A stretch of DNA of 61,588 nt, counting the filler, from Hausera hauseri (lineage: Eukaryota), in the NCBI GenBank assembly GCA_046269625.1. It is 9 parts of 9 records of this genome, joined end to end, with 100 filler letters (N's around TTAATTAATTAA, not from the genome) between each part and the next. Parts side by side here need not be neighbours in the genome. Positions count along the whole stretch, not along the records: positions 31,433 to 35,600 come from JBJURY010724547.1; 8 more parts are not named here. One strand, given 5' to 3'. A program made the translations under genes and the position numbers. Under the pieces are notes generated by a model. The model was not told the origin of the DNA and ran no database searches. It was given only the letters and a program-made list of their open reading frames with translations. Shown here piece after piece: positions 1-61,588 of the stretch; positions within the stretch are counted from its first letter, which is position 1; each line of letters opens with the position of its first letter.

Positions 1-1199
1 ATTCAGAAATTGTTGGATTACAAAACTAACGAGTTGTTTGTAATAGGATTGAATACAAATGAATGGAAATTAGCATATTCTTGGTGCATGAAGGTTTGCA
101 GTCAAAAGTTAAATATTATTAAGAAGTATGATGCAGAGTTTGGTGGTAGTTCCATATTGTGTTTGGTTCGAAAGTTTTTCGAAGAAGATTGTTATACGCC
201 GGATAATGCGGAAATGGAAAATTATATTTTTACATTTTTCTATGACTCGCTTTGTTTATACATGAAGAAAAATTTACACAATCAAAGATACCAGATAGCC
301 TTTGTCTAAAAATAAGGAGTCAGATTTTACGTTTATATGCGAATGTTTTGTTTGACATTGGTTCTGATACTTATTTACAAAAGGCATTAGATATTGCATG
401 TCAGGCAAATACGATCAATAAATCATTGACCGGAATTTATGTAGAAATGAGTATTACTGTTTTTGCTGTCCAGCCAAACTTTTAGCAAATTCGAAATGTG
501 TTCCAAGAAGTGTGTCGACTAACTGAAACAAAGCCCATGTATATTAAGTCGGAGTATAAAACGTTATTACATTATTACATTAGATTATTGAAAAATGTAG
601 ATATTGAAATCATGATTAGTTGCGATAATCGTCTAACTGTATCATGCAGTTTAGAATCACCCATTTTCTCTCTACAGTCTGAGTGTAACTACGTTCAGTC
701 AAGTTCATATGGTGACCAAAAACTAATACATTATGGAAGTATATTAGGAAATGAATTCAAATATTTTGTTCTTGCTGCAATCTGAGATTACCAAGTTATG
801 TGACTGAAATCCGACCAAATTCGTTTAAAGAAAAGCCAAATCAAAAAGGAGTTGAAGGAATAATACTGTTAAAACTTATTGGACAAAATGTGTATTTTAG
901 ACAATTATTCAAAGCTCATTATGTCACAAGAGCGGATCTATATAACATTCTTCTAACTCTCTGTCCTCACATAAAAATTGATCAATTTTAATTGATTCTG
1001 AATAAATAGGATATTCACAACATGCGGAAATATTACATAGATGTAATAGAAAAAGTTCTACTAAAATTAGGGATCAAGAAGGTTATACATTTTTTGTGGC
1101 ACTGAGCAATGTCATTCCAAGACCAAAGGCCCTGCAGCGACGCTTAATTTGAAATGTATGACTACGCATAATGGATTCGATCTCAAGGAAATACTTCTT

Positions 1200-2074
1200 T
1201 TTGTATGTTTTGAAAAAAATGGTTTGGAATTATATCCACGACTTCGAGAAGCTCTTTGTAAACTTGATATTAAGTTTACGGATTTGGAATATCACTAGCT
1301 TTGGAAAAAATTGACAAATTAAATGTCAGCTCGATACCAACAAGTCACCTGTACCAAATTCAAAATTTACAGGACAATGGTATTCCAATGTATGGTACTT
1401 GAAAACAATATTTTATAAAACTAACGAAAAAGGGCCTTCATAAAGCAAAACTGCCTATGGATTGTGATTTATTTAGAGGTTCACGAAAGGATGATACGGA
1501 AAATCAAGTGACATACGGTGGAACGTTGTTTCCAACAACAAACGCATTAAACTGGCCGCTCCAAGGTTGTGGAGGAACTCATGCATCCAGACTTGGAAAA
1601 AGAGTTCAGTATATAAGTGGTATAAAGCATTTCACAGATTCCCACCCGAAATATGAGCCGGTGATAGATGCATTATGGTATAAATTTGAGAATCAGTATC
1701 AAACATTGCTGATTGTATTTAAACATTATGATCAGAAAAATAGAGGAATAGTTACTGTTGATGGTGCTCTGGAAATATTCTTGGAATATGGATTTTCCTT
1801 ATCTAGTAAGGATTTGATGACTTTTGCCAAGAATAATGGTTTCTTGATTGATAATAAATCCATGCGATGCGTTGTTCTACTTGAGAGATATCAACAGAAG
1901 TTCGAATACGGTGCCGTCAACCGAATTATAAAGCAGATTAATCAAAATAGTAAAATTGAAGAAAATGCAATTAAAGTTTATACGACTCTTACACCGGAAG
2001 ATTTTGAACGGAATTTGATAAACCTGCTTCATGGATTACATATTAGGCTTATGAACGAAATAAAAAATATGTGA
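1200..2074 (+). pseudogene. EF-hand protein fragment (EFCAB6-like), fragmented or finely intron-split
   Basis: ORF 1457-2074 contains an EF-hand-like loop (VFKHYDQKNRGIVTVDGALEIFLEYGF). A second EF-hand-flanking-like segment with an in-frame stop (FEKLFVKLDIKFTDLEYH*LWKK) lies near 1240-1310. Family call is by eye. Confidence 0.4.
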
Positions 2075-2407
2075 TACTGATAAAACTGTCCAGAAGAAAT
2101 TTTTGATTTAAGTCCAAAATACGAAAAAAAAAACTTACAAGCTGTCTTTACAGCTTCAATAAAACAAGCAGGAAGGGTTGGTCTTTATGTCCCAAGCCTG
2201 GGTGAGTACTTTTTGTCTGTGTTTACGATGTGTTGTGAATCATGGTCATGCACTAAAGTTTTGGATAGGTAATGTGGCGGAAATATAGCTAACGGATATG
2301 TTTAACACTTAAAAATTATTTAGACAATGCTGGAAATAGGTTTGAGACCACTCAAATTTTTTTCTTTATTTGAGGCTAATATTAGCATAGTAGTTTTGCG
2401 CAAGTAT

Positions 2408-2887
2408 CACCCATGGGGAAATATAAACATAGGGAGAAAATGCAGGTTCGGCTTCTCCTTCTCCGGGGGAAGGGGTCAGACTGGTAAATAGATAATGATT
2501 GTAACCATGGCAACGGCTCCATAGTGATAGGTACTATGTAACCGTTTCCACGGTAATAGACATGTCAATCCAACAATAAACCAATGCATGGATTTTACGT
2601 CAACCGGTAAATCAATGGTGTTCTAATCAATAAATCGATAATTTAAAAGTGCTAATCGATAGTGCCAATGCGTGCGAGTCGATCTGCGCACCTGTCACAT
2701 TGACCACGCTTTTCGAAACAGGCGAAAATCAGTAATATTGATTTTACTATAGTCCAATATCAATGATTAGAATTTCAATGCAAGTCAAGTTGAACAAACA
2801 AAGTGTCCTCTTTGTAATTGAACAAACCGTTTTTAAATCGATCGATTGATTTTCGAATAATAGTAAATCGTAGATTCCCCATGTGTG
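2408..2887. mobile_element. Possible MITE / non-autonomous DNA transposon
   Basis: 13-bp imperfect terminal inverted repeats CACCCATGGGGAA (2408) and TTCCCCATGTGTG (to 2887) around non-coding DNA. No TSD found. Confidence 0.3.
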
Positions 2888-3099
2888 AAAACCTTTATAA
2901 TCAATAGAATTTGTCCTCGTCCACAACTTACTGTAAAGTTAAAAAATCAATAAATAAACAAATATGTCAACAAATAGATAAGGTTTGGTAATTTTGTTAT
3001 ATTTTCAAATGGCTTGATTGTCAATATGGTTATTGATTATATTGAAATGCTTAGCTTTTATGATTGCCTGTCATCAAAATATTTATTAAAATTTTCAAT

Positions 3100-4326
3100 C
3101 TATGACGACTGGCATTGAACTCCACCGGATGGACCTGCATGTCCTCCTTCATCTTCACTTTCATACGCTTCTCCATTGTACTGTCCATTAGCATGACCAT
3201 TGGGTGCATTCTGATGATGTTTGTGCATCACACACTCTTCAGCATCTGTCGGGATGATTTGCTCTTCAAATCTGGAACGCGGCAAAATATTCTTTAGTTT
3301 AATTATGTCACTTGTTGGAATGAAATTCTGTTCGGGAAACACAACTTCAAATTCCACAATGAGACAACCTTTGTCAAATGGATTTTTGTATCTTGGCATT
3401 CCTTCATTTTCAATTGATCTGAATTCACCAGTTTTTATGACTTCACCAGGAATAGTTTTGATCAAAAGTGTTCGATTATCCAAAGTTTCAATGGTTCGTT
3501 GGAAACCACAAAGCGAATCGACTAAATCAATTTTCATTTTGTGGAGAAGATTTGATCCGTTTCTGGTAAATCGATTGTGTGGCTTCTGTGTCAGGTGTAT
3601 GACAACATCACCTGGTTCTAATCCTGGTTGTTGGTCACTTTCTCCATGAATTCTGATTGTCTGTTCGTTAGCCATACCCTTTTCAATGTAAACTTCGATT
3701 GGTTTCTTTTGATTAACGGTCTTTCCTCCTTTACACGTCTTACACCGATCTTTCTCGTTTATTACTTCACCTTCACCTTTACAAGCACTGCACGTTGTTT
3801 GAATTTGTTGTACCATGCCTGGACCAAGTTGTCTAAGTTTTACTTCAATTCCTCTACCATAACAAGTAACACAAGTTTTCACAGCCCCTTCCTTTCCACC
3901 TTTTCCATCACATGACTCACATATAACTTCTTTGTTTATTGCAATTTTTCTAGTCTTACCATTGTACAATTCTTCAAGAGTAACACTCATTTCATGATTA
4001 ACATCTCTTGTTCTCGTCGGTTGTTTTTGACGTGCCCGTCCTCCTCCACCAAAGAACATATCAAAAATGTCTGTTGGGTTGCGACCAGATGAACTGACAC
4101 CACCTTCTTTAATGGCCTGTTCTCCTCCTTGATCATAAATTTTACGTTTCTTTGCATCACTCAAGACTTCAAAGGCCTGACTTATTTCTTTGAATTTTTC
4201 ACCACCAGTTGGATTTTTATCAGGGTGAAACTTTAGAGCTAACTTTCGGTAGGATTTCTTTAATTCTTCCTCAGTAGCATTGGGACTGACACCAAGAATG
4301 TCGTAGTATTTGGTTTCCTTGACCAT
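3100..4326 (-). CDS. DNAJA1: Type I J-domain co-chaperone Hsp40, DNAJA family; intronless
   Basis: 408 aa. [13 protein letters not shown] start, HPD motif, G/F region, four zinc-finger repeats ([32 protein letters not shown]), C-terminal CaaX prenylation motif CQSS (eukaryotic). AATAAA on the minus strand at 3082-3087. Assignment among DNAJA1/2/4 is not resolved. Confidence 0.96.
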
Positions 4327-5011
4327 TGTTGATAAAATTGAAATATGATTAAATTAATAAAATTTTTTCAAACAAATTTTTTATTAACATTTTTTATTTT
4401 AAATTTTCCTTAATTTTTATGTTATATTTCGGAAGTTAAAATATTATGAATGAATAAAATAAAATAAAATAAATTTCATATATGGGAATTGCACCTGTCC
4501 AAACCCGACGACACTATGACTTTCTCGTCGTCATAAAGTTTCACAGACAACGGATAAACCTCAATTTTTGCTGGAATAGATAGAACAGAATATTGACTTT
4601 GGAACATCCAACTAACGTAATACATCCAACAATTAAGAATATTAATTTCATATAATTATTCCATCTGTTTTGAAAACTTTCTCTTATGTCCTTAAGTTTC
4701 TGTATTTCATTTGTTGACTCCGAATTAACTGTTTCTAAAAACGTGACTGATTTGAATAAATCCATAATGGCTGGCAGGTACGTAGATGTTAGTAAATACC
4801 GAATTGAATAGATTAGATTTAACCAAATCCGCGCACGATGTGATAAAATGACAAAAGTGCACCAACCTGTCGGCAACTGCGAAGACAAATAAACAAAGAC
4901 AAATAGCAACAAATGAGAAAATAATAACAGTGTATTTACAGGTCTATGTTGGGTACAACAAGGACGATTAAGTATAAACAGACACCATAAAAGTACAATT
5001 TTAGATGAATA

Positions 5012-5586
5012 ATGGTTTTTAGTGCAAAATCAGAACTGTGTATTTTTGATCATGCAGTAGCACAAGTTGTTATAGATGCTTATGCATTTGAAACATGTCC
5101 CAAAATTTTGATTTTTAATACCAATACCATAGAATTCAACATAAATGGATCGGAAACTGATTATTTAGATCTGAATGACACGTTGCTCTCTGTAAAAATC
5201 AAAGAGACAAAAGATGATGGAAGAGATATAGAAGACGGTACTGATGTAACACCTAGTAATTATTTGCTTTATACATTATTTAAAGAGGCCGTGTTATCAT
5301 TCAATAATATAAAAATTGAAGACGCGAATGATAAATATACTATAAAAGCTCTAATCGAAAATTGCTTGAATTTCAGTACCCATACAGAAACAACATTTTT
5401 ACAATGTATTGGATGGGGAAAGAAGCAGATCGAAAGAAATGGGCTGCGAAATCAGGTATCATTTCTCTATGTGGTCCATTAAATTTCGATTTTTTCAATC
5501 AACCGAAGTATTTGATTCCCAGTGTTAATGTCAGTATAAAATTAACAAGAAACCCGAGTGATGTTGTAGTGCCTATCGCACGCTAA
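5012..5586 (+). pseudogene. Maverick/Polinton (adintovirus-like) major capsid protein, N-terminal half (F54H12.2-like); frameshifted and truncated
   Basis: KSELCIF...IEFNINGSETDYLDLNDTLLSVK...NYLLYTLFKE...YTIKALIENCLNFS, then in another frame CGPLNFDFFNQPKYLIPSVNVSIKLTR. This matches the motif series of the Maverick double-jelly-roll MCP. Confidence 0.8.
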
Positions 5587-7388
5587 CCTTTTGCCAATGT
5601 AATTTTTTGTTGTTGTGTGTATTCCAATGTAAAGTTTATGTACATAGTTTTGTTGAGATAAAGTATTGTAAGTTATTTTATATTGTGTAGTTTGTAACAT
5701 ATTTTATGGCGTTATTTTGCGTTAGAAATTTATTTTTTCACAATGATTTCTCACCTTAATATGTGTATATAAACATATGTAATTTTGCTCATATTTGATA
5801 ATGTTGATTAATAATATGAATGTTATTCTATGAAATAACTGCTGGAGATTCCTAGATAGGAACCGAATTATACTGACCTCGTGATTTTACCGTGTCAAGG
5901 ATTTTGTTTAAATTGCACGATATCATAGACAGAAATTAAATGCGTTTATTGAATTTCTGCAATAAATACTAATAGATTTTACACGCGTTTTTGTTTTGGT
6001 AATATAATGAAAGCCAACGAACAAAAGGATATCACAAAATTTCCCCATTACCACAAAATGATGATATTCTGTTGGTGCAGAGAAATTTGGTAGGTGACAT
6101 TTCGATGCACCAACAAAACTTGGTTAAAAATTTTTTTTTTGATCTTATTATTAGCGTCGAAGGATTAGTGGCCGATACGTATGTACAAGTATACTACACA
6201 ATCTAATTGGAAAATTTTGATATTTTATAGACCCCGTGTACATTGTGATTTTGCAGACTTGTGGGCACCCTTATCGTGGTAAATGGACGGTTAAATTTCT
6301 TTACTGATCAACAAATAATTAATAAACTTTCTTGTGATGAAATATTTCTTACTGTCAAAGTTAACTAATTGATCTAACCACTCATAACTTGAAATGCAGT
6401 TTTACCAAGTCAAAATAAATGACAAAACCAAATAATAATTAAAATTGAATGAGAAATATCTGAAGCAGAAAATTAAACAGTCGTGTTGAATATAAATAAG
6501 TATGTATATTATGAGTTATCCCGTGTGATTTATGTAAAGCATAAATGCTACAATGTGAAATCAATCTTTCAAATATACGGCAATTTTCAATAGATATTAT
6601 AATTATGTTGTCGTCCAAGCCTATAAATACTCCTCTACTATCATTAGATTTTAACTTCTTTTAAATTGTTTTAAAGAATATTTTTGAATGGTTTCAAAAT
6701 CTAATGCCAATCTAGAGCGTAAACTAGCATTAAAATCTTTGATCTTATTATTTGGATCGGAAGATTACAAAAGTATTCATCTATGTCAACAACCTCTTTT
6801 CTGGATAGAAATTTTACGTTCCATCCAATGTCGACATAAGCAGGAAGTACTGTATAACGCGCAACAGTAAAAAACAAAACCAACGAATGAGTATCCTTTT
6901 TTACTAAACATTTAATATTGAAAAAGTATACACTATGCAAATTTTTCGACTAATATTTCGCATTTCTGTTTACTTTACACGTGATTTCAAAATCGTTTCA
7001 ATACAAACAAAACAATAATATTTGATCAAATTTTAAAAAACCAAGAAAGAAGGAAAATCAGATACGCAAATCGTGCACGATTCAACATAAGTCAGAAGTT
7101 GTTAAATTCACAAAAGTAAATAATAATCGTGTAACCGGAATAAAATGTATTATGAATGCGACTATTCTGAGAAAATAGTAAAATTATGAAGTTTCAAGAA
7201 ATTGCATAGTAGAAAACAAAGCATAAATAACAGGAAGTTTTAGGCCTTTTTTTGAAAAGAAACTTTATTATACTTGAAAGGTCAAAAGCACAACGATGTA
7301 ATTCTGAGACGCGAATGATGAAGAATTTCGGTCAATAAAAAAATTTGTTCATATACAAAGTGATTAGATACATATAATATACAAGATT

Positions 7389-7488
7389 NNNNNNNNNNNN
7401 NNNNNNNNNNNNNNNNNNNNNNNNNNNNNNNNTTAATTAATTAANNNNNNNNNNNNNNNNNNNNNNNNNNNNNNNNNNNNNNNNNNNN
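7389..7488. other. Artificial contig linker
   Basis: 44 N + TTAATTAATTAA (stops in all six frames) + 44 N. Confidence 0.98.
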
Positions 7489-8221
7489 AATCCAATCAAA
7501 GTGAGTAGGAGGAAATGTGTGGTCTGGGCCGTCTTTTCTCCCGCAAGGATGTAGACTAAAAACCGTTGTTAAATAATTTGTATATCTGACATACCATTCT
7601 AATAGTCCTATTACGTTAACGTGCAGTATTGCATAATTAATATGAACTAGTCAGTCGTCTATAATACACGAAATAAATTGAATTTACAGTCACGATAATT
7701 AAGTAATTGGAATTTTTGAATTTTATTTTTTGACCACTTATAATTAATTACCAAAGTTATTTCAATAAAATCTACAATTTTCCTCATTTTTCTGACACTA
7801 TTTACCCATTGATGAGACAGGCAGAAAGTTTCTAGTTGTTACCGTAAAGTTGCTGTATAACACTTAAACTTTTGTACATTACTATTTTTCTCACAAGGAA
7901 ACGAATATTAATAATATGAATTAATTTTTGCCAATAAAGTCAAAGCAACGCTGTTGGGGCTTTTAAATGTGACAGCATTTCGAACTTGCTCAAATTTTTC
8001 CACTTGATTTAAAAAATTCGATCTTTAACAAAATTTTCCAGTAGAATTGTTACATAAATAAAGATAAAGATAAATCACTATAAAAGATTTATATAACCAC
8101 AATTAAAACTAAAATACGATTCTTCTTCATCATGTATTTCCGTCAAAAATTTATTAAAATTATAGTTCAAACTGAACTAAATGCCCTAACCCTAACGTAA
8201 TCGTTATTCTAATTGAAAAGT

Positions 8222-8416
8222 CTAAGATAACATTTTATCAGTAACGTCAATTATTGTTCTGAATGCATATTCAACATGGTCGACATTAGCAAATTGGTAG
8301 CATAATGCAAACCTCAAATATACAATACCAGTTTCATTGAAAATAGATGTGATTATGTGAATTCTACCGTCTTGTTCTATGTTGGTGTATAATTGCTGAT
8401 TAATTTCGTTGTCACC
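8222..8416 (-). CDS. Terminal exon of a group II PLP-dependent decarboxylase (DOPA/tyrosine/histidine decarboxylase family)
   Basis: Acceptor ttctcattcag followed by GDNEINQQLYTNIEQDGRIHIITSIFNETGIVYLRFALCYQFANVDHVEYAFRTIIDVTDKMLS*. This resembles the AADC C-terminus (GSNxLNxxLLxxIxxxxxIHxVP...LRFAIC). Upstream exons were not found. Confidence 0.65.
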   Translation of the reverse strand, partial: GDNEINQQLYTNIEQDGRIHIITSIFNETGIVYLRFALCYQFANVDHVEYAFRTIIDVTDKMLS

Positions 8417-8704
8417 CTGAATGAGAAAGTATTAATGATTTAAAAACAACTGATAATCAAAATATCGGATGTTTTTTGGTATAAATTCTTTGCAAGATCC
8501 GATTTTTCTTCGCACTAGTACAATATCACCCTAAACTCATTGAACGTCCTATTATTATTCTTTTTCTCTCAAATGAGTTGTCACTAGTATGCTGATACTA
8601 TTAATGAAATCAAAAAAATTATTTTAAAATACGGAAGTTCTCTTTCAGCAGCATATTAATGATGTAAGAGAAAAGGAAGTTGAGACCTTTGTTGCAATAT
8701 TGTA

Positions 8705-8779
8705 TTTGCGGCAGACACTGCCTTCGTCAAGAACTGGTTCCATGGCCTTGAACCTGATGAAGGAAGTGTCTGCCGAAAT
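8705..8779. repeat. 27-bp inverted repeat, each arm carrying a hammerhead-core-like motif
   Basis: tttgcggcagacactgccttcgtcaag (8705-8731) versus cctgatgaaggaagtgtctgccgaaat (8753-8779). Confidence 0.6.
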
Positions 8780-8800
8780 TTTAAAATTTAATAGAATATA

Positions 8801-9762
8801 CAGGGTGTCCCAGAACGTAACGATAAGCTGGCAACAGGAGAAGGGCCTACTTATGCCGACCTTGTAACAAAAAAATTAGCGTCCTATGTACTACGGTTCT
8901 CAAGTACCAGCCATCTTAATAAAAGTCTGAAAAATCATTACCCTCAGGGAACCTCAACTTTGACTCCTAAGTTTATATCAGTAAAGCAATAAATAAATAA
9001 ATAAAGAAAACAACAGGCTCATTTAAAACATTTATTAAATTAAAGCAAATGCTCAAATTGTCTTCCCTCAGCTCTAATGCATGCTCTACATCTTATTAAA
9101 AAAGATCTTTTCACGAGTCTAGCACATCCTTTTCTGCTTATTTGATCTGCAGCTTCATTTATTCTCCTCCGTAGTTCAGTTATGTTTTGCACTGGTTTTT
9201 GATACACAATTTCCTTCATGTGGCCCCAATAAAAAAATCTATCGGGTTTAAATCTGGCGAACGTTCCGGCCACTGGATCGGGCCCAAACGACCAATCCAC
9301 CTATTGGAATACTCTTTATTTAAATATTCCCTTAATGGACGAGCATAATGGGCTGGACAGCCATCGTGCTGCAACCACATCCATTGCACAATGTTGATTG
9401 GAACATCATTCAATAAATCTTGTATATCATTTCGGAGAAATTGTAAATAATTTTTTCCGTTTCGATTTTCTAACAACTGTATTGGTCCTATGATTCTGCC
9501 GTTTAATATTCCAGTCCATAAATTGATTTTGAATTGGTTTTGGGACCGTTTTTGCCTCATTAAATGTGGGTTTTCAGTTTGCCAACTACGCAAATTATGC
9601 AGATTTCAAAATCCGTCCTTTTTACATGTAGTTTCATCAGACCACAAAATGCTGTCTAAGAATTGCGGGTCTTCACTATTCTTTCTTAACATATTTCTAC
9701 AAAATTCTACCCTGTCGGCATAGTCACGTGGTAGCAGGCATTGTACTCGTTGGACGTGATAG
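8801..9762 (-). mobile_element. Tc1/mariner-superfamily transposon, copy A (Tc3-like DDD transposase remnant), cut by the scaffold gap
   Basis: TA|CAGGGTGTCCC terminus. Transposase motifs WSDETT, WLQHDGCPAHY and WPERSPDLNPIDFF are spread over frameshifted ORFs 9216-9593 and 9040-9300. Confidence 0.9.
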
Positions 9763-9862
9763 NNNNNNNNNNNNNNNNNNNNNNNNNNNNNNNNNNNNNN
9801 NNNNNNNNNNNNNNNNNNNNNNNNNNNNNNNNNNNNNNNNNNNNNNNNNNNNNNNNNNNNNN
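9763..9862. other. Scaffold gap (100 N, no linker)
   Basis: Pure N run inside contig 2. Confidence 0.95.
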
Positions 9863-10163
9863 CGCCCCGGGGGAGAGGTACTAAAACCTTGAAACATCAA
9901 TATTCCGCCTTCTTTTTCAATTTCATTGCCAATGCTTTGGAAAGCTACTTCGTATCACATATACAAACATAATCACTCAATATAAAAAGTATCAATAAAC
10001 GTACTCACGATGGAACGTGTCGATAATAAAATTATAAATATAATGACGACGACTCTTAACTATTTGCTAAATACGTTTGACGTAAGGTCATCATTTACAT
10101 GGCATCGCAAATTTTAGTTCACAATAAAAATGTACATATTTCACATCCGCAGTCTACTATATA

Positions 10164-11607
10164 CAAGGTGTCCCAGAACGTGACAACAGGATAAAGGCCT
10201 ACTTATGCCGATTTCGTAACAAAAAAATTATCGTCCTATGTACTACGGTTTTGAAGTACCAGTCATTTTAATAAAAATCTAAAAAATCAGTACCCTCAGG
10301 GAACCTCAACTTTGACACCTAAGATTAAATAAGCAATAAATAAAGGAGACTAATGAAAAAAACAACAGGCTAATTTAAAACATTTATTAAATTAAAGCAA
10401 ATGCTCAAATTGTCTTTCCTCAGCTCTAATGCATACTCTACATATTCTTAGAAAAGATCTTTACACAAGTCTAGCACATCCTTTTCTGCTTATTAGATTT
10501 GCAACTTCATTTATTCTATTCCGTAGTTCAGTTATGTTTTCTACTGGTTTTTGACACACAATTTCCTTTATGTGGCTCCAATAAAAAATCTATCGGGTTT
10601 AAATCTTGCGAACGTGCCAGATACTGGATCGGGCCCATATGACCAATCCAACTATAGGGGTACTCTTTATTTAAATATTCCATTATTTGGCTTATTAGAT
10701 TTGCAACTTCATTCATTCTATTCCGTAGTTCAGTTATGTTTTCTACTGGTTTTTGATACACAATTTCCTTTATGTGGCTCCAATAAAAAATCTATCGGGT
10801 TTAAATCTTGCGAACGTGCCAGCCACTGGATCGGGCCCATATGACCAATCCACCTACTGGGGTACTCTTTATTTAAATATTCCATTATTTGCCGACAATA
10901 ATGGGCTGTACAGCCGTCGTGCTGCAACCACATCTGTTGCACAATGTTGATTGCAACATCATGCGATAAATCTTGTAAATCATCTCGGAGAAATTCTAAA
11001 TAGTTTTCTCCGTTTAAATTTTCTGGCAGCTGTATTGGGCCTAGGATTCGACCGTTTAATATACCAGCCCATAAATCGATTTTGAATTAGTATTGAGACC
11101 GTTCTTGCCGCATTAAATGTGGATTTTCAGTTTGTCAGCTGTGCAAATTATGCAGATTTAAAAATCTCTCTTTTTTACATGTAGTTTCATCAGACCAAAA
11201 AACGTTTCTAAGAATTGCGGGTCTTCACTATTCTTTTTTAACATATTTCTACAAAATTCTACCCTGTCGGCATAGTCACGTGGTAGCAGGCATTGTACTC
11301 GTTGGACGTGATAGGGGTGAAGCCGGTTTCTTCTTAAAATTCTTTGTGCTGTACTTTTCTTTTTGCCTGTATTTTGTTAAATTTGTCAAATCAATGCATC
11401 ATTATAAACAGCAATAAAAGTACAAATAATTTAAAACTCTAGTCACATTACCGACAAGGTTCCCTGAAGGTAGTGAATTTTAGATTTGTATTAAAATGGC
11501 TGGTACTTGAGAACCGTAGTACACAGAACGCTAATTTTTTGTTACGAAGTCGGCATAAGTAGGCCTTCTCCAGTTGCCAACTTATCGTCAGGCTCTGGGA
11601 CACCTTG
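10164..11607 (-). mobile_element. Tc1/mariner transposon, copy B; internally deleted, both ~150-bp TIRs present, internal ~200-bp tandem duplication
   Basis: Left end TA|CAAGGTGTCCCAGAA, right end TCTGGGACACCTTG|CA. TIRs at about 10164-10305 and 11457-11607. The SQDLNPIDF segment is duplicated (about 10488-10687 and 10690-10887). Confidence 0.9.
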
Positions 11608-11741
11608 CATAAGTATTTGATCATTATTAATAGGGAGAAAATGTGCCTTCTACACCACATGAACCCGCCCCGGGGGAGAGGTACTAAAACCTTGAAACAT
11701 CAATATTCCGCCTTCTTTTTCAATTTCATTGCCAATGCTTT

Positions 11742-12921
11742 GTTGTTTATCCTTACAGTCTTGAATATATTGCTCTGTATTCTCGATTTCATGTAACATT
11801 TTCTCCTTATTTCTGTTTCTTATAATTCTATTTCTTGTTCTTTCATAGAATTAATTTCATCAATTTCATCATTTGATTTACTTTCATCAAATATATTTCG
11901 GTTACCCACAGAATCCGAAATAGTTTCAGTCGAGTATTCGTGAAGATTAATCGATATAATATTTTCTGCATTGCCCATTTAACATTCCAATACTTCCATC
12001 TTTTGATCGTCATTTCTTTCGAGTATATTCAGCAGCTTCTTCTTCTTTTTATTCAGTCGATCTGTTTTCCTTTTGGTGTTATCACGCAGTTCATTAAATT
12101 GCCGCTCAAGGTTCAATAAACGATTCTTTATCTCATTTAGTTCATTATTCTTTACTGTAACACGTTTCTTATTTTCTGTCATTTCTTTGATTATTTTATG
12201 GAAGTCTTCAAAGTATTGATTTTTCGCATAGTGTAAATTTTCACACTTTAAATCGGGTTACTTCATTTAGTTTGTTTGTATTTATTTTCAATTCTTGTTC
12301 TTTGTAAACAATATTATTTTCAAGTGTTTTGACTTCGCTTTCCGTCTTACGAATTGTATCTAAATGATATTCTGTTCTCTTGCTTAAATCATCTCCCAAC
12401 ATTTTATATTGTCGGCGTTCAGCTTCGATCGATTTGATTTTAGAGGTAAGTTGATCGCTTAAGTTTGATTAATTTTCAAGCTTCTGATGTTCAATATCCA
12501 GGGCATTTGATTTCAGTTTCATGTTTTTCTTGATGCATTTTGACTATTTAGTTTTTCATTCAATTCCTTTGTTTTATCCTGATGCCATGTTACTAAGTTT
12601 TCCATTTGCTGATTTACTGATTTTATAGAATTTTTCAAAGATTCAATTTCTTTACTTAAAAGTGATTTTCTTTATCCTTTCTTTCACAGTTTCTCTACAT
12701 TCTACAGTTTCTTTTCCCGTTCGCTGTTCTTCGATAACTTTATCTGAATAGATAATTTCGTCACGTTTGCTTAAAAGACTTTCTTTATTAGCCCTGATAA
12801 ATTGTGTTTGTTCAATTTCTTCCAATATCTCATTTAATAACAATATATTTCTTTTATATTCGTCAACAATTTTCTGCTTGTCTTCTCGATCACGTTGATA
12901 AGTCATGGTTAACGTTTTCAA
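11742..12921 (-). pseudogene. Disrupted long coiled-coil protein gene fragment
   Basis: K/E/Q/L-rich heptad-like ORFs 12652-12921 and 11979-12182 lie in a continuous coding-like stretch broken by stops and frameshifts. Confidence 0.4.
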
Positions 12922-15064
12922 ATTGTTTTTTAAATTTCAAAGTGAAAATCTAAGTTACTTAAAATCAAAGACAATACTATGTTGAAAAGTTCTTTTATTT
13001 ATTTTCAACATTGTTTATTATTTGACTCAGTGACTTATATTTCAAATGGCTACCTGAAATTCACCAAAAATTTTAATTAACATATTACGTACAATATGAC
13101 AAGAATGAAATGTTGTATAGTTATTGTATGTTATAATAACATACTATATACAAGTTGCATTTAATGAGCTACTTAAATGAAAAACATTTACACAAGTTAA
13201 TTTTTTGCATTACAAAAATCTATAAAATTTACAAAAATACACAGACAAATATTATGACATACTCCATTTTGAAAAATTGCAAAAAGTCAGATATTAATGA
13301 AAATTTAGTAGATATTTTGTTTTCACATATTCTTAATTTTGTTGCGACAGGATAATAACATTTTTAAGATGTTATAAAATTAATTAACATAAGTACTTAG
13401 CCTTTTCTGACATTAATTATATAGTTATGGTGTTAACTCTTGATCAATGTTTCAAAATGAATTTTGTATCATTATATTTATAATTACTGCATTTTCAAAA
13501 TTGATTTTTTTTGTTTCATGCACTTTTTGACATAATAATGCATTAATCTGACAATGAAGTTACTACAGGATGAGCATTCGCATAGAAATTCATAATCGAA
13601 AAAATTTGTATAGTGCTGTGAGTTAAGTTCAATTACTAATGTTAATTTCAATCGAGGAATTCAAATTTCTTAAAACAAATAGAGTAATCAGAAAACAGAC
13701 AAACCCGGAAAATTTATACAGATTTATTTCTCAGAATATTATACCAGATTTTGTATACATGAGATACCTGAAATTCTACAGAATGACCGGAAATTTTAAT
13801 CTAAATAAATTTACTGCAATATTTTTATTTACTAAATTCCTTCCAATTCAAAGCATGTAATAACTAACGAATTTGATTACATTCATTTGATTTTGTGATA
13901 CTTTTCGTAAGTTATTTAAAAGTGGGACAAACTTGTTTTAAAAATTATCACGACTATTTGAAGCCAAAGTAATTTAAGGTCAATGTTATACGAATTCAAG
14001 GCCATTGAATGGTCAAATAAAGTCACATGAGAACATGACTTATGAATGTGAGGTATATAACTAATATATATTAATAATTGATTGCATTCTGAGTTCTCTT
14101 TTGTATTGATTGTTGAAATTCTTACTCAATCACTGATAATTTTTAGTAAATATTCTCAATAATTTGTTTAAATACTGTTTATAGTAGTTAGAAGTGTGGG
14201 CTTCAGCCCTGTTTTGAAAAAGTGCTCAGATCGACCTCGGACCTAGTTTTCCTCATCTATATCGCAATTCTAAGCATTTCATGTCTCCAGGTCGGAGACC
14301 CTCCAGGGAAAGAAAAAGTTCGAGCAATGGACTTTGAACCGAGACCAATTAGTCGAGCCGGACAAGTTGAACAAAAGTTAACAGCGCCGCAAAGCCGAAA
14401 AATGTAACCCGGTGGCACAGGAGGCGGAAGAAGAAAAACGGGCAATGTGCAACTGGAAACGCAACACATGTTGCTGATATACCGAAATTTTGTTTAAGTG
14501 TAAAAATGATGTTGGCAAGTGGAATGGACACGGTTTTGTCGTCGTTTCTCCAATGGAACATGGGGAAAACGGCTTGGGAAAATTTCCGTCGGGTAAAATT
14601 TCCCCATGTTTAAGTCTGACGGTGATGGAAATGGGTCTCATACATAGCCCATAGGTTGGGAAAAAATTCATATTATAACCGTCTCACGATCAGAACAACG
14701 GATTCGGGTGAAAAATGCAATCGAAAAACTTATTGTTAAAAGTCATCGTTGTAAATCCGTTCGTTTTTTGTAGAAAAATCGTGAGTTTTATTTTGTGCGA
14801 CGACGACGACGCTTAAAATCGAACGCACAAATTATCCCGAGCTGATAATTTAGTACTACTACTACTCACAAGGATGTGGTGGTGGTAACACCGGAGACCG
14901 TATGCTTAGAAACTAATGAGTACCACCACCACCAAATGCGTAACAGAGATATTGAAATGATATAATAATAGCTACAACAATATAACAAATTCTATGTTTC
15001 AAAATCACAAAATCAATCTGCCTGTAAATTCAAAAAAGCGGATTACGTTCACAATAATATCTGT

Positions 15065-15400
15065 AATGTGAGCCACTATAGACAGTAATAGCCACACAAT
15101 ACGGTAAGTGGATGTTGATAATAAAGTCGATTATATTCAACACGATGATATGGTTGTCTTTCAATTTGAGAATCTAACGTGAAGGATAATAAAACCTGAG
15201 CGCATCAAATACTTTGACGACGGTCTGATGTACGTACACCGCAATCCATTATTTGCCCGGTAACGATGAACTGTGTGTATTAACGATGAAACCTCCGCCA
15301 CCATTTTGTCGTAAGTCACACGGCACATGGTCCAGTGGAAACACACCGCGGAATTTCACGCTCAAGAGCAGTTTTCTATAGTGACTGAATTCAGTTGAGC
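15065..15400 (-). pseudogene. Adenain-like cysteine protease of a Maverick/Polinton
   Basis: Manual translation: VKFRGVFPLDHVP...FIVNTHSSSLPGK*WIAVY...VFDAL, then after a frameshift EYNRLYYQHPLTVLCGYYCL. The catalytic-His position (PGxHW) is a TAA stop at 15249-15251. Not in the supplied ORF track. Confidence 0.78.
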
Positions 15401-15482
15401 TAAACGAAAAACGTGATGTAATAATAATAGTAATAATGGTAATAAATTACTTCATGGTACAAAGGGGAAGAAGAAGAAGGTT

Positions 15483-16428
15483 TTATTTCTACAATGACGG
15501 TTCCGTTTTTCGTTATTTCAACCTCGGCATGAAATACACCGTAAATGTTCATCTTCGCAGACTACTCCAACGCTTTAGCAAAGTGAACCTCCAGTCGCAG
15601 GTTTTCCTGCTGATGCAGTTGATTCTGGTCAACGTCATAATTTGGAGTCAGGACAAAGGTGAAGAATGGATAGATGGACTTGAACAAATCCATCGATATG
15701 CCATTGTTGACATTCTTGTCCAGCAAACCTAGTGTTGCGCACGATAGATTTCATATATGTGCTAACATAATCGCCTGCTTGTATGTCTCAACGAAATCCG
15801 CATTCCGACTCAAGCTGATGTAATTCACTTTATTATGGGTAAACGTTTCCGAATCGGTGGTATAACTGCCCATTTGTTGAGCTGTCGTTTGAAATGTAAC
15901 AAGCACAAATTTTGTTAATCGCATGTCGCCAAACACTGAGTCCTTGTAAAGTATTGTCGAACCTTTAGTATGGTGTAAAAGACGAGTTCTATGCTTTGTA
16001 ATGGGTAAAAGGCATTTTGTGTTTTCAAGCCCAATAGATATCCCATGAGCACAGGTGGTTCCACCTTTACATAATGTACGTATAAGTGTGTCTCGGTAAT
16101 TTTCAGTATGGGTTTGAGATTTGCAACTGCATTTTTCAAACAAAAGGCATTGTTGCTACATTTGAGCCAAATCGGCAGTAGGTAATTCGACTGATCGAAA
16201 AAGTCAAAGTACAGCGGTCCACACATGGTAAGCGCTTTTGATTCTGCCACCCGTGCCTGACGGTTTGCCGCTGTGGCATCATATCCGATGGTTTTCTTCA
16301 AATGAGTTGTTTTCGTGTTTCTACTCTAATTCAGAGCCATTTCAATGAGTGCTTAGATACTGTATAGACTGTTGTTGCCTTCAATTTTGACGCTGTTTAG
16401 AGTCATTGAAGCCTCCTGGAACAGTGTG
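15483..16428 (-). pseudogene. Maverick/Polinton (adintovirus-like) major capsid protein, central and C-terminal part
   Basis: TLFQEASMTLNSVKIEGNNSLYSI*ALIEMALN...MCGPLYFDFFDQSNYLLP...LYVHYVKVEP...YPFFTFVLTPNYD...NLRLEVHFAKAL...IYGVFHAEVEITKNGTVIV. Homologous to the 5012-5586 copy and lies directly upstream of the adenain. Confidence 0.85.
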
Positions 16429-16522
16429 AGAGTAGATGGATGTGAGCACACTACCGCAATACCCCCCCGCGGAGGAAAAATTGATGTGGTTCGCGGATGA
16501 GTCATGGGGTAGAAAAAACGAT
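16426..16522 (+). repeat. Dispersed ~95-bp direct repeat, copy 1 (copy 2 at about 20325-20423)
   Basis: AGTAGATGGA...AGCACAC...CCCCxCGGAG...ATGTGGTTCGCGGATGAGTCATGGGGTAGAAxAAACGAT is shared by both copies. Confidence 0.8.
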
Positions 16523-18399
16523 ACACATATACATGATTAATAGAGCGGAGATAGGAGACACACTGGCACAAAGTGGAAACGCACAAGCACATGTACGGCA
16601 TGGATTTTACGGAGCGTAAAAATTTGAATTTCGCACGAAAAATTTTTTTTTAATTTTGGTTTTAGTAATGGTGATTGGGTATAAATATTGGCCTTGAAAA
16701 TCAGATCAATGTTTAGATGGATATTAATAAAGTCGACAAAACATCAACAAAGCACAATTAGTCAAATGTTATATGGATATTTATTAGGTCAACCAAACAA
16801 AATTTACCAAATATTAGTTGGATATTTATTATATATTATATTTATAAATAAATATATATTTTCCATATATATAAGTATATATTTTACTCATTTCGAGGAC
16901 GCAACCGCTGTAATATTATATTGTAAACTTTCTTTGCATGTTTTTTAGGACAATAATGTTGCATAATTTGTTTAACGTTCTTTATGTAACGTTCCAATAT
17001 TTCGATCTTATTAAGATCTTTGTCAGAGAAAATCGGTCGGGTAGATATTAAGCAATGTTTACTCATCTTTTTGAATCTCACACACACAATATGTTGCACT
17101 CTAAGTATATGTAGATACCCAACTATCAATAGAAAGGTAATCTCACAAATGAAGACGTTTTTGAAAGTCATTTATTTAGTCAATTTCTGTTGGATGTTGT
17201 TTTCGATAAAGCCTTGTCCAAGCTGTCAACAAGCATCACGTAACAATTTATGATACCACATCACTGTTGTATATCGACATTAATAACCTGTACGGCTGGG
17301 CGCTTTCACAACCTTTGCCGTACGGTTTATTAGAATGGATAGTCGACAAACAGGTCTGTGGTGCCCACCGTCCGTTTCGGCCCTCTGGCCCATTTTGGAC
17401 AGGTACGGCCGGTGTGGCGTTTTCGCTACGATTGTTCCATTAATCGGACCTGGCCACTCCCTTTGGGAGCACTTTATCATAAAGAGACCAATCTTCACAG
17501 AATAGTCAATTCAGATGAATTACCAATTGGTTTCTATGGAATATTTTTCCATTAATTGAAAATTTATATTTGAGAGGGTATTGTGTAAAATAGATCTCAA
17601 TCTTATTCATTTCCATGCAACATTTGATGTGCAAAATCTTACATATTTAACAGAAAATAACTACTGAATTAAACAGTGGTCGTTCTGTCAAATATGATAA
17701 CCTAAAAACGAAAAGACTTTGTCATGATACATCGTCTAACCAATAATTTTCAAATAATCATCTACGTGTAATCAGATGTTGAAACATTCTACTTTGAATT
17801 CTATTTCCTCTATAATTCTTGTTTGGGATGTATAATTTTGGCATGAATTGCATTAAAACTTTTGTTGACAACCTGTTTGTACATATTTATTTTTCTTTTA
17901 CCCAAATGAGTATTTCTGAAATTTTATTCAAAAATGTAACTTTATTTAGTGACTGTGTATAAATTGGGGTTTTATGTATTTTTGATTTATGTCCAAAAGT
18001 TTGCTGCAATAAATTCATTTAGCAGAGAAATCTACAAAATACCAGTGATTATGATATGCCTGGGATTTTGGTTAACAAGGGCCGGATTTACTTAATTTTG
18101 CCTAACATTCATCTTTGGATGTACACTCATAAAGTTTTGCGCAATAAAAAAGAAAACACAGTGACAGAAATATTTAAAAAATTGATTTTAAAATTAGTTG
18201 TCAAACTTGTATTCTTGTATGAATCTCGGCAAATAAAGGATTGTTCCTTCTGAAGTCTTTTATTCCAAAACATGTGCAGGAGAAAAATTCGTTTTTGGGG
18301 ATATATATACGCAGTGGTGTCATTCAACTCGACTTATCTTGGTCGAGAATGGCAACAGGAGATAAGTATAATTTATTAGAAATCAAATTATATTGTTGA

Positions 18400-19615
18400 A
18401 ATCCATTTGAGTTGTATAACAAAACAACTACGACAAGGGGCCCGGACACAATGCAGAAAAATAGAAGAATAGAATCGCACTTCAAAACTATCCCAAAGGC
18501 CAAAACAGGAAGGTTAATTGAATATCCAGACACTGGTTATCGAATCTTATCAGAAAACAAAATAATTACATCCGTCCTGTTGAACCAGTTACTGAAGATT
18601 GTAGAATTATATGTAGAAACTGTGAGGAAGATGATGAAGATGAAACTAAGAATGTAGAGAAATCAGAAACTTGTGAAAGCCTTGGAAAGAGGAAATTTTT
18701 GAAGTTAGACGATTCAAATGAATTCACAGACTACCGGAACGTTTCATTGATTGTGTTATGAATGCGAATTTTGTAGATGCAAGTAGCTCTGATTCCTATG
18801 ATGATGCAGTGGTAAGTCCAAATACATCAAATTGGAAAAATTCAATGGAACAAGAAATGAAAGCAGTTAGAGAAAATGTGACATGGATTTAGTCGGATTC
18901 CCTAAAGACAAGCTAGTTATTTAAAACAAAGTGGTATTTACCAGACGAGGTATGGTGCCCTTAAGGCCAGGTTAGTTCCTTTAAGATATCAACAAAAGTT
19001 AGAACGAGATGAATCAAATTACTCTCCAGTGGCTCCAATAGTGACTTTATGTCAGTTATCAGTGTGTAGTAAAATAAAATACGAAATCGTGCAACTAGAT
19101 ATAACCGCAGCGTTTCTCAACGGATGATTAAAATCGAAAATATAAATGTGAAACAACCCAAAGGTTACGATGACGGAAGTAATAGTATATGTAAACTAAA
19201 TCGAGCACTATATTGAATTCGAGAAAGCTCCAGATACGCACTACTTGTATACAATTCGTCTGTGAAAATATCTGTACCCTACCCAAAATCTATCCATTAG
19301 CTTCCAAGTTCGTAGCCCTAAAATATTGAAACATTTTCGAATGCGGATTGGACTGCCGACCCAATCGATCGCCCGTTTGCAAAAGGAATGGTAGTATTTG
19401 TATTTGACAACCCGGCATATTGGTACTTCAAGAAGCATAAATGTATTACAAGTAGAGCTATTTTGCAGAATATTATGTCATCGCAAATGCAATTAAAGAG
19501 ACTATTTATGTAAGTGAAATAGGCAAAGAATTTGAAATAACAACAGTTCAATCCGCAATAGTCTATGCTGATAATTCAGCAGCTATCGATCTCGGTATCA
19601 ACGGTAACTTCTGTA
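18400..19615 (+). mobile_element. Ty1/copia LTR retrotransposon pol remnant (integrase C-terminal SH3-like, RT, RNase H)
   Basis: IPKAKTGRLIEYPDTGYRI (~18490-18545); NWKNSMEQEMKAVRENVTW, VQLDITAAFLNG, KQPKGYDDGSNSICKLNRALY (18830-19215); RNase H ADWTAD...YADNSAAIDL (19335-19595). The IN-RT-RH order is the copia order. Confidence 0.85.
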
Positions 19616-19725
19616 AAATACACTTCAAAAGTCCAAAACTTTTAAGCCTGCAGCTTCAACATTTCACAACACTCACACACTGCAGTAGCACAACGCAGTC
19701 ATGAACTCCAAAATTCCCAAACGTA

Positions 19726-20020
19726 GTGGGTGAAAATTGAACAAGTGTGAACCGCTGGTAGTATTTTTATATGAGCAGAACATCAAGAAAGTATAAGTCG
19801 AATATTAGAAAACAGTAGCTCGAGAAAATTCCCAAAAAATTACCAAACTTGGTGGGAGAAAATTGAACAAGTCTGAACCAATGGTACCATTTTTATATGA
19901 GCAGAACATCAAGAACGTATAATGAGTCGAATAACAGGAGACAGTAGCCCGTGAAAATCAACGAAAATTTTATAAAATTCAAAATACCCAAAGGTAGTTG
20001 GGGAAAATTGGACAAGTGCT
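19726..20020 (+). repeat. Diverged tandem repeat, ~125-145-bp unit, about 2.2 copies
   Basis: GTGGGxGAAAATTGAACAAGT...ATTTTTATATGAGCAGAACATCAAGAA recurs at ~19726 and ~19852, with a partial copy at ~19997. Confidence 0.75.
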
Positions 20021-20324
20021 ACGTACAAGATTTCAAATCAAAAATTGCAAAACCCAATGCCAGCTGGTTGACATACCATATCGTTCGTCGATTATGCAAA
20101 TTATTACACTTGCAGTTACATTGTACAATTCAGAATTGACGTGAGTAGCGTAACCATTCTGTATTTACAAATCAATCTTTACTTATGCTAACAAATATAT
20201 GTGATAATACTTTTCTTTATTATAAAATTTAAATTTTATTGGGAATACTATTTATTATTTGAAATTTTGCCATTTATGTTTTTAATAAGGTGTCAACCAA
20301 GCTGCAAAAATGAATCAAGAAAGA

Positions 20325-20423
20325 ACTGTAGTAGATGGAAGGAAGCACACGCTTCAAGTGTCCGCCCCCACGGAGAAAAAAATAATGTGGTTCGCGGATG
20401 AGTCATGGGGTAGAATAAACGAT
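20325..20423 (+). repeat. Dispersed ~95-bp direct repeat, copy 2
   Basis: Matches 16426-16522. Confidence 0.8.
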
Positions 20424-21627
20424 GCGGTAAATTTTCATAAATTTTATATGGTGCATTTTTGTAAATTTTCACAACAATGTTGTTATCGTTTTACATGACA
20501 ATTAACATTTTGGTAAGTTTTCAATCAGTTTGATTTGTAATGGTTTTTAAAGTGTTCCTTGTAAGATAATTTTGAATTGTTTTACTATATTTTACTAATT
20601 ACTAATTTTTAATTTTACATATTTTGCTGATGCTGCTTACGACCCAACGTGACAATTAACATTTTTTGATATTTACTGACAATTTCCATAAGATTCCGCA
20701 ACTAGATTGACAATTTTCTTCGACGTATCTTCATTCAGTACCTTCGAGATAATTTTATAACTATTCTATAGAAAGTAATTTCGACTATTTTAAATTTTCC
20801 TTTAATTGGATATTTAAATGGATATTGTTTTATTTTTGTGAAATAAAATTATATTTTTGAATGATAAATAAAATATAAACCATTTATGACGCATTAAGAT
20901 AAGATAATTACTGGTATAAAGGAACTAATTAACCACGCGCTTTTATATATTTATATATGTTAGGAAATCATAGCTCAAAAATCTGAATAACATCCAACTC
21001 TAATTTGAAGTAAGTAATAAATAATGGAAATTGAATCAGTAAACCAAACAACTTTATTAGTAGAGCAAACAGAATTTTACGCTTGGCCTGATAGAACGTC
21101 AACATACGCATTCTACAAGTTAATACAATTATTTTGTGTGTTGTTTATTTACCTTCTCTGTAAATAAACTTAACCTTCTCTCCACTAAATAAAAGCGTCA
21201 GCGGCCGAACCACAAGCAGGCCAAGCTATTACACACAAATTAACTAAAATCAAGCAATAGAATTTAAATAATTCTTCTTTTGATTTAAATATCCTTCATA
21301 CTTGAATTTTTTAAATTTGTACACAGAGAATTGAAACAAGTATCATAGCATAAAAACACCATTTGGTCCCAATAATTAATACTAACCTTAATTTTGAAAT
21401 ACTCAATTATTTGGTATTTAAGAGACTCAAAGATTATAATAAATCTTTGTGTAACTTTTCAACATTCGGACAATTAAAAATCCAATCTATCATGTGAGGA
21501 TATAATTGATAACAGAAGTTCTGAATTTAAATCAGATACAATTTTAAATTTAACTCAGCATGGAATACACCAATGATATGCGTATGGAAGAAAGACAAAA
21601 ACGACGTCAGAATATGTCTGGACTTTA

Positions 21628-21727
21628 NNNNNNNNNNNNNNNNNNNNNNNNNNNNNNNNNNNNNNNNNNNNTTAATTAATTAANNNNNNNNNNNNNNNNN
21701 NNNNNNNNNNNNNNNNNNNNNNNNNNN
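21628..21727. other. Artificial contig linker
   Basis: N-TTAATTAATTAA-N, 100 nt. Confidence 0.98.
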
Positions 21728-24700
21728 TTTTTTGTTTTGTTTAAGGTCCTGTCATTTTGAATCAGTTGTTGCTGTGTTACAGCGCAGGTCTGGGCAAATG
21801 GACTGTGATTTTATTCACTGAAATTTTATCTTTGTTTCTGTTTTATTTTTAAAGGTTAAAAATTACTTCCACCGGCTGTGATTTATTTGCATTAGGTTTA
21901 ATTATCTTATATATTTTTTGTTTTGTTCTGATGGCTGAAAGGAAGAAGTGTCGTATGTGAAAGAGTACAGATTTGGAAGGTTTTTGTTTCATTTTTAAGG
22001 ACCAGGTATTTGTTTTATCCATTTTATTATTGTTTTCTTTTTGTCATGTCATTTTCTTTGTTGGGGTAATTGATCATTTACTGGTCCCTGCTTTTGAAAT
22101 GTCTGATTTATTTTGTGTGTTCATTTAATGGGAGTTTATTGTTTTGTTTCACACAATATTTTCTTTAAGTTATAGGCATTGTTTTATCCTTTACCGAGGT
22201 TTAGGCTGGAAATTCATTTGCTGGTTTATTTCTGATGTGGTCTTTACTATTAACTTAAGAAGTTTTATTTTTCCCTCCACAATATTTTCTGGATTTCAGT
22301 GTTTTTGTTTTTTCTGTTTGTTTAAACAAAACATGCTTTTCGTTTCAGTTCCATCCGTTTTTATGAATTGTATTTTTGTATTCTTTGGTGTTGTTTTATT
22401 TTTTTTGTTTTCAATGTCCTACAAAATATGGATAATTGCATTTGGCTGTGTCAACGAGAAGATCACATGGAGTCTACATTGTTCTGCTCATCAAATCACT
22501 GTGCTGAAGGGATCTTGTTTTGTGAGCTGACTAATTGTGTGAACTTAAATGATTTTGCTGTGAGTATTTTGGAGAATGATTAAGTGTCTAACGAAAATGA
22601 TGTATTTTTGTTCACAGTGGAAGCTGGTAGGGGTTCTCAGCCATTTTTGTTGTACGATGTTTTCTCCTGTTTTGTGCTTAGCCAGGAAGTTCAGGTTTTG
22701 TATTTTCCTTTGGTTCTCCTTTAGAAAGTGGTTTCTTTTATTTTATAGTTAGGAGGGGGGTGTTTTGTTTGTTGTTTTGGCTTTGGGGACCCTGAAGCTT
22801 AAACCTTCCCTGTGTTTTCTGTCTCTTGTGACTGTCGTCACCGGTATGCGTTACTGATTTTTGTGTTACTCCCAGTCCCGTAAGTTACCATTATCGGCCT
22901 TGGAGGGGCTGTAACAATGTTGTTTGCAAATGTTTTTTCTATAATTGACTCCTGGAGTGTTTGTTTGTTTTGATTTTCTTGTTTTTCTTTCTTTTATTTT
23001 TCTGCTGCTCTGATATGTACAGTACTGTTGCAGTCCTGTAGGGGGGTGGAGACACAGAGAGCAGAAAGTCTGTTCGGTCTAACTTGTTGTTTATTATTTT
23101 TTATTCTACTTGATTTGTAATGCATTTAATTTGATATGGTTTCAAACTGTTCAAAGTCCTACAGAAAGGGGTTTGAATGAGTTGATAGGAAGTCACAACA
23201 AGAATCTAATGAATTTAATTTTAAGATGTCAATTGCTTTAATTTGTTTCTTTTCATTGTTTAATTTTTCCTTTTTGTTTTATCCACACTTCCTGTTCAGG
23301 TTTAATTGTAAACTTTCATTAACAGTTGTTCAAGAAGAAACAATCTTCACCAGGGTCCTTAGAAAGGATGCTCGACCTTGGAGCCCACCTGAAAGTCAGC
23401 GACCTCAATCTTTTACACACTGCCAACAACAGGTGACCATCACGACAGGTTTTGCACCTGAGAGACTTGAAAAGCGACTTCAACTCTGTTCATGTCAAAA
23501 CCAGAGGTTGCCATGAGCTTCACGATGAAACCAAAGTGCTCCATGGGAGAAGGTGAACTGTCGCTGAAATGATACTTGATGAGAAGAAAAAGAGAAACTG
23601 TAATAAAGACCTGTTCATTGTGAGATCTGACCTTTTTCAAGCTGGCGAGGCCAAGGTCAAAGGTTTTCACACAGATATCCAGTCTTCACAAGCGGGCAGG
23701 GCCAAGACTGGGAGATCATGTAGTGTGGAGGTCATTGGACATGTGACAAAACAGGAGGTGCATTCCTCACCGGCCAGAAGGGGGCTCCAGGTGCGACCAT
23801 CGCCAAGGGGGGCTTTGAAATCACGACTGGTATAAATTACAGGAAATCTGTGACTCTTATCTCCAGTGAAAGCCAGGGAGAAGATGGATGGTGGACAGCT
23901 CCAGCTGACCCACTCTACACACCATGTTCTGAACAATGTTTGCTAAGTCTCTCACAACAGGCTGTTGAAGTATGGTGGGGAGTCGAACCTCCCTCGCAGT
24001 TGACTGGGCCCTCCCCAGGAAGGACAGGGGTCAAGGAGAAGAGACGAGGAGGAACATTCCACAGCGTCTGCTTGAGAGGAAGAGATGGAACCTGATCCAG
24101 TGGAGTCGGTTTACAGCAACAGAAGGAGTCCCAAGGACATTTGGCAAAAGTCCAGGCAGATCCAAGCGGAGACGAGAGCGTCTCAGGCCGACCAGAACCA
24201 GAGCCAGAACCAGAATCTGAGCCAGAACTGACTCTCGGGGGCAAACCACAGCAGATGACCGTGTAAGCAAAAACCTACTGGACTAATCTCGGACATAGAA
24301 CATATAGGCCACATTGGAATGTATTGTTTGGTTACACTAATTTGTTTACTTTGTCAGTATTTTTATTTGATTGGGTCTAATCAATGGTTTTTGAATCAGT
24401 CTTTATGCTACATGACCTATCACGGGGGTCATTGAACACTCGGATGTCCCAGCTTTGATGATGATGTTTCTTTGATAAAGGAGGGAATGGAACATGAAAA
24501 TGACATAATTCTACAATTCCAGTACAACAGAAAGCAGTACTGTTATCAATCTAGAATTAGATTTAGACACATAAGCATCATAAACATAACAATGACATCC
24601 GTTGTTGTTCTAACACTGTATTGGAAGATGCTTTTACTTTGCAAGATACTGGCGGGTGTTCTCTGTCTCCCCAGGAGGGCACCAGGACGATTCGGTTAAA

Positions 24701-25626
24701 TGGACTCAAATTCTTGGACAGGACTCAGAGACTTGGACAGGCTCAAAGGAAAAGGAACTGGACTCTGGACCAAAACAATTGGACAAGCAATGCCAAGGAA
24801 GGACTGATTCAAAACATCAAGGTTGACAGACAGTGTCAACCCAACAACGTCATTAAGGACTCACTCAACCTTTCGGGGGTTATTATTGGGTTACAACTTT
24901 TATTTTCTGTTGGTTTTGATTCTTTGTATCCTAATGTTTGATATGTTAATCTGTTATTTTACTCCTTTATGTTTTGCTTGAGTTATGAAGTACGCTAACC
25001 TTCATGGTAACAACTTTTATTGCACTCACATTGTATTTCTGCATGATACACATTACACTATATATATTTTGATTTTATAGGAGTTCAAAGGGGTCCAGAT
25101 TGGCTATGGACAGTCCCTTAAATTAGTTAATGGTAATTGTTAGTTTCAAAACAGAGATTTCTTTCACAGATTGGCACAGAGTGGGGATTTCTCTGGACCT
25201 GTGATCTTTTTTCTCACCCCTGTTTCATGGGGAGGGTTTTTCTATGATCGTACAGGTCAATTAGGTTCATTTTCAACGGCGTTTAATTCCATAAAGCTGA
25301 CCTTCTGATCCCCTGCAGTGTCACAGTGTTGCTAGTGTAGGTCATGGATTTTTGTCCATGGTTGGGTGTGTACTGCCAGGAGGTTGGGGGACAGCTAGAG
25401 TGTAGACGGATTCGACCTTATTAGTAAATAGATTAGCTTTCCTAGTTTCAAAGTAACTTTAAATAATGTGTGCGTAGGCCATAAAATAGGATCCTAGCAA
25501 ACTAGATGATTTCTAAATCGTAGACCACGCATAAAACCTATATGAAAAAGTCTCGAGGGGGGATGTAGTGAATAGGCCTCAGTACATAAAGCTGTTGAAA
25601 AGGGGGTGTTTGTGTGGGGTTTGGCA
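21728..25626 (+). mobile_element. Decayed endogenous retrovirus / LTR element of teleost type (non-autonomous relic)
   Basis: Degenerate integrase C-terminus at ~23990-24125 (LTGP...TFHSVCLRGRDGT*..QWSRFTATE, compare WTGPF..ERTSHAVRLKGKGxTWxHWSQC of fish ERV-like elements). Polypurine tract GAGGGGGGA is immediately followed by TGTAG (25555-25568). The sequence ends ...TTTGGCA at 25626. The left boundary is undefined. Confidence 0.45.
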
Positions 25627-25717
25627 TCTTGGCATGTTCTTGTACCAGTTCCCCTTTTGGGTTGACACTAAAGATTCGGTTTAAGGAAACTCCGACCTGC
25701 TTATATGAATACACATC
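25627..25717 (-). pseudogene. LPIN1: Lipin (phosphatidate phosphatase) C-LIP exon, interrupted
   Basis: Acceptor tgttttcag then DVYSYKQVGVSLNRIFSVNPKGELVQEHAK, near-identical to vertebrate lipin-1. The expected continuation TNISS and the donor site are replaced by LTR-like sequence. Confidence 0.85.
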
Positions 25718-25935
25718 CTGAAAACACAATATCGCACTCAGTCCGAGTCTGTTGCATGGTTACACCATAAAAAATATGCACTCTCACCACAGCAGCCAAT
25801 TGTTTGTGCTGCATGCTTGAGCAGGCCAATGACACCACCAAGATCTGAATCCAAGATCTGAGGCACAAGTCCAGATCCAAGAATGGATGTTTTTTTTATG
25901 TTTTACTTAAATCGTTGTTACTTAAGTGTCCTGTT

Positions 25936-26011
25936 TGCCAGGAGGGCATCTGGCAAAATCAAAATGAGGACCACTGCAGCAACCCCAAATGGGAGCAGCC
26001 GAAAGAAGAAG
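25936..26011 (+). mobile_element. 3' tail of an RTE-related LINE/SINE
   Basis: CAGGAGGGCATCTGGC...CTGCAGCAACCCCAAATGGGAGCAGCCGAAAGAAGAAG resembles the conserved RTE 3' end (CTGTGGCGACCCCTAA..GGGAGCAGCCGAAAGAAGAAG). Confidence 0.55.
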
Positions 26012-26111
26012 NNNNNNNNNNNNNNNNNNNNNNNNNNNNNNNNNNNNNNNNNNNNTTAATTAATTAANNNNNNNNNNNNNNNNNNNNNNNNNNNNNNNNN
26101 NNNNNNNNNNN
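26012..26111. other. Artificial contig linker
   Basis: N-TTAATTAATTAA-N, 100 nt. Confidence 0.98.
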
Positions 26112-26188
26112 TTCATTCTTTATTTTCAAAGGGATGAAAATTGGGCACACATGCCTTTCTTACGTTCTGCCCTTCATGTTTCTGAAGT
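26112..26188 (+). repeat. Exact 77-bp terminal direct repeat of contig 4 (identical to 31256-31332)
   Basis: TTCATTCTTTATTTTCAAAGGG...CATGTTTCTGAAGT occurs at both contig ends. Confidence 0.97.
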
Positions 26189-27484
26189 GGGCGGTGACTG
26201 TTTTAAGTTAATGAAGCACTACGAGCATCACGAGTGAGTTTGACAACATTAAATTACTTACTTTTGGTCTTAAGAGAGAAGTGTTAAATGTTATGGTGAT
26301 GGTTAAATGTTCAAGAGATCTATCATCACTTCGCTCCAGTCAGACATCCACGTACGGAATTCATTAGAACTCCCAAAGTGCCTAGCGACTGACAACTAGT
26401 TCCATGTTGATGTACAATTCTTCTAATGCCTCTTTCGTAATTATAATGTCAAGACAATATGTTCTTTCAATGTATAAACGGCCGGTGTTATAATACTCAG
26501 GCTACTGTCATCGAAATTGAAATTTATTCCAAGATATCCAATGATGGTGCTAATTTATTTATTCCTGCTCGCTCCATTGCAAAGCCCATCACTACAATAA
26601 CAGATCATTAACACAGTCAACTTTGTCCTAATCACCAGGGCTGCGGAGATGGTACATAATACATCTGACTATATCTGTTGCTATCGATTTCGCTTCTAAC
26701 TACTCTTTGGATATCAAAAGAGGCAATAAATTGTAACCATGCTAATTTTATATATCAAAAATTTAATGCTGGCACGCGACATTCAAATTAGACGACTCGG
26801 AAACTGTATGGACTTCAGTGGCGTACATTGGGAGAGGGCGTCTGCAACACATGGGCTGCTCAAAAGCAATACATGAATTACAATTTTCAAATATAACGCG
26901 CCCTCCATCTAACAATGACAGGGTTCAAACATTCTAAACAGGTTGTCTTCCCGGAACATCTAGGCAATCGTCGCTTTCTGCATTTGCTCTTACATATGAC
27001 TGAACATCAACAAATTTCGTTTCCACTTTCATGTTATGGCAATATGACTATGTTGTTTCTTGTTGTCATGTCTGGAGAATTCCATGCAGCTGTGCCTCTC
27101 TTTTAGTGGAAAGGATCTTAGTTTTTCGCGTTATAAACTATTTCTTAATTTGCAGTTGAATTCTTTGACTAGGAGCAAGGGCAATAAGTCTGTCGATCCA
27201 AAGCCTGTCGTTATGAAGTCCTTGTGATTGAAAGTCTGCCGTTCGCTAGAGTAAAGGGAAAGTCGACGTTGTTGAGTTTTACTGACATACGTTGCCAGGA
27301 TAGACTCAAGATACCAATTGTATTACCATTCTGTGTGCAGCCGTAGAGCATTAATGCTACCTGATAGATGGTAGAAATAGCGAAAAAAAATGTAAAAAAT
27401 TAAACTCATTACGTCTACTTTGAGAGCTAACATACAGGAAAGTATTGAACTAATGTTTTAACTAATAAAAAGGGAGATTAGACA

Positions 27485-27665
27485 ATCTAATAACAGACAA
27501 AATAGGAATGGGGAGGGCCAGATGAATTTCGAGACAGAATATCATAGATATTTTGACAACATCGCATGGACAAAAATCATCAACATGTTTTATATCGAAC
27601 ACAGGGGATAGGGAGACTTGGAGAGAGACGATCGCCAATACGATAGACAGGGCCCTTCTTGATGA
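27485..27665 (+). mobile_element. RTE LINE 3'-end fragment
   Basis: Encodes ...RQNIIDILTTSHGQKSSTCFISNTGDRETWRETIAN, resembling the RTE ORF2 C-terminus (DRxxWRxMIAN). Confidence 0.5.
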
Positions 27666-28249
27666 ATTAATGCAAACTAAACTGTATTAGCATTTAATTA
27701 TAAGCTGGAGTTTTCAATAGGTGGAGACCGTAGATCAGTCACGATTTTATTTTAATTTTAAAACGATAATTCATCAAGCTTCTAATAAATGTCTTGAAAT
27801 AATTTTTTTGTTGTTTTTGAGTTAACCTTTTAGTTTTTGCCTACCCAATACTTCGTTACACTGGGATATTTTTAGCATAAACCACTACCTTCAAAATTAA
27901 TCAGTGTTAGGTATTTTTCTGCATTCAGTATGTTGTTATTACGAAACGTTTATCATGCGGCCGGTCTGATTGATCAGATACAATGTCCATTTATGACACA
28001 ATCCTCTTCAAAAGAAAGTCGCGGCTTCCACATATGGTCGCTATGAGTGACCTCGCCGCACTGACAATTCTTTGTCGGCGTGCACTTCAAAAACACTTTT
28101 TCTCATCAAGAGACTGTCGCATCCATACATGCAATATTGTGCCGCTCTGATTGATCTTTCGCGGTTATTCTCTTATTAGAAGGAACTTTAAAGCAGTCGG
28201 TGTTTTTTCTCAGACGAAAAGTTGTGAGGTGGATTAAAATGACAATTTG

Positions 28250-28310
28250 TGATTGGCTGGTGAAATCTAAGGGCGGAAATATATTGTCATTGTGTCCAGT
28301 CGTATATAAA
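28250..28310 (+). promoter_or_regulatory. RNA Pol II promoter of the kinase gene
   Basis: Inverted CCAAT (GATTGG, 28251), GC box (GGGCGG, 28271) and TATA box (TATATAAA, 28303) in canonical order and spacing, about 135 nt upstream of the ATG. Confidence 0.65.
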
Positions 28311-28438
28311 GTTGAATAAGTGTACACCAATTTACTTTCTAGCATACGTATCGCGAACGTTGTTAAGTTTATGCTTACATTTGTGTGCAAAGTTCTGTTT
28401 TTGGATATTCTGTTTTCAGCTTATTACAAGAGCTTTAA

Positions 28439-29290
28439 ATGGCTGTAGCTAGAGTGAAACCTGAGGCGGCGGATCTGAAAGAGGACTTCTTTACTGCAGC
28501 CAATGTCATCCGAGGTCCAGTTATTGGAAATGGAATGAGTGGAGAAGTCGTTGTTGCTGCTTCACGTAAAGATCCATCGATCAAACGAGCTGTAAAGATT
28601 TTGCCATTACTGACACCCGATGGTGGGATTAGAAGTAAGAAACTATTTGCTACTGAGATCGGGGCTATACAGGGACTGTCCCATCCTCATGTCATCAGAC
28701 ATGTCATGTCAGCGCGTTGTCCTGAATATCTGGTTATCTGTACACAGTACTATCCTAATGGGACACTGAGTTCCAAACTTGCAGACTTGGATCCAAGATT
28801 GTGTCCCACCTACTTTGTCCAGATGGCATGCGTAGTTCGCTATCTCAACGACAAACAGAAGACTGTACATAACGATATTAAGCCTGACAATATTTTCATC
28901 AAGGCCAATAATGACGCAGTTCTTGGGGACTTTGGATTATCCTTCTTCATACCCTCAAACGACGCATTGGTCCCCGCACGAGACTTGGGTGGAACTCCCA
29001 ACTTCTCTGCTCCGGAGAAATTCACCAGCACACACGTGTATCCTGATAAGTTGGATCCTTACTCTCTGGGTGTTTTACTCTGGTGTATGATGCTAAAGAG
29101 ACAGCCATCATTTAGTAGAATCTGCAGGTATATGAGAAATGAGGAGTTGTTGCGTGCTACCCCACAACCTTTACGATGGTGCGTCATGTCCCTATTAGAA
29201 CTGGACCCGGTCAAAAGATTAACTGCTACAGCGGTGCTGGAGAAGCTTTGTAGTCTTGGATTTATGAGCAACATTATCGACAGTCTGTGA
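28439..29290 (+). CDS. Intronless Ser/Thr protein kinase (kinase domain only, non-RD)
   Basis: 283 aa. GNGMSG glycine loop, RAVK lysine, alpha-C Glu (TEI), HNDIKPDN catalytic loop, DFG, GGTPNFSAPE, DPYSLG, DPVKR. All catalytic residues are intact. Confidence 0.95.
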   Translation: MAVARVKPEAADLKEDFFTAANVIRGPVIGNGMSGEVVVAASRKDPSIKRAVKILPLLTPDGGIRSKKLFATEIGAIQGLSHPHVIRHVMSARCPEYLVICTQYYPNGTLSSKLADLDPRLCPTYFVQMACVVRYLNDKQKTVHNDIKPDNIFIKANNDAVLGDFGLSFFIPSNDALVPARDLGGTPNFSAPEKFTSTHVYPDKLDPYSLGVLLWCMMLKRQPSFSRICRYMRNEELLRATPQPLRWCVMSLLELDPVKRLTATAVLEKLCSLGFMSNIIDSL

Positions 29291-30559
29291 GTATTACACG
29301 TAATGTCTATTCTATTCTCTTCATAATCTTAATGAGATATATCATTTTCACCTGTAGTATATTTAATCGTAGTCTTTTTTTGTATCCTTTTTATATCTCT
29401 AATCAAAAATATTCTAGCGGACATCTTGATAGCATAGTATGACTTTAAATAGAAATCTGCTTAAAAGTGTAGACAAGTTTAGTTACCTTCTTTCTACCAT
29501 AACGGTCAGTTTGTCTTTGGATGAGGAAATTAAATAACAAATCAAAAGTGCATACGTCATCGTTAAAAACAAGGAGAGAAAGCATGCAGCCAAAAGAAGC
29601 AAACATTAAGAGATATATGCTTTCATAATATGCTTGAATTCTTGACAATATCTTATTTGGATGTAACACTGGATTAGGTTGGACGAATGTCTTGTTAAGG
29701 TTTTGTTATTGTTTTCCATATAATTATTCAAAAATAACTTCATTTGTAGCAGAAATGTAAAACAGCCTATTATATTCATTAATTTCTGTATATCTTTCAA
29801 GATTATAAATTGAAAGCAAATTAAAGTTTGTAAATATAGTTTTACAGTAATCTTTTTCGCGTTGTTTTTAATTACTTTAATATTAACATAATATCAAAAA
29901 ACACTAATTGTACACTATATTAACATTATGCAATTAATTTTATGCTTTATTATCATGAAACTGTGAAGCAATTAATGTTGTTCTAAATTAAAACTGACAA
30001 TTACTAACTTTATGCCTATTGACATTACTAACAAACACTAATTTTAATTCATTTTTTTCATGATACTAGCAGACTACTTTACAACCAAGTTAATTGCACC
30101 AAGATAATAATCTTAATGTTAAATTGACATGATACCAACAATAACATATTTTAAGGTATTTTAACATTGTAGTCACTCACACACTGATTGTCTGCTAGTT
30201 AATATGAGAATAAAAAACGTGAATTGTATTTTAGGTTACATCAGTTGCACGATATTTTAGTATCATATTTATTAAAACTAATTTAATGCTATAATGACTT
30301 AATACTAACAAGCATTAACATAATACACTAATTTGTTGCCATATAATATTACATCTTTTTAATCAGGCCATGTAGTACGCATAAGTGTGTACACGTGACG
30401 GTCCCAAGCCCGTTTTAACTGAGAGGGAAAAGATGTTGCTTTCCTATACTAGGAGCAAGGGAAGTAAAGCTTCCAAGCTCACCATTCTTCTTTTTCTTCT
30501 TTTGTCGTTTCCACGTTGTAGCATTCAGTGTTTATTATCAAGTGCCACACGGCGAAGTG

Positions 30560-31210
30560 TAAGTCGTCATTAACCTCCATATATCGCTATTTATGGTGCT
30601 CCCAATAATCTGTGCCATCGATTATCTTCTGATTCATTGAAGAAATCTATTCCGAAACTCCCTTCTCTGTAGTTCACTATTTCTGTTTTCGGGTAATTTG
30701 CTTATAGTAACCAAGTTCTCCAGACCTTCTCTTCTTAAAACATGGCCAATCATAGATGATTGTCTCTTTCTGATCTTATTGTTATGCGTTCTTTCTGGAT
30801 CTGTTTCTCATTTGTGCAAAACATCTCATTTGTTCCCCTTGCTATCAATGGAATTTTCAACATTCATCTGAAAACCACATTATTATTTCTTTCAAAGAAT
30901 TCCCCACGTTTTTTTTAACTCGGTGTCAATTATTCGCAGTATGGGTTCAATATAAAAATTGCAGGATTCTCGTTCTTTAACTGCAATTTGTGGTACACAA
31001 TATGTTTTTCATTTTTCTTAAATGCAGTTTTTGCCCGTGAAATTCTATTTATAATTTCCATGACACATCTGCCAAATGATATTATGAGAGCTCCGAGATA
31101 TTTGAATCTCTGTACATGTCTTACAGTTTTCCTTTCCAACATCTATATTATGATTCTTTCTCCTTACAGTATGTATTCCTTACTGCATTTTATTTATTTT
31201 GGCTGAGTTC
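30560..31210 (-). mobile_element. RTE-clade LINE ORF2 C-terminal fragment
   Basis: VQRFKYLGALIISFGRCVMEIINRISRAKTAFKK and KIRKRQSSMIGHVLRREGLENLVT. Same family as the fragments at 36440, 38540 and 40060. Confidence 0.8.
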
Positions 31211-31255
31211 TTACTCGTCACTTCTAGTTCTTTACTGCGCTCAGCATCGCGTTCT

Positions 31256-31332
31256 TTCATTCTTTATTTTCAAAGGGATGAAAATTGGGCACACATGCCT
31301 TTCTTACGTTCTGCCCTTCATGTTTCTGAAGT
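31256..31332 (+). repeat. Exact 77-bp terminal direct repeat of contig 4 (identical to 26112-26188)
   Basis: Direct sequence identity. Confidence 0.97.
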
Positions 31333-31432
31333 NNNNNNNNNNNNNNNNNNNNNNNNNNNNNNNNNNNNNNNNNNNNTTAATTAATTAANNNNNNNNNNNN
31401 NNNNNNNNNNNNNNNNNNNNNNNNNNNNNNNN
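31333..31432. other. Artificial contig linker
   Basis: N-TTAATTAATTAA-N, 100 nt. Confidence 0.98.
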
Positions 31433-32630
31433 TTTCTCTTCTACATTGATCGGTACGTCTCTTTTTTCGCATTCGTAAGTTAGGAGAACTTCTCCAGTAA
31501 CTCATCCGAAAACACTTTCTTTCATTGGTATAATTAGCGATGCCAATTCTGGGTTGGCATAAATTAAGGCCAATTTGGTTCTCATGACTTCAGTATCTAA
31601 TCTGCAGTCATTTGTTATCATTTTGTGATATAGCTCTGCTATTCCTGTTTGTCCTTTGTAATAAAAATAGTCGTCTCGATTTTTGAGGTAATCCTCAATT
31701 CGTATGTCTTGCGTTTTCAAATCATATGTTTTCATGTTAATTTCGGTTTCTGCTACGAAAAATGCTTCATAATTTGTGGCATACATAACTACATCGCAAC
31801 GTGTTAACATATCGTTTCTAATAAACTTCAACCCATGCGTGTCCGATATCAACATCGTCGGTGTGGAATGTTCTATTACTTCTTCCCTTGATAGCGTATT
31901 AGTGTGTAATTTATTTGTATAGCGTTTTCCAGTTGTCTCGTTGAATTTTAACTCTTTAATTTTAATGAAGTTGCATTCTCTCTTGGAAGGTGGACTCCAT
32001 ACAACGACTGAACTTCGGAACGTACAAGCGCCGTCTTGTATGTGACATTTTTGGTTTTTAGTAAATAGTTTGGTAACACTATGAAACATCGCCTTTAGAG
32101 ATCTTAACTCGGTTTCATAAAAATCTACAACTACTATTCCTCTTTCCTTTCCCTTTCCAGTATCATATTCGGCTCCGACACAATAACCTGTGTGCATATT
32201 TAGTTTTCCGATTGCCACTTTGTAGGCTCTAATGATTTTTCCTTCTTGGGCTTCTAACTCCATGCCATCCCAAACTATTTTTCCGGTCAGCCGGGCTTTT
32301 AAACAGTGTTGCCTATCCACATTTATTGGGATTAATGGTGTGGTTGGTTTGATAATTGAAGAATGCCCGTGTATATTACCACAATGAAAAACGCTGCTAG
32401 ATCTCCGTATCATACATTCCGTTGCATCCATTGCAATTAATTCACGTTGTTGATATAATATGTACCCTTTTTCTATTGTCTCGAGCTTATGAAGTCTCGC
32501 ATCTTCGCATGTTTCTAAATCCATTAAGGAATATTTTTGACCTACCTTGAATTTATCGCAGTCGTATACAATAACTGCTCCCATCTACTTCACTAACATG
32601 ATTATTGTTAGCAGATTGATTAACCAATTC
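31433..32630 (-). pseudogene. Chuvirus-like (Jingchuvirales-type) envelope glycoprotein used as retroelement env; two in-frame stops, truncated by the contig end
   Basis: Signal-like WLINLLTIIMLVK* precedes MGAVIVYDC...YSLMDLETC...ECMIRRSSSVFHCGNIHGHSS...C...TG...GYCVGAEY...C...C...W...C...RCDVVMYATNY...YLKNRDDYFY...LYHKMITNDCRL...NPELAS...FG*VTGEVLLTYEC. The cysteine and motif spacing is that of chuviral G proteins. Confidence 0.82.
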
Positions 32631-32763
32631 GATCCGTTTTCTTTGTTCAAGGAGATGTTTCGCATCATGTCTTCTAATTTGTTAGTCCCTCTTCCATCTT
32701 CCTCTTTTTCGAATAATTTAGCCTATTTTATTTCTTTGGGTACCCTTCTTGCCGCTTTCATAG

Positions 32764-33744
32764 CTAACCCGATTGCCTTGTCAAACTCATTTTCTCGTAG
32801 GGATTAGTTTTTACCACCAAATATATCAAGACTTTCCTTAATTCTTCCGTCGTATTGTCTATCATAATTCTGTCAATTACTGTTTCGTTAGGGAGGTTGC
32901 CTTTAGATAATTTAAATCGTGGAATTTTCATGGTCCGTGCTATATTATATATTAGCCTTTCTTTCTCGGATAGTATGTCACCGTGTATTCCGGTATAATT
33001 AACTATCCTTATTAAATCTTTCATTAATTCAACTAATTTTTCATTATCCAAACTTGTAGTGGGTACTGATAGTTGTCTTAGTTCTCTAATTAGGTCTGCA
33101 TTATAGTCCACTTCTTTTATTTTTTTTGGTCTTCCGACTGGTCGTTTCGGTTTTACTGGTGATAAAGTTTCGCTTAAAGGAACTAAATTCTTCTCGTATT
33201 GCGGTTTGTCGTCATCCGTCTGTAAGTATTCAAAGTACATTGCGGCGTCCTGAATCTCCATGATTCTTCCAACGCAATGTTCTGTATACGCCTTCCTTAT
33301 GGCTTCGTCTTTGGTTTGCTCACTAGTAATTATTGCCATTATTTGATTCGCTTCAAATGGTATGATCCTTACGTCTATTAAGGATTCCAACTCGTCTAGT
33401 ATTCTACCTCTAAAATAGAGTTGGTAATTAATTCCTTCTTTACCATCCTTATCCATTATTCGTTGTCTTATATCCGAGACGGTGGTAAGAGTAGCACACT
33501 CAAATACCTCGTCATCCATCCATTCGGATGATACTTTCACCTTAATCTCCGCTTCCGGTTTGTTTTTCAATAGTTTAGCGTACTCTCTTATTAAGAGCTT
33601 GGGTACGGCGCTATATGCGGTATTTTCGCTGGATAGCTTAATCAAGGTTGGAATCAGTTTCCTTAACTTATCTTTGCTTATGTTTATTTTCAACATACTG
33701 CTTAGTTCCTTTTCAGCTAGTGTGGAATCAAGTAGCATCTGCAC
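32764..33744 (-). CDS. Retroelement polyprotein segment with a ubiquitin-like domain and an AT-hook
   Basis: Ubl at aa ~66-140 (IKVKV...TTVSDIRQRIMDKDG...YQLYFRGRILDELESLIDVRI; nt ~33325-33549). AT-hook KRPVGRPKK at nt 33121-33147. One frameshift separates this ORF from the env reading frame. Confidence 0.7.
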   Translation of the reverse strand: MQMLLDSTLAEKELSSMLKINISKDKLRKLIPTLIKLSSENTAYSAVPKLLIREYAKLLKNKPEAEIKVKVSSEWMDDEVFECATLTTVSDIRQRIMDKDGKEGINYQLYFRGRILDELESLIDVRIIPFEANQIMAIITSEQTKDEAIRKAYTEHCVGRIMEIQDAAMYFEYLQTDDDKPQYEKNLVPLSETLSPVKPKRPVGRPKKIKEVDYNADLIRELRQLSVPTTSLDNEKLVELMKDLIRIVNYTGIHGDILSEKERLIYNIARTMKIPRFKLSKGNLPNETVIDRIMIDNTTEELRKVLIYLVVKTNPYEKMSLTRQSG

Positions 33745-33989
33745 GTCAAATTCCGCCTTTTGCGTATCAGTAGGTGACTCATAAATTTGTATTGGAGTTC
33801 TTTGACTTTGCTCGGTTAGCCCTTGGAGATATTAGTTCCATTCGGCTTCATTACCTGAGTCAGGTAACTCATAGTTTATTATTGCCGTATGTCCGACCTG
33901 GACTCTTTCGCGTAATTATCTTATGTGAGGTTGCAATGTTTTCATTACGGATATTCTAAATCCGTCTCCATTTCCGCACGCTTGTTGAA

Positions 33990-35600
33990 TTAATGTTATC
34001 AATCGTCACATTTCTTCTGGTTGTATTAAGGCTTTCTCCCGATAACTAATTATTTCTGCGATTCTGTCGTTTTGCCATCTCTGTATAAATTCTGTTTTGT
34101 CGCTCGTTTCATATTCCGTAAGGAAATACTTGTTCTTGTAAACTTCTGTTTCTCTCAGTAAGTCGTTTAGCTCACGTTGCCTTTTCTCGGAGCGTAGCCG
34201 GGTCTCTTTTACCAGACGTATTCGATTTGTTAGTCGTTTGACTACTACTTCGTCACTTTCCGCCATTTCTGTTAACAATACGATTAATTTGTGCATTTGA
34301 TTCAATACTTCAGCGTCCGGATCTATTGCGTCTATTAGCCTGCCTATAAACTTCGCTTCGTCGGCCGTCAGCTAAAGATCCTTTTTAATCTCTGTTAATT
34401 CAGTGTGGCAGTGTAGGTCGAACCCCGGTGTGCATTCTACTGGATTCTGTAAATACTGTAGTGTCTGTGCCAAAGCAATCCGTTGGTCATTACATACTTC
34501 CATTGTTTCTATCTCCTGTACAGAGATCTCCTTTAGCGGTTTCTGTATTAGGTTCTGTATTCCTTCCCAACAGATATTTACTAAGGTTCGCCAAAGATCG
34601 CTTAGCTTGTTTCTTTTTTGTTGAAGTCCTTCCCCTCTATCATACTATATATCTCGGTCAGTGTTGTTTGGTCTTGATCTTCGCTCATAAATTTAAGTTC
34701 TCGAAGTGATTCGCAATTTTGCTTCATCTTCCATCGTACCGATGTCTAGTAGCATTTCCTCCAATTGGTGTCTCATTATAGGCTCAACTACGGCGAAATC
34801 TCTCCATCTTTCGTTTATTATCCCTGCTATGAAAGGTAACAAGTCTATCCACTTAATTGTTTAGATATTGCTGGTTTAGCTTATATTATTTTGACTAATG
34901 CCTCAAAAGCTTCTTTCAGTTCATGATCTCGTCCTCGTATAAATTCTATAATTTGTTTCATATAGTTGAATTCTTCTCTATACGCGTCTAACTCGAGAAG
35001 ACAAGCACATATTATTCTCTGTACTTCTGCCTTTTCAAGGTGAACTATACCGATCTTTAAGTCTTTAATTTTGGCTCGAATTCCATTTTCTCTTTTAATA
35101 CGTATTTTTAAATTTGGGTATTTCCGAGGTTTATCCTTTATTAAGCTGCACATTTCTATTAGAAAGGAAATATCGATATGGTCTATATTCAGTATCTCTA
35201 AGTCGGCATTAGTCAGTTCGTATACTGGCTTGTTATGAAGATAAGAGATTATCGCTTCTTCAGTCTCATACGTCACTCCTTCCAAATTACGCTTTACGCG
35301 TTTTAGTTTTGGGTTGTTCTTAACTGTGTCTAACAGCCCTTGCGCTTGATTAACCTGATCAAGAAGCAACTCATTTTTATTTTACCTATTTTCGTAAAAC
35401 CGATATCACTCGTTGTCTATAGTTCTAATTTATTTTGCCAACTTTTTATCAAGTCTTGCGGCATTTCTTGCAGTTCGTAAGGTGTATTTTCTTCCTTTCT
35501 TTGAGAACCGGATCTAAGCTTTCTATATAGCTTTTCTATAAATTGTTGTTCTTTTCCGGAGATATCCAACTGTTTGCTCATCTGCTGGAGTTTTTGTAAG
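33990..35600 (-). pseudogene. Unknown helical region 'X' of the LTR-element polyprotein, paralogue 1
   Basis: Fragments SKQLDISGKEQQFIEKLY; ORF 34881-35369; IQNLIQKPLKEI...EVC...DLHCHTEL; IDAIDPD; ORF 34006-34305. All are colinear homologues of 57610-59180. Confidence 0.7.
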
Positions 35601-35700
35601 NNNNNNNNNNNNNNNNNNNNNNNNNNNNNNNNNNNNNNNNNNNNTTAATTAATTAANNNNNNNNNNNNNNNNNNNNNNNNNNNNNNNNNNNNNNNNNNNN
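35601..35700. other. Artificial contig linker
   Basis: N-TTAATTAATTAA-N, 100 nt. Confidence 0.98.
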
Positions 35701-36439
35701 GGGTACTGCCCCACCTGTCTTCTTTTCCCTCTGCCATATTTTAACAGCCCATCTTTTTTATAGAAAGGCTTTCTCGACTTCATCCGACCACGATGGGGGT
35801 TGATCGAAACTTGTCCTTGTGCTGATGTGAGTCTTCCGCTTCTGTAGAGCAATTTTGCTAACAATGTCCTGGCCTTTGAGGTCATATGAGAAGGTCTGCA
35901 CTGGCTGCTTGCGTGTAACAGTATTGTACACGGGCAGTAATCACGCCCATAGTACCCTAAAACTTCCCATCTGCTCACAGGTGCTAATGAGGGAAACAAG
36001 TTACGGTCTTTGAGTGCCGCTAAATTTCATGGAAGAATGTTCACGCTATCAAAAGTGCTTTAGTTTGGTAATGTGCCAGGTTTTGATTCGGTGAGTCCAC
36101 TTACTCAGGATCTTCGCCGGTGCGACGGAGCTTCGTGCTTCTGAGCTGAAATCCTTCAGACAGATGTTGACGTACACTTTTTATTATGGAAGACCAGCGT
36201 GCTAGCGCCACGCTGAAGGTACCAGATGTGTGGTTAATCAACACAGAAGCGGAACTGTTGGTCGCCGTGTGCTTAGGGAGCTACTGAGGAGGAGGTCGGA
36301 GCACTTATGGAATTGTTCCGAGTGCAGTGATGACGATCTGTCGACTAACTAACTAACTAATTATTAGTGATTAGAATATATCGTCCATAATTCTCCTTCG
36401 CTTTCGTGCTGCCTTTTTATACCCGAAGAAGACCATGTG

Positions 36440-36670
36440 GTCATAAGGTAGGTCGTCATGGATCTCAATTTCTTGCGATTCTTGGTGTCCCCCAATCATC
36501 ATTGCTGTTGACCTTCTTCCGAGCCATTCTTGCAAACCATCCAGACACTTCATTCTTTGCCGTCCACTACTCCTACTTTCTGGTAAGTTCTCCATACCTT
36601 CTCTTCTTAAAATATGACCAATCATAGATGTTTGTCTCTTTCTGATCTTACTGATAAGTGTTCTTTTTGC
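36440..36670 (-). mobile_element. RTE LINE 3' fragment
   Basis: ISKIRKRQTSMIGHILRREGMENL...SRSSGRQRMKCLDGLQEWL. Confidence 0.75.
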
Positions 36671-36818
36671 TTCTTTGTCCTGTGTATTGCAAATTTAAAT
36701 AATTGTGTCTAGTTCACTGAAAGTGTTATATTCTGGCAGTTAATAAAATGCAGTGAGCGTGTTGATTTCATACATATTCAGAATTGTCAGTGCGAATATT
36801 TTCTTTGATTTGTTACAG

Positions 36819-36997
36819 GTGAAGGATACACGTTTTCAAATATCCATGAGTCGGCGGATGCTAACAATTTTGATTTACTCAGTGGTCTCCTCCTTATGAT
36901 GTTCAACACGTTCTTCAATTTGATCTGGATGTGGTATTTTAACAAACTTCAGCCAACAGTCTACGGCGACCCGCGATCATATCTGGTTTGTTTAGAG
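36819..36997 (+). CDS. Internal exon of an ABCA-subfamily transporter (end of the first transmembrane domain)
   Basis: tttgttacag|...|gttagt flanks a 179-nt open exon: EGYTFSNIHESADANNFDLLSGLLLMMFNTFFNLIWMWYFNKLQPTVYGDPRSYLVCLE (compare the ABCA motif WYxxxVxPGxYGxPxPWxF). Confidence 0.65.
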
Positions 36998-37094
36998 GTT
37001 AGTTGTTGAAGAGATGTTGCTTGTTTAGTCTAAGGGTCAACATCTTCACTCAAGCTTGCATATTTATAAGTTCTCCGTTCTGTGTGATCTCAGC

Positions 37095-37372
37095 TCAGTG
37101 CATGAACTCTGTTGGAGAAGACCCCGCATTTTCTGGGCAGATTTTCCCCAGAATTTGACCTGGACAGTGTTCGTTAGGCCTACTCTTTTTTAATTCCCAA
37201 GGCATTTTTAGCACAGGACGATGTAGACAGACCTCCAATCTCACTATCTAGAGATAAGGGGAATTTTTTTGCTAGAAGATGCAGGAGAAAAAATCCTATG
37301 CGGTTTCACCGGGATTTGAATCCGTACCTGTAGCACTCGAGGTTGTACGTTTTTCATCAAGACCACTCAGTC
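37095..37372 (-). mobile_element. Putative tRNA-derived SINE
   Basis: Minus-strand head GGACTGAGTGGTC (A-box-like) ... GGATTCAAATCCCGG (B-box-like). The 3' boundary is approximate. Confidence 0.45.
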
Positions 37373-37389
37373 CTTCTCAACCATTAGGT

Positions 37390-37605
37390 CGTCAAGAATA
37401 GTAAAATAGAATCAGTCGCTAGAATCAGTATGACGCCTGGTGGTGAAAGCAAGAAGAAGGAATATTGGACGACCATGAAATACCTGGCTCTGAAATTTAA
37501 AGGAAGGTACACAAGATCTTGAAGAAAAACCTAAGACAGGAGAGGTCGGGGAGCTTTTGTAGACGATCTATGCTCCACAAAGGGGTGGCAGGGTTACATA
37601 AGTTC
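37390..37605 (+). mobile_element. RTE LINE 3'-end fragment (second RTE family)
   Basis: GESKKKE..GRP*NTW...DRRGRGAFVDDLCS resembles GKRKRGRPxNTW...DRxxWRxxVxxLC. Confidence 0.45.
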
Positions 37606-38539
37606 TTTACTCATTCTGCAAAATAGGAGCAACGTTCTTAAAGATACTCTTATCAATGTCGTTAGAATAATTTGTGAATCAATCACTCGCGTTTATCAAG
37701 CAGTCACATTGGGTGCTGCTGTTACACCCTCTTTCTCCATTCCAATACTGAATGTAGTTGTTTGATAGACGCTACACTGGACACCTGCTTCCTGTGTAAC
37801 AATTGTGGCGTTTGGATAGATAATTTATAGAGAATAAAAAATCCTACCTGCAAGAAAACTGACGCGTGACGGCGTACATAATTAGGAAGAAAACAGTGTC
37901 ATACCTTTGAGAGGGGACTGTATATGCAAAATTAAAATCAGTTTTTTGTGTGGTTGGACTCATGGAATAGATGGTTACTGTGGGGTCTCAATATATGTTC
38001 ACAAATTGATGCAGAAAGTGCGCGTTACGGAAATTTTCGTTGTAATTTGAACTAATTGTTGTTGTAGACTTATTTTTAAAAAAATCACAGTATAAATAGT
38101 ATGTTCTCTATTGCCTTCATCATCATGTGTAAAGCCATGTGGTGTCGACTGTTATGGAATCCCACATCTCGTTGTTCATGATGTCTCCAGTCATTTCTAC
38201 CGCCGACTGTCTTTTGAGCCCAGTCTGGCAAACCATCAAGAAATGTTACCGGCAGTAATTGCTTTTCACCTGTTCACTTCTTAAATCATGGTTGATCGTG
38301 GATGCTGCTTATCTCTTTATGATTTTGTGGATCACAAATGTTTATTTCAGCCCAAGTTCAGGAAGTAAGTCTTCGTTAGTTCTCTTTAATGACCATGGGA
38401 TATGTAACATTCTGACAAATCGCATCGTTCTTGTTTTCAATGAATTAAGCAGTTTTGTTACTTAATGTCGATACTCGCAAATATGCATGAGCATGTCCAG
38501 TGTAACCCTCATAGACTTTCTTTATTTCAGCGATAGATG

Positions 38540-38790
38540 TGTTTATAATCCCATGGACAGCAAGGAGAATAAATAAAGATGTTTTACACGCAGCAGATAC
38601 AGAAAGATCGCCTGTCAAAAAGATCAGAAAGAGACAAACATCCTAGATTGACCATGTTTTAAGAAGAGAAGGTCTGGAGAACTTGGGCGCGACAGGCAAA
38701 ATACCAGGAAGTAGAAGTAGTGGAAGACAGAGACTGAAGTGTCTGAACGGTTTGCGTGAATGGCTCAGAAACACTATACAGGATACTGGA
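38540..38790 (+). mobile_element. RTE LINE 3' fragment
   Basis: KIRKRQTS*IDHVLRREGLENLGATGKIPGSRSSGRQRLKCLNGLREWL. Confidence 0.72.
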
Positions 38791-39369
38791 AACTGACACC
38801 AGTCCAAATCATAAAGCCGACTTCTGCTGATGATGTGGCAATGTTAGCTAAATCTGAGAATTCAATACAATTTACACATTTAGAAGGGGGAATGTAGAGG
38901 AATGGCCATCATCAGCTCAAGGACAGAAACTACTGTGATATTATGTTTGTTGTGTTGTTGAACCCCTTAAGCCGTGATCGTTATCGCTTTGCAGCAGGAT
39001 CAGCCGTTTCTCTAGACACTAGAGCTATGATTATGGAGTTTGCTCCTAGGAGGGAACAAATCACCCTACATTTGGAGTGCAGAGTCGACTTTTATGATTG
39101 GGAGGATGGAAAGGCTTTTTATGAATACCGGGCTTTTAGGGGGATCTTCACACTAGTATACAATTCTGAGATTTTCCTACACAGTCCTAGTCGGATAGGT
39201 TACTCTTAAGTGTCAGGACTGAGAGATAGTTCGGACGTGAAAGCTCCTGCTCTCGAGCAGGGAGAAGCCAACAAAGCCCCATCTGCGTACTCAGGGAGCG
39301 CCACATTTGAAGGTGGACCTTCGCTGCCCCAAGTAGAAGGCCTCAGACCTTACTCCCCATTGTAATATC

Positions 39370-39700
39370 TAAAAACAATCTTAACTTATATCTGCCACCC
39401 ATTTGTGGAACCTCCAGCCTTTCCTGTCCTGAGCCTTTCTTTCTATTTGGTTCCAGGTATAGCCAAAGTTTTTTGTATCTGTCCCTTATTTTCTGCACCA
39501 GGTATTTCATGATCTTTCTCATTTTGTGCTTCCCTGTGGATTCCAGGTTAGTGCCTGTCTAGTACAATTTGTAGAGGGTTTTGGCAGTGTATGTCCTATC
39601 CATCTCCAGCATCTTACAGTATCTTCATCAGCTGGGTGTTGTTTTGTTTTCTGCCAGAGGTCAGGGTTGCTGATAGTGTCAGGCCAGTAAATGTTTAGTA
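39370..39700 (-). mobile_element. RTE LINE ORF2 fragments
   Basis: [17 protein letters not shown]...RWRWIGHTL...[13 protein letters not shown]...TWCRK; standard RTE C-terminal motifs. Confidence 0.7.
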
Positions 39701-39800
39701 NNNNNNNNNNNNNNNNNNNNNNNNNNNNNNNNNNNNNNNNNNNNTTAATTAATTAANNNNNNNNNNNNNNNNNNNNNNNNNNNNNNNNNNNNNNNNNNNN
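39701..39800. other. Artificial contig linker
   Basis: N-TTAATTAATTAA-N, 100 nt. Confidence 0.98.
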
Positions 39801-40059
39801 TGGCTGGCCTAGTGATGAAGTACTCTACTGTTGTAGCAACTGCTGTATGTTTACTTTCTGAAATGAAGGTGTTATTCACAAGGTCAAAGGTAAGCCACAC
39901 ATCCTGGAATCCTGCAGGATACAGTCAACCCTAAGGTCACTGCACTCGGGCGCCAAATAGAATCATGCAGTGGACCTAAAACTCGGTAGTTTAATAACTA
40001 TATAAAAATTAATAACTAAATATATTGCAATTTTGTCAATGCTCGCATCATCATCAGGT

Positions 40060-40365
40060 GCCACGCTATGTAATGTAGATGGTCATGGATCTCCATCTGT
40101 CGCGATTCCTGGCGTCTCCAATCATGTCTGCTGTGACATACTTTCGAGCCATTCACGGAAACCATCCAGACACTTCATCCTCTGTTGTCCACTACTTCTA
40201 TTTCCTAGTATTTTGCCTGCGGTGAGCAAGTGCTCTAGACCGTAACTTCTTAAAACGCGGCCAATCATGGATGCTTGTCTATTTCTGATCTTACTGATAA
40301 GCGTTTTCTTCCAAAACATCTTCATTTGTTCTCCTTGTTGTTAATGGGATTTTCAACACATCTCT
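40060..40365 (-). mobile_element. RTE LINE 3' fragment
   Basis: LISKIRNRQASMIGRVLRSYGLEHLLTAGKILGNRSSGQQRMKCLDGFREWL, followed by a (TGA)n tail. Confidence 0.75.
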
Positions 40366-41561
40366 GTTGCTGTTACACAATTTCTTACATACTAATGTGC
40401 TACATTTTCAGATCAGTAAGTAAGTAAAGAAACTCAAATCATGACTAAAGGGGAAAGTGGAGTTAAGAGTCCATATTTTTCCTTGACACCGGCACATGAT
40501 CAAGTTGTGTTGTCAGCATAACACCAGACAGCAATTACTTTCCCAGAGAATTTCTCCGGTACTCAATTTCTGAGGCCGAGTTGAACCCTGGAGCCAATCT
40601 GGTTACAAAAACAAAAAATTAAACTTGCCACAGCTAGGATTGAAAGCTAGCCCACAATCCACTGTGCCTTCGCGGATCCGTTTATACTCTGTACTAAGGC
40701 AGAAATGTGCCTTAATGTTTCCCCACTTTAGCAAGCGGGAAGTTCCGTTAAAATGTATTTGTGACATTAATCTTTCAAATACTTTACATTCTGCGATATC
40801 GTCATGAATGTTTAAGATATTCCAAAGTTGTTGCCTCTTGTGGATTGACAATTCGAATTCAGATTCCATACACCTTATAATAGTCATAATTACTTTTTGT
40901 GACAATCTACCGTTCTCGCCACGAATATTCCAAAACTTCGACAAACAAAATTGACAGAAAGTCTGCTACAACGATCATTGGTGATTTATTACAAATATGA
41001 CTAAAATTTTAGCTGTGGTAATTCATTTTTATCCAAGAAAATTCGATTTAAAAATATTTGAAAGTATTTAAATTATGAAAATTATTTATGTTAAATTTAT
41101 TGAGATGAAAGAACTATTTACAGATATACAAATTAAAAAAACGTGCCCGAAAGTTCTATTTTAAATATGAAATTCTCATGAACAATTTTTAAAACTTGTG
41201 TATAATTTGAAATTTTGCGCGGTACTTTTGCACACAAACTAATCACCAAATATATCATATACAGTAAATCCGAAATTTTATGAATCAATAAATTGCGTAT
41301 TGTTGTTCACTATTTAAACATTTCAGTATCTAATTAGATTCAGTATTCAAAACAATATTGAACAGAAAGTTCATATGTAAATAATTATGAAAAAGTTCAG
41401 AAATAGGATTTTTTAAATGTATTTATCGTTATGTATTGAAGATTACTTAGTGTATATCAATATTATTCTATTACATATAGATAATGCACAGTCAAATTAT
41501 GAAAATACACCACCACACAGAGTCTAAACATTTGGTAAAAATGTTCGTTGTATAACTTCAA

Positions 41562-41762
41562 TGTGGTACCTTTCGAGCGTTGCGGCAACCAGGCCTTTTC
41601 CGGCCGGACACAATATGGCGAAAATAACGCGCCCTATTGTGTCCGGCCGAAAAAGGCCAGGGTGCTGCAACGTATAAAAAGCACCACATCATGCCAATGG
41701 CATTTAGCTGCCAAACTCCGTTTCCATTTCCTACCAAAATAAACATCCATAAACTTACTACA
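41562..41762 (+). repeat. Putative 5' LTR of the gypsy relic; its first 129 nt form a hairpin
   Basis: TG...CA bounds, TATAAAAA at 41673, AATAAA at 41738. No PBS and no matching 3' LTR seen. Confidence 0.45.
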
Positions 41763-44668
41763 CATACACACGCACAACATCACAATACCTTCATTTGTTC
41801 ATCACAAAACATCTACCCTTTAAAAACTTCTACTTCCATCTTAACAGTATTCTTCAAACCACTGGCAACTCATCTCTGTCTACGCGTTTGCGATATGCTT
41901 TCTCAATTCATTTTCATCACACCTCGGCTTCTTGGTGGCTGTGATCTCAGTCTCGAAACTTCTGAACTCAAAAAGCCACACCCAATACCAATCATCTATC
42001 TTTCCAAATCCGTTGTCAATGCGTTGAATATTTCACCCACAACCAAAATTCACCTCGCACTTGACTAGGTTTTCACGCCCGATGGCTCAGCGTCCATAAT
42101 CTCACTGATTCATTTCTCAAAACCAAAAACCTTCTCGTCTATTTACCTTCCTCCCTAAAGTCATGCCTTTCAAACTTGTCTGAGATCTTCTCTGAAGCTG
42201 ATCCCTACAAAGCTCTCTACGCTTCAGTACTTAACCCCATCGAACAATCTATAGACTTAATAATCCAAAAATATTTCAATGACAATACCTAGGTCAGAAT
42301 CAAGCCTTACAACTTTCTTCGAACGTCTTTATCTAAGCTCAGCACGTTAGGCGTAACACAATCCAACAATTCCGACCTTTTGAGACATACTTTCTTTATC
42401 TCTTGGCCAAGGAAATCCGTGCTCTTTTAACTGTTGTTGAGGACCATGCGACCCTGGACACACTAGCACAGCTCGCCAATTAAAGCTTCGAAATACTGCA
42501 CAAGTAGTCACATACGACAATAGCTGCAACATTAGCAGAACCATAAATTCAATCCCATCTATAAACATTAATACTTGAAACTCAATTACAATCGTTCCAT
42601 GCAGAAAATCTGCAATTAAAAAAAGCTATATCCGCAGTAACAGACAGCTATGTATGGCATCAATCTCGCCCTGAGAGACGCCGATTTCGTAACAACTCAA
42701 CCAATAACCCAAACAATTCAGCTGCACGGAGACAAATGTTTTATTTTCACACAGAATTTAAACAGTCAACTCAAAAAGTGTTGCATAGGTTTTGATAGAA
42801 ACTTTGCAACATCAGACAACATATGTATCTGTCACAATAAATACCAAGACAGTGCTTGACACTGCTTGTCCGGCTGTAAATTCGAGACGCAATTTTCTAA
42901 ATTACAACCTTCCTCATCATCAAAAAGCATATTGCCGACAGAACTTCCGACAAATCCTTTCCAAGGCTCATCTCCATAAAAAACGGCCGAAATACCTCCT
43001 TCGTTGTCTTCACTCTTCACGCAATGTTTCACATCCACTTAAATCAAATATAAATTTTCTCATAGACACGGATGCTGCAGTATCACTACTGCCCAAATCG
43101 TTTGCAATCACAAATCGTCTTCAATCTCTCAACCACTATGCACTGCCAATGGACTACCGTTACGTACCATTGTCACAATTCATTTGTCTTTCACTCTACA
43201 ACACTTTCCCCTAGTCTTTCACTGGACTTTTGTGATAGCAAACGTGCAGTTACCCATTCTACGCCGGGGCTTTCTTTCACGTTACCATCTTCTAGTAGAC
43301 TGTAAAAACGTTGTCTATTGCACAGTTTTAATCAATTTTTTATAACAAATAACTCTTCATTTGAGAGAAATTGGCCTCCAGTGTTTGCGAAGCCTATAAT
43401 TAAATCTGTACTAAAATCATTTAATATAAATAATAATAAAATCGTACATAACAAAATTGTGGACGTTGATAAGTATGAAATTGTCTCCTCCACCGACATA
43501 ACTCCACAACCTACCTCAGCTCCTGATCAACATTCGTCCATACTACCATCATCCTTCAGCCTATTATCAGCGGACTTGCAAACATTTATAACTTTTCAAT
43601 GTTCAAGAATTCTTAAGAAAGCCCCACAACTCAAGCCTTCTTCCAACACGTTTCATTTATAGTTACCTCCTACCAACGATCAACACACCAGAAAGTGTTA
43701 CCTCTTTCACCACGTTACATAAAAGCAGTTGCTCACGAATTCCGAACTATAGAAAACACCAGCATTATAAGAGGTTCAAAATTATCTTGGGCCTCACCCT
43801 TACATGTCGTGCTCAAGAAAGATAGAACTTTCAGGTCTTCTGGCTACTATCGAAAGTTAAACACCATCACGATCATATCCACTTCCACTTATTAACGATA
43901 TACTGCCCAGACTTCATGGTACTTTCATCTTTTCATATATTGATTACCATAAGGCATATCATAAAATATCCGTCGTTCCTGCTGACATACCAAAAAAGGC
44001 TGTCATAACATATTTCGGCTTTTTACAGTATGTTTGCATACCTTTTGGTCTTCACATTGCCTCACTTACCAAAAGCACATTAACACTATTCTTTCTGGCC
44101 TAGATTTCGCCTTCCGATACATATACGACACATTTATTGCTTCGTCGTCTCCCAAACACTATTCTGAATATCTGTACATATTTTTCCAACGCTTACACAA
44201 AAACAACCTTGGAGTCAACTTCGTCAAATGCTCTTTCTCTCAATACAAGATCAACTTTCTTGGACATGTTATAATCCAATTTGGCCATCACCGCAGCAAG
44301 ACCGCATTACTGAGTTCAACAACATTCATTTTCCATGAACATCCACAGAAATGCTTTCCTTTCTCGGAACTCTTCACTTCGTGCACAAGAATGTGCAATA
44401 CTGTTCCACATTTACTGAACTATTCGCTTCACCAGCTCCGGTAAAAAGAAGCAGCTCATTCACCGGACTACTGACCTAGTAAACTCGTTTGAACATCTTA
44501 AAAAACTTAAAAACTGCCGAAATCCTGTAATATCTTGATTCAAACTCAACTCTTTCTTACAATCGATGTACCACTGCATCAGGTGCAGTACTTTATATAT
44601 TCAAAGACGGATTCCATCAGCCAGTTGAATTTTTTTCACAAAAATTTACAAAAACCGAATAACGGTTT

Positions 44669-45876
44669 TAGGGCTTATTGCTTTATGAGAGTCCCTGATC
44701 CCATTTAACAACATTGAAACCAAAAAACAGTAAGAAAAAACGAACGTAAAAAATTGGTAGAAAACAACAGCATAAGGGTGATAACGTTTATTCACATTAC
44801 AATCGTCGTCTGCTGACGACTGAGACTCTTCCATTGGAGGATAGAAACGGTGCCGTCCTGAGAAGTCGACGAAAGGGAATTGGTTAGTCATCCGTGCCGG
44901 GGCTGTACGCCCTGACCCGCCGTGAGCCGGAGATTCTTTGGTCCGGAATCAACTGGCTCTCAGAGAGAACCAGTGATTCGAACATCCGGTCTGCAGCCGC
45001 CATCAGCCTTATAAAGACTGGTAAGAAGGCAGAGGAATCGAACAACCGTCGGTGACCTCCATCGGCGTAAAACCGTCGAAGATGTCCGTTTGGGACGCAG
45101 TACGGGTCGTTCTTGGGCAGCCTGTTGAGGTGCCGCACGAATCTGCTCCGTTGCAGCAGCTTTCACACCGCCTGATAATCCAAATACGAGCAACACAAAG
45201 CTTGACGGTCCCGAATGCGATGTCGCTTTCTACTAGAGACGGTGTCTCGCCGGGCTGTGTGTCTCCGATCTTCGGATCGGGTTTGTTCCGTTGAAGCGGT
45301 ATGCCTGTCGGTTCCATTCTCCGCTCAGGCGTGTGTAGGTCGGGGTACCTTGGGAATGCGGTACCCCGTAAACGGAACGGTCTTCTTTTCGTTCGCCGTG
45401 ATATCTGGTTGGTCTGGCGCATCGCCTAGGTGGGCCTTGAAGGCTTGTCTGACGATAGGTTCGCCGGGTTTCTATATCTTGAATGTCGACATCTGGCCCT
45501 TTTCGAACGCTTTCGGTGCTATTGGAATTTTTTTATACTTTGAATATAAGTGATCTTCTTAAAACTGGATTCAAACAAAATGGATTTGAATGTACAGATT
45601 TCGATTGTCAATTGCTTTATTATTACAAGTGCTGATCACTTCAGCACTCGTAATTCCAGTTTTTTATTTGTTTGTTTCGTAGGCGGATTCTTGTTTGTTT
45701 GGGATGAATACGTGATTTGCTTTTGATTTTACTTTTGACAAGGTTTGTGATATTAAGCGAATCCGTGGTTTTGTTACTACTATTTGGTATGTTTAAAATT
45801 TCAAGGGGAATAAATTTTTAAATTCGTGATTTGTTTATTTTTTGTACTTATTTTTTGTTTGTAAAGCAAAGCTTTA
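44669..45876. mobile_element. 1.2-kb nested insertion in the gypsy RNase H; probable non-autonomous DNA transposon
   Basis: Splits ...KTE / QRYSTFD. Near-duplicated target AACGGTTT (44661-44668) versus AACGGTAT (45878-45885). Imperfect TIRs TAGGGCTTATTGCTTTA and TAAAGCAAAGCTTTA. Confidence 0.65.
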
Positions 45877-47894
45877 CAACGGTATTCCACCTTCGACAAA
45901 AAGTTGCTTGTTATGATCCTAGCCGTAATGCATTCTAAACACATTCTGCTTTCACGCACTTTCACCATCCAAACGGATCATAAACCTTTGCTTCACATAC
46001 TCACTATGAAGTCTCCATCTCCACGTCAGGAGAGACAAATATAATATATCTCAACGTTTGCTGTTAACATAAAACATAATTCAGGTATTTACAACTAAGT
46101 AGCCAATTTCTTATCGAGTTCCGTCGACTCTATCAGTTTTGCGCCTATTTTTGACAACAAGACACTCCGCCGGAAAAAGCCAAATGATCCCATTCTCTCC
46201 GCCTTCAAATTCCATAAAATCGTTGATGGCGTAGCTTTAGACACCACCAATCCTTGATTCACTAAAATTATTCTTTCACCGACGCTGCTAAAAACAGCAA
46301 TCAACAACGTTCATTCGCTGCATCGCCCAGGATCCAAAGCTACGTATCGACTTTTTAAACGCAAAGTCACATGGCCATCAATAAAATCAGATGTGCAGAA
46401 TTAGTTTAGGGAGCGTGCGGCATGACAGAAGTTTAATGTAGCCAAACACATCAAGCCGCCTCTTTATCATTTTCCCTGCACATCACAATTTGACACTATT
46501 CACACTGATATAGTTGGTCCACTACAACCAGACAGTGACAATCAGTTTATCCTCACCATGATGGACTAAACCTTCAGATGGCCAGAAACCGTTCCACTCC
46601 TGTTCTGTTCAACATAGACAGTGTCCCTTGGTCCATGGTGGTTGGATACGGCTGAGTGGTCCGTTTCCGCCTAATCGGACAGATAGCCGGATCCGAGTTT
46701 ACTCTTCGGCTGGTCTTGTAGCGGAACAATGTCCATTGAACAAAATCACAAATAAATCTACACCAATAAATTTAACCTTTGCAAACAAATCCGGTCAGAT
46801 CTTGCCCATATGCATTGTACCGACTGTCCTTACATTGTTCCTAACAACTAGATGGACTTCGTAGCATGAAAAATTTATAACAGTGTATAGAAAGTTCTTT
46901 ACTTAAATCAGACCATAATTTTGATTCTACCCCTCACATAGTGGGGCAGCTGTTACATAATCAAAATCAGTAGTTACGATATATTTCCGTCCCAAATTGC
47001 TTTCACAATTTTGTGTAGAATATTTTGCTATCTTTGTTATTATGTTACTGTCGCTTATTTTGTTTATTTGATTATGTATAAATTTATTTGTATCCCACAA
47101 ATCCGTTTTCTCTTTTACATAACAATTATTTTTGATTTAATCGATTTTGTACAGACTGATTCGTGTCCAAAAAACCCGTTTTCTCCTTTTGTACGATGTA
47201 ATATTTTTAACAGATAATTAAAGTAAATCGTGTACAAAATTATTCGACATCATATGTACAAGTTTTATTAAGAAGTGCGCAGTGATGTACTATTGCCGTC
47301 TGGTTTCATGCGCTGCCCATTTTACCCCATCGTACTGATATAAAATATGTGACACGACTATATAGAAAATATGTTTATGCCGCAATATTAAAAAATTTTA
47401 AACATTAAAGATATTTTGCATTAGAAATTTAGTAATGACTTCATATCTAATATAATACTATAAGGAAAAGTGGTAACATTGTGCATTTGTTCACCGTTTC
47501 ACTCATTCCTGCTATCTATAGAGCTTGCTAAGTCAGTGGAGAAATAAAGTATTGTACATCAAGATGGCATGACAGTTGCAAAACAATGTAGTGTTTATTA
47601 AATGGTCGTGGCAGATACGAGGAAAGAAACAGGTAGTGACAACTGCACTGATATGGCTGGTTGATCAGAAAACATTAGGTCCATTGGTTGGTAATCATAG
47701 ATTACATTTTGAAAGTTTGAGCGCCTGCTATCGAAAGCTTCAAGACATAATCCGCGAAATACTTGGATTCATTAAAACACCTTTTAATGAACAGTATTAA
47801 AGCACATTATCATCCCCATAAGATGGCATACTGAAAAGTTTCGTGAATGTGCGTAATTAATTGCACTTCCTCTGCAAGGCTAATTATTGGAAAA

Positions 47895-47994
47895 NNNNNN
47901 NNNNNNNNNNNNNNNNNNNNNNNNNNNNNNNNNNNNNNTTAATTAATTAANNNNNNNNNNNNNNNNNNNNNNNNNNNNNNNNNNNNNNNNNNNN
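47895..47994. other. Artificial contig linker
   Basis: N-TTAATTAATTAA-N, 100 nt. Confidence 0.98.
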
Positions 47995-50900
47995 TAAGAC
48001 TAAGACTAAGACTAAGACTAAGACTAAGACTAAGACTAAAAGACAAAGACTAAGACTAAGACTAAGACTAACACTAAGAGTAAGAGTAAGAGTAAGACTA
48101 AGACTAAGACTAAGAGTAAGACTAAGACTAAGTCTAAGATTAAGATTAAGACAAAGACTAAGACTAAGACTAAGAGAAAGACTAAGACTAAGATTAAGAC
48201 TAAGACTAAGACAAAGACAAAGACAAAGATAAAGACTAAGAGTAAGAGTAAGAGTAAGACTAAGACTAAGACTAAGACTAAGATTAAGACTAAGACTAAG
48301 ACTAAGACTAAGACTAAAAGACAAAGACTAAGACTAAGACTAAAACTAAGATTAAAACTTAGACTAAGATTATAAGAATAAGACTAAGACTAAGACGAAG
48401 ACAAAAACTAAGACTAAGACTTAGACTAAGACTAAGACAGACTAAGACTAAGACTAAGACTAAGACGAAGACAAAAACTAAGACTTAGACTAAGACTAAG
48501 ACTAAGACTAAGACTAAGACTAAGACTAAGACTAAGAATAATACTTAGACTAAGACTAAGACTAAGACTAAGACTAAGACTAAGACTAAGACCAAGACTA
48601 AGATTAAGACTAAGACAAAGACTAAGACTAATACTAAGAATAAGACTAAGACTAAGACTAAGACTAAGACTAAGACTAAGACTAAGACTAAGACTTAGAA
48701 TAAGACTAAGACTAAGACTAAGACTAAGATTAAGATTAAGAATAAGACAAAGACAAAGACAAAGATAAAGACTAAGAGTAAGAGTAAGAGTATAAGTAAG
48801 AGTAAGACTAAGACTAAGACTAAGACTAAGACTAAAAGACAGACTAAGACTAAGACCAAGACTAAGACTAAGACTAAGAATAAGACTAAGACTAAGACTA
48901 AGACTAAGATTAAGACTAAGATTAAGATTTATACTAAGACAATGACTAAGATTAAGTCTAAAACTAAGACTAAGATTGAGACTATGACTAAGACTAAGAA
49001 TAAGACAAAGATTAAGAATAAGACTAAGGTTAGAATAAGACTAAGACTAAGACTAAGACTAAAAGAATAAGACTAAGACTAAGACTAATACTAAGACTAA
49101 GATTAAGACTAAGACAAAGACTAAGACTAAGGCTAAGAGAAAGATTAAGACTAAGATTAAGACTAAGACTAAGACAAAGACAAAGACAAAGATAAAGACT
49201 AAGAGTAAGAGTAAGACTAAGACTAAGACTAAGACTAAGACTAAGACTAAGACTAAGACTAAAAGACAAAGACTAAGACTAAGACTAAGACTAAGATTAA
49301 GACTTAGACTAAGATTATAAGATTAAGACTAATACTAAGACTAAGACTATAACGAAGACAAAAACTAAGACTAAGACTTAGACTAAGACTAAGACAGACT
49401 AAGACTAAGACTAAGACAAAGACGAAGACAAAAATTAAGACTTAGACTAAGACTAAGACTAAGACTAAGACTAAGACTAAGACTAAGACTAAGACTAAGA
49501 ATAAGACTTAGACTAAGAGTAAGAGTAAGACTAAGACTAAGACTAAGACTAAGATTAAGACTAAGACAAAGACTAAGACTAATACTAAGAATAAGACTAA
49601 GACTAAGACTAATACTAAGACTAAGACTAAGACTTAGATTAAGACTAAGACTAAGACTAAGACTAAGAGTAAGACTAAGATTAAGACAAAGACAAAGACA
49701 AAGATAAAGACTAAGAGTAAGAGTAAGTGTAAGACTAAGACTAAGACTAAGACTAAGATTAAGACTTAGACTAAGAATAAGAATAATACCAAAATTAAGA
49801 ATAAGAGTAAGACTAAGACTAAGACTAAATTAAGACTAAGACAAAGATTAAGACTAACCCTTTGTCTTAGTCTTAATCTGAGTCTTAATCTTAGTCTTAG
49901 TCTTAGTCTTAATCTTAGTCTTAGTCTAAGTCTTAGTATTGGTCTTAGTCTTAGTCTTAGTCTTAGTATTAGTCATAGTCAGTCTAATAGTAAGACTAAG
50001 ACAAAGACTAAGATTAAGACTAAGACAAAGACAAAGACTATGACTAAGACTAAGAATAAGACTAAGATTAAGATTAAGAATAAGACTAAGACTAAGACTA
50101 AGACTAAGAATTAGACTAAGACTAAGACTAAGACTAAGACAAAGACAAAGTCAAAGACTAAGACAAAGACTAAGAATAAGGCTAAGACTAAGACTAAGAT
50201 TAAGACTAAGACTAAGATTTAGACTAAGAAAAAGACTAAGATTAGGATTAAAACTAAGACTAAGATTGAGACTAAGAATAAGAATAAGACTAAGACTAAG
50301 ACTAAGAATAAGACTAAAAGTATAAGACTAAGGATAATACTAAGACTAAGATTAAGACTAAGACTAAGAGTAAGACTAAGGCTAAGATGAAGACAAAGAC
50401 TAAGATTATGACTAAAACTAAGAATAAATTGAGTCTAAGATTAAGACTAAGACTAAAACTAAGACTAAGAATAAGACAAAAAGAATAAGGCTAAGACTAA
50501 TACTAAAACTAAGATTAAGACTAAGATTAAGACTAAGATTAAGATTTAGACTAAGACAAAGACTAAGATTGAGACTAAAACTAAGACTAAGATTGAGACT
50601 AAGACTAAGACTAAGACTCAGACTTCGACTAAGACTAAGACTAACAATAAGACTAAGATTAAGACTATGACTAAAACAAAGACAAAGACAAAAGCAAAGA
50701 CTAAGACTAAGACTAAGACAAAGACTAACATTAAGACTAAAACTAAGACTAAGATTTAGACTAATATTAAGACTAAGACTAAGATTAAGACTAAGACTAA
50801 AACTAAGACGAAGACTAAGACTAAGACTAAAAATAAGACTAAGAGAAAGACTACGACTAAGACTAAGACTAAGACTAAGACTAAGGCTAAGATTAAGACT

Positions 50901-53900
50901 AAGATTAAAAGAGAAAGACTAAGACTAAGACTAAGACTAAGGCTAAGACTAACACTAAGACTTAGTCTAAGACTAAGACTAAGACTAAGACTAAGAGTAA
51001 GACTAAGAAAAAGACAAAGGCAAAGATAAAGACTAAGTCTAAAAGTAAGAGTAAGAGAAAGACTAAGACTAAGTCTAAGACTAAGACTAAGACTAAGACT
51101 AAGACTAAAAGACAGACTAAGACTAAGAACAAGACTAAGACTAAGAGTAAGACTAAGACTAAGACTAAGACTAAGAATAAGACTAAGACTAAGACTTAGA
51201 CTAAGAATAAGACTAATACCAAAACTAAGAATAAGAGTAAGACTAAGTCTAAGACTAAATTAAGAATAAGACAAAGACTAAGACTGAGACTTTGTCTTAG
51301 TCTTAATCTTAGTCGTAGTCTTAGTCTTAGTCTTAGTCTTTGCATTTGTCTTTGTCTTTGTTTTAGTCTTAGTCTTAATCTTAGTCTTATTGTTAGTCTT
51401 AGTCTTATTCCAAGTCTGAGTCTTAGTCTTAGTCTTAGTCTAAGTCTAAGTATTAGACTTGGTCTTAATCTTAGTATTAATCTTAGTCTTAATCTTATTC
51501 TTAGTCTTATTCTTAGTCGTAGTCTTAATCTTTTGTCTTAATCTTAGTCTTATTCTTAGCCCTAGTATTAGCCTTATTCTTAGTCTAATAGTAAGACTGA
51601 GACAAAGACTAAGATTAAGACTAAGACAAAGACAAAGACTAAGACTAAGAATAAGATTAAGACTAAGGCTAAGATTAAGATTAAGACAAAGATTTAGACT
51701 AAGACAAAGACTAAGCTTAAGACTAAAACTAAGACTAAGATTGAGACTAAGACTAAGACTAAGATTGAGACTAAGACTAAGACTAAGACTAGGAATAAGA
51801 CTAAGACTAAGAATAAGACTAAGTCTAAGATTAAAATTAAGAGTAAGACTAAGACAGAATAAGACTAAGACTAAGACTAATACTAAGACTAATATTAAGA
51901 CAAAGACAAAGACTAAGACTAAGACTAAGAGAACGACTAAGACTAAGACTAAGACAAAGACAAAGACAAAGATAAAGGCTAAGAGAAAGAGTAAGACTAA
52001 GACTAAGACTAAGATTAAGACTAAGACTAAGACTAAGACTAAGACTAAAAGAAAAGGCTAAGACTAAGAGTAAGATTAAGATTAAGACTAAGACTAAGAT
52101 TATAAGACTAAGACTAAGACTAAGTCTAAGACTAAGACTAAGACTAAGACGAAGACAAAAACTAAGTCTAAGACTTAGACTACGACTAAGACAGACTAAG
52201 ACTAAGACTAAGAATAAGACGAAGACAAAATCTAAGATTAAGACTAAGACTAAGATTAAGACTAAGTCTAAGACTAAGACTAAGACTAAGACCAAGACTA
52301 AGACTAAGATTTAGATTAAGACTAAGACTAAGTCTAAGACTAAGACTAAGACTAAGACTAAGACTAAGACTGAGACAAAGATTAAGATTAAGACAAAGAG
52401 TAAGACTAAGACTAAGAATAAGACTAAGACTAAAACTAAGACTAAGACTAAGACTAAGACTAAGACTTAGACTAAGACTAAGACTAAGACTAAGATTAAC
52501 ATTAAGACAAAGACAAAGACAAAGAAAAAGACTAAGAGTAAGAGTAAGAGTAAGACTAAGACTAAGATTAAGACTAAGACTAAGACTAAGACTAAGACTT
52601 AGACTAAGAATAAGACTAATACCAAAACTAAGAATAAGAGTAAGACTAAGACTAAGACTAAATTAAGACTAAGACAAAGACTAAGACTAAGCCTTTGTCT
52701 TACTCTTAATCTTAGTCTTAGTCTTAGTCGTAGTCTTCGTCGTTGCTTTTGTCTTTGTCTTTGTTTTAGTCTTAGTCTTAATCTTAGTCTTATTGTTAGT
52801 CTTAGTCTTAGTCCAAGTCTGAGTCTTAGTCTTAGTCTTAGTCTTAGTCTAAGTCTTAGACTTGGTCTTAGTCTTAGTATTAGTCTTAGTCTTACTCTTA
52901 TTCTTAGTCTTATTCTTAGTCTTAGTCTTAGTCTTTTGTCTTAAACTTAGTCTTATTCTTAGTCCTAGTATTAGTCTTAGTCTTAGTCTAATAGTAAGAC
53001 GAAGACAAAGACTAAGATTAAGACTAAGACAAAGACAAAGACTAAGACTAAGAATAAGACTAAGACTAAGAATAAGACTAAGACTAAGATTAAAATTAAG
53101 AGTAAGACTAAGACAGAATAAGACTAAGACTAAGAATAAGACTAAGGCTAAGATTAAAACTAAGACTAAGACTAATTCAGAATAAAACTAAGACTAAGGC
53201 TAATACTAAGGCTAATATTAAGACTAAGACAAAGACTAAGACTAAGACTAAGAGAACGACTAAGACTAAGACAAAGACAAAGACAAAGACAAAGATAAAG
53301 AATAAGAGAAAGAGTAAGACTAAGACTAAGACTAAGACTAAGACTAAGACTCAGACTAAGACTAAAAGACAAAGACTAAGTCTAAGAGTAAGACTAAAAT
53401 TAAGACTAAGACTAAGATTATAAGATTAAGACTAAGACAAAGACTAAAACTAAGACTAAGACTAAGACCAAGACAAAAACTAAGACTAAGATTTAGACTA
53501 AGACTAAGACAGACTAAGACTAAGACTAAGAATAAGACGAAGTCAGAAATTAAAATTAAGACTAAGACTAAGACTAAGACTAAGACTAAGACTAAGACTA
53601 AGACTAAGACTAAGACCAAGACTAAGACTAATATTTAGACTAAGACTAAGACTTAGTCTAAGACTAAGTCTAAGACTAAGACTAAGACTAAGACTAAGAC
53701 AAAGATTAAGATTAAGACAAAGACTAAGACTAAGACTAAGAATAAGACTAAGACTAATACTAAGACTAAGACTAAGACTAAGACTTAGACTAAGACTAAG
53801 ACTAAGACTAAGTCTAAGTCTAAGATTAAGATTAAGACAAAGACAAAGACAAAGATAAAGACTAAGAGTAAGAGTAAGACTAAGACGAAGACTAAGACTA

Positions 53901-56900
53901 AGACGAAGACTAAGACTTAGACTAAGAATAAGACTAATACCAAAACTAAGAATAAGAGTAAGACTAAGACTAAGACTATATTAAGATTCAGAATAAGACC
54001 ACGACTAAGACTAAGATTAAGACTAAGACTAAGATTAAGACTAAGACGAAGACATAGACTAAGAATAAGACTAATTCCAAAACTAAGAATAAGACTAAGA
54101 CTAAGACTATATTAAGACTAAGACAACGACTAAGACTAAGCCTTTGTCTTAATCTTAATCTTAGTCTTAGTCTTAGACTTATTCTTAGTCTTAGTCTTTG
54201 CATTTGTCTTTGTCTTTGTCTTAGTCTTAGTCTTTATCTTAGTCTTATTGTTAGTCTTAGTCTTAGTCCTAGTCTGAGTCTTAGTCTTAGACTTAGTCTA
54301 AGTCTTATTCTTGGTCTTAGTCTTAGTCCTAGTCTTAATCTTAGTCTTAGTCTTAGTCTTATTCTTAGTCTTAGTCTTAGTCTTTTGTCTTAATCTTAGT
54401 CTTAGTCTTAGACATAGTATCAGTCTTAATCTTAGTCTAATGGTAAGACTAAGACAAAGACTAAGATTAAGACTAAGAAAAAGACAAAGCCTATGACTAA
54501 GACTAAGAATAAGACTGAGACTAAGACTGAGAATAAGACTAAGACTAAGACTAAGACTAAGATTAAGACTAAGACTAAAAGACAAAGACTAAGACTAAGA
54601 CTAAGACTAAGATTAAGATTTAGACTAAGATTATAAGATTAAGACTAAGACTAAGACTAAGACTGACTAAGACGAAGACAAAAACTAAGACTAAGACATA
54701 GACTAAGACTAAGACAAAGTAAGATTAAGACTAAGACGAAGACAAAAACTTAGACTAAGACTAAGACTAAGATTAAGACTAAGATTAAGACTAATACTAA
54801 TACTAAGACTTAGACTAAGACTAAGATTAAGACTAAGACTAAGCCTAAAACTAAGACTAAAACTAAGATTAAGACTAAGACAAAGACTAAGACTAAGACT
54901 CATACTAAGAATAAGACTAAGGCTAAGCCTAAGACTAAGACTAAGACTAAGACTAAGACTTAGATTAAGATTAAGACTAAGACTAAGAATAAGACTAAGA
55001 CTAAGATTAAGATTAAGACAAAGACAAAGACAAAGATAAAGACTAAGAGTAAGAGTAAGAGTAAGAATAAGACTAAGACTAAGACTAAGGCAAAGACTAA
55101 GACTAAAAGACAGACTAAGACTAAGACCAAGACTAAGACTAAGAGTAAGACTAAGATTAATACTTAGACTAAGAATAAGACTAATACCAAAACTAAGAAT
55201 AAGAGTAAGACTAAGACTAAGACTAAATTAAGTCTAAGACAAAGACTAAGACTAAGCCTTTGTCTTAGTCTTAATCTTAGTCTTAGTCTTAGTCTTAGAC
55301 TTAGTCTTAGTCTTAGTCTTAGTCTTTGCTTTTGTCTTTGTCTTTGTATTAGTCTTAATCTTAATCTTAATCATATTGTTAGTCTTAGTCTTAGTCCTAG
55401 TCTGAGTCTTAGTCTTAGTCTTAGTCTTAATCTAAGTCTTAGACTTTGTCTTAGTCTTAGTATTAGTATTAGTCTTAGTCTTGTTCTTAGTCTTATTCTT
55501 AGACTTAGTCTTAGTCTTTTGTCTTAATCTTAGTCTTAGTCTTAGTTCTAGTATTAGTCTTAGTCTTAGTCTAATAGTAAGACTAAGACAAAGACTAAGA
55601 TTAAGACTAAGACAAAGACGAAGACTATGACTAAGACTAAGAATAAGACTAAGACTAAGGCTAAGAATAATACTAAGATTAAGACTAAGACTTAGACTAA
55701 GACTAAGACTAAGACTAAGACTAAGGCTAATTCTAAAACTAAGACTAAGAGTAAGAGTAAGACTAAGACTAAGACTAAGACTAAGACTAAGACTAAAAGA
55801 CAAAGACTAAGACTAAAAGACAAAGACTAAGACTAAGCGTAAGACTAAGATTAAGTCTAAGACTAAGATTATAAGATTAAGACTACGACTAAGTCTAAGA
55901 CTAAGACTAAGACTAAGACGAAGACAAAAACTAAGACTAAGACTTAGACTAAGATTAAGAAAAACTAAAACTAAGAATAAGACGAAGACAAAAATTAAGA
56001 CTAAGATTTAGACTAAGAATAAGACTAAGACTAAGACTAAGACTAAGACTATGACTAAGATTTAGACTAAGACTAAGAGGAAGACTAAGACTAAGACTAA
56101 GACTAAGAATAAGACTAAGATTAAGTCTAAGACAAAGACTAAGAATAAATCTAATAATAAGACTAAGACTAAGACTAAGACTAAGAATAAGACTAAGATT
56201 TAGACTAAGACTAAGACTAAGACTAAGACTAAGATTAAGATTAAGACAAAGACAAAGACAAAGATGAAGACTAAGAGTAAGAGTAAGACTAAGAATAAGA
56301 CTAAGACTAAGACTAAGACTAAGACTAAAAGACAGACTAAGACTAAGTCCAAGAGTAAGACTAAGATTGAGACTAAGACTAAGACTAAGACTAAGACTTA
56401 GACTAAGAATAAGACTAATACCAAAATTAAGAATAAGAGTAAGACTAAGACTAAGACTATATTAAGACTAAGACAAAGACTAAGACTAAGCCTTTGTCTT
56501 AGTCTTAATCTTAGTCTTAGTCTTAGTCTTAGTCTTTGCCTTTTTCTTTGTCTTTGTCTTAGTCTTAGTCTCCATCTTAGTCTTATTGTTAGGCTTAGTC
56601 TTAGTCCTAGTCTGAGTCTTAGTCTTAGTCTTTGTCTTAGTCTTATTCTTAGTCTTAGTTTTAGTCTTTTGTCTAAATCTTAGTCTTAGTCTTAGACCTA
56701 GTATTAGTCTTAATCTTAATCTAATAGTAAGACTAACACAGACTAAGATTAAGACTAAGACAAAGACAAAGGCTATGACTAAGACTAAGAATAAGACTAA
56801 GACTAAGACTAAGAATAAGACTAAGACTAAGACTAAGATTAAGACTTAGACTAAGACTAAGACTAAGACTAAGACTAAGACTAAGACTAATTCTAAGACT

Positions 56901-57509
56901 AAGACTAAGACTAAGAGTAAGACTAAGTCTAAGAGTAAGACTAATACTAAGACTAAGACGAAGACAAAGACAAAGTCAAAGACTAAGACAAAGACTAAGA
57001 ATAAGACTAAGACTAAGTCTATGATTAAGACTAAGACTAAGATTTAGACTAAGACAAAGACTAAGATTAAGACTAAAACTAAGACTAAGATTGAGACTAA
57101 GACTAAGACAAAGACTAAGACTAAGAATAAGACTAAAAGAATAAGACTAAGACTAATACTAAGACTAAGATTAAGACTAAGACTAAGACTAAGACTAAGG
57201 ATAAGATGAAGACAAAGACTAAGATTATTACTATAACTAAGACTAAGATTGAGACTAATACTAAGACTAAGACTAAGACTAAGAATAAGACTAAAAGAAT
57301 AAGACTGAGACTAATACTAAGACTAAGATTAAGACTAATATTAAGACTAAGATTAAGATTTAGACTAAGACAAAGACTAAGATTAAGACTAAAACTAAGA
57401 CTAAGATTGAGACTAAGACTAAGACTAAGACTAAGACTAAGACTAAGAATAAGACTAAAAGAATAAGACTAAGACTAATACTAAGACTAAGATTAAGACT
57501 AAGACTAAG
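47995..57509. repeat. (TAAGAC)n/(GTCTTA)n hexanucleotide satellite with higher-order units and six inverted blocks
   Basis: The whole contig consists of TAAGAC and one-base variants. Inverted blocks at about 49861-49987, 51291-51588, 52694-52990, 54143-54440, 55259-55574 and 56493-56724. Confidence 0.97.
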
Positions 57510-57609
57510 NNNNNNNNNNNNNNNNNNNNNNNNNNNNNNNNNNNNNNNNNNNNTTAATTAATTAANNNNNNNNNNNNNNNNNNNNNNNNNNNNNNNNNNN
57601 NNNNNNNNN
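57510..57609. other. Artificial contig linker
   Basis: N-TTAATTAATTAA-N, 100 nt. Confidence 0.98.
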
Positions 57610-59860
57610 TGTTAGTTCAGAGGCTACGTCTCTCTGCCATCTTTGCACAAACTGCGACTTGTCGACTTTCTCCGCTTCAGTGAGAGAGTATTTATTTATA
57701 TAGTTCTCGAACTCCTTCAGTAATTTGTCTAGTCTTATGGCTCTCTGCTTGGTTTCACTGCATGTTTCTTCGACTTGGCCTATCTGAAGCAACAATTGTT
57801 TTATCTTCTCATCGCTAATTTCTGCCATTTCTACCATTAGACGTGCTAATTCATACATTTCACTAATAGTTTTGAGTCCGGATCTGTAGCATCTAATAAC
57901 TTTTTTGCACACCTGGCTACTTCAACGCTAAGATGGTGGTAGTTTCTGATCATTATCAGTTCGGTATGACATCTCTGGTCCGTTCCGATCGTCCAGTTTT
58001 GTAGGTCGTGTAAAAATTTTATTGCCTCTTCTATCGCCGATCGGTGCATCGGACAAACGTCCAACGTTCTGAGATTTTGAATCAAGATCTCTTTGATAGG
58101 TTTTGCAGTTAAGTGCTGAATTTTTTCCAGGCGGATATTTCTTAATCTCGGATAGACGTTACAAGTCATTTTCCGCTTCTCTGTAAAGTTTGTTTCTTCG
58201 ATTATTTTATATATCTTCCAATATCGTCGTTTGTTGTTTTCTTTTCATAAAGTTCAATTGGTATAATGCATTAAATTGTGTCCTAGTATCCACTTCCGCT
58301 TTCATTGTATCCAGATTTCGTGCATCATCTTCTAATTGCATCCTTACTGTAGGCTCACTTTCTGGGAACTTTTTTATACGGTCTTCTACTAATTTTCTCA
58401 GTCTCGTTATTACCCGACACTATTCGTCTATCTGGTTAGCGGTATTCAGCTTCGGCAATATTGTCTTGTCCAGCATTTTATATGCGTTTTCTAACTCGTC
58501 GTCCGGGCCTTTTATGAAACTAATGCTTAGTTGAATTCATCCTTATACTCATCAATTTCAAGGATACAGGCCTTAATTATGTTCTGTGTCTCGTCATTGT
58601 CCAACTGCATGATTCTATTTATTAAACTATATATCTGTGACCTTTTTTCGTTTTCGATTTTAATACAATTTTCCAGACTTGTATATTGTTTTGCTGCGGT
58701 GGAAGCAATTTTTATTATCTCCATTAATGGTGGGATATCTAGCGAGCTTATACCCAACAATTCCAAATCAATTTCGTTTCGTTCCTTGACCGGTTTTTGT
58801 CTGAGCCTCTCCACCATTTTGAATCTAATTTCGTTCATGACGCGCTACACGTTACAAGTTACCCTTTTAGTTTCAGATTGGCTTCTAGTATGGTCAGTAA
58901 TGCTTGGGCTTTATTTATTCTTGCTTCGACATTCTTTGAATGTTTATCCCACGCTTCGGAAAATTTAATTCCACTCTGTATCTAAGTTTTTAATTCGTAT
59001 TTCCATTTCTCTAACGTTTCTGGTGACACTTCCTCAGGTTGCCCTAGGTCTAAAGCTTCGTTCAGTTTTTCCTCACTATATAATTTCATTTTCTTGTATA
59101 ATCTTTATATAAATTGCTGCTCTTTACCAGAAATGTCTACTTGTTTGTTCATCTCTTTAAGTTTCTCTAAGTTCTGTTGCAATACGTCTGGGTTGAGACA
59201 ATTAATTCACATTCTCTTTAATTCATCAGAATTTTTCCATGAACGCCTGATTTTTCACTGTTTCTGATCAACCCTCTCACTTTGCTCTGTCTCTTATTCA
59301 CTAGTAGGTAGTGGACATATCTCATTAATTTCATTCACAGATTTTGTTAACTCTTCTATGCCAACAGGTGTAACTAACCAAATTTCTGGGGTATCCAAGG
59401 TGAACTCTACATCGCTTTCTAGAGCGATTTCAGTTTCTTTTGCTCTGTCAGACTTTTCATTATTCATCGGGGATTGTGAACGATCTTTACGTTTCCGCTT
59501 TAATGACGGACTGCGGCCTCTATTCTTTGTAATTTTGAGTATTAGTGGTTCTATAATTTTTTTCCTCGTCAACCTCTATAGTTTTGTCCATTTTTTCTAC
59601 CACATATTCCGGTTCTGCATCTAAATCCACTTCATTCGGAGTTTGGGACTTTTCGGGTTTCTTTATCTCTCTATTAGATGCAGGAACATGCTTTTTCCGT
59701 GCCATATTGGTGAGCCTTGGTTGGGCTATAGAGTGTTTATATTCTGTTTCTGGCTTGCGAAGGCCATTGTATATTTCTAGTAAGCGTAATTTGTGCTCAT
59801 ACTCATTCCTGGCCATTAAGACTTTGGGATCGTTAGTATCAGGTTGAGCCTTCAAGAAAC
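57610..59860 (-). pseudogene. Unknown region 'X' of the LTR-element polyprotein, paralogue 2, directly downstream of the Gag zinc knuckle
   Basis: ORFs 59520-59855, 59294-59572 (basic patch RSPSLKRKRK), NKQVDISGKEQQFI*RLY, 58527-58838, 57846-58169 (KPIKEI...DVC...DQRCHTEL...LDATDPD) and 57610-57912. Colinear with 33990-35600. Confidence 0.7.
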
Positions 59861-59984
59861 GTCACAAATCTTGTATTTCGATAATTATACCCGTGTCTTT
59901 ACGAATGCCATAAATTGTTTCTAGATTTTCGTTCCTAATTACATTAGTTTTGCTAGGCTCAAAAAATGAAACACTTTGCGGATT

Positions 59985-61189
59985 TGGACAGGACCTTGCT
60001 ACGTGTCCTTCTTGTCCGCAGGTGTAACAAATTAGGTTACCATTTCTACCGACCCTTTGTCGTCAATCTTCATTTATTGGAAATTTCGATCTTCTCGGAT
60101 TTCTATTAAAATTCTGGTACGACGAAATTTGTCTAGTATCTCCATTCTGATGATTTTCATAACTTCGATTATCGCTGTGCCGGTTTCCATTGTTAAAATT
60201 TCTGGGGCCGTCCGAACGTCTATCCGTACTATAGTTTGGTCTACTAGATGAGCTATTACGGTCATTATCAAAATTCCGGTTACCATACCGATTACTTCTA
60301 TAATCATTGTTATTATTCTGGTTTCTATTGCCATAATTTCTGTTAAATCGCCTATCATTTCTCCCGTGATTATCATTCCGATTTCTATCATTTCGATCAT
60401 TATTTCTGTCGTTTTTGTCTTTACCCTTAACATATCTATCCAGTGCCATTTCCAAGTCTTGGGCCAACTGCAAGGTTTTATAAAAATTCTCAGGTCTGGC
60501 TAAAATCAACTGTTTCACTATATCTCTAGACCAGATGCCATTTATTAAGTGCGTCATCATCATAACGTCCAAAACAGGAGGGTTTGCCTTCTCTGCGGCT
60601 TCCCGCTCTGCGTCGCTTTTAGCCTTAGCTATATTAGCTAGTCTTAAAGTACTCACATAGCTTTTCGCACGTTTCTTTAATACAAATTCAAACTGGGTTA
60701 TCGACTCACCCTTCTGTTGCACTCTATTCTGGAAGGCCATGAGGCTTTGTTGTGGAATTACTGTCGGAAATAATTTTCAATTTAAGGCTCCTACTAGGAA
60801 GGATCGCGTTTCTTTTCATCGTCAGTGAGTTCACTATAGGTATCAGCGGCCAAATTCTTCAAATATAGTGACAAGCGTTTAATCATCACATTAGCTGCGA
60901 GTTCAGCACCTTCTGCGTGCAACTCATAAGTTCTTAAGAATTTATTAAGTCCGTCCGGTTCTCCATCATACGCCGGCAGATTCAGGGAACCGAATGTAAA
61001 AATGTCCAGCTTCTGCGCTACTGCTTGATTTTCGACCATGTTTTCTACGTTTATTAAATTTTGCTTAATTAACTTACGGGTTCTAATTCTCTTATGAGGA
61101 ACTTTAAATTCTATAGGCTGTCCAGAAGCGTCTAAATCAGTAAGTTCAATGTTAACTAAATTCGTCTCAGATAAGGTACGTCTACTCAA
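59985..61189 (-). pseudogene. Ty3/gypsy-type Gag (capsid, R/N-rich linker, CCHC zinc knuckle); frameshifted
   Basis: LPAYDGEPDGLNKFLRTYE...RLSLYLKNLAADTY; RVQQKGESITQF...HLINGI..DIVKQL...TLQLAQDLE; knuckle CYTCGQEGHVARSC at 59988-60029. Confidence 0.88.
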
Positions 61190-61460
61190 CGTTTTATCCT
61201 GTCTATAAACTTTGTTGCGCGTTTCGCGTAGGTTAATATTCTCTTTGCCGTTTAGAATTACGTTTAAGTTATCGTCTGACTTATATCTATTAATATTCGT
61301 CCTTATTTCAATAGTATGTCGTTAAATTTGGCTGAGAGTTTCTTATAAATCCAGCAATTTAAGTTCACAACGATTCTTTAATCGATTATTTGATGTGGCG
61401 GAGCTGATCGCCAATATGTCGTTACTTTTTACTAAGAGTCAATTCTAGCAAGTGCAAACT

Positions 61461-61478
61461 GTCCTGCTAGGGTCGCCA
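61461..61478 (-). promoter_or_regulatory. Primer-binding site, tRNA-Arg-like
   Basis: Minus strand TGGCGACCCTAGCAGGAC, 3 nt after the LTR terminal ...TTAACA. It is complementary to a tRNA 3' end GTCCTGCTAGGGTCGCCA, which resembles tRNA-Arg(UCG) ends (TCCTG..xGGTCGCCA). Confidence 0.75.
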
Positions 61479-61481
61479 AAA

Positions 61482-61588
61482 TGTTAATAGTTGAAGGTTG
61501 GCCCTATTCAACACCCAACTATAACAATATTTAAACTCAATTTAAACAATAATTTATAAGCACATAAGTCCTAACGTTCTCGTTAGAA
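61482..61588 (-). repeat. 3' end (U5) of the 5' LTR of the gag-X-env element, truncated by the window edge
   Basis: Ends in ...CTATTAACA immediately before TTT and the PBS. Confidence 0.7.

Follow-up and report, generated by a model that had tools for sequence, protein, structure and literature searches.

A decayed fragment of a probably Burro-like gypsy element from Hausera hauseri carries the front part of a class III fusion glycoprotein behind a predicted internal signal peptide

The window, i.e. the whole 61,588-nucleotide stretch of Hausera hauseri DNA analysed here, consists of ten contigs as counted in our analysis, linked by N/TTAATTAATTAA/N spacers, and the element under study occupies a contig of only 4.2 kb between the spacers at 31333-31432 and 35601-35700. 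Its features are read from the minus strand and are collected in Table 1. The peptide quoted in the initial annotation was found exactly as given in the minus-strand env frame, together with the two TAG stops, and this frame overlaps the last ~37 nt of an upstream ORF of 355 aa, termed the Ubl ORF here. The G-like start is at 32575 within an env-frame ORF of 31502-32584, and the G frame stays open to 31505, followed by a stop and then by the contig end. Because the contig ends at 31433, the glycoprotein (G) breaks off at profile position ~362 of 653; outside the contig lie gag, the C-terminus of G, pol and the LTRs. At least 14 breaks (11 stops and three frame changes on the cheapest path) are present along the contig, which is decayed throughout, and this copy makes none of the products proposed below.

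Table 1 Features of the element contig and of a related contig in the window, in window coordinates.
Feature	Position	Strand	Basis
Internal decayed fragment of a high-copy, probably Burro-like gypsy element (X - Ubl - signal - G)	31433..35600	-	Contig end at both limits
N-terminal ~60% of a class III fusion glycoprotein (chuvirus G / herpes gB type), as modelled	31433..32575	-	PF24664, AlphaFold, Foldseek, VIA-align
Internal signal peptide as predicted (h- and c-region); the second stop lies within it	32576..32626	-	Hydropathy 2.78
Second in-frame stop, private to this copy	32585..32587	-	Copy comparison
First in-frame stop, private to this copy	32723..32725	-	Copy comparison
Stretch shared by the Ubl ORF and the env frame, with this copy's frame change	32764..32803	-	Indel near 32800 when compared with other copies
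Open stretch of 355 aa with a helical module, the Ubl, an AT-hook-like motif and a helical tail of low confidence	32764..33831	-	Model; match to P0005
AT-hook-like GRP motif	33121..33147	-	Motif scan; also in 5 of 9 relatives scanned
Ubiquitin/SUMO-fold domain, ~residues 93-170 of the 355-aa ORF	33322..33555	-	Model and Foldseek
Upstream region X, coding but with stops and frame changes in it	33834..35600	-	36-42% aa identity to the 3' part of 57610..61588
Relative, diverged and decayed, with a gypsy-type gag, an Asn/Arg-rich linker and a CCHC knuckle, X following within ~1 kb	57610..61588	-	zf-CCHC, P0005, X homology

The G ORF is matched by the Pfam family PF24664 (Monjiviricetes_fusion) with an E value of 3e-25 over profile positions 21-362 of 653. 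An AlphaFold model computed from a 74-row alignment reached a mean pLDDT of 90, and the best Foldseek match was a chuviral G in the set of predicted viral structures (E 7e-22, TMq 0.67) and herpes gB in that of solved structures (E 1e-10). VIA-align superposed the model on herpes gB over 289 residues (Z 9.8, rmsd 7.4) and ranked other gB and proteins of thogotoviruses and rhabdoviruses next. Judged from this model, the window G is the front part of a class III fusogen, truncated by the contig end. The initial annotation had described G as chuvirus-like and had named the lack of any structural or HMM match to chuviral G as the outcome that would speak against it; matches of both types were obtained, and the description is upheld by the Pfam score together with the fold matches to chuviral G and herpes gB.

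The ubiquitin-like (Ubl) domain upstream of G gave an E value of 0.006 with Pfam ubiquitin, below the cut-off, while Foldseek retrieved SUMO1 and ubiquitin with TMt values of 0.81-0.86; pLDDT is 63-82 over this domain, and the rest of the 355-aa ORF is modelled at low confidence (mean 43). The GRP motif of the same ORF is presumably an AT-hook. No Pfam match above the cut-off was obtained for the X region, where neither gag nor RT was found. Over the 3 kb preceding G, the Pfam search likewise gave no RT, no integrase was matched upstream of G, where Ubl and X lie, and neither N nor L was matched in the three upstream ORFs scanned. A BCL2-like module was not detected in this copy with a four-sequence profile, 79 of 500 shuffles scoring as high, and the region searched is split by the frame change and modelled with a pLDDT below 45; among relatives, P0001 gave a weak whole-protein Pfam Bcl-2 match and a shared motif was seen in four of nine.

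Homology ties this upstream region to gag. In a comparison with 17 selected proteins, the Ubl ORF aligned to residues 394-590 of P0005 (E 8e-7), a single ORF in the order Gag-CCHC-Ubl region-G that ends inside G, and the X region shares 36-42% aa identity with the 3' part of the related contig at 57610-61588. On that contig, the gag matches the N-terminus of P0005 (E 6e-9), zf-CCHC was found with an E value of 1e-7, and there is no room for pol between gag and X.

A full HMMER scan with G returned 111 proteins at E <=0.001, the best of them 22-31% identical, and many of these relatives have a length of 1,100-3,200 aa, G lying centrally. When longer relatives were sought by word-index searches, none came up for either G or the Ubl ORF, and metagenome and viral contigs likewise yielded no relatives in locus searches with the G protein. 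In a quick, unrooted maximum-likelihood tree of the G stretch, for which 68 of 74 rows were kept and six with a cover below 70% were removed, the window G falls into a 20-row clade with 19 retroelement proteins (SH-aLRT 96), to which it is only 22-31% identical. Two named chuviral G (P0057 and P0076) fall outside this clade, as does the integrase-tail-fused P0100, and the phylogeny called for by the initial annotation accordingly groups the window G with retroelement proteins and not with named chuviral G; a recent capture of G from chuviruses gains no support from it. These results bear on a different origin of the locus, namely a chuvirus insertion of non-retroviral type or a BEL/Pao element like Anakin, with G beside unrelated ORFs by chance. 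Such insertions are common in arthropods and the best predicted-structure matches of G are themselves chuviral G; however, the position of the window G in the tree, outside the clades of P0057, P0076 and P0100, and the homology of the upstream DNA, which is with gag-linked relatives and with none of N, L and integrase, argue against it. Such an origin is largely refuted by the match of the Ubl ORF to P0005 and by the G tree, and we regard it as extremely improbable.

Other copies of the element were examined in one public run (X1; share of words 0.32), which is possibly the window's own source. In this run, 9,516 contigs align to the 4.2 kb of the element contig, 551 of them at 99% identity or more, 1,580 at 95-99%, 3,698 at 90-95% and 3,687 below 90%, a spread indicating a high-copy family with a wide range of ages. 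At the first stop, 3,828 of 3,874 depth (99%; 52 contigs) differs at the codon and has no stop, and the same applies to 337 of 350 depth (96%; 25 contigs) at the second. The stops are thus not conserved across copies, as the initial annotation had considered they might be if its proposal were wrong; absent from nearly all other-copy depth, they reflect the decay of this copy. The frame change near 32800 probably reflects decay of this copy too, on thinner evidence than that for the stops: an indel was found there in six contigs (139 of 470 depth), ten more contigs have loose ends at the site, and gaps occur in all three of the listed pieces that cross it, the listing holding 8 of 415 pieces. 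Among the contigs listed from this run, none spans the whole Ubl-signal-G junction. At the family level, env is in frame with the upstream gag-side region, as evidenced by the unshared stops and, more weakly, by the indel at the frame change.

The signal-like hydrophobic stretch noted before G lies at ~32623-32591, where the best 11-residue Kyte-Doolittle mean is 2.78. A comparable stretch precedes G in the same register in all 15 relatives examined, against a background of one in 194 upstream 30-aa blocks that are as hydrophobic, the threshold being that of the weakest positive, chosen after the fact. The predicted cut was placed, on the basis of hydropathy, three residues ahead of a Y/F-D-C motif; the hydrophobic stretch ends 3-10 residues before it in 15 of 15 relatives, which have a small residue at -1 (14/15) and a small or aliphatic residue at -3 (15/15). 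The window has Ala at -1 and, unlike the relatives, Met at -3. A second hydrophobic segment, 525-570 aa past the G start, is present in 11 of 12 long relatives (P0005 ends inside G) and appears to mark the anchor of G. The signal-peptide-like character of the junction, as initially annotated, is therefore matched by a conserved hydrophobic stretch with a -3/-1 pattern, and from its hydropathy we infer that signal peptidase may cleave there.

The same stretch could instead be an ordinary N-terminal signal, if Env were made separately, or also separately, from a spliced or subgenomic RNA or from Met codons ~30 residues before the cut. Two in-frame Met codons at 32668-32663 would give a 31-residue leader, most of the depth at the frame-change site has no indel, and env is expressed separately in other gypsy elements. 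However, the first stop lies upstream of these Met codons and is yet missing from 99% of the depth, the second of the Met codons is variable among copies, and the relatives keep one ORF through the Ubl-signal-G region. Separate Env could coexist with a polyprotein route, and we consider it unlikely as the explanation of this junction.

The relatives of the clade also indicate what lies on either side of G. In 13 of the 19, G comes after the same signal-like stretch and is preceded by 139-1,360 in-frame residues in a single ORF, and six start at or inside G (0-14 residues before it); a Pfam Gag or CCHC mark stands before G in four, and some rows outside the clade have long upstream parts as well. 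A retropepsin follows G in ten of the 19, five of which also have RT, and all ten clade relatives whose ORF runs at least 400 aa past the compared G stretch have a retropepsin, one of them weak (E 0.002). One relative reaches 4,844 aa. Because clade relatives run G in a long ORF into retropepsin and RT, the ancestor of the family was likely a Gag-X-Ubl-Env-Pol polyprotein of about 4,000-5,000 aa, as far as can be read from these sequences. The single Gag-X-Env polyprotein initially proposed thus stands in part: its in-frame fusion to the Ubl region agrees with the unshared stops and with the single-ORF relatives, but its ending after G does not. Likewise, the guessed length of 2,000+ aa fits Gag-X-Env, which comes to ~2,200 aa by adding the parts, and falls short of the 4,000-5,000 aa that would result with pol behind.

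A polyprotein that did end after G, as in a non-autonomous or split element without pol, would be processed by host signal peptidase alone. Pol is absent from both contigs of the family in the window, and two clade relatives, P0001 and P0014, end soon after the G anchor without a protease. The element contig, however, ends inside G, which makes the missing pol uninformative, and a family with 9,516 aligned contigs needs RT and integrase from somewhere. The retropepsin in ten out of ten clade relatives with a long downstream ORF weighs against this layout, which is quite improbable in our view, and leaves the claim that no element-encoded protease would be needed without support.

Taken together, it is highly probable that the contig is a decayed internal fragment of a high-copy gypsy LTR element, likely Burro-like and with a triclad flatworm as host, and that this element likely made its class III fusogen in frame within one Gag-X-Ubl-Env-Pol polyprotein, from which host signal peptidase would free it by a cut at the internal signal. 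A triclad host is indicated indirectly by the DnaJA ORF of another, unlinked contig, which has its best listed match in Dugesia japonica. The parts of this reading with direct support are the identity and fold of the fusogen, the Ubl fold, the stops that most copies do not share, and the single ORF of the relatives with its downstream protease and RT. According to standard signal-peptide biology, the ribosome would make Gag-X-Ubl in the cytosol, after which G would enter the ER lumen by way of the internal signal, which host signal peptidase would cut. The G anchor would then stop transfer, so that PR-RT-RH-IN would be returned to the cytosol as the tail of Env, and Gag would be matured, and Pol set free, by the retropepsin that the element encodes. 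Since Gag maturation and Pol release would need this retropepsin, the protease-free step of the initial annotation fails. An example of such processing is the core-E1 junction of HCV, a case named in PMC5402940.

Because the signal cut would part Gag from Pol, Pol would likely reach the particle via Env. Extended to Gag-Env-Pol elements in general, this leads to a tentative proposal that we hold to be possible, though open to considerable doubt: the signal cut would exclude Gag-Pol packaging, Pol would be carried into the particle on the fusogen, as its cytoplasmic tail, membrane budding would be obligatory even for copying within the cell, Gag, Env and Pol would be present at 1:1:1, the topology would be of flavivirus or alphavirus style, and the elements would be enveloped planarian viruses. 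The conserved signal-peptide junction provides a testable prediction for polyprotein processing and Pol packaging in Gag-Env-Pol elements, and it bears on whether planarians carry enveloped retroelement particles. In the literature searched, we found no account of signal-peptidase processing, Pol packaging or a Pol-as-Env-tail topology in such elements, which the figures of PMC13524379 and PMC6431247, Sacco 2022 and Grohme 2018 may cover.

The one-polyprotein layout with env is itself not new, having been published in 2019 and surveyed in 2026. Burro and GYPSM1 are giant gypsy-like LTR retrotransposons of dugesiid planarians, and Burro in the strict sense exceeds 25-30 kb, with long LTRs, an ORF1 of ~4,900-5,100 aa and MATH, BIR and ankyrin cargo; its env follows Ubl and BCL2 modules and sits in frame with gag before it and pol behind it (PMC6431247, 2019). 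Like the window element, Burro has a Ubi2/SUMO-like domain upstream of a mononegaviral-type env, decayed copies with stops and frameshifts (reported for Dugesia japonica) and, as is likely for the window element, a planarian host, but it has between Ubl and env a BCL2-like module, which was not detected in the window copy; the section describing Burro does not mention an internal signal peptide (PMC6431247). Burro is also named in PMC11410931, with nothing further in the passage concerned. Chary and Hayashi (2026) describe GAG-ENV-POL gB-type errantiviruses from Platyhelminthes, Nematoda and Bryozoa, e.g. Smed_errantivirus_1-6, which share with the window family a class III gB-type env, placed before pol as is likely for the window family too, and have an env ectodomain flanked by a signal peptide and an anchor (PMC13524379). 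The env rows given there for Schmidtea errantiviruses (Platyhelminthes C1a) are, by eye, similar to the window G in their motifs and in how their cysteines are spaced, whereas those elements are intact and the window element is a decayed fragment (PMC13524379).

More distant systems share single aspects. Atlas virus, a belpaovirus of Ancylostoma ceylanicum, likewise encodes one polyprotein with an RNA-virus-type fusogen and has predicted membrane segments and cut sites like those of its donor virus, but it differs in its Gag-Pol-Env order, class II phlebovirus-type Gn/Gc and BEL/Pao lineage (PMC9094657). Anakin, a mosquito BEL/Pao element, carries the same Pfam G family on an LTR element (PMC7642597; PMC10084718), but on a BEL/Pao backbone and with G after pol (PMC7642597); its G belongs to another clade in our tree. 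Troyka elements, described as being without env (PMC12440569), were rejected as a match. The window element is probably a new, decayed member of the Burro-like GAG-ENV-POL group, whose G is at most 31% identical to any library protein; given that the layout is already published, the window copy adds a diverged family and little else.

Several further observations were made on the relatives and on the remaining contigs. P0003 (HBK71150.1), a 2,627-aa Gag-side/Env/Pol polyprotein, carries the database label of a hypothetical protein from a Flavobacteriaceae MAG and is likely animal DNA in a bacterial bin. Further features were noted at the C-termini of P0002, P0003, P0010 and P0112 and in the interior of P0006 and P0112: these polyproteins have, behind the integrase, an additional region bounded by hydrophobic segments and resembling a second membrane protein, and in some of them there are ankyrin and C2H2 motifs and at least three retropepsin repeats. 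A decayed gypsy-type remnant with RT, RNase H and integrase lies at 43659-46599 on the plus strand; its contig (39801-47894) was considered as the source of the family's pol and rejected, being unlinked to the element and matched only weakly by the relatives' pol (24-47% over short pieces). A DDE_3 transposase fragment, below the Pfam cut-off, was found at 9216-9605 (minus strand) in a repeat common to the next contig, and the stretch at 47995-57509 is an unusual satellite with a 6-nt unit, TAAGAC (first 1.5 kb checked), and many inverted blocks. The contig at 26112-31332 has the same 77 nt at both ends, a sign that this 5.1-kb unit may be tandem or circular in the assembly graph, and contains an intronless protein kinase ORF at 28439-29290. 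An intronless DnaJA ORF at 3100-4353 (minus strand), on a contig unlinked to the element, is 61% identical to Dugesia japonica HSP40, the best of the 120 matches listed (563 bits, the next reaching 528).

Follow-up and report, generated by a model that had tools for sequence, protein, structure and literature searches.

A decayed, high-copy, probably Ty3/gypsy element family of Hausera hauseri with a conserved, predicted helical orphan region between Gag and a chuvirus-like envelope, and with pol probably located after env

The window, by which we mean the whole stretch of 61,588 nt analysed here from Hausera hauseri (GCA_046269625.1), holds two partial copies of an envelope-bearing LTR element, one on contig C9 (57610-61588) and one on contig C5 (31433-35600), each bounded by N runs and both read on the minus strand. 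Because the joins in the window are N44-TTAATTAATTAA-N44 linkers in eight cases, with one plain 100-N gap besides, physical linkage of the two contigs is not demonstrated. Both copies carry stop codons and frameshifts and both are cut by gaps. The passage from Gag into a long region that we call X is visible in C9 alone and that from X into env in C5 alone, and the joined map is thus a composite by homology. It reads, in order, LTR-like end, primer site, Gag-like region with CCHC knuckle, X, a weak ubiquitin-like domain (Ubl), an AT-hook-like motif, and env. Gag start and env start lie approximately 4.7 kb apart on this composite, and Pfam scans found zero pol in the approximately 8 kb of element visible over both copies. 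The features, in reading direction, are as follows.

61482-61588, minus strand: likely 3' end of the 5' LTR, CA-terminated 3 nt before the primer site and cut by the window end
61461-61478, minus strand: primer-binding site of 18 nt, complementary to a tRNA 3' end with CCA (motif scan; exact tRNA match)
60426-61039, minus strand: likely Gag capsid region, with a frameshift near 60790 (position between primer site and knuckle; motif likeness)
60066-60425, minus strand: low-complexity linker rich in Arg, Asn and Asp (translation)
59988-60029, minus strand: single CCHC zinc knuckle of the nucleocapsid (Pfam PF00098, E 1.5e-7; motif scan)
59171-59987, minus strand: charged stretch from knuckle to X, where pol would start in a standard element (no pol family; colinear diverged contigs)
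57613-59170, minus strand: region X, C9 copy, with stops and frameshifts, gap-cut (seven colinear HSPs to C5)
33834-35599, minus strand: region X, C5 copy, predicted all-helical (homology to C9; predicted model)
33364-33516, minus strand: weak ubiquitin-like domain (PF00240, E 0.001, under the cut-off; PDB ubiquitin matches)
33121-33147, minus strand: AT-hook-like basic motif with an imperfect core (motif scan; no Pfam match)
32764-32766, minus strand: stop that closes the first ORF, with the env ATG opening 2 nt later
31433-32761, minus strand: gB-type (class III, chuvirus-like) env with in-frame stops, gap-cut before the membrane anchor (PF24664)

An earlier note, made from the sequence alone, had placed an LTR end in C9, and the arrangement there bears this out: approximately 107 bases finish in ...AACA at 61482 and are followed by a 3-nt spacer and then by the primer site. 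Summed contig depth is highest at this end among 30 bins of C9, which is a weak hint in the same direction. C9 has one LTR end only, and neither a second LTR nor a target-site duplication is visible in the sequence at hand. In two of seven metagenome matches, a tRNA-Asn(GTT) gene ends in exactly the primer-site sequence together with its CCA, which gives the site the shape of a genuine tRNA 3' end. These two genes (L001 1724-1799 and L006 87-162, the latter on the minus strand) encode the CCA, their last 18 bases being equal to the element's primer site; none of the seven loci has tblastx similarity to C9 or C5. By hand count, the site differs at 2 to 3 of 12 nt from the tRNA-Arg and tRNA-Asn ends given in the available part of PMC13524379. 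The tRNA-Arg-like primer site of the earlier note thus stands as an 18-nt site of tRNA-end form, and its isotype, which may be Arg or Asn, is unsettled.

Downstream of the primer site, the region at 60426-61039 is likely the Gag capsid, as judged from its position and from motif likeness; we presume it to be of gypsy type. Neither Pfam nor PDB gave a match for the capsid part, so that of the gypsy-type Gag with CCHC motif proposed earlier it is the knuckle that is secured by a profile. The charged stretch that follows contains a basic Arg/Ser-rich patch near 59521-59468 and, in the Gag frame, a literal DTG at 59897 that lacks protease context. We rejected this DTG as a protease remnant, as we did an LLDS stretch near 33735, on the grounds of wrong context and no Pfam match. 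A Pfam-type scan at E 0.1 of the three sense frames of 57610-61480 found no pol family, and the same scan detected RVT_1, RT_RNaseH and Integrase_H2C2 in decayed pol sequence elsewhere in the window. The statement that no DTG/DSG, reverse transcriptase, RNase H or integrase motif follows Gag therefore survives at the level of families and fails on the letter of the DTG. The gag-env interval remains free of pol on joining C9 and C5 by homology, and X follows Gag directly, as had been claimed, the coding sequence of C9 passing from knuckle to X with no evident break.

The pol that served as the positive control is a decayed Ty3/gypsy pol at approximately 42900-46700 on the plus strand, which we take from its motifs to be CsRN1-like. 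We considered it as a partner of the C9 family and rejected it, there being no shared DNA match, LTR or primer site. Other sequence in the window includes an intronless DnaJA gene of 408 aa (3100-4326, minus strand) that groups with DnaJA clusters of arthropods and chordates and points only to animals, and a contig (26112-31332) whose two ends carry an exact 77-base direct repeat. This contig, which probably reflects a loop in the assembly graph or a tandem unit, contains an intronless protein kinase ORF (28439-29290). A look-up by exact sequence in the protein collection gave no match for DnaJ, for the kinase or for env. A second exact 77-base repeat occurs at 9863-9939 and 11666-11742, the span 8796-11742 containing several related transposase fragments, 81-97% alike, that are presumably Tc1/mariner-like by their motifs. 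Four related fragments, 69-77% alike (30534-30869, 36444-36669, 38535-38771 and 40050-40363), resemble what we take to be 3' ends of RTE-type LINEs, and a degenerate AAGACT satellite occupies 9.5 kb (47995-57509), with an orientation flip near 56730.

Region X is what ties the two contigs together. C9 59170-57613 aligns with C5 35599-34051 in seven colinear tblastx HSPs (sum E 6.6e-68), the best of which scores 89.5 bits, whereas 100 codon shuffles reached no more than 32.7. Over 444 codons, the identity at first, second and third codon positions is 0.57, 0.66 and 0.38, and 107 of the 176 identical residues use different codons; from this pattern we conclude that X has been kept as protein. 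The earlier observations that distal C9 is colinear and homologous with the start of C5, that X is conserved, and that the two contigs are diverged copies of one design are accordingly upheld. Amino acid identity of only 32-60% per HSP and the placement on separate contigs would also fit two different designs that share X alone, which would make the joined map wrong, but we consider this scarcely credible, as the colinear homology spans the whole 1.55 kb overlap and stops only at the contig ends.

X belongs to no known protein family in Pfam. Its predicted model is all-helical with a mean pLDDT of 58, and no Foldseek match was found at E 0.001 in PDB or BFVD. A whole-library phmmer search of 1.84 billion proteins returned a sole outside homologue (P0001, 32% identity, E 1e-12), a singleton protein on a 2157-base ENA contig. 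A query of 626 aa comprising X and the Ubl found no homologue among 8000 scored candidates of 344-1096 aa, and locus searches with the X alignment or with env gave no related loci. For the ORF at 32767-33831, the best ESM Atlas score of 0.76 was uninformative and the AlphaFold pLDDT was 32. Nor did we find a description of X, or of such a pol-less animal element, in the literature covered, which excluded subscription journals and Repbase. X is a real orphan region, all-helical by prediction. Its basic patches, the AT-hook-like motif and the predicted helical fold suggest that, within the Gag polyprotein, X would most likely be an accessory or scaffold segment that acts in the nucleus in association with nucleic acid. 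The nematode element Cer1 has a nuclear accessory protein (PMC10309623, available part), which may be likened to such a role by analogy only.

Whether the junction of Gag with X belongs to the family or to one damaged copy bears directly on the absence of pol. Run X1 is the single run found to contain the stretch, and the window itself may derive from it. On C9, 3765 of its contigs align at an identity of at least 80%, and 3227 of these are less than 95% alike. They cover 30 of 30 bins of C9, and 2 in 100 run on into unlike sequence; no RNA dataset holding the stretch was found. Most env-bearing Ty3/gypsy elements are ordered gag-pol-env (PMC13524379, available part), and a standard gag-pol-X-env element of which the C9 copy or subfamily lost pol through internal deletion would conform to that order. 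C5 begins inside X, and none of the eight contig pieces listed, from a set with 3795 more, spans the knuckle to X, both of which leave room for such a deletion. Against it, three listed contig records, each with 37-65 differences and roughly 80-90% alike, tile 59140-59707 colinearly; among the six best-supported loose ends, of a set with 776 more, none falls within 59171-59987, the nearest being at 60017 (about 10 letters); and the coding sequence is continuous from knuckle to X. We regard the deletion as very unlikely. The colinear, diverged contigs and the positions of the loose ends favour, short of proof, a Gag-X junction common to the family over a one-off deletion.

On C5, X is followed by the candidate Ubl, which scores 19.3 bits against a Pfam cut-off of 25.4. 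Ubiquitin chains head the PDB sequence search with C5, the best single-domain E being 0.01. The AT-hook of the earlier note is less exact than its name: the core of the AT-hook is RGRP, and the basic motif on C5 reads VGRP, without the first R. The env ATG opens in another frame than the first ORF, 2 nt past its stop, as seen in one decayed copy.

The envelope matches positions 21-362 of the 653-position Monjiviricetes_fusion profile (PF24664, E 2.8e-25), which confirms, for a partial env, the chuvirus-like glycoprotein previously assigned to C5. A hydrophobic stretch lies at its N-terminus and none in its body. The contig ends approximately halfway through env, and approximately 290 profile positions lie beyond the assembly gap. 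Candidates of 198-630 aa and of 631-2000 aa included no homologue of this env. Our comparisons of it use a reference set of 229 env fragments from the available part of the PMC13524379 supplement. By eye, over 138 of the 229 supplement rows (the remainder mostly insect), C5 env is closest to six planarian C1a rows. Identities were counted by hand against two rows only, Smed_errantivirus_6 and BEL-71_CQ. Residues 36-277 share 72 of 220 positions (approximately 33%) and 8 of 8 cysteines with Smed_errantivirus_6 in a hand alignment that omits one variable loop, against 36-42 of about 220 (16-19%) with the mosquito BEL/Pao element BEL-71_CQ. For scale, identity is 31-38% in 11 of the 12 planarian env pairs given and 64% in the other. 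In a search of the 229 rows with motifs chosen after the planarian rows had been viewed, YATNY occurred in two rows and FHCG in one, all planarian, and GLKFI, GLRFI and STPTM occurred in none.

These envelope affinities point to a group of elements in which pol follows env. Flatworm, nematode and bryozoan elements with a gB-type env are ordered GAG-ENV-POL according to Chary and Hayashi, and Smed_errantivirus_6 is so labelled (PMC13524379, available part). The planarian C1a errantiviruses, Smed_errantivirus_5 and _6, resemble the family described here in their gB-type env with the same eight cysteines, at the approximate identity to Smed_6 counted by hand above, and in having no pol between gag and env. 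They differ in that a long X-Ubl tail goes without mention, the word 'ubiquitin' occurring 0 times in the main text as available, and in that the available listing gives no primer site for the six planarian rows, whereas C9 has one. In Schmidtea, Smed_5 lies at CM039680.1:211892823-211909760 and Smed_6 at CM039681.1:91387725-91405689. The tabulated spans are 16.9 kb for Smed_5 and 18.0 kb for Smed_6 against 14.5-14.9 kb for Smed_1 to Smed_4 (PMC13524379, available part), a difference that, if the flanks are equal, amounts to 2-3 kb extra and therefore to about the size of X-Ubl. Smed_5 and Smed_6 would thus have room for an X-sized insert, a circumstantial point that comes from the tabulated spans.

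The giant planarian gypsy elements Burro/GYPSM1 offer an architectural parallel, at the level of published description. Burro is ordered Gag-CCHC, Smc-like, Ubi2/SUMO-like, BCL2-like, env and PR-RT-RH-IN (PMC6431247, available part), with its pol after env. The present family resembles it in the order of a Gag-like CCHC region, a predicted helical region, a candidate ubiquitin-like domain and env. It differs in its polyprotein of 4,900-5,100 aa with an in-frame env and 2-3 knuckles, whereas the C9/C5 family has one knuckle, the shorter gag-to-env distance given above, and env in another frame. When the sense frames of C9 and the larger ORFs of C5 were scanned with Pfam, the Burro accessory motifs MATH, BIR, BCL2 and ankyrin did not appear. 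By analogy with Burro, X seems to extend the first ORF and need not replace pol. X may already be present in the Burro sequences and in the ORF sequences on which PMC13524379 is based. Mosquito BEL/Pao elements reported with a chuvirus-like glycoprotein (Anakin; PMC7642597) have the same envelope class, but their env is distant from that of C5, as the hand count against BEL-71_CQ indicates. The C9 Gag, moreover, looks gypsy-like by its motifs.

Taken together, the family is probably a high-copy, decayed Ty3/gypsy family ordered gag-X-env-pol, in which pol would lie after env, beyond the assembly gap. The 5' LTR would drive transcription, and a host tRNA would prime reverse transcription at 61478-61461. 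A single first ORF, about 1,570 codons long as composed from two copies, would yield capsid, nucleocapsid and the X-Ubl tail; env, from its own ATG directly past the first-ORF stop, would supply a class III fusion protein through which the element would spread between cells; and a downstream pol would provide protease, reverse transcriptase and integrase. Pol, its position and the manner of env and pol expression are all conjectural in this scheme. Against it, the sequence contains no pol of the C9/C5 family, and env type can recombine between lineages.

The earlier note had led with a pol-less, bipartite system in which X stands where pol would be, and had named pol placed elsewhere as an option. 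It is the latter that is best supported, the closest envelopes belonging to elements with pol after env. A pol-less LTR-gag-X-env-LTR family whose genes are under selection and which is copied by pol from a second family with the same primer site would agree with the lack of pol in the visible 8 kb, with the conservation of X at the protein level and with the many copies, and it has a precedent in Athila of Arabidopsis, which has gag and env without pol under purifying selection (PMC2410132, available part). Athila is relevant to this reading only, and it belongs to a plant lineage and carries an unrelated env-like ORF. The pol-less reading is unsupported because C5 stops in mid-env at a gap, which leaves the part behind env outside the data; the nearest published envelopes speak against it, as does the sole gypsy pol in the window, which has no DNA match or primer site in common with C9. 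With no positive evidence in its favour, we judge such a family unlikely. The fuller proposal that it implies, a two-component invertebrate endogenous retrovirus in which a pol-less, enveloped element provides the capsid, a fusogen of chuvirus type and a new helical accessory protein with a ubiquitin-like tail, and a separate partner supplies pol, seems to us equally unlikely. A pol-less family would be new for this animal lineage but not categorically so, because such families are known from plant Athila.

A family truly without pol would be a split retroviral system of a kind rarely met in animals. Elements with env before pol look pol-less in fragmented assemblies, and this calls for caution. 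If instead the order gag-X-env-pol is correct, the family would add another member to the little-studied invertebrate retroviruses with env before pol and would bring with it an undescribed conserved accessory region, X plus Ubl, on Gag. Its size would lie midway between the plain planarian elements and the giant Burro, which would make a stepwise growth of the Burro polyprotein testable.
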